From NCBI GenBank assembly GCA_000934665.2, contig JYFJ02000418.1:62001-126000 (forward strand): a stretch of DNA of 64,000 nucleotides. The letters are read 5' to 3'. Below, in pieces: positions 1 to 64,000 of the stretch (position 1 is its first letter; each line of letters starts with the position of its first letter). Source of the stretch: Catajapyx aquilonaris. Lineage: Eukaryota. The notes beneath the pieces were generated by a model. It was not told where the DNA came from, ran no database searches, and saw only the letters and a list, made by a program, of their open reading frames with translations. A program made the position numbers and the translations under genes.

Positions 1-1815
1 AGTGTTTACTTGATGGAGAGGATCATCCTCCTAAACACCCCCGAAAAGCCCTTTTTTCCAGCTCATTATCTCACATACTCATTTGACCAGCACCGAATTG
101 CACATAGTTGCATTATGCAGTGAATATCTTCTCTAGAGTGCTGGGGGATCGCTTTTCCTTATACGAATTATCATATCAAAGAAATGCAGCTTTTTCTAAG
201 AAAAAAAAGGGCGGCTCGTGCCTGTTCACACAGGCCTTACATTTGAATGCTTGGAAAAACTTTGAAATCTGCTTAGTTGACACAAAGTCCTCGGGTACTT
301 TCGGCTCCCTGGCTTCTCTCAAAGTTAGGACTGAGCTTATAGAAAGTCACGTCCTATCCGGGACTATATATTCGGACAGTAAAGCGATCATGGGGTTTAA
401 AATCCGATTTTATCAATTCAAAGGTTGACGACCATCTAGTGAGAGTTGTGTCACATGTGTTCACACCTTCAAGTTGTTATCACCTCTGCAACAAAGAGCA
501 AACAAGAGGGAAAGTCTGTCATCTGCTGCGATATGCTCCGGGCGCATAAACGGTCATTCCCACTGACCCACTACAGTGTTGCTGGATGACAAAACAAGTC
601 TTAAGATGCTGACCAGGAGCAAAGCCATCCAACCTCCAGCAAAAGTTGAGTGACCTAGCATCAAGATGACCTTCACATTAATGACGCAGATGTAATAAAG
701 CACTAGATTTTTACTCTAATTGTCGCTCTGCACGCACAACAGCCTTTTGATGTTTCACAACCAACAATATAATTCTCCGGGTCGCATTTCTAACTTGGCA
801 AGGTGCGAAACTAAATTAATGAGTACTAAATCTATGCAAATGAGGCATCAAAGGCTGCTTTGAGGGGGGGTTTCTGTTAGAGCTTATTCCCTCAAGTCTG
901 CGACCACTTGAACCTGTCTCCGTCCCTGTGTTAGCCACACCATGTTTGCACTGAAATCATCTTCCTCGCTGCTTGGGTACACACTTTTTAAAAAACGAGT
1001 CCACCCCGCAAATGGGTCGCCCCCATATAAACAGCACACAGGGGAAATGAACCCGACAAATACATGTATTGCTACTCGGTCTGAAGTGCTCGTGTCAACA
1101 AAGCTTGTTTCGTGCCATCATAACCTAATCGTCATTACCAAATTCTTTACCAACTCAACAGCGAAAAAATTTACTCTCCGTTCATGTGGACACTACGAAT
1201 TATTCCAATTTTGCAGAATTTTGCGCACGAGTGATCTGACTTTTTTTATACATTCGGGGAGCGTGGTTTCCACCCCTCGGAGGGTGTACGGGTGAGCGAC
1301 GACCTGTCTTTGATCGGTGGTACAGTATCAAAGTGGTGAAAAAGCGGAACTGCGGCAGGTGAACCCAGCTACCAAAATCAACCCAGCTTTCCGCTTCCTT
1401 TCACTTATCTAGGGGGGCCTGTGTCCTATGATAATTTTTTATATAGGGTACATAGCCCTTATCGGCCAGCAATTCGTAAGATAAACCGACACAACAACAA
1501 TAGAAGGGCTCTAAATTCTGTTTTTTCCCTCAACACTGCCAAAAAGTAATGAGTTTTGTTCAATGATTCATATATCACGAATCAATCACCGGAATGGGCA
1601 CGAGTCCTACAAACTTGCAACCGGATCAGATGATGCCCAATTGAGAGCAGGGTGCTGAACAAAATGCCTGTTATTACACCATAAACACATACCCCAGGAC
1701 ACAGTGAACTACTGGATGAGCCTGCACGGAAAGTCAGGGCGGCGGAAAGGTGGTCAGCAAACCACAGTTCCGGCAAAGTCACTCTTGGAAAGAGAGAGAG
1801 ACGCCCTGTCCTCAC

Positions 1816-1848
1816 CTTGCCTGCTACCAACGACCTTTTCCTTGACAT
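1816..1848 (-). CDS. Candidate alternative first coding exon (MSRKRSLVAGK)
   Basis: ggcATG start, 11 codons, strong donor AAG|gtgagg in phase 0. The RKRS motif near the initiator Met recalls vertebrate Rap1GAP/Rap1GAP2 N-termini. Confidence 0.4.
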
Positions 1849-3891
1849 GCCTCGATGACTTCGGCCCAAAAATGTGGGGGTCTAATAAGCCTGCCATATG
1901 TGATGTATGCGTGTAGTGTCAGCTGTCCGGTGGTTTTGACCTGAGAATTGTGTGGGTATCCGAAATGGGATTTGATTGCTCACCCTGACTCATATGGTTT
2001 TCTTTGTCATGAGGGGATCGTCACGAGGTTATTCTTACGCCATCTTAATACCTAGATGGCTATGTTTGGCCAACCCCACGATATTGCTAAATGGCGTGAA
2101 TGCAGGCACGTACTTCCTTATAAATTATGTATTGAGAGTGGTAACAGAATAATCCGATGGTCGGTTTAGGGTCAGGCAGCACGAATCAAAAATAGTAGGT
2201 AGGCTACATTACTTATTCATACGTCAGCAACAACCACAAATAGTAATACCTAGCGCGTAATGACCTTATCCTAACAGGTAGCCAACAGATACGCCACAGC
2301 AAGTCGCAGTGTAGCATAATTACAGGGGCAATGCCTCTGCATTTTTACATAATAGTGTGACGCACAACTTTTGCTGCAAAAAGTCATAATGGAACGCTTT
2401 ATAATTATTCAACATGTTTGCATATAATGCTTCGGGTACATACGTAGTAAAGCACTGAGCAACTTTTACTCAATTTCTTCATGCAGAATTTTGTGGGTGT
2501 TTTAACTCCCCAAATTTTTCCAGCGTTCATTTAGGAAGCACTAATAGGTCTGGCCCTATAGAAACACCACGTGTGACATTTCCCTTCTATCCAGGCCTAT
2601 ATAGCAGCTACAGCTGTGGGGGGGAGGAAAAGGGAAAGCGGCTTAATTGAGATGCCGACCCGGCAGCTCCTCTCAACACCGCATGCATAATGGTAACCTA
2701 TCAGGCTAAATGCTAATTCGCAATCGATACCCAGCGAATTAGAATTCCCACCCTCTTTTGCTTATTAACAGGAAGGGCGTCAATCTGCAGGGACATTTTC
2801 CATGGACTGCGTGTCGTCCATGCATGGCCCAGAGATGGGGGGGCCTCTTTTCACACAAAATAATGAAGGCAGGATTTTGCGGGTCGGCCTTTGGGGCATC
2901 GATCTATCTGCACCCGGATTAGCCCAGAATTCATTTCCCCCCCTCTGTAAAACCATCAAACGGGTCCGGTTTTACGGGGTATGCAATGTCGCGTGTGTCT
3001 CTCTGTGTGTAACTGGGGGATGCTGTCAAAGGGAATCAATTGGGTGTCCCCATGTACGTCTTGTTTTTGGGTCCGTTTTAATCAGGCGTGGGTGAATCAA
3101 ATACGGTAACGAAGCCTTGAGACTGCTCGATTGGATATGGACGAAGGTACACAACCTCTTCTGGCAGATTCTGCACAGAATCCCCAAGGATCTATCCTCG
3201 AGGCGAATAAAAACTGACTGCTGGGCGTCCTTGAGGGCAAACAGGCGGGACCTGCCCTAAAACTCACCCCGTTTCAAGTTTACATAGTACCGGTACAAGG
3301 GGCGCACAAATGTATGGGGATCATTTATCCAAATTGACCCTCTGCTGCGTCCAAATGTGCTCATTCATATGTGCATCGCATCCGCGCATCTAGGCAGCAT
3401 ATGTTGTATTTCACTGTATGGCGCAATATTTGAAGCTGGCAAAACCAAAACACAGCCCTAATGATGAAACTGTTCATTTAAGCCGGTTGGCATAGACGTT
3501 AATTGTAATTAATGAGGATGTAATGTACACCCTGAGAGGGATGAAAGACTAACAGTATTCATAACAGAAGCCTCAGTTTCGCTGGCTAATAGTCCAGTTA
3601 GTAAGAACTGCACGCTTAATCAGCCTAATTGCCCCAAACTAATCGCAATAGAGCAGTGATATTTTTCTGAAAATATTTTTTCTGCTCCATTTCAGGAGTT
3701 ATGTGCACCCTTGTATCTCTGATATGACCGCACCCTTCACGCAATGTATCGTACACAATCCCTATCAATTCTCATTTGATCCGATTATACAGTAGTCGCC
3801 TTGAAACCAGCTCGTATATCACAAACCCCAGTAGGAGTTGGTTTACTACCGTCTCGACCAAAATAATTATGCCCACTGAGACACAACCCAC

Positions 3892-4008
3892 CTTCTTCTT
3901 CGGATTCATGTTAACCCTGGGATGCTGGTCATCTCCCATCCACCTGGACCAGGACCAACAATAGCGAGTCCTCTCAGTGTCCGCCCGCACCATCCACGCC
4001 ACTTCCAT
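3892..4008 (-). CDS. Candidate alternative first coding exon (MEVAW...MGDDQHPRVNMNPKKK)
   Basis: 39 open codons ending at donor AAG|gtgggt in phase 0; CCAAT box (ccaatcagc) at 4085-4093 upstream. Confidence 0.3.
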
Positions 4009-6247
4009 CTCTTCTGACGACTAAAAAACCTTTTTTGTCTGTTCCGTTCTGCTCCTGCAACTCGGCCTCCCCAAGAGTCCTCAACCAATCAGCAGCCTCC
4101 TTTTTTATGTACAGTGTGTGTTATAGAGGGGCTAGGCAGCATAAGGGACGCGTCTCACACTGGTTCTGCCATCACACAATACAATGAACGCTTCCGGTTT
4201 ATTTATCCAGGCGAGCGAGCGACGTTCAATAGGAACAGGGTGCGCACAAAAAAAACATAACAATAACAAGTACACATGATGTTAGAGCAATATTAACCTA
4301 TATGGAGGTGCGACAAGGGCATCGACCTGCCAATACGTATTTTTGGACAGAAAACACGATTTTGCTTGATTGGGAGGCAGTAGGCCACAAGGGCAGTTGG
4401 TTGGGTTCGGCAACCTCAAAGATTCCTAAGCAAAGGCATCAGCCTCCAGTAAACAACAAAAAACCGGGTGTTATTTGGTTGTCCAGCCAGATGCCAAGAC
4501 CACAGCACTGGGCCAGCAAGGGTCCAAACTGGATCCGTTTTCGATTATGAGCCGGCTCATTAACTCCTTTTTTTTTGCAGAAGCCACCTGAATTGGCAGT
4601 CTTGCTTTTTAAAAAAATGCAATCTTGTATTAGTATACACGCCGAATTATCACGGATTTTTTTTAATGAGTCGGAAGTGTTAATGAGCAGTCCATTTGAT
4701 AACAGCGGTGTGTAAAAATGAACACACGTACGGTTAGAAGCGTTAATTTAACCCTACATAGGTACCGTATGTGGCTACACACATATCACGCTGACAATGG
4801 TGTACGTCGGGACAAGGTCGTACCACCCTCATTAGAGCAACGTCCGAGAACTGAGGGTAATTGCTCACGTAGCTTCTTACCGTAACAATACACTATTCTT
4901 GCGCATTCCGTGAAGCCAGGGACATCTGCACGTGCGACTGTACGGTACATCCTAAAATATATAAGTTCAAAAATATATGGTATAGCACGACCACCTGAAA
5001 CTTTTCTTCATTCAAGCCTGCATTGATAATGGTCAGTGACATATCACTGGTCACGTCCCTAATTATTCAACAGGTGCAATCTGTTCCGTTACACCCGCCG
5101 TGCAATTAGCAACCAAGCGTGCATGTGAATCGGCCAATTAATCTGATATCTACGATCAATAACAGCATCAAAAGCCAGACGGGAAGAAAACGCATCTCCA
5201 GGTGTACGAAACTGTCCCCTGAAGGTATCCCGCCCACTCTTATAAAACAATCTGCAATATGGCGACACGTCCTCTCAAAAACGTGCAAAACCTCAAGGAC
5301 CGGTACCGATGGTCCTAACGACAAACTTTCCCCATTTTGCACGGCCAATCGATTCTACCACCAAAAAACCAACCCACAGTATTTTATTATGTACCTTTCA
5401 CTGCCCCAGTTCTATCCAGTACGGACCTTTTGAATCCGTAAGGCCACAAAGTTGCGTGATGAGAATGGGGTGACTTTTGGTCAAAACACTCGGTGGCGTA
5501 ATAACACTGTTCTTACAGGAGAGTTGGTCCACTTTGTACCGTATTAATTCTCACGCGTGTTCCTACAAGCTCGTTATGCGGTTATGGCGAGAGCCTTTTA
5601 CGAGTCAGGAACGTGCTCGATATTTTAACAGCGATTCGTTGCATCGGGGAGTTAGGAAATGATGGATAAGGGCAAGGTCAGGTGTGTCCGCAGGGGATGT
5701 ACCGGTACACAAAATTGATTATTGGGAGTGCGATCAGAATTATATAGCACAGTGGTACCTAGAGAAAGTGTCCGTACTCGTGGGGGTTAAACATGCAAAG
5801 GGCATCGCCCCGGGGCATGCCCCGAGTGCGAGAGGTTCGAATTTTCCAGAGTGGTTTATGGCGGCACAATCGCCGTGGTCTGCGACAGATGGCTGGACAA
5901 GCGTCAACACAACCTGCACCCCTCCCCCCATGTCACATATCAGAAAAAAGCGCCCTCTCCCCCCTACCAGTATGATTAATGTGCGACGCCAGATTTTTCA
6001 GCTTGTCCGACGTCTATATTCCATGTCGCCAATATAACCCGCACTTTGTCATCGACGCGTTTCAATTTAGCCTCGCCTTATATACTCTGCAGGAAATAAT
6101 TAAAGCGTGTGTTAGTTAAACAACCTTTATGAATACGGCAGAGTTCTTCGACCGTGTCTTCGGATTGTAAAAGTACGTTTTGATGCCGATGTATGGCGTG
6201 CTTGGCTTGAGTAGCTTCAGAAGGTGGCGAAGTTTACCTGGCCTTAC

Positions 6248-6286
6248 CTGTAAAGCGTGGTCGAAAGGGCCGAAGCACCACGCCAC
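6248..6286 (-). CDS. Candidate 39-nt exon (VAWCFGPFDHALQ) or recursive splice site
   Basis: gtcaacag|GTG...TTACAG|gtaagg; phase 0-0 and open. The acceptor is weak, and the 'exon' is itself pyrimidine-rich, so the site could instead be an AG|GT ratchet point. Confidence 0.28.
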
Positions 6287-7727
6287 CTGTTGACTACCAC
6301 TAAAACTACATGTAAGAAACAACCCACTAGTCGCCTTGAATTTAAAAAAACACAAAAACAGGTTTTGCGGTCCGACCAAAAAAACAAACAACCAGAGCAT
6401 AACATGCTCATATGTATGTCCGGCGTACTTCTCATCAAAATGCATTGCGATCGAATAAGCGAGGGGACGCTAATTCCTGATAGGGAACAAAATTGAAACA
6501 TTTGGTGGCGTATAGGGGGGAGGCCAAATTACAAGCCATAATGTGACAAATTTACGCAGCCGCCTGCGTATATACGCGCCCTCAAAAAATGCGAGAGTGT
6601 GGGTTCATATCTGGCGGATATGCGGCCCCCAAATTCATTTACAGGTTTAGTTTCGCTAATTACAGATATTGCAAAAAAAAAAATGGGAATGACGGGACGT
6701 CACTGATACAATTCGCGTCGGCGCCACAGATTATTTTAATAAGTCGGACAGTGGGCGCTTTAGGCACGTTAGGTTTACAAACGAGGCTATCACTCCGTAT
6801 CAAGGGGGGGGGCTTGCCGGAAATAATTCTGCATATCTTGAGGCATGCTTAAATATTCTGGAGAGGCGTTGCTCTGAATACAGGTGACAGCCGCCCAACA
6901 AATGGTGTAATAATAACCACCCACGCCTCGTGTATTAGGCTTCAAAAGGTAATACTTAATCGGCCTGCTGACGTCTCGAATCAAATTGGCCAGCCATCTT
7001 CCTGTAAGCCTAACCCTGCCATCATACGAAACTTAGAAGGAAAATGGGATGTCTCAAGGTTGCCTGCAATTATCATTTGTTACGCCATAGATAGGCCGAT
7101 TGTTGTTCACACATGACATCATATCGCTCACTTTTTCCGCCTTACAGATCAAGAAGGGTGGAATATTTTGGCATTTAACTTCCAGTACTTTGTAAATATT
7201 CAGGCCACGTGCTTTTTTAACAGCTGCCAAGAAAATACTCGTGTGTAAAATGACACCAATAGTCAACGTGACACCGTACCAATAATAATTAACCTTATTC
7301 ATAAATTCAAAGCGCGATTTTGCCAAGTTGAATTATTCAAGTCTGCAATTATGAAACCATCAGGCGCCCATTTCCTTGTCAGAACCACTATGCCCAAATT
7401 GTTACGTTTTCATTTTATACTTGTACTGTAGTAAGTCCCCGCTAGGGACATCAGAAAAGTCAACGTTGCAATAACCACACATTTCAACACACACACGTCG
7501 ATATCTTCACCCGCCTTATTTCCCTGGAGCCGCCATCAATCATACATAAGCAATGGTTTTCCTCTCATATTCTCAGCATCAGATCCAGGCCTTGGGCCAA
7601 AGGGAGGTTCCCAGCTCCCCAAACCACATGGGCGGACCTTTTTGTCCACATATACGTCTCAAGACGTTATCTCAACAGATAGGGACGGTAAAACAAGAGA
7701 GGGTGAAAAAAATAAGGCACAACAAAC

Positions 7728-7820
7728 CTGAGTGAAGTAGGCTGGCAGCACACATCTTTGGTCGTCCAATCGGCTGTTTTGAAGCCGCTCCAGTAGTTCA
7801 AACAGGTCCTGAGTTGTGCC
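7728..7820 (-). CDS. Rap1gap: GoLoco-motif exon of a Rap1 GTPase-activating protein (GTTQDLFELLERLQNSRLDDQRCVLPAYFTQ)
   Basis: Acceptor ttcctttacag|, donor CAG|gtttgt, 93 nt, phase 0-0. The peptide is a canonical GoLoco motif (DLFELL..LQ.SRLDDQR with the acidic-Gln-Arg triad). The QRCVLP continuation resembles Rap1GAP N-termini (human Rap1GAP has DLFEMIEKMQGSRMDEQRC). No GAP domain lies in the window, so the family call rests on this motif. Confidence 0.88.
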
Positions 7821-10800
7821 CTGTAAAGGAATTGCCCAAAAAATCATTGCGTGATGAAGTCATAATAGCATGGTGCCATATTGCGTGGGTTTCAAGACCA
7901 GAAAAAAGGAGGACTCCTACACTACACGCAGGCCTGTAATGCGGGCAATCAAGGTTGGTTGCCTACAACCCAGGATACTATATTTTATTCGCGATTTTGA
8001 CCGTTTAAAAAAAGGGCTATTTGTGCACATTTTTCGGGTCGTGTTGTAGAAAATGGAAATCATGAGGAAGTCCACTGCGGACTTTGCCTGAACTTTCAAT
8101 TTCCGCTCACGTGCTCGGTCACCCGGAGACCCACCAATCTGCATTTTGATTGGGGTCTGCCATTTGCCACGTCGTATAACTTCGGGGCTAGTAGAGCATG
8201 AGGGCTCTTCCTCCCGACCGCAATTTCAAACTTGCAGAATTTTAAACTGCACGAGTGTGCACTATGTACAGAGGAATTTTCGTTCTACTGCTAGTTACTA
8301 TTAACTTCGCAGTAACTAGCAATGGGACAAACAAGTGTCTTTCTTTAAGGATTTATCGACATGTCTGTTGGACTACTATTGCACAAGTGTACGAATTTCC
8401 CTGCCATGTGTGTGCCAACCCAATTAATTTTTCCACACAGTATTGACGCTAAGAATGCGTTTATTCGTGCCCAAATTGCGATCGAACTATAGGGCCCAGA
8501 CAGGTACTTCCTGGCTCCCAACCCCGAAGAGAGTACCGCAAACAATTGAAATTATCGACGAGGCGTTTCCACGAGGCCGACTAATTAAGCTATTAATATT
8601 TCCATGCTATTACTCCCCGGGCAGTTATACGGTAGGAATAATTGAGACCAAGGGGATCTTTTTTTGATGTCAGTCACATACTGCGTGAGGTTCGTCCATA
8701 CGTTAGAGTTCTCATGGTTGAAAAGAAAATAAGAGAAAAGATGACCAGATTGGGAGGGGGGGATTTTCGTTGATGGTCACTAACATGGCGGTGACATATG
8801 CGTGCTCCTCTTTGCGTGTGCTTTGCTGAGGAAGCAAAATTGAGGTTCCAGGCAAGGGAAAAAAGGGAGAGATTGAGATCGGTTTCTGTGGGGACGTAGG
8901 TATGGAACCAACTCTAGAAGCAAATTGTACAAAGGCGATAACTCGTTCTCTTGATTATTCTGCTGAGTAATGAGACATGCGAGCCAGAATGTGCATAATT
9001 AACTTCAATTTTGGAGAAACGTACGGGACACGAGCTACTTAAACGGCAGGTTCTTGGGACAAAGTAGTATTTTTTTTCCTCAGAAAATAAAACTTTTCAC
9101 AGCAGAATCAAATGACCAGTTTGATGAAGGTAAAAAAATTCCGATTGTCTCGTGAATACTGTACATAATTGAAGGTTTTTCCAAGACTTAACAGAGACTG
9201 GGGGACCGTTATGTGAAATCAAATTAAGAGGAAAATTTATGATCAAGCATTGTGAATACCTATAATCTAAGATTTTTAAAAATTTGCTTACATGTGCAAT
9301 CAGCCTTAAGTCAGTGACCAGATTAAGTACACCTGTAATCATACTCGCAATCAACTGCAATATTCAGGTGTAAATAGTGCACTCTTTCCTGCCATTGACG
9401 TCACAAGAAAAAGCGTGCGCACAAAGGAAATGAGAACGGACGCCCTCAACATCATTACAAAATTGCTTTTGTCTTCGTATTAGAGTTTCCACCATGAGGC
9501 AGCAATAATAATGGTCATCATTTCCCTAATGATCCTCTTCCACTGCTTCGAGCCAACCCTTGCGATGTTGATAGCCGGTGAACATTATACTTGTCCAAAC
9601 TTCGTGCACGATTTTCCCATTTTCATGTGGCCAAATAGAAGAGCCCGCAAATCCAAAAATTTGAGTTTAGCAAAATTACTATCGCACTCTCTGGAGAAAC
9701 CACCGGTTTGCTATCTTTTAATTCAATAATACAGAATCGGCACAAGCTCCGTGCGGTCTGAGAGAGAAAAAAAATGTCTGTTGTTAAATAGCTATTGTAG
9801 TTGTTGTTCATAGTTGTTGGTTAACTAATATTTGAGCTGCACAAACTTCCCGATTATGCATTTGTATGTACCTTGCCATGCAAATCAGAATGCACTATTT
9901 AATTTTGAAAAATATAATATCAATTTTATTAAGCCATGCATCAGTTTATACGAGGCCATCAAGCAAAGGGAACCGACTTTACAACCCAAGTATTATTTAA
10001 AAACCGGCCGGGTGGCAGGTCCCTAAAATTCGGAGAAAAATCCCTCCATAAATTCCAAGACACTTTACCTCATTCCGTCCAAATCTAATCGATTTAACAT
10101 CCTGCAGGCTTGCGTAATAAAATTATTATTCCAGCCGGTCATCCAGCTAATGACCTCTATACAGATACACACACTAATGACTTGCAATTCTCTGAACAAT
10201 GCCCATATGAGTGGGCCCTTACAAACGCACCATTTGCAAGTGGTGCCCACTTGAACCCTCACGAGGTCATCCCAAGCAACGAGAGGAAGACATAATAATA
10301 ATTTCGGCCACAGCCGGTGACTTGCAAAGCATCGGAGGCTTGATAAGGAAATTCGCGGGCTCATTACGGCCGTAATTCATTGGTAGGGGCCAACGCGGAA
10401 GACATGTCGTGTGACCAAATTGGCAGGTGGTTACTTTGCTTCCAGCAATTGTTCGGCTCCAATGCATGGGCTGGGTACGTTCAACAATGCGGCGAGGTTT
10501 TTGTCGCCCTGGCACGTGACCTGTTTAGAGAGCAAGTACAATTTGGACCCACACCACATGTCCAAATTTTTCTAAACCTCTCCATGACTTTCTGCCGACT
10601 GCGATACCCTTGTTGCCAACAGTGCCTCAATCACGCTTTTTTTTTTGTTCGAAATGCTCGTCCTGCCATAATTTATTCCCAACAACGCTCAATATGCAAA
10701 TTGCATTCATTTCCAGTTCCATAAAATGCCTTTTGTGCTTCGTCCCCTCTTGAAAAAAAAGGAGAGCAGCCAGAGAAAAATCGGCGGAGGAAAAGCATTT

Positions 10801-12146
10801 ACTATTATTATTATTCACAAGCCATGCCATTGATTTTTGGGGCAACTGTCGCAAGTTGTGTAACAATATACCGTATGTATGTGTGAATATTTTTACCAAG
10901 AAATAATCACATCTGATGAATCCTATCAATGATGTATGATCAGATAATATCCTGCCAAAGATCAACTTTGCACATATGACGTGTAATGACCTCAGATACC
11001 CTTACAAAGCATACAATCGGTTCGACCAACTGGGCTTAATCAGCTTTCATCACGCCTTCGTCCATTTAGGATGAGTCTCGATACACAGATGAGAGAGAAC
11101 CCCACCCTTTTCCTTCTTCCCACAACACTTTTCGCTATCAGATATCGCTTTGCAAGCAACATGATACCAAACGTTACCAGATGATATGATATACCCCCGT
11201 CCTCTCCCAATTTGGGTTGCCAATAACTCCTCCTCATGAATTAAAATGACCTGTTGACGTTATCCAATGAATATCTATGGCTACTCTATTTTTATGAGGG
11301 AATTATTATTGCTCTACTGGTAGTTGCTGCTGTGTAATAACACAACAATGCCAGCAGTGCATTGCCTCCCATTTGAGCCTTCGTGCACTAACCCTGATTT
11401 TTATGACAGACTGTAAATTTTTGAGTGAAAGATTCCTTGTCCTGCAAGCAAAAATGCAGGGTCCAAAAAAATACCGTCACATCCTCCCTGTATTGCGCCT
11501 GACAGGAAAATTACTTTGCAAATTTCATTTCAGTCCTTTTGAATAAACAGTGGCGACGCCTGCAGAATGTTAAATCGATTTCATATGGGGTTGGCATCTG
11601 CAAGGGGTGCCCTTGTTTCCTTCCACCCCCTATATACCCCTCCCTTCCTTCCTACTTTTTAAACATTCGGTGTGATTTAGAGACCCCCACAGATTCTGTT
11701 AGCTTTTTGGATTTTGCCCGAAAATCCAGCTCGAATATTGGTTCCTGATCCCAAATATCAGCCCTTCCTGTTTTATTCAAGATTTTTTTTAGAAAAAAAA
11801 AATATAAATAGGACGTGACCCGCCCTTTGCTTGCAATGACCCAACCTTACATCATCATTTTCAGTACTTAGTATCTAATCACATCGCAATTGGTTAATTT
11901 CAGGTCTCGATTCCTGGTGGCCTTCAAGTGCAACATCTGCTCTGAATAAAGGCAAGGTTCCGCCTGACATCAAACACTTCGACGTGTCCGCCAGTTGTGG
12001 CCGTTGATAAATTACAGGCCTTCGTTCTTGGGGGCGCTTATAATTGGCCATTAATGAAATTTACGGAGTCAAATAAACCCACGTGATTTTTATTTACGTC
12101 ATGCACCAATTAGCGTTTAGAACAAACAGAAACAAAATGGACATAC

Positions 12147-12228
12147 CTTGACTTTATCTTGGTTCTCTGCATCTCCTGAGTCACTGGTCTTTCCTGGACA
12201 GCTCAACTGACTGTCCATCGGCTGCTTC
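12147..12228 (-). CDS. Rap1gap: Internal exon of the Rap1GAP-family gene (KQPMDSQLSCPGKTSDSGDAENQDKVK)
   Basis: Acceptor cttctgttgttgcag|G, donor AAG|gtatgt, 82 nt. Open as phase 2 in / phase 0 out, which matches the phase-0 GoLoco exon downstream. Contains an in-frame ATG at 12218. Confidence 0.65.
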
Positions 12229-13472
12229 CTGCAACAACAGAAGTCAAGATTGTTATCATCACCAATTAGGCTATCAACACCTACACTTTGCAATAAAATT
12301 GCGATAACAGAAATTTTATAACGCGCAAATTATGGCTTCCTAGAGGTCACAGGCCTCTATAGAGCAGGACCTATATTGAGTTCTCAAATCCAATTTTCTT
12401 CCCATCACTGTTTTCCAATCACAGGAAGAAACTTGGTGCTACAAATATCTCACATTTCGCGGTCCGTTTTTACGAGCTTGGCTTTCAATTTTCTGGCGCA
12501 CTGCTCGAAAATTGGGAAGTTTTTTTTTTGCCTCAACTGGGGTCCATAGATTAAGGGAAAGTTTTTCGGGTATAAAATGGGACTTAAGAAGGCCAGTTCC
12601 AGTTCTATCTAGCAGAATAGTCCACTTTGTCTACTTCTCGCATAAATCGCAAAATGTCAGTTGGAAAAAAAAAGTTTGCTGATTTTTATCGAAGCTATCG
12701 ATTTCGATGCTGAACTTGGGCTCATCAATTACTTCTTAGTTTTGAGACCGGTTCTGAAACTGCAATTGAAAGTGACTTTTAGACTGCCCCTAGGGTTACT
12801 CCCATAAACCCACATTTTCTGGGCGTAATACTGTTTCGAAATGGTTCCCCTGGCAATTCCACCTTATGAAAACTTGGTGTAGTATACATCTGCGGGGAAA
12901 AAATATATTTTGCAAAATATTCCGGAAGTGGGTCATACCGGTGCGAATCGTGTCACATGCATCGCCCACATGCAATGTTTCATAATGAGGAAAAGGTGTG
13001 AGAACCGATCTCTAGAGAAACAGCCTTCGACCCAATAGAGTTTGACGTATTGTTGTCCTCGGGGCGACTAAAGGGCGTTGCATTGTAGAGCAAGCCATGC
13101 CGAACTTCACACACAAAAATGAGGGAAGGCAAATGCCCATTGACCTTCGTTGGACCAAACTTTTACCACGAGAGTAACCAAGGTCCCATGCGTCCAGTTC
13201 CGGAGCCATTACCGCCTTTTTAGACCCCCCCGGAATAACGACGCCGACGTATATCCGCATAAATTACACCCAATCTGATGGTATGTCACCGGAGCTCTAC
13301 AAAACCATCTTTTCCTCAGCCCTTGACATGAACCCGCAATGCGACAGTGTATATTGTACCGCAAAAAAAATCGAGTCTTAATTATATGTGCAGTACAATT
13401 CGGCACGACCGATTGTTGCGGATAATTTAAGATCCAGATGGCCTTGATTCCTTCCGAACCCCACTGACTTAC

Positions 13473-13487
13473 AGCCACTTCTCAAGG
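13473..13487 (-). CDS. Candidate 15-nt microexon of the Rap1GAP-family gene (phase 2-2; replaces R with SLEKWL)
   Basis: attgtttttacag|CCTTGAGAAGTGGCT|gtaagt. Strong acceptor and consensus donor 15 nt apart; stop-free in the phase required by the flanking exons. Confidence 0.35.
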
Positions 13488-16400
13488 CTGTAAAAACAAT
13501 ATTACGTTCATGGCAGGGGTCGTACGAAAATAATATTGAACCCCTCAGGCCACGTATTTTTTGGAGGAACAAAATTTTAATTATGCCGGCAGCAATTTCC
13601 TTTCCGCTTACGAAGCGGAAGATCAACGACGTTCTATAAATACCACATGAAGCCGACTCAAGGATGGAAGTGCAGGGGGAAAAAAAAGAAGTCTGGAATC
13701 CAGTGTACATGCGGAGTAATTTTCCGCCAGATTCCCCTTTTTTGCTTCTGTTTCTACAGGGATTTTAATTCTGGGAAGAAATCAAAGGGGGTCCGGTTCT
13801 ACATTGAAAATTGCCTTTTTCTTAAGGAATGTAATCTGAAGTGGATTGGATGGAAAGGGAGGGGACTTAACATTCTTCTTCTTCTTCTTTGCTGGTAACG
13901 ACCGTTCAATTACTACCAGTTATAATTGAAATCCCAGGGTCTTGTCTAGCCAATTTTTTTTGTTCGTAATTAGCGTTAATGGGCGAGATCAGGCAAATTC
14001 GATTCCATTCCACCTACTGATCCATGTAATCACCTAGGTGATTGTTAACATGTTACAGCACGTTATATCCGCCTCTGGCATAAAATCAAAAACCAAGCTC
14101 ACATATATTTTAAAAATCGGATTTGAGCTTTAACAATTGACAATGCAAATCATCACATGGTTAGCAAAATTTTTGCTCCCATTTACTAGCGTGTGCAGCA
14201 AATACTTCGTGTAGCTTGACCCGTCTGGCCTCACAATTTATGGGGTAAAAGTACAACCGGAGTGATATCATTACATTTGTTACATGTCTGCTGCTCTGGT
14301 TAAACTGATCCCTTGACGCAAAGCACAACAGAAATAAGCGTATATCCCAGTCAGAAATGGGATCGTTCTAGTTATCTGGCCGTATGCAGAGGTAGTCTAT
14401 AGGAATTTGGAGGTAGGGTTAGAGTGGGGCTGTTCCCAAAAGCCCGTATCTGCCGAATGCACAGCAAGCCGAGTGCTACGCTGGCCTCTTCCTACATTTC
14501 CTAAATAATCGAGCAAGTAACACTGCAGACAATCTTATCGCATCTGAAGTCCCCCCCCCCCTCCCTTCCTACCAACGCTCCAGCAGTTCCATCCCTTACT
14601 TTGGATACTCTCCAAGTGCTGTGCACGCCTTGTGGAGCTAGGAAACTTCACGACCGACTTGTTCCCGATTCAGTCTCCTCAACTTCCCACACTAAACTGT
14701 ACTTGGGTGCAATTCTCCTTCATGCATAAAGGAGCTGCTCAGCACTAACTGAAATATTCAAGTTTGTTTTCCGCCCGATATGATAGCTCCAGGGACGTAC
14801 GGGATACACGGAGGTAGAAAATAAGCCATTGGTGTCACTCGAATGAACTCTGCGAGACACGTGAATACCCTAATAAATAAGCCCATAATGGCAGTCCTTA
14901 TTCAACAGAACAGGCGTTAGATATGTTATCGACTTTGGACCGCATTTTCCAAGAAAGCAATATCATTAAGCGATTACACAATAGCGTCTTTATTCTTCCC
15001 CAGCTCCACTCATCACATCCCCAAGAGATTCCAGGCTCTTCGGCCATACACTGTGTGTATACACCTGGTGCATGCAGACACCCCGTGAGATAGTTACGCA
15101 ACCGCTTAGCATGCCAGGCCCTGTTTCTCAGAAATTTCCTCCAATGGAAAATTGCCAGTGTCATAGAGCCAAGTACAGAATCCTCCAGAGTGTAGATATG
15201 CAAAGCGCTGCAGGTACAGGGTGAATCCGAATTGCTCTGTAAATGTGGCCATTGTTTTGGGCCAATCTTGCCTCACCCTGTACTGCTGCGTCATCCTGGT
15301 TGCGGATATACATTATTATTATAGGGATCCATGCAGCAAGAGGCGAAAAAGCTGGCAGCCCGGACCCTGAGTCGAGAAGCTAATAAGAGGCGCACTTGTC
15401 AGGAGCCAAACTTGGTTGGTTGGAGAGAGGCTGGGCGACGCATTTGCATTAATGTGCGGATAGATCACGTCACAAATTATGCGCCATTGAGGAAGCCTGG
15501 AAGCAGACTTTGCACTCACTGCATTATATTAATCTTGCCGCTTTATCTAGAGAGGGATTAAGTGGTGGAAGCCTCCGCCACTATACTTTCCTCCTACCCC
15601 ATTTAATGACGCTCTTAACTATGGGCCACTCTTTTCTGCCAGAAAAATTTTCTCTCTAAAAAAAACCCTGCAGTGACTAATTTTTTTTTTCAAAAATTCG
15701 CCTCAAAATCTATATGTGGGCTTATATACAGTAAAACACACTGACATGGTAATATATACCGCATTGATATGAAAACACTCAGTACGTGTGGGTGGCGTGA
15801 CATTCAATGCGCTACGGAGTTGCTTTTTTTTTTGTAACCGCTGCGGGTATTTTGATGAGATTCATTCATCATTACCCAGTGCCGACCAGCAGGGTAGGGT
15901 TGCACAGAGCAACCGAGTCTCCCGCAGCCATCAGAGGTGACCTTCCCCGGAGGTTTGATAACCATGGAAATTCCGTGGTCTCCTCTCCGGCGAAACCATC
16001 CGGAAATAAATCGTGCGTTGTGTGTGTGTCACGTGTCAGCCGCGTCCCCATGTGTTATCTGGGACCTTTTACAACAAAAAAGCTGGCTGAAAGAAAGGGC
16101 ATAATATCAATATATGGGTCTCGAGGCGCACAATCCGGCTGCCATACAGAGGACCTCTTTACAACAACTTTTGCTTGATGAGTCCAATGTCATTAGTCCA
16201 TCTGCAGGGGGTGAGCACTAAACCGTTTCCGATAGTTTGGCTCGCAAAGTTTGGAAAGACCGGACGATGACGGTTATTTTCCGCCCGTTGCTCTCGCCTG
16301 TCAATTACACGGCTGACACAACCAAATTCTGTAATTTTGATTACTAATCAGATTACGTCCGTAATACCTTCAGGACTATATAATCCGTCCTGGTTGACAA

Positions 16401-17149
16401 GCCCCAGCCATAATAATTGCAACTGTCGCGACTGGAACAGAGTGTAACATCACACATCGCGCACACTTTTCAGTTCAATGCACTGGCCAGCACCAATGCA
16501 CGACCTTCAGAAAAACAAATGAAATACCGCTGCATAAATAATCCATCACTGGATCCCCCCAACCTGTGATCATCCATCCCGTTATCGTGATGGGAAGAAA
16601 CGCGAAAGAAAAAAAAAAGTTGTCTCATTCGTAGGTCATCCTCATCATTGAGCTCGAATGAGGTTGTGCAATAAACACACCCCCTTTTCAACCTTCTGAA
16701 GGCTTCCAGTCCGGGTCAGGTGGACCAGTCAAGGATCAATAGCCCAGAGTTTCGGTATACGGGGAAGGAAAAACTTTCACAAGCATCCCATGGTCTCCAA
16801 TTCCTTGCTTATTACATGCCCCTCTTCCTCAAAGGACAGGTGGTGTTGTTCTAATGAGAGAGGCAGCAGTGACCTGATCCTTGCAGTTGAGCGCCTCTCA
16901 AGTGTGACCCTGGCCAAAGGGAGAGAGGCTCCTTGATTATTTGATCCCCTCTCTGGAAACACGAGGCACGCTTCCATTTCAACGCAGTGTTGTGTTACCT
17001 ATACAGCCCCCAACCAAAACTGCATGTCACTTGGCGTCCGACACACCTTTGCTTTGTCGTCCTTGGCACTTGTCCCCACACACTGATTCAAATCAGATGA
17101 CAGCATGTGGGCGAAACTTATTTTAATCTAATATAGCGGATATGGAAAT

Positions 17150-17845
17150 GTAGCAGTTAGTCGACTATCCGTAGTGCTATTTTCAACCATTTTCGTATTA
17201 TACATATGTATTTATACATAATGAAATGCCTCCCGGAGTTTTCGCCCCCTTCACAATTTCGTCCCCGCAGTTTGTCAGTTTTTTTCGTGGTATTCCGTAT
17301 ATATTTAAACCCATTTATTTCTCCCATATTTAGTAACCAACACGCTCACTAAAACTCGGCTAAAATCGCCGGTATTTTTATGCTGTGCGATTTTTGACCT
17401 GCACATATAGCTGATAAGAAAATATAGCAGTGATCAGCAACAGTTAGTCGATTATCCGCACAGTTACCCTACTTTCTGCTATGTTTATTTAGTTAAAAAA
17501 CCAGAGACAATTTGCACAGTTTCGTGGTATTCCCACGACCCACATTTAGTAAGCAACACTCTCTTTCGAACTGTTATTGACACAAATCGCCATTATTTTA
17601 TGCTATGTGATTTTTGACCTGCCTATGTAGCTGATGGTAAAATATAGCAGTGATCAACAACAGTCGATTATCCGCACAGTTACTTCCTGCCATTTTTTTA
17701 TTTTGTAAAAAAAACCATAGGCAATTTTCACAGTTTAGTGGTACTACTCTGTATATTTACACCAATTTAATCCTCCCATATTTAGTAAGGAACACGCTCA
17801 TTAAAACCGTAATTGACACAAATCGCCGCTATTGTTAATGCGATG
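17150..17845. repeat. Diverged tandem repeat, ~220-bp unit, ~3 copies
   Basis: aatatagcagtgatca recurs at 17421 and 17641. Shared blocks include gtcgattatccgcacagtta, gatttttgacctgc, (t/a)tttagtaa and aaatcgcc. Confidence 0.85.
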
Positions 17846-19258
17846 CCATTGTCCAACGTAACGACCATAGGTGTCGAGGCGTCTACCAGCTGACAACGAC
17901 CTTGTTTATGAACACGGACACCTTCGGGTCATGCCTTCAATCCCCTTTTGTGGCATGACCACAAGAGAGGGGCACCGTTCCTTCATTATTCCCACAGAGT
18001 CATAATAATTGCGAAGACGTCGTAAACCGAGGATCTGGCTGGCTGGCTTGGGGAGGGATGAAGAAGAAAGGCCTCTGAGGTCGGAGGGGGGTCGTATAAT
18101 TGGATCCACACCGGGGAGGAGACAACCGCCATTATGTCATTGTCATTCCACGGGGAGCCTCCAAATCCGGGCCGCGGCTTCTTTTCTTATATATCACGAG
18201 CCCCCTTTTCTTTCATTCACTTCCTGAACCCACTGCAATATTAGGTCAGGCGATATATCCGCCTGCAATTATCCCATTCCCATAATAGGATTACGCGATT
18301 GTTTGGCAAATTGCAGCATTTTTTTTGAGTCCGTTATAGGCCTCCGGAGACTATCTGCGATCGGCCTCCGAGTGTCCTTGCCCGATGCTGTTGGGCGGAC
18401 CACTTCCACCTACCTGGGCGCCATTATTATTTTTGCCAGCCCCTTTCCCTCCCTCTCGAAAAAAAAGAAAAATAATTTGGTTTCGTCTTTTCCTGGCTAA
18501 TGGGATGTATGTGGGTCCAGGGACGCAGCATCCAGGGATGAATTCGCACGCAAAATTCGTGGTTTTTTTGATTATACATTTTAACTCAGGGATCAATTAT
18601 TTGAAAGTGTAGAAAATGAGGTGACGGACCCTGCTGACATTAACTTAATTCATTTCCATGTGAGATCGACCTTTCAACACGCGAAATCCTTGCATAACTT
18701 GCACGTAATCGTACGTCACACAGTGAAGCCACTCTCTGCACTAAATTGGTTGCGCAAGTATAAACTGCTATAATTAACCTATTTTAATGGGCACTTTGCT
18801 TTTAAGTTGATGAAGAGTTCATAGAATATTTTGCTTGTTTGGTACGTTTTAAATAAATACGATATAAATCTGGCTTTAATCTATTTTGCTTCTTTTATAT
18901 GACGCCATAAGCAAGGACATTGCTAATATCTTTCCTTCCCTTCGACTCAATAAATAATTCAATTTACTTCCTGCCACAGAGTGTTCTCAAGACATCTCCA
19001 TGAATCGCGAACAACTCGTCCCGTGCACGACACCATCGGCCTCTGGAGTTGACGCTTTCCCAGGCCTAGTGGGCGTCACCGCCAGAGGACCAGCAGGCCA
19101 TTCCGTCCCCAACCATGTCCCACACTCGGGTGTGAAGGAGGGGTCGCGTGGGGGTTGAGTGAAAAAGCGATGGTAGTACCAGGAGAAGAAACAAGGGGAG
19201 CCGAGCCGAGTACGAGGGTGTGTGCGTGTGTCTGTCTGGGCGATCAATGCACGAGATA

Positions 19259-19278
19259 GGGGCGGCCTAATCCGCCCC
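19259..19278. promoter_or_regulatory. Inverted pair of GC boxes in a CpG-rich patch (possible internal promoter)
   Basis: GGGGCGG-cctaat-CCGCCCC within a CpG-rich stretch at ~19000-19400. Confidence 0.25.
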
Positions 19279-22200
19279 AAGTTGTCTCGTCTGCTGGTCC
19301 ACAGGCCTGGGCTATGGATGGGGACATCATCTCACATCGTGATCAAGCCATGTCGTCGTCTCATCATCTGCGCTGCTGCTTCGAGAGGGGAGTACTAATT
19401 GCGACCCGTTATGACGACGTGATGGGACAATTAAGATAGCGGCTGCACCAGTGGACATTCCTCTAGGGAGCAGGTGCCAAAGGATTCGGAGGGCCTTCGA
19501 TCACTTGTGCTGATGATGCGGTGGAGTGAACCTGACGAGTGGGTCTCAAACTTTGCCATCTCGTTATACAACAGCATGAATATTCCATCTACTTGTCCTA
19601 CTAACAATCAGGAGTCAACTTCCTTATTGTGCAAACCTTTATTTTGAAATGACATCTTGACATATCATGCGTATTGTTGAGTCCCGATAAAAATATGACA
19701 ATACGAGTAAATCACTTGCTGGTTTCTCCCCGGCGACAGTCCAATCAATACTGTCTCCTACATAGCGTCCCATTGAAAGTTAGTATCGCGATCAATAAAT
19801 CAGCAGCCGAGGCAATTTAGCCTATATACTCGGGACGGTGCAAATAACCACCATTATTATCCGGGAGCCCGGATCTTGAGAGAATCACATTTTGAATCCA
19901 CCTCCTGGCGACTGACTAGGCGATAATGAATCCGTCTTCTTCCCAAGGGATCTACACCCCTTGCAACAACTCGTGTATATATAAGCCCTCACGTCCTCAT
20001 CAATCCAGAGAGTCAGCCATCTGTCACGCGTCGATAGGCTTTCAAGGAGGCCTATTGCCCCTGCAATAACTGGACGAGTGATGGGTCCGATTTCCTCCAA
20101 ACCTCGCCGTAGCTTCAAATCATTTTTCCCCCCCTCCAAAGGTCCATTGTGCCGTTTTAATTGGACCGATGCGCGACGGATGGGTGCTTCCCCTCTCGTC
20201 TCTCAACAATTTCATGAGGTTTTGCAGCAAAGCATGTTATGACGACTGCCAAATTGCCACCTAACTGTATCCAGAAACCATAGCTAACGGGGTTTTATTG
20301 GCCGAGAAGGGGGGTATAAAAAAGGACTTTATTTGGACCAAGCACGAGCACTGAGGTGCGAAACTGGACAAAAAAAATTACGAGTGTAGAAAATTGGATT
20401 CCGTATACCTCTGGTCCCATAACGGTGCTGGTCAGTGCTATACCCAGTGCCAGATCGTGATCCAGATGTATAAAGTGTGACACATGGAAAGTGCTTTCTA
20501 TACAATAATAGAGCGCATGTCACGTGCAATATCAAGCTGTGAATCATGATTCGAGCTGCGTTTCCGCACTGTACAAGGGAAATTAATTTACGTACCAGAC
20601 AACGCTCCCAAAAAATAATGATGCGCCATTCAGACATTCAGACCCTTGTAATTTGCGTCCGATGCACGTTATTCCGTGTCTTATTATTCGTATTCCTCTT
20701 ATGTCTTACACAGGACAATCAGCCGTTCAACTCCTTCATTTGTCCGAGTCGGATTTGCTAAATTACCTCGCTGATAAACAAACCACTTGTTCCACGCTGT
20801 TCCGATGACAACAGGACACGGTGAGTGGCATCGTAACCCCTTTTTTACCAGGTCATCACCATTCTTGGATGTCCCGTCCCCATATTGTTATTCAACCCTG
20901 CAAACCCCCGTCGCCTCAGCCGCGAACAATACCCGAATCGGCAAAGTCAATCAACCATGACAAAGCAAACAAGCACAGAGGGAGTGGAGGACCGTCCCTT
21001 ATTTTTTTTGTATTGTTGTTGTCTCCAAGCATTCTTATAATATACGCACCTTTTGCTGCCGCGATGACGATTCTTCATCCTCATTGTTCCAGACCCTCGT
21101 TTGTCCCACCGCCTGCTGGCACAACACGCAACACGCTCCTTCCGAATCGCACCTCAATTAATCATCGAGCGACACAGTCCACGGGACACTTTCACCACAA
21201 GTCCATCCAAACTCCATTTCAAGACAACGCCACAAAAAAATTGCACACGAACCCCTTACGGTACAACGTTTGATGACCACGCTTTCTAAGAAGGTAAAGG
21301 TCGGGCTTGTTAATTCAGTATTTTTTTTGTACGTGCCGGATGACACTAGAGATAGCCCTCTTCAACTATTTTCGGCTGTCCATTATGGGACGGTTGAGAT
21401 CACGTTCCTGTCCGCTTATCCTATAGAAAAATTGGAGCCGACATTCTCGTCTCTCTCACTTTTCGACGGTGCACTTCCTACAACTAAAATCGGTTTATCC
21501 CATCCGGCATGTGAATGTTTCGCGCAAAAGGCAACACCCTTTGGTCCAGCAGCATACACGTCCAGCCTGGAGCGGAGCAAGGGATGGATCGAATGGGGGT
21601 TGGGGAGGCCGCTATTCCATCGGCATTCCCAGCTTCTCTTGCTGAGCACGATTAGCGAAAAAGGGCTAGACCCGTCAGGTGGATGATGCTGAAGGGGTCT
21701 TGTTGCATCGGATTGCAACACACACACTATAGGAGAGCTGCGAGAATTAGGAAGGAATCGAGTGCTTCCAAGTTCATTGCCGTCCTGGACTGGTTGGGAG
21801 GTTTTGTCTTTACGACCAACTCACACACACAGCGGTCGGTGGAATACAAGGGAGGGATTTGTTGCAGATTGCCACGACTTTGGAGTAAACATGTATAGAA
21901 GCCCTAGATTCTATTGCGGTGAGGATTCTGGCACATTCGGAGTCATTAACAGCCAGTGTGTGTCACTTTTCGCGCTTCTGGGCGCCCAATTTACGATTTC
22001 AACATGGAATATGCCAATAATATAATTCAATGCCACTTTGCCCTCATACACACTAATATTTTAATAAATTAATATGAAATCACACTCGTAATAATATTAT
22101 AAGGAGAATACTGGCAATCGTTTCATTTTAATACTGATAATTAACAGGAATAAAAACAACTAATAATGACAGATCGACGTTCTGTACACTGTACCAGTTG

Positions 22201-25200
22201 CAACTCCGGATACATAGTGGTTCCTTATTTCTCCGGACAGTCTCATCGGACACTTCCCACAACCGGATCGCTAAATGATATCTAAGATCGATTTTTTCCC
22301 CCTTTCTTTCTTTCCCCGTCCACTTTTCCCTCGTCTCCTCTCCATCTCTTCCTGCCTCCGAACCCCATGGACCATCCGTTGAATAAAAGAAATCAGACCT
22401 CGCTTTTGATGAAGTGGTCACACCGACGTGTGCCTGGCGAAGAATTCCTGAGTCGTTCGGGGACACTTGCCTTCTTCCCAGTCAATAAAAAATGACCCCC
22501 CCATTCACCCCACAACACCACCTGAAGACGTATGTAAAACTCCTGGGAGGATTCCATTACAAAATCAATTTCCGAATAGTCCCGTGTACCCTGGAGCCCC
22601 GGACCCCACCAATCCTATTGAAAGCTTCCCACATTCTCCTTTTACCCCTGCGGCCCCCACCGGAATTTACGGCCCTCTCCAAAAAGAAGGCATATGGCCA
22701 CAAAATATGGGAAGATGGACGCCTTTACCGCCAGACTGGGGAAACCGCGGGCCTTCCCAAAAACGTTCAGACTCGTAATAAATTACAGGCCCGGAATGTG
22801 CACACCGGTTCGCCTCCCTAACATCTCCACCCTCATATTTAAGTCGAGCCGGATTTATCGTTACATCCAGCAGGAACACGAGAAGGGATATTCCCCCCTT
22901 CCTATAAGATGATTGCGACTTGGCCCCAGGCAGCATCCCCCTAGTGTAAACGTGCCAACCGAATTACCCCCATACATCCACCGGATTTACACCCGTCATC
23001 AGCAGAAGTTAGGTCACAACTCACTCTCTAAGGACCAGACCGGACTGTATACTGTTAGGACAAATCACTGTGAACCGATTCAATGGGGGCTATCTCCAGT
23101 GTATACTGCACGGATCACAACACACACACACACACGTTAAATCCAAGGACCGCGAAGCGAACCGCTTTCCTCGGCAGCGTGCTGCCGACTGCTGCCAAAC
23201 CAGACGAGCTCCACCGATTTCAGGGTCTCCCATGCTACTTTAGTGCGCCGTCGCCGAAGACTTTTCCACGCAGGAGTATACAGACGAAGTACAGCAAAAA
23301 AAATTGCGGTTGTGCAGTGTGCAACTATTGGGCTAGTGTCATCATGGGCCATTAATGCAATGAAATGAGTGGAGGTGCAAAATTGCGATTCGTGTAATGT
23401 GTCAGGGACGTGTGAATAAAAGGGGTCGAGAGTTTATGCTGTGTTTTTCCAAATCGGCGATGGGATTTTGCGTGCTAAAAGATCGCGGGGTAATGTATCG
23501 GTTGATGCAAAGTGTTAAAATTTGTAGATATGTGGGGATCGACTGTACACACTACACAACACGGTCCATTTGGCAGGAAAATAAACTGCAGCCATCACGC
23601 AACTGCAAGCTAATTACACTCAATAATTTTGAGTGCAAATTCAGAGTCCTGAAAATGGACGTGCACCTGATTTGAGCCATATTTACACACTCACTGAGAG
23701 CAATTATTATGTCCACTCTGACTATGCAAAACCACTACACACGAGTACATTAAGCACTAGTCAATATATGGAGAAAAACTGTTCCGCAAATTTCAACACC
23801 GAGTGATTTTCCCTGTAACCTGCCAAACGTCACAACCACAGAAAAACCATCATCCCATTTGTACGAAAAAAACCGAATAAATTTTAAGTGTGGCATAATT
23901 TTTTTTGCCAATATCTTCTTGTCTATACACTCAATCTGTAGTTAGCCAACCGCATCTCCGCTCCGATTTGCACCGGAAATGACCTTATTCTAAGCATTTA
24001 CTCCGCCTAATCCTGAGAGTAACTGAGCAACCCAGTCCCTTCATCCTTTTCCTTGCGGCCTCTCTCTCTACTACCATCTCTCTTCTCCAGATGTGCCCCT
24101 TCATAATGGCAAATTAATCTCTGGGCCAACATCCAAGCCAGAGGCAAGTGCCGCCCAGATCACCTTCCCCTCTTGCTGCAAAGGCCTGGAGCCAACAAGC
24201 CTTTAATGCAGCATTTCAAAGAGGGTTTCTATCCAGCAAGGGGGATGATGCTACCCGAGCTCTATTCTTTATATCCCTTTCCCTTTGGCCAAGCGACCGA
24301 CCGGTGAGCTGCTGGAGAGAGAAATTATGTTACTCTAGAGAGAGAGAGGCGTCTAACCTTGCCAGGGTTCCAATTTTAGCTTCTTTTGCAGGTAAGTAGC
24401 TAGGATGATAAATGGATGCTTTTTGGAGGTTTATGACAATGTGAGATATTCAGAGATAATTCTCTGGCTCGTCTTCTGGCAAAGATTTACACAGAGTATT
24501 TACGAATGTGGAGATGCTCCAGGGAGGAATGGTAAAAAAAAAAGTTGGTAAGCAAACGAACCTTAGGAAATAAACAGGAGAGAACTTTTCATTTATTTAC
24601 CGCGTGTATAGGATCGTCGGTGTGCCAAAAGCAACCTTCAACTCCACGTGCTTCTCAAGAAAAGGGGATATAAACATGGTTTTTTTGGAGGTGTCCTAAC
24701 AGCCCTCCAAATGTTTCTTCGGCTTGGGCTTATTTCATGCTAACTGCTGGCCAAATACTGTAATGAAGCGAAAGGGGGGAATGGATGTTCAAGCGGCCAT
24801 GAAAAGGGGGAAGTGGAAGAAAAATAAATGGAACGTGACTAAAGAAAGGCGAGAGAGAGAGAAAAAATGAAATATAAGCAAGGAGAGGGAGGTGAGAATG
24901 ACACAGATGGAGAAACTGATATTTTTTCCAAACGTAATATGGGTTTAGATCTGACGATACTTGAGGAGGTGTGAAATCATCTTCCTTTCTAATATTCAGC
25001 AGTGTAATAAGGAACATGTTTTATGAGCTGACTTTCTCAAGTTTGGCGGTCACATCACAAAACAACACTGGCCGCGTCTAAAATTTACTGCCTGAAATAG
25101 CATAGTATCTTCAGTGTTCGAAAATAGCACACAAATTTTTAGTTGATCCAATATATTGGTTGACTACAAAAATTTACGATCACTTGAACGTAAAATGATT

Positions 25201-26941
25201 TCTATATACATTTTTAAAACCTGCTCATATATCCTCAACTTCCGGCATATTAAAGGTAATGAACGCAATGATTTTGAAATGTGATGAATACGGTAGATAT
25301 GCTCCAAAAAATATTCAGTCACCAGAACGTCTTAAATTTTATCACACTTTAGCTGAGGCCATGCCGGATACTGCTGCAACCATGCGGCATAAATCTGTGC
25401 CTTTACAACCATGTCATAAATGTAGAAACCATAAGGGGATGTCAGCAAAAATTACAAAATTGCTTGAAAAATGTATCCTGCAATAACCTAACCCCGTCCA
25501 CGAATGGCCACACAACACGCAAGATATTAACTAAGCTAAGCGACCAGTCGTGTCCAGAATCTCGAATCCGCCCAAAGTCTGCTTCTCTCCAGTACCAATT
25601 AGACTCGGAATGACACCATCCACTAATTCTCATCAAGAGATCTGACGTAGCAAGGACAGACAGAGAAAAATCAAGGCTTGTGTAATACGGGGGCATCAGG
25701 CAAGAGGAAATTCCTGAGGTTCTTCACTCCTGCTGTAGTAGCCAGAAAGCCAAAACCAGGAGCTTCCCCAAAAGATGCTGAGGCCCGTGGGAAATGAAGT
25801 TGCCCGGCGCAACAAGAAGACGAACAACGCTTGTCTTCAGTCTTCGGGGTCAAATTAATGGGGCGGAGAAAGAGAAGGACAGGAAGGGACCAAGGGAAAC
25901 TTGGGCTTTCAGATATGGTGTTGCTGGAGGATGAGGAGAGTCTAAAACAGAATTTATGGCAAACGTAACCAACTCAAAGAGACGAAATGAGATTACAGCA
26001 AACTGCTACAACATTAGGCTTCTGCTATCTCTCGGACGGTTGGTGTATATATACAACTGGCGGCTTCCTTCATCACATAAAGCAGCGGCCCAGTTATTTG
26101 CAATCAGATACAGAGAAACTGTGTTCCGGAATTAGAGAAACTTAGAACCAGCCTTGCAATCAGGCAGAAGTCAGGATAATAAAAATGTCTAGTGCTTGGA
26201 ATGGAATTGCAACATTGCAAATTCTCTATTTTCTGAATTAAGATAGTGCGCTTTAACGGTGCGGAGTTTTAATCGCGAACCATCTCAGCAGAGGCTTTAA
26301 AATCCGATGTTTGCGGAAAGAGCCGAAAAATCTGAGCACAATGCACTAACGAGCCCTAATTGCAAGCTGGGCAAAAAAAAATCCAGCATAAAATGCAATA
26401 ATTAAAGCAGCAAAATTTGCGCCTCAAAATATACGGCATAATTTGGTTGTAAAAAAATGAAAATATTTCAATTAAAACCGGATAATTCTACCGTGCAAGT
26501 TGCGCATCATGAGAGCAAAAAGAAATGAAGCTATATGTTCCATGTAATGCTCCATAATGCAAGTGAAAATGATTTGCATATTAATGTATTGTTGCGATTT
26601 TTTGTGATTTCTGGAATTCTGCTGCAGTTTAATTTTGTAAGGTCAACAGTGATTTTTCAGGCTCTTGTTTTACCTCTGATTACAGTACACTTGCGTCACT
26701 TTGCTCGCACAATCGACAGCTGTTTCCATGCCAATCCTGACGTCATTGCCCCCAAGAATTAGTCCGACCTTGGACCCCCTTGAATGACCTGTCGATACAA
26801 AAACGACCATGCATGCCACACTTTGAAAGGAACACACTGTTGCCAGGGTCATTCCAACAAACACCATGAAAATTTCGACCTTACCTCCTTCTCTTATTGC
26901 GAACTCTGGTCACGAAGGCCAAAATACCCGGGTTTCCTTTG

Positions 26942-27346
26942 CTACTGGTCAATGAAGCCGGGTCTCATCAAAGCCTTCATCTCACTTACACTGAAGAAAA
27001 AGCTTCCCTTGGGACATGAAAAGGAGGACTGTTTCCCTCCCTCTTTTCTGGGATGCTCCGAACAAGAGTGGGCCTTCAAGGAACCCTCCCAATTCACTTT
27101 GGTGACTCCCTTTTGAATGCCTCGCCAACGAAACCTGATAATCGGAGGTTCACATGTGGCTACACACTTGACCTTATTGGAAGAACTGGAGTCTCTAAGG
27201 AGGAAGTCAAAACGTGCACCATTTTTGGAGCATTTATTGAAGTTAATGAACAAATTGGTTTTAATTGCTGACTCATTCTTCAGGCAGTTTCGTGTCTTAA
27301 CCACTTGTTCTAGCTTCCGTTGCCTGATAGTACACACTTTCTTCAT
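26942..27346 (-). pseudogene. Possible degraded transposase-associated zinc-finger remnant (hAT/TTF-like)
   Basis: Peptide FDFLLRD....KVKCVATC...KG....NWEGSLKAHSCSEH loosely fits F.WL..D....C..C...G....L..H..S..H. No catalytic domain or terminal repeats seen. Confidence 0.2.
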
Positions 27347-28552
27347 ATCCTCAGATCATACGTTATCCGGCTTCCGGCCAACTGGTGCAAACCTGCTGTT
27401 CCTTTTTTAAAAAAAAATTAAATTCGGCAACATCCTGCCAATTTGACCCCCAAAAAATTGCCCAGTTTCAGCGAAACAGGTGAAACCTACTTATTACGAT
27501 GTTAATCTTGTCCCAAAATCATGTGAATGAAGGTCAGGTAAATGTAGATTAAAAGCATGTAATCAGCACACTATAGTTACGATCCGCTTGGACCAAAACA
27601 GACGGATAACAGTTGTGTAATCCGCTAACAATGCGCACAATTTGTTGGCAGTTTGAATAGGTTATACGGCCCGCAATAATTGGGCCATGAAATAGCTTAA
27701 CAAGACACACGCACGAAGGTGGACATAAACAGGGCATAAACTAGCGCGATTTTTTTTCAACGGTCGGAGTTACGTACTTTTGGCACAATCATTAAATCAG
27801 CCTGTATGCGCAGAGGGAAATGTTTCCCCTGCTCTAAAACAAAGTGCAAAACACTGATTGCGACAGTTTGACTAAACAACTCGGTGTAAAAATAAGCACC
27901 GGACACTCTCTCGGTTGTTGTGTTTTCCAGGATTGTCCACTTTAATTCGAACAAATTGATCCAGGGGAGTTTGGCTCCAAATTGTCTGTTCAACTTAGGC
28001 CGTTTCTAAAGAACGCACCAGTGTATAGTCTTTTCCCTTTCCAACACTCCGAATGGTGTACTTCGGACCTGTGCCAAGTGTGACGCCCAGAAGATTACGG
28101 AGCAGACACTGAATCCGGGCCAAAAAAGAGGCTGCAATTGCCCAAATCCATTAGAGAATGGCCGATTGTTTCCTCCCACTTACCCCCAACCCTAATAAAG
28201 CCAGGCCCCCATATTAATGGCACCCACCGAGTGATATGGAGCAAGAGGAAGCTGCAATGGCCGGCCTTCGAGTTGAGAAAATAATGTTAAGTTTGTAAAG
28301 GAGGTGGGCAAAAGTGGACTCCGCCACAAGGACGTGCTAATGGATCTAGTAGTAGGCAGTTGAAATGCAATTCTACTTTTCGCATATGGGAGGTTCCTAT
28401 TTTTCTAGGTCGGGCCAATCCTTTTTTTTAAAAATCCGGGAGAGGTATTGTCATTTCCTAATGGCAACAATAAATTTTATTCTGCAACTATTGGATCGAG
28501 ACAAATTGTGTACCGTTTTATGGTATCTCGTTACATCTTTATAATGATACCA

Positions 28553-28900
28553 TTTTTACTTTTTCTCATCGAAAAAGTGTTATAGAATCGCTCCGTCAGT
28601 CTGTCCGTCCGTGGACAAGTATCAGGGCCTAGACCGCAAGAGATAGCGACAAATGGTTTTCGGATTCGGATTCAGCGGACCCTACATAGGTTTCAGGGTC
28701 AAATTCCGGTTTTCCGGGTTCACTCGATCCACCAAGGTCAAGTCAACATCGCATAAATTAATTTTCTTGGGTTTCCTGGCAACGGGAAATGAGACGGAAA
28801 CATTCTATATCATTGTTAGATTCGCATCGTGTCGTGTCGTAATCAGCAAAGTTGTCAGTCTCATTTCCCACTGCTCAATGAGAAAAAGTCTACTCGAATC
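28553..28900 (+). mobile_element. Possible non-autonomous Helentron/DINE-1-like fragment
   Basis: T-rich start followed by a short (GTCY)n tract (ccgtcagtctgtccgtccgt) and ggattcggattcagcggacc, an architecture typical of such elements. Recognised by pattern only; boundaries approximate. Confidence 0.35.
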
Positions 28901-31900
28901 ACGTTGGCGTGATTTGTGAATCTTGTTTAAAATTTAAAATAATAATCGGAAATGCAGGTTTTTTCTTCAAATGATGGCTCCATCACCTGATCGTCTTCAG
29001 ATGTGTTTATCACAGAGATCCAAAGTGCCCACACCTTGTCATTTCCTCCTAATGGACTGCTGCTTGAAAAACAGGAGCTATACACTGTACCGTACAGGGC
29101 GGTACTGGTCTCATTAAATCCCACACATCACCCAGCCCCTCACTCTCGTTTTTTTCACACACTCCACCCTCTGTTAGTAACCGGATTATGCTCCTAAGTG
29201 GTCGATCCATGACATCAATAACAGATTGGATGTGGCCTGATGATTTCGCAGGTTTCCACAAGAGAAGTGCTCGGGAAAAATCCACCTACTCGTACCGACA
29301 TAAATCGCGAGCCGTGTTGTCGGTGACAACGCATAAACAACATCCTTGGCATGACCATTTCTGGATATAACATTTCAAGTCCCAAGGCCTATCACGAAAA
29401 CATTAAAACCGGGACTGAGAAAAAACGCCCGCAATTATTTCAACAGCTGTAAGCAACGCGCTTCCTAGACAGTAAATTTGGAGGGTTTTTTTAAAAGCGA
29501 AAAAAAAGAGCTTCCGCAACTGACTGAACCGAAGGCTTATTTCGAGATTCGTAGAGCCGAATTAATGCGGACGGATGTGCGGTAAGCCGTCAATTCCAGA
29601 AAAGCTCGACCGAGGAATCGTTAGGTGGCGAGGTGGGGAAAGCCCTATTTAACATCCCAGTAGACTCATGTCTTGTCGTAACGGTTCATGTCAGTTTGGT
29701 ACTGTTAACCAGGGTAACTGAATTTCTGTGCAGCCCACTCACGGATTTTGTACTGAAAAAACACACACGGTGTGGCTTGCAATTGCACACACGACAATTG
29801 ATTGCAACAATTACCCTCAGACATTGTCTCATGCCTTCTCCTGGGTCCCTTTTTTGGATACCTCTTTCCTTTCCGCCTAACTCGACTTGCGGCCGGGACA
29901 ATTAGGTTACCCCTTGAGGCTCCTGCAAAAGTTCGGGAACAAAAGAACTGCAATTAACAGGAAAAAAAGGAGCGGAGAAACCTCTCTCTCTGGTCGGTTG
30001 CTGCTGTTAAAAAAGAGAGTACCGACTCAATCACTTGCATTATTTAGGTATGTACACTTCGGTAGAAATTACTTGCACATATAAAGTGTCTATTCCGCCT
30101 AACATAATGCATAGAAATTATTTACAAATACCCAAGTCTAAAATATTGTTGCATCGTCCGACAGCTTAACCAACACTACATTGACCAAGTGCATAATATA
30201 GTGCATGGCCTCAAAAAAAAAAGAATTACAACAGAGAGCATCCCGTGCATTCACGCCAACTTTCCCTACAAGTCACCTGCTTGAGTGCCGTGAGAAAAAG
30301 GCGTGTTTACACAACATCTCTTTTTTATGTACGTGGAGACCAATCTCAAACCGCGAATCCAGGTGTCTTCCTCTCACGCAAACATCCTCTGACACACACA
30401 AAAAAAAGACAGTAAAATATTCGGCCGTTACTGCCGGAAGAATCGGAAGCCAAGCAATGCGAGGGTGTGACAAACGGCTTCGGGCAATGGCTATGGAAAA
30501 TAGGATCCGATTCCCTGGGGCTAGTTCGCTTAGGAGAAGAAAGAAAAAAAAGATGCAGACTTTGGAAGCTGAGACCACGCCAAGTCCATCTCAGGTAGAA
30601 CTTTTGGGGAAGACCCTTCTAAGAAATCCAGGCTGCAAAATCCAGATAAGTCTCCCTGCTCACTCTTAACGACCCTCTTTGGCCAGGATTCAGCCTCCAG
30701 ACCTAGAATCCTTAGGAAGAAGCACCCCTATCGTCCCAGGGGGGTGTCTATCCCCCATAGTCTTCTCAATGCAAAGTTGCCAGGACTTTCCAAGCGATTT
30801 TGAATCTCAAATGTCTTGCAGGGAAGGGGGATAATTTTATTCGAAAAGGTCGCACTTTGGGTGACATAAATGCTTACTGCTTTGGTACTTTGCATACCGC
30901 AAGGAATAGAAATGCCTGCTGACCGCAAATGTTAGGTGCCGTATACTCGGACGGTATGGGGGTCGTTCTACCGTAACGGACGTGACAGGTGCACCAGATT
31001 TGGTTCAGTTCATAGAATTTTAATGTTTCTTCAGCAACCTTCAAATTGTACAAACTGTACAAAGAGCGCGTGAAAAGGATGATAATAAGAAGGTCCTTTC
31101 CTAGAATGACCCAGTATCCCTTACATGGAACCCTGCTACTTTTTTTTCTCTTCCGATAAGTCCAAAAGAACAAGTTGCTGGCTTCGAACAAAGTTGCCTG
31201 AGGGCCAAATGATTCAGCAGAGGATCAGTAACCTTCCTTGTAGACCTATCTCTTTCCCGTTTGATACTCACACGAACACGCCATTACGGGGCCTTCACAA
31301 TTGGTAAGGAATGCCCACTCTCCGGATTATCGACAACAAGGCAAGGCAAGTATAGTGGAATCCGTCACGCCGATGGTATTGCCAATTGTCTCAAATACGG
31401 TATACCCTTTAGTGCAGGGGGGGTTTCTCCGAACTATAAAGCGCATTGTAGCAAAAGTGATTTAGTGCCTAGCTCCCCCTACCAACAACGCGAGAGATAG
31501 GTTTATTTCAACTCACGGAAGAGATCATCTCGTGTATCATTATTTTCGCCTTCAACTGGATGAGTGATGTTTCATTTCCTGCTTTAATCGCATTGGAAAG
31601 CGCCGCTGTTTTGCCATATCGCCACTCAGCATGGAAGCAACTTGAATTATGCACGGGCAATAAACTTGCGCAAAATTTATTACACACATGTACATACACA
31701 AGTTTGCCAATATTTCGCCAATTCAAATAAGATGGCACCATTCCACTTTCATAATCAATTCGCATTAGCCCAAAAAATACGTGGCTTGAGTCCAACTTCT
31801 ATTCATTAAAACGAAATTGGAATTCCACTCCGTCTAGCAATAGGTCCATTATTGACTGCAACACTCGGTCTTCTTCCTCTCTTCCTCCATAAGCCCTCCT

Positions 31901-32719
31901 TCTTTTTTTCCCCTCCCAATTTCGGCTGCCGGAAACCTCTTTTTCGCCTGGGCCTACAGGGGCCGTCCAGACTCATCTCAATCTGGTCTGTTTATCGCCC
32001 AACTTTCTTCCCTTCGGCCAATCTCCAATAGAGATGATGAAATTTTGTGGGGCGAAATCCTATAGGTAACGATGCCCAATGGCTTACAAAGTTACTAACC
32101 CAACAATGACAGTGCATATTCCTTGTGTGAGGAAGGAAGTTACCCCCTTCTTCCCCCCTCTGTCAAAAACATGCCATCCATCATAGACAGCATAACTGGC
32201 CTGACGTGTTTGCAAACAACGTCCACCTTTTTGCGCAGTGCCCAAAGGCTTTGCAAGGACGAACTTAATGAGGTTCAGAGATGGTCTATTGGCAAATTTC
32301 CTAGGCAAGCGTCTTTTTTTGCATACCTTGGAACGGGTGACTCGGCGTGCTTGTGTGCGGAAAAGCATTGTGCAATTTTGTCTAGGTCACAAAATAATTG
32401 CGACTTGCGATTCTCAAAAACAAAAAAATATTAGTAATAACAAAGTGTAATAGATGATTGCCCATTTTGACCCTTAGGCCTAAAATATGTGCTATAACTT
32501 TCAATTAACTGCGGCGGTTTTAGGCCTATCCACACGCCACTGTGTATAACAACTTGCGTTGTGTAAACACTCATTACGCGCGTAATTGCCAATCTACACC
32601 GCAGCGATATGAGTGAGAAGATATTTGCCACCCCAATCAAGTTCTGTAATTGGCAACAAAATAACTACGGTATATACTCCTTCATTTTTCTCATTTAACC
32701 TGCATACATCAAGTAGTAC

Positions 32720-32900
32720 ACGCACAGTTGCTCGATATTTTTGTGATAAATCGCTTCTTCAATCGATATTAGTAAAAATTGCACGAATATCGAAATATAT
32801 CGACAATTTGATACATCAAAAATCAATTTGCGATATTCGATCACAATTTTGGTGTGTTTATTTCAGATGGCGATAATTTCTTGATGTGTACCAGGCCTGG
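32720..32900. mobile_element. Degraded MITE-like segment rich in CGATA/TATCG
   Basis: Dense CGATA/TATCG motifs in both orientations, ending in ccaggcct, similar to subterminal repeats of hAT-type MITEs. A similar shorter patch lies at ~59490-59535. Confidence 0.3.
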
Positions 32901-35002
32901 TTGCAGTAGTTCTCCGCATTAGTCAAGGAAGACTTGCACTTTTGAAACACACTGTCTCCTTCCTGGCAAACCATGCCTCCAACTTTTGGCAGTAGCTTTG
33001 TGAGGCCTGCAGGGCAACTCGGGGTCGTATACACCACTTTTCAATCAACTGGAAAACTTTCCTTCTCTAGGAAGATGGCCAGGGGAAAATCTTGGCCCCA
33101 TTTTGCAGACTGCCGCCTGCAAAACACTTGGAAAAGATACTCAGGATCCAGAAACACCATTAGAGCTTAAGGATAATTGTCTCGAAACTGTAATGGGGAC
33201 CACCCCCGTATCTCCGGTCACTTGGGGGACATCCCTTTTCCTGGCTGAAACGTGACGTCTAACAGGCTTCAAATTGTCACCAGTCGTAAATGGACTTCAT
33301 GCTTGGAAAACGCCACCTTTTCTTACCAATTTTTTTTGTACAGCTTGAGAGGACCTATTGAGAAAATCTTGCCGAGTCAAGATTGATGATTAAAAGGTCC
33401 ACGCCCGATGCTTTGATCAATATAAGGCTGTCTACATTTTCGCCTGCTTCTTCTTTTTTTTCCACCCTTCCTTGATGATGACGACGCCTGTGTTCTTCCA
33501 AGAGACTTTAGTGTGCCTTGGAGCAACGTGACAGGACTGGCAAGGTGCCTTCAGGAGAAAAGTCGCAATTAACGCAATCAGGCCGCCCGATGAAAAGAAA
33601 TCAGAGATGGAAGCTAATGAGTCCACACTTTTTTTTTAAGCAAAATTTTTTTGGCGCCAGATTTGATTTCCCTAATTCCTGTACGTGAGTTCCATTCCTG
33701 CTACGAGCCAAAATATATACGCAGCATCCGTCTGGATAAATTCAGCCGTAAAAAACAGGCAAACGACCATATTATGTGGCGGTTACCCTTGGGGCTTTGG
33801 GATTGTCTCCACCGCCTTTGGTCACGCTGTGAAACCAGCCGAGTCACTAAATCGTGGCCTGGATAAAAAAAAATAGGAACCTGGGGTATATAGACGTGTC
33901 ATTGCCTAGGGAATTAATGGCGGAGGTGTGGCCGCTCATTCATACTGACTGAAGACGAAGCACCCAATCTGGACCGCTAATTGCACTGAATAATGGCACT
34001 GGAAATAAACCGTAGATCACCAAATCGCCCAATCAGTTGCGTAACCTGCTGAATATTCACCGATTTTTTTTGTGTGTTAAAAAAAACAGGCCAAATCCTC
34101 GGTCCTTATCTGGACAGTAAGAGTTATGAGTCGAGACATCCCGCTGGGAACACCGCATCAATGGACCTGTCCGATCCACTCAAGTTGTCCACAATTTGCA
34201 TTTGTCCAAAAAGCTAGGTCAGATAAACCTGGTCTTAAAACCGAGATTTTCGCTCCTTTTTTTTCTCTCGAGGGGTTTTTCTCCCCCCTTGATTTATTTA
34301 TCTCCTCCACGCTCACCGCCTTCGTTTGGACCACAAGCCTTGATTCAAGGATAGAATTCTTACGGCAGTCGCCTTCCATGTAACTCAATCTCTGCCGGCA
34401 GCCTCGATTGGGCTCTTCCTTCCTTGCTAGTCCCCTTTTCCTTATAACATCATGGCCCACCCTCTCCAAAAAAATGAGGTTTTTCAGAGCTTGCCACCAG
34501 AGCACACTCGGGTTGCGATTAGTCTCTTCTATAGCCATTAATATGCGTCGTTTCATCCCCTGTTGCAATTCAATTACCCTGGAGCAAGTGCAGAAAATTA
34601 ATGTCCAAAACCTAATTAGGCCCGTATAATCGACACTTAAAGTAACTGTTACGGGAGGGAGGGGGCACTCGATGCAACAATCAAAACTTGGATCTTTTTT
34701 TATTTAATAAATGGCGGCGCATGTGCTGATTATGCAAGGGGTCCTTGAAAAAGATGTAATCGAGAAGGAAGTCTCGGTTTTGAGACACGTCCGCTCCATT
34801 TTGTTGGGGGTAGGGGGGGGGGGGGTCTGTAAAACCACAGCTCTCGAAAGGATGTACTTGTACATGTTAGCACGACCCTCACCTCTTTCGGTTTGTTTTG
34901 CTGCTTCAAGGGAGGTATTACGATGCTGCTGCTGGAGCAGCTGAGTACAAATTCTCGGGTTTCTGTTACGCAAACATACTTGAACCCACCAAGGCGGAAG
35001 CT

Positions 35003-35466
35003 TTCTGCTCGTACCAAAATGTCCTTAGAAAGAGTATAGGATGAGTCACTGAATCCGTCTAATAGTAAGTCGCTCAGGCAGCAAAAAGTTGGGGGGAAAT
35101 CTGATAATTTGCACAAAATTACGCCCGTTACGTCGCTGAATTACGCCTATTACGCTTGGGAAGTTGCTACCAAAATGTTCTTAGAATTAATTGTTGGTTT
35201 ACTGAATCTATCTTACAGTAAGTCGCTCATGCAGCAAAAATGGCAAAAAAATCAGTAAATTTGCACATAATTATGCCAGTTACGCCCCTAAATTACGCCC
35301 ATTACGCTTTCGACACTGCTCATACCAAAATGTCCTTAGAATGGTTGGTTCACTGAATCCGTTTAATAATAAGTTTTTCTGTCGAAGATTTTGGCAATTT
35401 TTTAAATTGTCACAAAATTACGCCAATAACGTTAATTACGTCGCTGAATTACGCCCGTTGCGCTTC
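35003..35466. repeat. Diverged tandem repeat, ~156-bp unit, 3 copies, ATTACGC-rich
   Basis: accaaaatgt(c/t)cttagaa at 35013, 35169 and 35324; each unit has actgaatc...taagt and clustered (a)ttacgc motifs. Confidence 0.85.
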
Positions 35467-36290
35467 ATGCGTTTATTTGAAAACAAAATGACTGTATAGC
35501 TTCCGATACCGACAGGTTTCGTCGTAAAGGGCGTGAAATACAAGGCGCGTTTAGGAAGCCGTTACAATGATCAACGACTTCACCTTATTCTTGCGTGAAA
35601 TAAAGGCACGCTAGACCTGCCACACGTCGCGTAAAGTGCGGAAGAAGGCACGCAGGCTCCTGGTCTAATGCAAGTATCGCGTTACTTCGGACACTAACTC
35701 AATTTGCCAATTTGTGGACCGAGTTCCTTTGTCCTGTTGCCTTTTTCGCAGCTTCCGAAGCAACACACGCCTTATAGTGTATAAAACTACGACGATGACC
35801 AAATGAGCTTTTGCAAATTTTTTTGCGACCTCATTTCGGTCCGGATTTGGACAGATAAGCGCGCAGGAAAAAACGTGTGTAATGGAGGTCAGGAAGTAAC
35901 GTGCATGTCACACACCCGGAACCAGTGCAACTGAAGGAAATGGCAAGTAAAAGGGAGTGATTTACAGGTAACGGAGCTTTGAAAAAACCGTCAATTAAGC
36001 ACCGAATCGCCATTTGCGGTGAGTTCCACTCTGAGGTCATCCTTTGGTAGGTTTCCGGTTTAAAAAATGGTTGATTAGCATAAACTTCATTACGTTTCGA
36101 GTGGTGCGGCTCACAAATATTCACAGCGTGTCTTATGAGGATTTTTTTTTTTCAACCTCGACCTCAGCCATTTTTTTTTGCACATTTCCGGTCCAAACCA
36201 CGCCCATTTTTTTCAGGACCCCCCCACTTCGACAGGATCTGACCTTAGACATGTCCCAAAAGTTCCGGCATCACGATGTAATTGCACGTT

Positions 36291-36323
36291 ACTCACCTGC
36301 AAAAAGGAAAGGTACAATTTTAG
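36291..36323 (-). other. Recursive-splice-like site, junction 36297/36296
   Basis: ctaaaattgtacctttcctttttgCAG|GTGAGT: strong pyrimidine tract and consensus donor. Confidence 0.55.
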
Positions 36324-36699
36324 CACATTTGTCATAATCACCACACGAAAAATTTCACACACATTATGTCATAATTGTCAGACAATAAAATCTAAGGATC
36401 TGTACATTTAGTGTTGTAAACACCCCGATTTTTTTTGGAAATAGAAAAAAAAACGCAGGACGTAGCCGACAAAAGCGATTTTCGTCTCCTCGTTTTTTCT
36501 GAGAAGAAATAACATAATAATAATAATAATTGATTGATAATTGATTGGGTATTCGGCTAGCCCCAGAGGGGCCTTCTGCCAGACCTTTATTTCGATGGTA
36601 CAATTTTTTTTGGGAATCCTATTTTTGAAGCGCCCGGGCCCACGGGCAGGATGACAGGAGGGGATGTGCAAAGTGCAGTGAATCTGACGCTGTGGCCAT

Positions 36700-36870
36700 T
36701 TTTAGTGAACTCCCCCGGGTGGTCTAGTCTGTAGGATATACCACCCGAGACGAAGCCAGAGGTGACCCTGAACTCTGCACGAGATGAAGGGGGTGTCCCC
36801 GGGCTGGGATCGAACCCGGGACCTTAACATCCGTGGGCGCGCACGTTACCGCGGCGCCACTCCGTCTCCC
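36700..36870 (-). mobile_element. tRNA-derived SINE (Pol III head); 3' boundary approximate
   Basis: Minus strand reads GGAGACGGAG-TGGCGCCGCGG (A-box-like)-TAACGTGCGCGCCCACGGATGTTAAGGTCCCG-GGTTCGATCCC (B box)-AGCCCGGGG. The anticodon and acceptor stems do not pair well, so it is not a functional tRNA. Confidence 0.6.
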
Positions 36871-39800
36871 CTCAGAGAAGAAATAACATAGGACAGCGTA
36901 GGAAACCGGAAAGCAAAGTTTTCGTCTGCTCCTCCCACGACACCAGCCGTAAATCATTACAGGACGATGATAAATCGCGGCATTTACTCGGTGCGATTCC
37001 AAAGCTGCAAAATTAATAGGCGAACGTGCTGACTTGAGCGCTGGCAGATATTCAGCGCCCAAAATGACTAATTACTTCGCGATGAAGACACATTCGGGTC
37101 CTTCTTTTTTTTCTTCAAGAAAACGCCTCCATTCACGAAGATTCAAGAACTTATCAGCGACGAATCACCAGTTATTATAAGTAAATCTCCTCATTTCCGG
37201 CTCCCCTTCCTTCCTGCCGTCTTCTTCATCTGCATTTACATGTATTTGCACATTAAAAGAGCACTGTTTCCCACCCATGCCGACGGTAATTAACGACTAT
37301 AAAAGACAACTGGGCCATTTACATTCACGTAATTTGCCAAAGTCGAGGGCACAAAAGGGTACTAACTCGGTATAGCAAACATTAATTTGCAACACAAATT
37401 AAGACCAGTTGTTTGGACTCTAATTGTATATTATTGCACGTGCCGACGTATGGATTTTTTTAAACCGGCATTTATGATCAATTGTAAGTGGTAAATTGTA
37501 AATAAATAATTCTATCAATTCCTTCACGCATTACCTCATATAAATATATTTCTCATAATATATTGTAGTCTTATTTTCTCCGTTGATGTTTGTCCGACCT
37601 GATAGTACCACTATCTCTCGCAAAACCTGAGGGTGGCAGGAGTGTGCAGAGGGATCTATGCGTGAAAATAGTACTACGTGGTAAATCGGCGGGCCATTTC
37701 ATTAAAGCTGTTTGATTGTCAGTCATACTGATTACCCAATTTCGGCCACAAGTTCACTAGTAACTGTAGAAATAATCAGAAATATGACAGCCCCCAAGGT
37801 CACCAAAACTGAACCTGATTAATATAATATTCGACGTATTAAATTTATAACCTCCCAACTAATTTGTACCAGATCTTAGAAACAGCTTTTTAAAAACGCC
37901 AAGGCGTATCGTCCCCTGTCACCCAACCAAATAAATGGTTTGACCTACCGAATAGCAATGACCTCTTCCCACATGGCCAGAAGGTTGGTTCTCCGGCCCT
38001 CTCTTATTCCTGACAGCCACGCCCCGGGCGTTCGTGTCGCACGTTTNCCCCCCCAAAAAGACCGGCTGATTAGGACATTCACCTACACTTGTTGTTTCGT
38101 ATCACAGTTACCAGAGGAAACTGTGCACAGGCAACTTCCGGACGACACTGATCTCATTCGTGTCTGAGTATGTGTGTGTAGGTGGCTAAAGCGATACCGG
38201 GCTCCCATTCATGGAGTAACATATCAGCTTAGCAATAGTACGTGCGTCATGTTCTGAGAGTCCATCAAGGTCGATCACTCGGGTCCATCTGTGTGTGTAC
38301 TTCTCTCGGACCGAGACTTAGATAAAAGTGTGGAAAAAACTGAATTCCACCTTACAGAATAATCTATGGCAAGCTTGACAATGCTGAGAACGTGCCTGCC
38401 AAGTGCACGACGCGACGGAAGTTGCTTGCTCAGCACAAGTGTTATTTTCGTCAGGCTTTTTACAGGACTGTACAGATTTCCTTGAATTTCCTGGCAAATT
38501 CCTGCATACATGACTTCGACTAGAAATAAATTAGATTATATTTGCATATCCAGATTTTCTTCTCAAATTATTATTTACTCCGCAGTAATATGTAAACAAA
38601 AGACCGCTTCCTAGTTTGAAGAAGCATTAATTGGCATGGCCCGGGAAAACTTTGCAGACTTAATTACTGCGAACAAAGGGACTTGTCCTAAACGAAAGCC
38701 AGGGCTACATGAAAACTTTTGCACCTGTGTTCCTCCCAGCTTGAGAAACTTGTCGGTGGCTCGTCCACCAAAAACAGGAGTAGCCGCTACTCTAATTAAT
38801 AACTCCACAAACTCCCATTAATAACTCGCTCAATGAGAATTCACACGCGCAAGGTTGGTTATGATTCAACCTCAATAACACATGTTTAGCCTTTATTGTG
38901 ACACTATCTCCTGACAAATGAGGCAATGGAAAAGCAGAGGGACATACCAACGACAATAAATTCAAAGCAAGAGCCGGGTAAACCAGTAGCTGACTGATTC
39001 ACGTGAATGAAATCTAATCCCCGCTCCTATGGCCCCAACGCATTAAATCAGAATTCCTTAGAAGAAGAAGCAAGACGGCCTTGTTGCCCTGGAGCCAAAA
39101 ACAGCGGATTTTCTGCACACGTTTTCCAGGCTGTGAATAGAGAATGAAAAAGGTACCAGATTGACCCTGAACTTAGGGAGGAGAAGGGCATTACCGGAAG
39201 AAACGTAGGTTAAGGAGGTGAAGGTCTTTAATTATAGCGAAGTTATGCGCAAGTTTTGGGTCAGCGTGTTACATGGACTGGTCATGAGGATTACACACCT
39301 ACAGCTACTAAAAAGGGTCCATTCGTCTGGATCACTAAGGTGTGTAATCGGATACAAGTCGTAAATTCTACTTTGCATGCGGCCTGCCACTAACAAACGG
39401 CATTTTGCTTTTATTTATGACCCCCATTTGTTATGAAGTCACTCACTGGGGATGTGAATAATGAGCCAAAATCGGCTAAGGACACACCGAGAAAAAAAAC
39501 AAGATTCCATAAATGAAACGAAGGAGAAACCGGGCATATGGTGGTGGGAGGGCTCAATTACAAGCCACATCAGGAAAGGGCAAGAATGTGTGGGCGAGAA
39601 TGGGAAACAACAGTGCTTTTGAAATTGAAACAAAGCATCGCAGAAGCAAGGACGTGCTTCGAGAGAAGAAAAAAAAAATTATTTGGAAATACCCTTTGCT
39701 AATTAACGCCCCCTTGTGCAAGCTGATTGGCATCGTTTCCAATCGTCGCCAACAATACAAATTACCGGTTCTCCCTCGCCACTTTGATTATTCAACTTTC

Positions 39801-42800
39801 CCCCACCGGTTCCCTTTCGCCAAATCTCCTCCAGCTTTGGATTTTGCCAGCATCCTTGTGATTGATGGCATACAAATGAACTGGGATGTTCGAATCGGAG
39901 CGTATGACCTCGGTTGTCAATTACAGTTCATTAATCAGCATTCATTGCAAGCGGTGGAGGTAAAGAAGAAAAAAAGAGCGAAGTCAGCACTGCACACAAT
40001 TCTGATCGTCTTTTTCTTAAATCCCGGTTCCCTCTGGAGAAGCCAAGCTTCTGGCACACTTGAATCGCCAATCACGCTCTGGGATCAGACGCTGAAATTC
40101 AACTACTTCCTCTTTATTAGAGCATAAGGTCATACGGGGAAATATGGAGCAGAAATGTTGAAAAAACAAGCATGGTGTAACCAGAATCTGCAAAGTTACC
40201 ACGTATTCGCTAAAATAATTTTGAGCAGTTTCATACTAAATTTTAGCAAATTTTCGTCGCCAAAAAGGGCTAATGAGCGAAATTGATAATTTTCTGCCAA
40301 TTTTTAAAGCAATTACTTTTTATTCGGCCAAAATGTTTAATTTTTGAAGCAAGTTTTGTTCATTTATTTGGCACTTTTCTTATTATGTCGCCTACATTTT
40401 GAGTATTACAGACCTTCAAAAATTCAGTTTACAACCGCGTACTGTACTTGAAAATTAAACCTTGCAGTCTTGCCAACCAAATCATCATTGCAAGCAATTA
40501 CACCCGCAAGGCTCGTAAATTAACTTCCCAACGAAATGGCAGGGTTCCAATAGCACAGTAGCAACTCATTATTGCAACCTGCCAGGTGTGTCCTGTAAGG
40601 CGTCTAACTATACACGCCCTTTCTCTCCTGTACTATCTCAATGAAATACGTCGCGTTACTTTCGAAGCATCCAGCATCCTGGTATCAATTGCTCAGAAAT
40701 GTTTGCTCCAGACATTGGTCGTGCAATCGGATTAGATACGGAGAGAGCTAGAGAAAATAAAATGACAACGTCTCTCTTCGGAAGCACCGCAATATCACTC
40801 ACTTCCATCAGGAAGCGATATCAATCCATCAGTTGGGGGGGATTGGATGGATTGGCCCTTTCCACCACTATTCCCAGATGTTTTCAGGAGCCAAGACGGT
40901 CTCTTAATTGGTCAAACACCGGATGTTTGGACCACAAGTTCATTGTAATTGTCCGCAGCAATCAGCAAGAGTGCGAGACATCTTTTTACATAATTACATT
41001 GTTGCAACACATCCTGAATAATAATATTGTGGATTGGCGAAAAACTGCTATTCCTATCAAAAAATAACGGTGATTTGCACTTTAATTTAACCTAGATATT
41101 CCCGTTGATTTTTTAAATAATTTCATTTTTATGAGCAAACGAAGAGCTAATACGAAAACTATTTTAAACATTTTTGTATAGGACAAGGTTAATCTGATTG
41201 ATATGGACGTTTGTAAAATTAGTCAAATATTTTGTGTTCGTGGTGTTCATTGAAAATATAGCCGTGGTCACAATATTTGACTGCTACTTTGCACCGCTAC
41301 TACGCGATTTAGTGGGCCAGCAACCAAACATGCTTTCCGGATTCCACCACCAGCGGGGCAATGTTGCCTTGACAGATCGACCTTAATTTGCAGGGCTGGA
41401 AAAATGGCAGATAAAACGTGGTAGCCAAGGGGCAGTATCAGGCCGGAATGAAACCTTGCAAAGAGATGGAATGTGTGTGTTGTTGCCCTCGCCCCAACAG
41501 TACTCAACTGGCGGAAGGGAGAAAATGGATTAGGTGCCTCCCGGAATCATTCCGGGAGGAATCCTTGGGGAGCTCAGAATGGGGCCCGGAAGTTTCGGAC
41601 AATTGGGCCAAGTAATGGCACAAATCGCATCATTCCGGTGCACCATTGGGGGAGAGGGCTTAAAAACTGACGTCACTTCCGCATTTTTAGGGACAGAAAT
41701 TTGGCACAGTGGGTGCGACCCTGCTCAATTGTCCACTGTTGACATTTGAACTATTTAAACGCAGCAACATGAATATCCTGCCAGGCAATTTTAACGCTGA
41801 CGCACATAATAACAGGGGGTGGAAAAAAAAGTCCCCCCAATTTCCATGCAGCATGGTTGATGGAAATCCCTGAAAACGAGGCCTCATTTCCTCTTCTTTC
41901 CCATCCATGTTTATCCCCCCCCCCCCCATCCCTTTTTTTTAGGACCAAGTCCGCCGTCTTTTCTCATCACAGCCAGTGTCGCCTTCCACACAATTTTTTG
42001 GTAGCTTCACCCAGCAGGATCTCCGGATATGAAAATCCGGAGCTTTGGTGCGCGGTTCTAAATTATTGCTGAAATATCAATCACCCGATCCGATTAATGT
42101 GATCAACGCGGTGTAGAAACAACAGGAGGGTGTTGCGATTACATTAAATGGACCGATGGGGAGGCACAAACATGCGCATGTGGGATCATGTATTTACACA
42201 AAGTACTGACACACCGGAATTTAAATACACATCCACTATTTTATGGTCTCCAAATTCTAGCAAAATTGCGTTCGGACACGTTCGGGGTTAAAAATCGTCC
42301 GTGACGTACTTCCCAAAAATGTCCCAAGATCAGTCATGGGCATGACGCAAGTGGAAGTGCAAAACCGCACCTGGGCGTGGAACTTTCCGGCATGTTTTAC
42401 GAATAGGCAGGGGGGCCCCCAAGAAAAGACGAAGTTCTCATGAAGGCCCATGGAAGAAGAGGAAATGTCTTTTAACCCTCCCAACCCACCCACCAATTCA
42501 CATCTTTGGACTGTTGACCATACCCGAGGCAACAAAGGATGAAGAATGAGGGAGACTCAGACTGACCAAGAGCTCCTTTCAGCATCTAGAGGCTGTTAAC
42601 CTTTTTGCATCGTACCAGAAGACATGGCACCGAAATTTGTTTGTATTCACTCCCGGAGTGCATGGGCGTGACTTATCATACTGCGCAAGAAAAGACAACA
42701 AGAAAAGCTTTCTCCTTCTAAAAGTCCCGCCGACGACGGTTTGTAACCACATCCCGAACCGGAAGACACACCGAACCGGCCAGTGACACACTCAGGGTTG

Positions 42801-43089
42801 TATATATGCAAATATTCTCCTCATTCCCAGGAAAGATCAGGGCTCCGAAAGTGCATGTTAGGAACTAACGTACACGTGTCAATATTGGGGAGATAAGATG
42901 ATGGTCCACCGCACGCGAACCCACTAAAGTGCATCCACTAACCCAAGGGCGCCCTTAATACCTGATCCTTCATGAACCGGACAGGTGGAATAAATTATTT
43001 TGTAGAGAAGGGCACCAACAGTCTGGACCACAATGCTGCCAACTGTCTAACCTAATTCTGGTACGATACACAGATTTTTATATGACATA

Positions 43090-43240
43090 ATTGCCGCCGG
43101 CCAGGGGGAAAAAATCATAAAAATCAATCAGGGGCATATAAGCCCACCAATGCCAAGTTTCAGCACTCCAAGTAGTCTAAAAGTGGGTTAGGTAGCCCGG
43201 ACATACAAACATACTTTCCAGTTTATATTATGAAAGATTT
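43090..43240 (+). mobile_element. Possible non-autonomous Helitron-like fragment
   Basis: gccaagtttca...acatacaaacatac-tttcc...tttatattatgaaagat resembles the microsatellite-plus-AT terminus of such elements. Pattern recognition only. Confidence 0.28.
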
Positions 43241-44794
43241 ATGCGGATGGATATGGAAGCCATACCTTCTAGTCGAGTTTCCTCTGGCCGTGACGGTGTA
43301 AGCGTCTCTCCTTCCCGGACTTGGAAGTTTCATTTTCCAGGGGGGTTCAAATCCCCGGATTTGCAACCAACCGCGTAATCTGCGTGGACCGTATAAACCT
43401 CACGCAGTTTCCCATCACCGGTTCGCAGGACGCATCTTATCCTATGTGTTCTCTCCAACCGAGTCTTCACCACACTAAGAGGCCTCTCACAAAAAGCCCG
43501 CCTCACAAAAGGGCCGTCCATCCTTCTTTTTTACCCTCCTCACAACCCGCTTCTTCCCCCCCTTTTCTGGTAGGCCCCCCTCAACCAGTGGTTCTTAACC
43601 ATGCGACATCCAGGATGACATCATAACCTCTTGATAATTCTTCCACATCCGTTGCCGCTGTTTTACATCATTTCCCGCGCAGCTCCAGCAGGGAGATGAC
43701 TTTACTACAAATGTACGGAGTTGAAGATTGGAGGGCGTGGGTGCTCCCTCTGACAAAAGCAGGAGGAAATGGGTGTCCCGGAGATGTGCTGGCGGGTTAA
43801 TATAATAAGAAAAAAGTCTGGACATGTGCATTATTCAGCGGGCATAATGCTGAGCCTCCGGGTTTTAGTGTTTGCTTGCTGCAGACAGCAGAGTTGGAGG
43901 GCAAACACGGGGGGCTCTCAATATTAACATATGCAGACATGGGGCCCAAATGCACTGCTGGTCCCAAGCTGTCTAAACAATCGTGTAATGTAACGATATC
44001 CTCGATTTAGTAATGCTAGTTATCTTCATCTCGTCAATTCGCCTTCTGCATGATATTATATTTTGCAGTGTGTCACTGGCGTCAAAATGTTGCTCAATTG
44101 TTGACCAATACGTATAATTACTGAAGACATGAAATGTTGGTTGTAACTTGATAATATTGCAAGTCTCTCTATTTTCCAGGCTTATCTCATCATGTTATTT
44201 GAATGTGTTGATGACGACGCTCCACTTTTTCTTCTGCTTATAATGTTGTTGTTATTGCAGTCTTTAGGTGCTGCCCAACAAAGCAGCAACCGTGACACGC
44301 AGAATATTTGAGAAGAAGGACTCGGGCAGACCGCAGTAGCAATACGACATATTTTGTTGAAGGATGAGAGAACTTTTTTCATATACAGTATAAGCAGTAC
44401 TGTACAGTATATTCTATGCATGAGTAAGGAATAAGCTTATGTATTTGTCCATAATAATATACTGCTGAAAATGGTTGGAGGCTGATGCATAACACTCCAA
44501 AAAATTGTGCCCTTCGGACACAACAATACTTCCCTGTTCTTTCATTTTCCCTATATTTCCTTCCATTGCAATTTTTCTCTTTCAGGTTCCCCACACAATT
44601 GATTACCAGGTTGGCTCATACTCCCACATGGCATTTCGGCCCACCCATCCAGCCAGCCAGTTTTCTCTCCTTGTCCATAATATATCCCCCCATCGTGGTT
44701 ACCTTGGCCCATCTCATCTCTCCGGCCGGCAGTCCAGTCCCTCCCATCTCCCCAAATCCAGAAATTATGGTGCCCGTGACGACTATGACGCACC

Positions 44795-44818
44795 TTTTAC
44801 CTGACAAAAACAACACTT
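44795..44818 (-). other. Recursive-splice-like site, junction 44801/44800
   Basis: gtgttgtttttgtCAG|GTAAAA; moderate donor. Confidence 0.3.
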
Positions 44819-45239
44819 CCTTGAATATCGCAATGCTTGGGTCTCACCTTATGCAGAGTAATTCAAATTACCCTTCCAAATGGTGCCGTATGAGAATATT
44901 AATTAAAATGCCCTTGCAACGACGTTCCTCTAAGTATATTCGGACTAATGAGTAATTACGACCGAATCGTGCATTGCATGAGATAAATCGGCGTGAATTT
45001 AATAGTCGCAGGCTTGGTTGAAGGTCGTTTTCATCATTTGTCAGTGAAACATAATCCGCGTATGTACATGCATTAAACGGACTAATTGTTGGCAACAATA
45101 ATGAATATTCAATGCAAATTTGCGGCAATTTAAAAAACACTTGAAACCAACTGTTTATATTGAGGCTACATTGCTGAGGCTATGACAACGAGTGTTGTGA
45201 ACCTTGTTTACAATTTTTTTTTTTGTGCGAGGCATTGTT

Positions 45240-45445
45240 GACATTGGCAACTGAGGCGTTGGAGTTGTTTACACCTGTTGGCCCATCTTAAATGACCGGA
45301 GGTTTGACCGGAAGCCTTCACCCACACCCTGTTGGATCTTATTATGTGATTTGACCCCATGGCAACAATGTTAAGTGTCCCCCCAACAACCAAATGTCAA
45401 CAGTCCTGCCCGTCTGGCCAGAAGCCCGGTGACCACTGACCGGAG
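45240..45445 (+). promoter_or_regulatory. Candidate proximal promoter of the protamine-like gene
   Basis: X-box-like GACCCCATGGCAAC at 45353-45366 (11/14 match to GTTGCCATGGCAAC); three TGACCGGA copies at 45293, 45305 and 45437; TGTTTAC forkhead-type core near 45266. Confidence 0.3.
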
Positions 45446-45510
45446 CGGAAGCAAAAAAAGTCTAACTCCCCCGAATTTCTCCCCCTCCTCTAGATCCGGA
45501 GCCATCAACG

Positions 45511-46044
45511 ATGGCACCGTTGACCTCCAAGACCCGGTCGACCCCTGGGCCAGCAGGGGCCAACCAGGCCGCCTCTGGGTCCTCGCTGGCTGGCCGGAGG
45601 GTGCCCTTCCGCCGCATCCTGATGTCCGCCATCGCCGGACAGAACAAGGGCCGGGAGGGATGCCGCCTGAAGGACATCCAGGGCTACCTGAAGTCCGAGG
45701 TGAGGTCCGTCGGACCTGGCGTTCTGAAGGGGCTGGCCATGGCTCTGAAGCGGGCCGAGAACGACGGCATGGTGGCGGCTACCTCCAAGGGTACGTACCG
45801 GCTGACTGCGACCGGACGGCGGACCGCTAAGACAGTGGACGTCGCAGGACGCAGGAAGGGCGCCCTGAGGGAGTCGGACATCCACATGCTGGAGAGGCGG
45901 AGGCGCAGGAGGCGTCGCGGAAGGGGCCGCAAGGGACGCAAGGGACGCAAGGGCCGCAGGAGGAGGAGGAGGAGGAGGGGCCGCAAGGGCCGCGGCAAGA
46001 GGCGCAGCAGCCGCAGGCGCCGAGTCAACCCTGCCAGGCGCTAG
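45511..46044 (+). CDS. Histone H1-related protamine-like sperm nuclear basic protein: winged-helix (H15) domain plus Arg-rich tail, 177 aa, intronless
   Basis: GC-rich ORF standing out from AT-richer flanks, start acgATGG. Residues ~31-99 follow the linker-histone globular pattern (PF..I...AI......R.G..L..I..YL...L..ALKR....G.V....KGTYRL). Residues 129-177 contain 30 Arg in 49 aa with GRK repeats. Confidence 0.9.
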   Translation: MAPLTSKTRSTPGPAGANQAASGSSLAGRRVPFRRILMSAIAGQNKGREGCRLKDIQGYLKSEVRSVGPGVLKGLAMALKRAENDGMVAATSKGTYRLTATGRRTAKTVDVAGRRKGALRESDIHMLERRRRRRRRGRGRKGRKGRKGRRRRRRRRGRKGRGKRRSSRRRRVNPARR

Positions 46045-46228
46045 CTGGGAGGAGGAGTTGAGACGACGACCCAGGGGCAGAAGCCGTAAGCAACCAGACA
46101 CCGGGTCTTACCACATACACCCTCACCAAAAATAATACCTATATGTACTTCTTTTCGGTACGCATGAGATAAATTTACAGTCATATGCAGTGATGTAACC
46201 ACGGAGATAGCAAAATTGTTTAAAATGT

Positions 46229-46234
46229 AATAAA
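46229..46234 (+). terminator. Polyadenylation signal AATAAA of the protamine-like gene
   Basis: AATAAA ~185 nt after the stop codon; no histone 3' stem-loop seen downstream of the stop. Confidence 0.55.
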
Positions 46235-49200
46235 AATCTTTAAAAATCGCAATTGCCAGTGCAATTACTAACTGGCCCCAGAGAGTACAGGCCAGGTTGT
46301 TTACATTTCAGGTGTTGGGAAGGGAAGGGAAATGGGGGGAGGGGGGAATAAACAGGTAGCCCAGGGAGGGTTGCCAGGGGATGTTTGTTTGCAGAATTTG
46401 CCAGATTGGATCCACTGGACGAGGGTCAACTGGTGGCCTGTTCCATTGCGCCATGGTGACGAGGAGGACGGCAACCGGGAAGTCAATAAACAAGAGGTAT
46501 GACCCTGTAATAATATTGTTCTAATTGCCAATTTCAAAACGTATGGCAAGTACACTAGAAACGTGTAATTATACTGGTGTACAGAGGGGGTCACAAGGTA
46601 AGTCACAGGTCTGTCCTATGACATAGGTCTAAGTGCCTGATCTCACGTGTCCAGATGTAACTGTAACTGCTTGTAAACAGTAACCACCTTGCAACCCCCG
46701 CAAGCATTTGGTATACACCACTTCATTGTCCTTTGCAGCAGATCCATGCTATTCGGTTTGTATGTGTTGTACTGTACTGTACTGAATGGCTTCAGAGATG
46801 TATTTCGCAAAATAATTTCCCAAAGTAGCTAAGAAAATTAATATTGTGCAGTGTTTTTCAAAACAGAACATTCAACGCCTTGGATAAATGGATTTCTCAG
46901 CTAATCTTGACATAATGCAAATAAATGAGATGCATCGCTGTGAACACTCATTATCTTCCCATCAGGGCTTCCTTAGCACCAAAATATACGAAGAGGCAGC
47001 TCGCAATACAAAAACAATGAGTAAGGAAGCCCCCCTCCTTCTCTAATTGCATGCCCGTGCCAGCATCGTTGTTGGTTTTTTTTAGTAGGGGGGGGGGGAC
47101 CGTGGCTGCAGGGAGGGCGGAAGGGCTAATGCTGTTTTAATCAGAATTTAACAACAATCAACTTTCCCATTGCAAACCTTCACTTTCAGGCCGTTGAATC
47201 AGGGTCTTCACATCAGAATAACAGAAAACGCACTACTTACGAACGCAACGAAACAATTAAAAAGGCTTGAAACAAAAGGAGGAACATTTTTCTCATGAAA
47301 ATTTTTGGGTTTACCGACCCCTGATAAAGGTCATCCATACTCTGGAATTTATTGTTGCATTACATTCAGGTAATCTCCCATGTACATTTCTACGTCTATC
47401 ATCTGATACAAAACTGCACAAAAATTATTTACTTTATAATATTAGCACATAGTTATTCTAAACGCGTATATTTATTGCGAATAATATTTTCACTGCCTTG
47501 TACACAGTTGCACATGAGAAGTCTACAGGCGCTCTGCCTAGTTGTATCCATCTAGTTAATTTAAAATTCATGTAATAAGTGGCTTGCCACGCTTTCGGGA
47601 GAACGATACCTTTGCAGGAGACATCTTCCATTTTGTGCGGTCCTTGAGAGAAAAGTTGCGCTGCGACACAAGGCTCGGGCTAAGTCGTTTCTCTTCATTT
47701 TTCCAGGGCGAGACCAAGATCCATCACATAAACTATACTTGATCCCACAGAATCCATCTGCTCGCCCAGAGGCGCACTCTGTACAGATGGAGTTGCCACC
47801 AGTGATAAATTCCAAAATGTCTAATCTCGTTGCACTGACTGTGAGAGGAGGAAGTTGCAATCTTGCTATATTATACGTACGTGCAGCTGTCCACGAGCGC
47901 CTAGATTATTCTCACTTCCTATGCTGATTTCATACGCAAAACTTAATACGCGAAGGTATAAGGCTATGCCACCAAACTTCCGACATCAGGTTACTGTAAT
48001 ATACTGCTGCTCTAATGATGCCTGCGGTGTACAAAGATGAAGACGGCCCAAGTTATACAACTATTGTACATATGGTCTATCACGTAATGTGACGCACAAA
48101 TGGCACGATTTATCTCTGTTCTAGGAAAGCAGAGGGATCCGCCCTTTCCCATTCTGATTATGTAGATTGCAGAATAACAGGTAAACACCGTGCCCTGCCT
48201 TTATGCGAATATTGCAACAATTTCCTGCTAATGGTGATATTACTCCAGCAACAATTATTATTGGCGAATAGTGTTCAACTGTTCATGTCTGAAAGAGCAC
48301 ATATCCTGAATCTCCCGCAACCTTTCAAGCATAGTCGTACATCGGGTTGCCGTCCTCGCAGGATAACCTCGTCCGTTCTTTCCGACAACAGAGGGCTTCC
48401 TAGTCGCAATTTGACACCGTTGATCATGCTATTGTGCTCACTATACCTTTTGCTCCAAGGGTCGTTCATTCCGAGGATCAAATTGGGTTATGAGTTTCAG
48501 CAGCAAATGATTTTTTAAAGAAGTAAATCCGAAATGTAGATTTCCGAGACGGGAGCATGCCGAGTTCGTTGGCTGGGATTCGGAGTCGTAATGACGGAAC
48601 AGCCCGGAGCGCCATCAATAAATTAATTAACAACTTGTCACTTCCTCTTCGTCAGCTCTTAATTGCACCACCGGCTTCCTCTCCCAATCCTTGAGGAATG
48701 TTTCAACTTCTCGCATTCACTCCCACGCACATTTTTTCCCCCTTGTTATATATACACCCCCCTCTTGCTTCTTCTTCCTACACTCTTGAGAAAGTCTCCT
48801 GATGGAAAGGAAAATGTACCTCGGGAACTATGAAACTTCATTATGCCTGGCAGTCTCGTGAATTATCTTTGGGTATATAACTCCCTCAATGACCTCTCCC
48901 TTTTCAGATGTGGCATTCCAAGTATGCAATAAGGAGGAAGGCTGGCATTCCCACCGATGTTGTAACTTGAGACTGAATTTCCGCCTTCTCTTGATTTGTG
49001 CTCGGAGCAAAACTGTCTGCTTTTCCAGCTCCGTATTTTGCAACAAAATCGGCGAAAACACCAGTGGTCAAACTACTTGGTAAGTTTATAAGGCAGGCGT
49101 GATGCGAATCGCCCCTAACAGTTCCTCGGTCATAACGCTGTCCCCCCAAGTAACAACGTAGACACTTTGGACCTGACTACTATAAAGCCATATCCCTCAG

Positions 49201-52200
49201 CGGGTGGGGCCCTCCCGCAGGCTTCATATTAATGGACTCATATTATCTTTAGCGAGGGGCTATTACCCGCAATATCAGACGAGCATCCTCCCTTCATCAT
49301 CTCTCCAAAAACTGGGACTAAAAAACACTTGCAACATGCAATTCCCTATAATTGTCCAATACCATCAACATACACTTCCGATGGGCATAAAACCGAGAAA
49401 ATACAGCTTCTCAATGGTTAAGCATAATTTCGCAGACGCCATTTTTTTCCGGTTCGCTCCAGAGGGCGCCCCCCTACAATTTTAATATGAAGGTATCACT
49501 TTATGGCCCACCGTAAATTTTACAGCATCCATTCGGTTAGGTACTAAAATAATGGGAGCCTGGAAACGACTTCCTCGCTATTTACAACACTAGATCTTCC
49601 GTGGGATGGATGTCACTCTGATCGCGTCCGGAATTAATGCGTCAAAAATGTCGCGACATAATTCAATGTCGGGTGTGAAACGGTCACTGCCCCGAGGCTG
49701 TAAAATGGATTTTACGGGCATTTTTTTTGCGTTAACGGACCTCTTTGGCCAAGGTCAAGCTTTTGCTTCCTTGGTCCATGAGAAAGAAGAGGTTTTCCGG
49801 ACAAGTCACCAAAGTCACGGAATTGCTACGGACCATTAGCTCTTGAAAAAAGGAGGATCAGCATCGCAGGAGTCCTTTGTCCTTTCAACAGGCAGGCAGG
49901 CTTTCTCTTTCGGTGTCACAGGTCACACGTGAGGAGAGGGTCACAAGGGTCAAGTGTTCTTTCAGAGTGTCTAACGGTTTGTCCTTGATGGTTGGGATCG
50001 TCTTATCCGGACAAAAATGGGAAAACTACTCATCCGAATCACTCCACAACCTAATGCACTTGACGATTTTTTTTAAACGGATAAAATACAGGGTGTTTCG
50101 TAATGATTCAAGTTTGCGCTGACCAGGCTGAACCAGTACCCTGTGAGAGGTACGGACACTTCCAGGATATTTATGGTGATGCAGGATGCAAATGGTGTGT
50201 TTTAAGAAATATATGCTGACAAGCAAAATCACTAGGAACCGTGTTATCGGGTTCCGATTTTCTGGTGTACTCGAAGAGATATTTACCGGCCGGGACAAGT
50301 GATGCTATCAGCAACAAAGGACGGCCTGTACAGCACCAAGGGAGAGAGAAACTGATGGCATCAAAGGCAGAGGAAGTGTTCCCTTCTTTTTCATGCAACG
50401 CCGGAAATACGCATCATAAACGCACAATTCATTACCCAGACTTAACAAGTTTTCCTTGGCTTTTTTCCAGTTCGATTAACCCGGTAAATAAGCCGTGAGA
50501 AAGGCTTTTTTTCCAAGGACAGGGTAAGGACTTATGCACTTATGCATTTTATGTCTCCCGATAACAAAGGGAAAAGCAATTCCAGGAGTACAATCCGTCT
50601 CCTGAAAACGGGCTCCAGGAGTACATTAGACCCTAAAAAATGAGAGACCTTTACGCTCGATTTAGCAGAAAAAGGGAGAGGAATAATGATTTTTTCCAAT
50701 GGAAGTCTTTAACAAAGATCAAGATCAAGAAGGATTTTAAGATATAGGTTTCTTTTCAGTGCCGCCAAAAAATTCGGGAGCCAACCCGGAACAAGCAGAA
50801 TATATGTGGTCGTGCAGCTCAAACACGATTGTTTGGTGTCTCTGCAGACTTAACTCACCTGGTCTTCTTGCAGAAGCCGCACGCCGCTTCCTGAATCCAA
50901 ATGAGATCATTATTTTGACCGCACTCCTTACCAATTACCGAGATTCCCTCCGCGAACCTTTTCCTAGGTCAATGCACAGCACAACTTTGCCCGTTTGTGC
51001 TCCTGGTGTCAGGACCCAAGCTCGTTACACCACAAGAAAAAAAACCCTGAAGGGATATGGTGCTAGTGTAAACCATGTTGTCGGATTTGTTGAATCGGAT
51101 TTTGTAACGCGTGAGGCGAATCCAGACTTGAGATTTTCCGAGAGAAGTCGTTAAGGAAGCTGCGTAATGTTCGAGGGTTTTTTTTGGGAGGGGGGGGGGG
51201 AGCATCAGGCTCTCGAGGGATTCAGCAACACTTTCACTTTTTATGGTCAAGACCCAGAGGACACTCTCATCGAAATACCTTACACAGAATTATTGGCCCA
51301 AAATTCAGGGGGGAAAAGTCACGTAATGAGTTATGGCATGTAGGTCTGACAATGGTTGGATGAGAGTTAAAACCAATGTCGACTTTTTTTGGGAGTTGGG
51401 AACCACAATGCTCTGACATTTTCCCTCAGTGTTATTGAACTAAAATTGCCCGCACGTCCAGTGTATGAGCTCATTTCCAGCGCAGCACATGGACTTTCAG
51501 GAATGCTGCTGTGACTGATGTGAAAATTCGAAGCTCGCTTTGCAATATACCGTACCATGAACACACTCGAGGTTGTAAATTTTTCGTATTTAAACTTTTA
51601 ATAGCATCGTACATCCGTTTTTTAATCATTGTGCTGTACAATACATTCAAATGTACGCAAACATTTAAAAAAAGAAACTGATCGACCAATCTGATTAAAT
51701 TAGACTCAAATATCGACCAACTATTTTTTAGTTAAATTTTACTCTAAACCGCCGACCCTATATGTCGCCAAAATATTTCCCAACTTCCCAAGTAACTTTC
51801 CCTCCTTTTAATTTAAAACCTGGCTTTGACTCTCGTCCCTCCCATCATGCTTGCCCGAATCCTGCAACAAACTTCCTACATCTTTGATCACAATAATTGA
51901 GTCTCAAACTTGGATTTGTGATTACCGGAAGCTGCGCATTTCCCTGTGTTGTCTGAATATCGGCATAACTTCACCCTCCTATTAAAGTCTCTCTCCAGTA
52001 TTTGAGAACTCGTCTTCATTCTGGCATTAATGCTTGTGGAACAAAGGCGACTCTTTTATGGCCCAAATTACACGTCGCCAGTGCCAGAAAAGGGAGAACT
52101 TGTTTCTCCAACACAGCGCGTCAAAGCTAGGGCTTTTGTGTGTACCCGAGGGTCCTGCAGTAATCATTCCGGTCCTAACAACAATTCCTTATTCAACCCC

Positions 52201-52871
52201 TGGGGTAGACTCATTCTCTCCCTAGGAAGTCAAAACAGAATTGAAACAATTATGGTGATTTCCACACAAAAAAGGACTGAATTGGTGCACTTTTTTTGTT
52301 GAAAAGACTAAAGAGGGGTCCTGTTTACTTTCGTAATAGTGCCTTAACTTTTCCTCGCTTTACAAATTCCGCTGCCAATAAAAAGAGACCGACGTTCCAT
52401 TATTCCGTAATATGCGGGACGAACGCAATAATTTAGTTCCCTTGCTATTCAGGACGAAATGGGGATTTTTTTTTGAAAAGCCCTGGAAAGACGTAAATGA
52501 ATTTATAAACTAAAGAATGCTCGGATGGGTACTGGAAAGCTGCAGTGTCTTTTTTAGCTCCATCCATTGGTCGCATTTTTGCACGCCTATTTTCACTTTC
52601 AGAAAAAAAGCCATTTTTTGGACGAAAACGACGTCTGTTCATCCTCCACTCTCGCCTTAGAAAGTCCCTGTGTGGAAGAGACCACACAATAACATTGTGT
52701 ACACCAGGAAGGACAATAGTGCACGTGTAAATCTTGTCTTTTCAGGCAGAATTTCCTGTTTTTTCGCTGCTTTTGTGAAGCTAGATCGTGACTATATTTT
52801 TGTGCGCAATTTTTCACAATTTGCATGCAGATTGTACTCACTCTCGCTTTTGAAGAAAGCACACACTGGAT

Positions 52872-52909
52872 TCTTACCTGCAATGAGAGAGAGAGAAAAA
52901 AAATATTAG
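52872..52909 (-). other. Recursive-splice (ratchet)-like site, junction 52878/52877
   Basis: CTAAT branch-like motif, then attttttttctctctctctcattgCAG|GTAAGA: a strong acceptor immediately followed by a strong donor. Confidence 0.55.
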
Positions 52910-55900
52910 ATATACATCCAACATGCCAAATGTAAAATTCAAGATTGGTCCCACCAAAAAAAGATCTAACGGCCCTTCTGGTCCATAGGCCCGCACCAGC
53001 AGATTTCCAAAAGCGAGGTTATGACACCCACGCTGACTGTACAATAAAGCCGGAATGCATAATTTACAGCTATAAGAACACCGTCGCACAATTTACATTT
53101 TGGCAACCCCTCTAAAAAACGCTGTGGCCAAATATATTCAGCTCGTCTTCTTCGTGTGAAGAGGTCACTTTCTACTGATGGTAGAGGTGGGTAGTATAAC
53201 TTGACAGATTGCTGCCTCCGTTTCAGGAACAAGTTTATCTATTTGTATGCTAGACTTGCCCGCTCGCATCACAGGCGGCCATGATGACAGCCAGACAAGG
53301 ACGACAATGGGAACTGGTATAGGGAACCATGCCAGTGGTCAGCAGATTTTCAGGCCTTTGGGAGGCTGGTTTGCCCAGATACCGGTGTCTTACATCAATT
53401 CAGAGGCAGCCCCAAAGTCAATTAGATGTATCTGATGGGACGAGCCCAGAATTTACAAACCTGAAGAGGCGATTGGAGACAAATTGCGTCGTATTCCTAA
53501 ACACACATGGGAAGATTCCAGCTGAGGCCATTACGGCTTAATCCGCATTTGTCACAGTAATGGACGCTAAGTAACGGGATTTCCATAATAAGGAAGGTTC
53601 ATATTTTTCGTGCGCGTGATTCGGCCTGTAATAAACTGACGGGAGTTTGCTTATTACTTGGAATTATCTCGCGGCATTTCAGTGTGTGTGTAAGGAAATA
53701 ATCCACGCACACCGCCATAATTATACTGGTGGCAAAAAAATTTCAATTAGTTGCGCAAAAACTTTCTTCCAGATGCTAAAACATCCGGTCCGAAGCGACG
53801 ACCTTTCATGTCTGACGTAACTAACATCTGCCACTTCTTATCCCACCAATTTGTCATCGTGGCCTGCAAATGGCGATAGAACATGCAATCCGATTATTTC
53901 AAATAAACATCAATTGTTTCACCCAAAACTATTAGGTGCGTCTGTGGTTCAGCAGAGAGCAAAATAATTTTTCAGACCCAAAATTTTCCAGCCTCATTTT
54001 CCAAACGGAATTCACGTGGCAGCATCATCAGACAGACACAAATTAATCTCTTCTCTCATCAAGCACCTACCCAACCCTCTGGCTCTCTGCACCTTACAGC
54101 AAAAGCCACTCTGGCTGTGCGGTTTTCCTCCGGGGAAGGTCCACCAGCCCAGCATGCAAGTTCATTTGGAAGCTCGTTCCTGGCGACGCTTGAAGACTCT
54201 GCAAACTGACAATTGCAAGCCTATTTGCCAGCGGTCTGCAGGAAGCGAGAGGGGTTTTCTGGATGGACGACGAATGGGGAACGCCTGATAATTAGCTCCT
54301 CCAGAAAACGGGACACCTCAGCTTGCTTGACTTTCAAGAGGGGGGGCCAAAAGGATTCCCCAGGCAAGCAACTCTGTCGCGCTAACAACACTGATTTTCA
54401 CGAGGGGTTGGATGTGCTGACTTAATTGCGTGCCATCGTGCTATATGGCAAGGGGAACCAATCGATGCTTCTAGATGCTGGCTTAATTCGGATGCGCAAG
54501 TAATTACACCAGGGGTAATTAATGGGGTTGATCATCTTGCTCCAGTGTCAACTATACCTATGTGTATATAAGGGAGTTGACACTATATGCCTTGAGAGCA
54601 ACGTGTGTCGTATGCATCCAAATTCGTAAATCATATAATCTGATTGAATTTTAAGCGGGGCCGTATTTAAATGCAATTACCTGCCGTTGCCTGATTTACA
54701 AGATGAGGTTGCATATGGTCGATATTACAAATGCATATGTATATTCGGCGCCCCTTTGGAAGCGAATGTCCCCAAACTTTTCCCCCCAGCTTTTTTTATA
54801 TTATACAAGCCGACAGCCACGGTATGGAAATGAGCACTTTATAAGAGAAATCCCCTGCTGATGAATCACAATGCTGATACATCACTTGCAGCCTTATTAA
54901 AACTTTTTTCATAACGGTTTGAGTGATAAATTTTCATGAGCTCTTTTTTTCCTTCTCTTCTTCATATTTCTAGATCCTGTCACCTCCTCCCGATGTATCG
55001 ATTGTCCTGCTTTTAAGACGAGGCCATATTACTTCTCATTGGATGCCGCGTAAATCACGGGTGCAAACCATGCACATAAAATGCTATTAGTGTCGCCTTA
55101 ATTCCGGCAGTAATTAAATAGGACATGCCCACTAAGCTATGCGGCGATCCAATTACAATAAATCCGACGAGTGGCGATCCCTTTGCCAGGTGAACGAACC
55201 TGCACAAAAACCAGCTGATAGGCTGCCTTTTGACTCGAGTAAAAAAAATTCACAATATGGCGAGCCTCTGACATAATTCAATTCGATCCTTATTTATAAT
55301 TATTATAAGCGATTGCGATCTGGATGTGAGTAGAATTAGATGTGGGATCGGTTACAGGGAACAAATCCAAAAATAATTGTGACAGCCGTCTAAACAAATC
55401 AGACTCGTTTGGACCCTTCATTTTCATGTATACTGGTTTCCTTCTATGGAAGCGAAGAATGTACCATTTATGAACGACTTTATCGACATGTGTAATCCTC
55501 GTTTAATCCTAGTTCTCTCCACACCCTGCGATCACCCGGTATAAACAGTAGTGTCAATCAAAATCAGGTGTTAATTTGATAAAAAGGTTGGTCCACCCAA
55601 CCCTGATTCAATCACACCTAACTGCCTTTGAGATGAAAAACTTGGTTTGACAACCATGGCAAGAAAACGCTAGGATACTAAATTTTCAAAAAAAACTGTA
55701 ATTAACGTTTTTTTTGAAAGTAAAGGTCACAGGTAACGGTAAGTCTTCCGGATCAGCCCACACATACCCCCATTATCCTAGCCATTATCGGTTGTCAAGG
55801 ATCCAACCTCCCCTTACATAACAATGTACTTTAATTGCGGTGCTGGGGGGGACAATAGAAGGTGTTTTTTTAAAAGGGGAGGAACAAGTGATGGTATGGT

Positions 55901-58900
55901 TTAAAAACATCACAAGGCCGGTTGGGAAGGTCGGTGTGAAAAATTCGTCAAAAAGAAATCGTGAGAAACGGTATCTTCCGGCACCTTTTTCGGTGTTTAA
56001 TCTGACCTACCCGAGTTCGCAAAAATTGGGTCAAAAAATATGCGATAAAACCACATGGGGAGACAATGGAGCAGACATGGGCGTGGCGGAATTTGCAGCA
56101 GGTCAAGGGCGTTTTTACGACTGTTATTGTGCCATTCTGGCGCCTGAAAAAAAATTAAAGCCGCCGCAAACTTTTGGTGACCGCCGCACACACAAAAAAA
56201 TCGCGAATCAAAAGAGCATCCAAGCCGAACACAGATTGGCAAACTGGCCTGGCCAAATGCCACGTCCGATTCTAAAAGACTGTTACATGGCAGCAGTTTT
56301 GTGATAGGCATTTCACCCTATTTTTTTTATACCAGCCAGAAAATTGTTCCAGGATCCCCAAAAAATGCTATTTTCCCCGCCCTAGTTTGAAACGATGTCA
56401 AATATTATGGAAGACTCGAATAATGAAGAGAATTAATGAGACTGACGCAGCTGAAAGGATCCGTAGGTTAAGATAACATTTTTTAGGACAATGTGAATGG
56501 GAGTTCGTCATACCGTGTTTTTAGATACCACAGTATCATGTGCTGTTTTTTTTCCTAGTGAGGGACCGCTGTCCGACCCAGAGTGTATGCAAAATATTTG
56601 CCTTCCTTCCTGACCTTTACATGGCCATGGGAATCGATCTCAATATTTATCCTGGCTTTGAAAAAAAACCTGTTTTGACGAGGTGAGAAAAACGTGATTC
56701 GAAACGCCCCCTTTTTTACCTCAAAGGCCAAAAAAATGTACCTGTACAGTACAGGTGAAGCGTATTTTTAACTTTAAAAAATCACACTTTGTAAAAGTTA
56801 TGGCGGCTATTAGTGCACATTTGGCCATTCCAAGTCAAGTGTCCCGCAATGCAGTCATCAATCCTCTTTACCAAATGGAAAAATCACGCCCACCCCTATA
56901 ATGATGGTGTACCACTCTTCTCTCTAGTTTTTTTTTGGTGCTTCCAATCTAAACAACGATTTGTGCTGTTGTTGGGCCAGGCACGCTGGAATTGTCGACA
57001 GCAGGACAAATTTAACACGCAGCGAAAGTGCTATAAAAGTCAAGCGACTGCAAACCGTACATTTGCATCGGTTTGCATGCCCCTAACGTTTGATTAAACT
57101 ACATCAAAAAAATCCTACCATGCAAGAAATTTCTGTCAGTATAACAAATAAGATAGCGTGCCATTTTAGGTTGGAAGTTTTATTAACGTGGTGTATACTC
57201 GGCTTGATAATAACCGTGTTCCTGTCGCCCATTTTTACTTCCATATACGCTTTCTACATGCTGGTCCGGTCCTTAAACTTTCCTTTTCGGGAGGATAAAT
57301 AATTCTCTGGCGCCGGTGCTTGAAACTAGCAAAAAAATAGGGACACAGAGGAAAGTTTTGTGACCGGTGCATAACCTAACCCAAGAATATTTACCTACCA
57401 TTATTTAAGAGTCGCATCAACACTAGGTCTATTCTCTGTTCCTATAGAAGGTAAATGCTGCAGTATCAGAATGGGCCAGAGTCAAGGGGGAGGATGAACC
57501 TTATTTTCTGCTCCGCCGCTTGCCCAAATTGCCTGGCTATCGGTTATGGTAACAGACCAGCTCCTGCTTCCAAATCCAGGCTCCAGAGTTCTGTCTCCTT
57601 TAAAAAAATCTCGAAAAAATCCTAGCAATCAATTCAGGCTTGTAACGTTCAACAAGAAAGGAGGAAAGTTCCCGTATTGTTGTGTACCAACAGTGCATAA
57701 TAGTCGGGATAAAAACGATCAAAAGCAGTCCACCACAAACGGCCTGGCTTGTGCTCCTAGAAACGGTTTTACCCTCGGTTTAAGTGCGGACAAACGATTC
57801 GAGAAGAGCTGCAAAACTGGCCGCAAAACAACTATACGATGGCGCTCTTTTCCGCATCGTAATAAATGTAACCTCCAAAAAAATTCCGGGCCATTACGAT
57901 GTTAATCAGGACGCAATCATTGTCACGCTCTATTTAGCTGGCCAAATTATATACGTATGCACTATGAGGATTTGAGTCAACAGACAAATTAAGAGACGGA
58001 TTTGACTTAGATAACCGGATCTGGTGAGCCTTCCTGCTTCCTCGACTTCTCTTTTGGTCGTGTTCAGACTGCTTAGAAGCGAATGAAATTACTCGCCCTT
58101 CGTTACCTCCTGATGAGAAATTAGGTTACGGAGACAATTTTGTCTCGTTGGCGAGCCCATTCATACAGCGGTTATGGTTTTTTGTAGCCATTTTTTCCTC
58201 TCTTTTTTAGCACCTCTGTGGGTCTGGGCTTCAGCACGCAAACTGGCGACGACTCTGGAATTGCAAAAATGTCTCTTCGCATTTTCCGCAATTTATTCGT
58301 CCCGACCGTTAGAATTTTACCCTACTGAGGATATAAAAAAATATATAGGCAGAGCGAAGGGAGGGGGGGGGGGGTGACATTCGCCTCATTTGGCTTCGTG
58401 CACTTTGGAGGAAGTTTCAATAAAACCAGCAGTAAACCAATTCGTAAGCGGCTGGAGTTTATTGCCCGCACTTCCTCTGATGGAACTCATAGTGTCCCCG
58501 CTGAATTGTATAGACTTTTTTTTGCATACCCGGCATATATGAAAACATTGGCACGTGGACGAAAAAGTTCTTGCGAATATTCCTTCAATAACGGACTGGC
58601 GAACCTTAATGATCCAATAATAGCCTGGTGGTCAGTACTCGCTTAAATTAATAAAAAAAGAGACGAAAATCCCCCTGGAGGCATGACGCAGCTTCCTTCC
58701 TTGATTGATATGCCAAGATTTACTCCCGGCCATCGCATTTCAACATTCCGGTTTCATCAAGCCCGGACCACCTAGGGCGACTCGTTTCGGACCAGACCTG
58801 AATACTCAAAACCAGAGTCCCCCTCTTCCACTTCTGTCTGATGCTGTGTGTGCTCTCTCCCTAGTCAGTTGGGTTTGCTCAACTGGCAGCCAGCCAGGAC

Positions 58901-59043
58901 ATGGACCGTGTCCACCACCATCACTCGGACAATGTTCGCTCAGCATAAGATGGCATCAATGTATGGCCCCAGGAGACAGGCCAGTTCGATTTCCAGACTC
59001 GACCGTGTGGGGGAGGGTAAAAGGTACGATTTTTTTCCATGGT

Positions 59044-59072
59044 CTGTACCTAAGGGAAAAAGAGGGGGAGTT
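59044..59072 (-). other. Weak recursive-splice-like site, junction 59050/59049
   Basis: ctccccctctttttccctTAG|GTACAG: strong acceptor, weak donor. Confidence 0.22.
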
Positions 59073-62000
59073 GTAATGGGTGTATAAATTGCAGTTAGGT
59101 CTACCAACTCACGGCTGTCGATAGCAGTGCAGTAATTTTCGTAATGGTGCCATTATTTTATCTGGGTAGGGTAGTGGTGTTTTTCATTGCTGGAGTCAGG
59201 ATGAGACATGCAACAAACGGACATGTGATGCGTCTTGCTTCGTGGACAGGTGCGATATTTGGACGGTGTTATGCAATAGTGAGTCAACCCACATCAGACC
59301 AGTTTTGAGAAAAAAAGGCCTTTGAATGTCACACCACCTGTGAAATTAATTCAGTGTCCTTTTTGGTCATTTATGGCAGAAGTATCGCCAGCTTTTAACT
59401 GAATAAAGTACAATCCTCTGGATATATGTTCCTGAGCTTCAATTTGGACATATTGTGGGTTGACACATTATTGCATAACACAGTCCATTTATTGCGATAT
59501 TTCAATACTATTTACGATATATTTGATATTTTATGACGTAGTTTCCGGTGCACTAGAACAAACTGCAGAAGTCTCCTCGGAAAGAGGCTGTTCGAATGCA
59601 GCATGTGAGGCATCCCGAATTGCGTCAATGAAAGGCCATTATGCATCCCTCTGATTCAATCTGGGCCTTAAATCATTTTATACTTTCGTCTAATGCCCCT
59701 GAGGCGGGGTTTCTCTCCGGGATGACCGTAATAACCATAAAAACTGGGGAGATTTCAGTTTTTCTCTTCTTTCTCTTATTATTACCAGGTGATGCGAGCA
59801 CCATATTGGATAGTCATATAGTTCACGTTTATTGGCCGCATTATCCATTGTATTAGCGAAAAAACCATCGGAGCATGTGACCCTGTATGAAAAGAGGGGG
59901 GGGGGGTTCTCTCNGGGGGGTTCTCTCCGGTTGCATAATTCCTCCTTGTCCTGACTACACATCATAACCTGAGCATACCAGAATATTTTTCCCACACATT
60001 TTTAAGCATGCAGGAATCTGTGGAGACGCCTTGGGGCGTAGTTTTGGGAAGGTCTACCCCTACCGAAAAACCAGCCACCAAATTACAGGCTCACATTTTG
60101 GGGAAGGGTTGGGCCATTCCGACTACTTCAGGTGTAATTTCAAGGGGTCAGTTATTTCTGTAATAAACTGGATCGAATTGTAATACCACCAGACCTGTCT
60201 GGTCAACCTGTCGTTAATAAAATAACAACCACTGGTATTAGCCTTTCGACAGCTGTTATCGACTAATTCGCCAAAAACTGGTGTGAGAGTAGCCTCAGGC
60301 AGTGCGATAAGAACGTGGCAAAAAAAATTGTTACGCCATACACACGTGAGTTAGTCGGTTAGCAGCACCAACTACTTATGTTGAGCAGTATGTGAGAAGC
60401 ATAACTGCGTCGTAAATTAAGGGAGACGCGGAAGCATGAGATCGCATTGCGAGAGTTCACCCACCGAAACGAGAGGAACGCCAACAGTAGGCCACCCAAG
60501 CGTGCAGATCAGCTCTGCCGGTCCAAAATTTGGCAACGCACCGGAAACGTATAATTATATTAAGATGCCCACATCACCGGGAAACAAATTATGTAATTGC
60601 ATTTATCGCGAATTCTTTAACCATTCTGAGAGGAGGCCCAAAAGACAATTCATGATTCAAACGAGCAATTTTTATTAATTTTTGTAATTATTTTAAATTA
60701 CGAGGCAAAGTCGAGTGCATGGCAGAATATTTTTTGACATCCATTTTCTCGTAATAGTGAGGTGTTCACAGCATTGTCTGAAATGTATATTATGACAATT
60801 TTTACACATGGTATTAGATAATCAATTTAACCTTCGGCGTGACTAATTCGGGGGTTGGGTCACATAATTTGGCGAACCCTATTTCCCACGATACGGATCC
60901 TGGTTCGCTATCAGTTTTCTCTCAAGGCAATAGAACAGCGATTAGGAGCCATTCTTTCTGACCCGGTACCTAATTCATTATAGGAAACTACGTACAAATA
61001 TTAGCGAGTTAGAAAAAAACTAGTCACGTAGGAAAGATAGAATCAGCAGGGTTTTTTTTTGCAGGCGAGACAAATGTGGAGGCTCTAATTGATTTACAAG
61101 TGTGGTCGGGTCTCAGCAACAATGTGGGTGTCTAAATGCAGACTCTGATCGTAAACTTGGGATTCGTGCGACTGTCTGGTATCACATTCCCAGCAGCGGT
61201 ATGTTCTCACACTGGATCTAAAAATGGGAAACTTCCGGATACCATAGAGAAAAAAAACTTCCGCAAACAATTCTGTTTTCAAGAGAAAAAAATTACAAGG
61301 TACAAGAAAGCAGGCCGGGTGTTCGTGGGGCGTGTAATAGTATATAGCATTCCAGGAGAAATGGGGCCAGATGTGTGAATACAGTCATCAAGTTGTGGGA
61401 GCGTTCAATGTCTTATTCAAGGCAAAAATACGGGGGAAAAAAACATTTTCAGCTGTTTTCTCTTGTAAAAGCCGGCGTTTTTGGGCGTCACTTTATATTT
61501 TCGCTGAATGGGAAATGAATATAAAGAAAAATTCTTCACGGTCTAAACACACGAATGCCGCTTCCATACACACTGGAGAAAGTGTAACAGTGAAATTTTC
61601 CTTTGAATATATACTTTCCACTGGTCATTAGTTTACTATGCAACTAAAATCGGTATTGCAACTGGCAACAAATCCGTTCAATTTTGAAATACCGTCACAT
61701 GTCACACCGATCCGTTGTTTTTGTGCGAATTTCAACTACACGCCCGGACATTTTTATTGCCTCTTTTCGCACAAACCCTGGAAAGCCCGATACAAACTAT
61801 CAGAATAGGTCTGGGCGTTGAATCTCCGCAAGTTCAATCCGCCACAAAGCCTCTGCATAAAACAGATACCCCCGGATTTCAATATCAGGTCGCCCGTGAA
61901 AGCGAAACATTCTTCCGTCTCCATGCAGAACCCAGAGATAAAAAGCTGAGCATTGCCCCCTGCAGCATCTCGTTCTAAAATAAATAAAAAAATCCTATAT

Positions 62001-62302
62001 ATAGACCAGGTTAGTGTATACACACCCAGGACGGTGGATACAGTTAGGCACTTAACGGGTCTGCAATTTTCACCCTAGACGGTGAACGTGCATTTTTAAA
62101 CCCGGACAAAATAAGACAAGTAGGACAATATCGGGCTGTAACGGAGTAACCTGTTGCTCTAAAACGCGATTAAAGGTCAGAAACACGCCTTTACGGACAA
62201 TAGAAGACACTGACCTATATAAGCAGATCTAAACTTATACCCAATAAATTTTTATGTAGTTCCATTGTTCCGTTTTTTTTCTCTTTCATATGTGACCCAT
62301 AC

Positions 62303-62418
62303 CTTCCACTCAGCCTTCGTTTGAGACTCAGCATGGTGACAGGGGATTCTGAGAACATTTCCTGCTGTTCCCCCGTGTCTTCAGGCAGCAGATGCTCCAG
62401 CATCTGAATCCTCAGCAT
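62303..62418 (-). CDS. Rap1gap: Putative first coding exon of the Rap1GAP-family gene (MLRIQMLEHLLPEDTGEQQEMFSESPVTMLSLKRRLSG + AG)
   Basis: ATG in good context (gtcgccATG), 38 open codons + 2 nt, then donor AG|gtatgg. The phase-2 end joins exon 12228-12147 in frame (AG|G = Arg, giving ...KRRLSGRKQPMDSQ...). Assignment to the gene rests on phase compatibility, not transcript data. Confidence 0.6.
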
Positions 62419-64000
62419 GGCGACTAGTTTTCCAGCACTTTAAAACCACGTCATACACACACCACGCACTATGGCACACTATTTTTCCTAACCGGATTTT
62501 GCAAACACCCGGTTCCACACCTTGCCGAGCGTGTCACACTTGCACCAGAACTATGGCAAGACTGCCCCACAACCCACTGCGGTCATCCAAAAGGCAGCAC
62601 ATCGCGGTCCGGCAACAATCTGCCGTCTGTTGCGTTGTTGTTTTTGTGTGTGTGTCCGTTATAAGCTCCACCTCTAAACCAGCTGAAAACCAAGCTTCTT
62701 GCAGTGGTGGGCGAACCAACAGGCCGTGAACCACGGATTACGTCTGCGGACTTACTCAACCGAGCACAAGTCTCCGTGTAAACAAGTCAAGCCACGTGGT
62801 CGGGATTATTCAGGTCACAATTCCAGCAAAACTATCCTCCGAGTGCACCCAACACAAGCAGGTCAACCCACACACGGCCATCCAACTCGAATGGAGCCCA
62901 CCAAGGGCAAAAATGCTCCATGGTCCCCCTGCCGGTTGAGGATGGAAGGAAGAAACCCCCTCTCAACCCTCCCTCAACCGGACTACATGTGTACCGTGAA
63001 GGAGGTCAACTCAAACTTATGAGTGGGTGGGGTGACCACCTCTTTTTTTGTCTGTTGGAATTCCACTTCGTAACTGTGATCGAGGATGAGTCAAGTTCCT
63101 CCATAGCATATGTCCACTGTCACATATTTAATTTTTAAAACAATAAGCATTACAAAAATTTCATGAAGAGAGTGAAATTTTTAACCGCAAATGTGCCTGT
63201 TGATTTTTTTTGTAACAAATTTAAAATTAAGATAATGACTAACCATCCAACAATATGTCCTACATATAGGACGCTAAGACACACAAATTCATAACAGCCA
63301 TTTCCCATCTTGCACTCTAGATTTGTATACATATTTTACAGCTCGAAGTGTGGCCCGGTTCAACGTCTGGCCCAAATATAGAGCAGTGTTTTTCAAACAT
63401 TTGGACAGCCGAGGCATCGAAGCAATCCAGTGAAGATTCGAGCCGCAGATAGGATTTGGTTCCTACTTTTTTTTTTTGCAAAGCATGCTTTTTGCATTTT
63501 CAGGACCAATAAACCCCGAGTGGAATTTCTTGTACAGACGGCCTGAACCTTTGCCAAACTTCTCGCAAAAAAATGCGAATTGTATGCATCTTGAGGTTAA
63601 CTAAATTATTTCCTTCAGTAGTACTGGTCAAAACGATGTCCTAGTTTTCACTGAAGAAGAATCCTCCTGGATGTGAGTGCAGTGTACTAGCCGGAGGTTT
63701 TGATCGATTCCTTTTGCACCAAAGTTGTCGGAATGCGCGAGTTTCACCAAGAATGATAAGTAGAGCGTGAGGAAGGCTGTTTTCATACCTTCATATCGAA
63801 CCGGCCCAGCATCCTCATCGTTCTTGCATAGAGAGAACTCCCCCCCTGCCTTTGTCTCATTTTCTACTTGTTACGTGTGTAAAGAGGCGGCAGTGACTAT
63901 CTGCACACCATCGCATTAATTTACGATCGTGCATAATTAATTCCGAGAGGGGTAATTGCACACCCCCCTCTTTCTATATGGATATGAAAAGATACGACGG

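Follow-up and report, generated by a model that had tools for sequence, protein, structure and literature searches.

The first intron of a rap1 GTPase-activating protein 1 gene of Catajapyx aquilonaris contains two sites on the minus strand at which a splice-acceptor motif runs directly into a splice-donor motif (52878|52877 and 36297|36296). We lean, if only slightly, towards the reading that these sites act as ratchet points in a two-step recursive splicing of the intron, with segments of 9.4, 16.6 and 24.1 kb, the site at 36297 being common to transcripts from two alternative first exons. The gene model and the features of the two sites can be read from the DNA; their use by the spliceosome is what we infer from these features.

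The host gene and its first intron

By homology and reading phase, on which the gene model is based, the minus strand of the window (the whole stretch of 64,000 nucleotides that was analysed) carries the 5′ portion of an arthropod gene for rap1 GTPase-activating protein 1; the assignment is made on the N-terminal part of the protein, the Rap-GAP domain falling beyond the window. The exons of the model are as follows.

62418-62303, minus strand: exon 1a, coding part; ATG at 62418, ends in phase 2
43333-43266, minus strand: alternative first exon 1b, coding part; ATG at 43333, phase 2
12228-12147, minus strand: exon 2, 82 nt; tblastn match to P0111 (E 0.003)
7820-7728, minus strand: exon 3, the GoLoco motif exon, 93 nt; Pfam PF02188 (E 9.4e-8)

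The GoLoco exon has homologues in 209 proteins at E ≤ 1, of which the named ones are mostly insect rap1 GTPase-activating protein 1, and GoLoco was the one Pfam match obtained from the first 150 of the 309 minus-strand open reading frames of at least 48 amino acids (179-31798). The N-terminus encoded by exon 1a resembles the start of the Periplaneta rap1GAP isoform P0075 (tblastn E 4.9e-4); a homologue search with exon 1a alone (45-amino-acid reference) gave seven candidates, none of them at E ≤ 10. Exon 1b matches the N-termini of rap1GAP proteins from Cryptotermes (P0079) and Schistocerca (P0035). Both first exons are followed by the donor AAG|GTATGG (after 62303 and after 43266, respectively), and the AG left by either of them is completed by the first base of exon 2, whose acceptor, TGTTGCAG|G at 12229/12228, is the one at which the long intron actually ends. 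When spliced, exons 1a, 2 and 3 (291 nt) and exons 1b, 2 and 3 (243 nt) are both in frame and without a stop codon, and the two forms align from M1 with the N-termini of the homologues. The arrangement found here, an N-terminal GoLoco exon after a conserved short exon, preceded by alternative first exons, is that of rap1GAP1. The first intron thus delimited extends from 62302 to 12229 (50,074 nt) when it starts at exon 1a and from 43265 to 12229 (31,037 nt) when it starts at exon 1b, and in both cases continues past the span 36291..59072 given by an earlier note on this DNA. On the plus strand, no Pfam match was found in the 150 of 151 open reading frames of at least 69 amino acids that were scanned. 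A winged-helix-looking reading frame on that strand (45511-46044) has no Pfam match, and none of 1,741 candidates proved homologous to it; the idea of a nested histone-like gene at this place was dropped.

Candidate ratchet points and other AG|GT sites

The 435 AG|GT sites of both strands were scored with a rough position weight matrix made from generic metazoan splice-site frequencies. The sites ranked first (14.2 bits) and second (13.7 bits) both lie in the first intron.

52842..52909, minus strand: candidate ratchet point 1 (52878|52877), with branch-like motif, pyrimidine tract, acceptor and regenerated donor
36244..36323, minus strand: candidate ratchet point 2 (36297|36296), with branch-like motif, pyrimidine tract, acceptor and regenerated donor

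At site 1, the branch motif CTAAT (52909-52905) places its branch A at -29, pyrimidines occupy 15 of 16 positions of the tract with TT at -5/-6, the acceptor TTGCAG has its last base at 52878 and the regenerated donor GTAAGA starts from 52877. At site 2, which is intronic for transcripts from either first exon, the branch-like motif is CTAAA (36323-36319, A at -24; not a strict YTRAY), TT is again found at -5/-6 with pyrimidines at 14/16, and the acceptor TTTTTGCAG, ending at 36297, is joined to the donor GTGAGT from 36296. The zone free of AG extends over 86 nt at site 1 and 93 nt at site 2. Each site is also followed by a second donor that would bound a short cryptic exon: 52877-52842 (36 nt), then GA|GTGAGT at 52841, for site 1, and 36296-36244 (53 nt), then AAG|GTCAGA at 36243, for site 2. 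These downstream donors score 2.4 and 3.1 bits, respectively, compared with 7.0 and 7.9 bits for the regenerated donors. Donors of this quality are found downstream of about 7% of random positions, so this trait adds little.

Other AG|GT sites were compared with this pair.

44795..44820, minus strand: weak site 44801|44800, TTTTTGTCAG|GTAAAA; rejected
59044..59072, minus strand: weak site 59050|59049, CCCTTAG|GTACAG; acceptor-like only
24370..24398, plus strand: antisense control site 24391|24392, TTTTGCAG|GTAAGT; rank 3/435, 10.6 bits
6240..6270, minus strand: further sense site 6248|6247, CTTTACAG|GTAAGG; rank 4/435, 7.7 bits

The earlier note had listed 52878, 44801, 36297 and 59050 on the minus strand and 24391 on the plus strand, and all of these are present in the sequence. 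Its description of 52878 and 36297 as textbook sites holds, given their ranks and the rarity of such sites by chance (see below). The other two, which it had called weaker, do exist, but they are background. The site at 44801 ranks 39/435, has TG at -6/-5, only 8 pyrimidines in 16 positions and the donor GTAAAA, is free of AG over just 13 nt, and is without a downstream donor; its first downstream base, 44800, precedes the exon 1b start codon by about 1.5 kb, a position that is probably in the promoter or leader region of that exon. The site at 59050 owes its rank of 5/435 to its pyrimidine tract alone: it has CC at -6/-5, lacks a downstream donor, and its donor, GTACAG, would be regenerated at only 0.5 bits. 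Site 6248|6247 lies 1.5 kb beyond the donor of exon 3, in the intron that follows; with TT at -5/-6, an AG-free zone of 37 nt and no downstream donor, it might, from its motif, be a third ratchet point of the gene.

Apart from stretches of 17 and 42 nt, the surroundings of the six sites, taken as 600 nt for each, have no other match in the window; they occur there once, and there is therefore no repeat family at the sites. The repeat check also returned no tandem repeats and no Rfam family. A 20-nt degenerate pattern of site 2, used in one metagenome scan, hit 14 loci, all of them chance matches; in only two of the 14 did blastn find an alignment to the window, and this was the 21-nt motif itself.

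Less probable readings: chance, cassette exons and evenly spaced steps

In an intron of 50 kb, a pyrimidine tract, a CAG and a GTRAG could fortuitously adjoin without any regular use by the spliceosome, and we consider this explanation of the two sites unlikely, though to be taken seriously. The null that we used pairs the window's own scores upstream of AG with its own scores downstream of GT. Under this null, 0.004 sites as strong as 52877 and 36296 are expected per strand, against two on the minus strand, with score thresholds that were chosen after the sites had been seen, a point in favour of chance. At 12 bits or more, there are two sense sites and no antisense site. Moreover, a GTRAG follows two of the nine strongest acceptor-like AGs of the sense strand, compared with 0.020 expected (P 2e-4), and none of the seven strongest of the antisense strand. 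An argument on the side of chance comes from the antisense strand: site 24391 is a third good match on a strand where no gene is evident, which shows that such sites can arise without a known function, and at 10.6 bits it would itself be expected only 0.07 times, so that the null may understate chance. A literature-style rule likewise returns three sense sites and one antisense site, a comparison of little power in a single 64-kb window.

The length of the AG-free zone was not used in picking the sites and speaks against chance. Among the other strong acceptor-like sites (n = 43), its median is 28 nt and only two reach at least 86 nt, whereas it measures 86 and 93 nt at the two candidates; the zones of the gene's real acceptors are 40 and 91 nt. 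At site 24391, where pyrimidines number only 12/16, the acceptor AG is preceded by another AG at a distance of 10 nt, which makes the site a poor acceptor. The caution in the earlier note, that a comparable plus-strand site leaves room for chance, is weakened by this difference of 10 nt against 86 and 93 nt.

A second explanation accepts the acceptors and dispenses with re-splicing: 52878 and 36297 would open real poison or untranslated exons of 36 and 53 nt, whose occasional inclusion would lead to nonsense-mediated decay of the mRNA. Such cassette exons would have plausible donors (GA|GTGAGT and AAG|GTCAGA), and retention of either one would bring a stop codon immediately after either first exon (AG+G TAA or AG+G TGA). 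The long AG-free zones, which fit a real acceptor and are silent on re-splicing, agree with this as well. On the other hand, it would be an odd coincidence for both exons to start with a near-perfect donor (GTAAGA and GTGAGT), and in flies a regenerated donor that is stronger than the downstream one, as it is at both sites, predicts exclusion by re-splicing, according to the excerpts consulted of PMC8605326. We regard the cassette explanation as improbable.

Finally, a regular series of steps of about 8-9 kb that uses 59050, 52878, 44801 and 36297, or the last three of these at a minimum, as the earlier note had proposed, is very improbable: all four AG|GT sites exist, the steps 62303 to 52878 to 44801 to 36297 were correctly computed as 9.4, 8.1 and 8.5 kb and such lengths are near the 9-15 kb typical of fly segments in excerpts of PMC6110457, yet only two of the sites are exceptional, 44800 having a G at -5 and the other defects listed above and 59049 leading to a regenerated AAG|GTACAG. 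The series is not confirmed because 44801 and 59050 are no better than background. What the earlier note had suggested for the long intron as a whole, recursive splicing, is now better supported at 52878 and 36297, whereas the chain fails at 44801, because this site lacks the traits of fly ratchet points and stands upstream of exon 1b.

Proposed stepwise removal of the intron

The preferred reading, a two-step recursive splicing at 52878 and 36297, draws on the resemblance of the two sites to the ratchet points of Drosophila (Ubx, kuz, osp, fz, luna), in which acceptor and donor are joined as AG|GT in the same manner as at 52877 and 36296. Both candidates have the prominent pyrimidine tract and the TT at -5/-6 that is found in 196 of 197 fly ratchet points (Duff preprint 10.1101/006163), where 59050 has CC. 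A branch motif is found about 25-30 nt upstream in flies, with a branch-point range of -36 to -21; the motifs here, considered as motifs only, are at -29 and -24 with no intervening AG. According to excerpts of Joseph 2021 (PMC8605326), fly ratchet points are also followed by a cryptic exon some 50 nt long, whose own donor is inferior in strength to the regenerated donor; the strong regenerated donors and the cryptic exons of 36 and 53 nt correspond to this description. Fly host introns measure 11.3-132.7 kb (mean 45 kb) with segments of 2.6-63.6 kb; the first intron considered here has about 50 kb, and its segments, of 7.0-24.1 kb, are inside the fly ranges. In the excerpts of Pai 2018 (PMC6110457), a high-confidence recursive site is present in 63% of fly introns above 40 kb, with an enrichment of such sites in first introns. 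The locus differs from the fly cases in its host, another arthropod whose alternative first exons resemble proteins of cockroach, termite and locust, and in that the sites are known here from sequence alone. A literature search joining 'recursive splicing' and 'Rapgap1' found no paper.

The resemblance to vertebrates is weaker. In vertebrates, fully suppressed intronic sites are few, whereas expressed RS-exons are numerous (Sibley et al. 2015, as reported in excerpts of PMC8605326). As described there, definition of the cryptic exon comes first, after which the donor at its own 5′ end serves to remove it, and its inclusion leads to a premature stop, two features that the candidates could share; nevertheless, the strength of the motifs and the long-intron setting are nearer to the fly class. 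Another parallel is the NPF1 gene of the locust, in which, according to excerpts of PMC8892266, a recursive site was predicted with a fly matrix in an intron of 230 kb. There too a site is predicted in a long intron, outside Diptera and in an insect, but the case concerns another gene and has support from U2AF65 immunoprecipitation, whereas the present sites were found by their motifs.

If the two sites act as ratchet points do in Drosophila, the first intron would be removed co-transcriptionally in pieces. Exon 1a would first be joined to the acceptor ending at 52878, with 9,425 nt removed and the donor AAG|GTAAGA recreated. This donor would then be spliced to the acceptor ending at 36297, with the loss of 16,581 nt, and would thereby recreate AAG|GTGAGT, from which a last step of 24,068 nt would lead to exon 2 at 12228. 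For transcripts initiated at exon 1b, the pathway would begin at ratchet point 2, with 6,969 nt removed before the same 24,068 nt. Each site would probably be recognised at first as a short cryptic exon (36 or 53 nt), with the weaker downstream donor as its boundary; the stronger regenerated donor would then win, and therefore no residue of the cryptic exon would be left in the mRNA. Transcripts from exons 1a and 1b would thus converge on the regenerated donor at 36296 before the final step of 24 kb. We would put at about even chances the broader proposition that the locus represents zero-nucleotide recursive splicing of the fly type outside Diptera, with two alternative promoters sharing 36297|36296 as their relay.

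Zero-nucleotide recursive splicing is well documented in Drosophila only, vertebrates having a different form of it. There is little documentation on the extent of the fly form among arthropods whose introns are much larger, the one example that we found being the predicted locust site (excerpts of PMC8892266). The locus described here provides two clean candidate sites within a signalling gene that is conserved. If the sites are unused, it would be a useful warning on prediction from motifs only. If they are used, the candidate site common to two alternative first exons could show that ratchet points serve as relays for alternative promoters.

Host gene and its long first intron

The window has a G+C content of 44%, is eukaryotic DNA and is continuous apart from two single N bases (at 38047 and 59914); neither Rfam families nor tandem repeats were found in it. 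When the first 150 of the 309 minus-strand open frames of at least 48 amino acids (located at 179-31798) were scanned against Pfam, the lone match was a GoLoco motif (7662-7859, E = 9.4e-8). A homologue search with the frame carrying this motif gave 209 proteins with E <= 1, those with names being mostly insect 'rap1 GTPase-activating protein 1' (rap1GAP), which marks the source as an arthropod. The two best matches diverge immediately beyond the exon, so neither is that arthropod's own protein. The other exons were placed by aligning homologue N-termini to the window with tblastn.

Exons of the 5' part of rap1GAP
62418 (ATG) to 62303 (end), minus strand: exon 1a, the first exon proposed in the earlier note; residues 1-16 match the N-terminal start of a Periplaneta isoform (tblastn, E = 4.9e-4)
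43333 (ATG) to 43266 (end), minus strand: exon 1b, an alternative first exon, matching Cryptotermes and Schistocerca N-termini
12228-12147, minus strand: exon 2, the conserved short exon (82 nt) preceding the GoLoco exon; acceptor TGTTGCAG|, donor AAG|GTATGT
7820-7728, minus strand: exon 3, GoLoco; flanks TTTACAG| and |GTTTGT

Exons 1a and 1b have identical last ten bases (GAAG|GTATGG) and are both phase 2, the codon that either leaves split being completed by the first base of exon 2. Spliced by script, 1a+2+3 (291 nt) and 1b+2+3 (243 nt) are both in frame and stop-free, and their products align with homologue N-termini from the first methionine onward. Since the two first exons share phase and end, splice in frame and align with homologues, the donor that the earlier note placed at 62303 is correct. 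The long intron that it opens (62302-12229; 50,074 nt) extends well past the lower end of the span considered there, and the intron from exon 1b (43265-12229; 31,037 nt) is nested within it. None of the four real minus-strand donors, at 7728 (GTTTGT), 12147 (GTATGT), 43266 and 62303 (both GTATGG), is GTRAGT.

Exon 1b sits inside the long intron. Its promoter may lie upstream, in 44001-46000, where the G+C content is the highest of the window (0.488). A 178-codon plus-strand open frame at 45511-46044, whose middle looks like a winged helix and whose tail is long and rich in arginine, is overlapped by open frames on both strands (span 45371-46107). It matches no Pfam family, none of 1,741 candidates proved to be a homologue, and it is probably a by-product of the G+C-rich sequence, not a gene.

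Two AG|GT sites and the chance expectation

Four minus-strand AG|GT sites had been proposed as ratchet points, i.e. zero-nucleotide recursive splice sites in which an acceptor is followed by a donor regenerated after splicing. All four (59050, 52878, 44801 and 36297) lie where they were reported, and the step arithmetic between them is correct. All 435 AG|GT sites of the two strands (206 plus, 229 minus) were scored with a rough acceptor-plus-donor matrix of generic metazoan frequencies; the matrix ranks sites and is not a calibrated predictor.

AG|GT sites ranked among 435
52877 (cut 52877/52878), minus strand: 14.2 bits, rank 1
36296 (cut 36296/36297), minus strand: 13.7 bits, rank 2
24392 (cut 24391|24392), plus strand: 10.6 bits, rank 3
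6247 (cut 6248|6247), minus strand: 7.7 bits, rank 4, in the next intron
59049 (cut 59049/59050), minus strand: 7.3 bits, rank 5
44800 (cut 44800/44801), minus strand: -2.0 bits, rank 39

The series is led by 52877 and 36296, and its other two members are background. The rank of 59049 is due to its pyrimidine tract only (donor GTACAG, regenerated donor 0.5 bits), and 44800 has a G at -5, 8/16 pyrimidines, the donor GTAAAA and a further AG 13 nt upstream.

Of the other sites, 6248|6247 (6240-6270, minus strand; CTTTACAG|GTAAGG) is 1.5 kb past the donor of the GoLoco exon, in an intron that continues beyond the window; TT stands at -5/-6 and the AG-free zone measures 37 nt, but no downstream donor follows. 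The antisense site (24370-24398, plus strand; TTTTGCAG|GTAAGT) has an AG 10 nt upstream of its acceptor and a candidate donor, AAT|GTGAGA, 49 nt downstream. No plus-strand gene was found, 150 of the 151 plus-strand open frames of at least 69 amino acids giving no Pfam match; an antisense non-coding transcript is possible.

Could the two leading sites be chance motifs? Three nulls were derived from the window's own sequence. Among acceptor-like sites (at least 11/15 pyrimidines plus YAG), GTRAG follows 3/157 on the sense strand (0.35 expected, P = 0.0055) and 1/170 on the antisense strand (0.25 expected). When each upstream-of-AG score is paired with each downstream-of-GT score, which preserves the real pyrimidine-tract distribution, 0.004 minus-strand sites are expected at 13.7 bits or above and 0.095 at 10.6 bits or above. 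Finally, GTRAG is carried by two of the nine strongest sense acceptor-like AGs (0.020 expected, P = 2e-4) and by none of the seven strongest antisense ones. The antisense 10.6-bit site is expected just 0.07 times, yet is present, and the nulls may therefore understate chance. A literature-style rule gives three sense sites versus one antisense site, a comparison with little power in a single window. A metagenome scan with a degenerate 20-nt pattern of site 36297 gave chance matches only; two of the matching contigs, L005 (1285-1304) and L008 (1501-1520), are identical over a stretch that includes a site resembling a ratchet point (eight T followed by GCAG|GTGAGTAAC). This stretch is unrelated to the window and is probably one eukaryotic sequence sampled twice.

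The sites were chosen without regard to how far the sequence before the acceptor is free of AG. This AG-free zone measures 86 nt at 52877 and 93 nt at 36296, compared with 40 and 91 nt at the two real acceptors; of 45 strong acceptor-like AGs counted over the two strands, the other 43 have a median of 28 nt, and only two of them reach 86 nt. Zones this long would be expected under selection for a functional 3' splice site. They set the two sense sites apart from the antisense look-alike, where the zone is 10 nt and the AG met first by the spliceosome would be upstream of CAG|GT. We consider chance an unlikely explanation of the two sites, albeit the most serious alternative.

Comparison with fly ratchet points and a possible splicing pathway

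In the sequence traits compared, the candidates at 52877 and 36296 resemble fly ratchet points, for the branch point at the level of motif. In flies, TT occupies -5/-6 in 196/197 ratchet points, the pyrimidine tract is stronger than that of ordinary acceptors and branch points fall between -36 and -21 (Duff et al. preprint, 10.1101/006163). Here, TT is at -5/-6 in both; pyrimidines number 15/16 (52877) and 14/16 (36296); and branch-like motifs place the A at -29 (CTAAT) and -24 (CTAAA, not a strict YTRAY), respectively. Fly host introns measure 11.3-132.7 kb (mean 45 kb) and recursive segments 2.6-63.6 kb (10.1101/006163); the rap1GAP first intron is 50 kb, with putative segments of 9.4, 16.6 and 24.1 kb, or a first segment of 7.0 kb from exon 1b. 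Among fly introns above 40 kb, 63% have a high-confidence recursive site; such sites are enriched in first introns, and segments are typically about 9-15 kb (Pai et al. 2018, PMC6110457).

According to Joseph et al. (2021, PMC8605326), a fly ratchet point heads a short cryptic exon (about 50 nt), generally out of frame, with a donor of lower strength than the regenerated one. The corresponding putative exons measure 36 nt (52877) and 53 nt (36296); their regenerated donors score 7.0 and 7.9 bits, the downstream ones 2.4 and 3.1 bits. Alone, the downstream donor adds little, as about 7% of random positions carry one of equal quality. Each candidate would also regenerate a far stronger donor than the exon's own. 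Either cryptic exon, if retained, would put a stop codon directly after the first exon, as read from the sequence. That the two sites are ordinary poison or cassette exons seems to us improbable, more so than chance, and a chain through all four sites, two of them background, is very improbable indeed.

We lean, by a modest degree, towards two fly-type ratchet points, not four, in the rap1GAP first intron. The observation of the earlier note is partly confirmed and its recursive-splicing reading partly supported, for these two sites and not for the four-site chain. Their use is predicted from motif and gene model as follows: exon 1a would first be joined to 52878, the regenerated AAG|GTAAGA would be spliced to 36297, and the AAG|GTGAGT regenerated there would be spliced to exon 2 at 12228. 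Exon 1b transcripts would enter the pathway at 36297.
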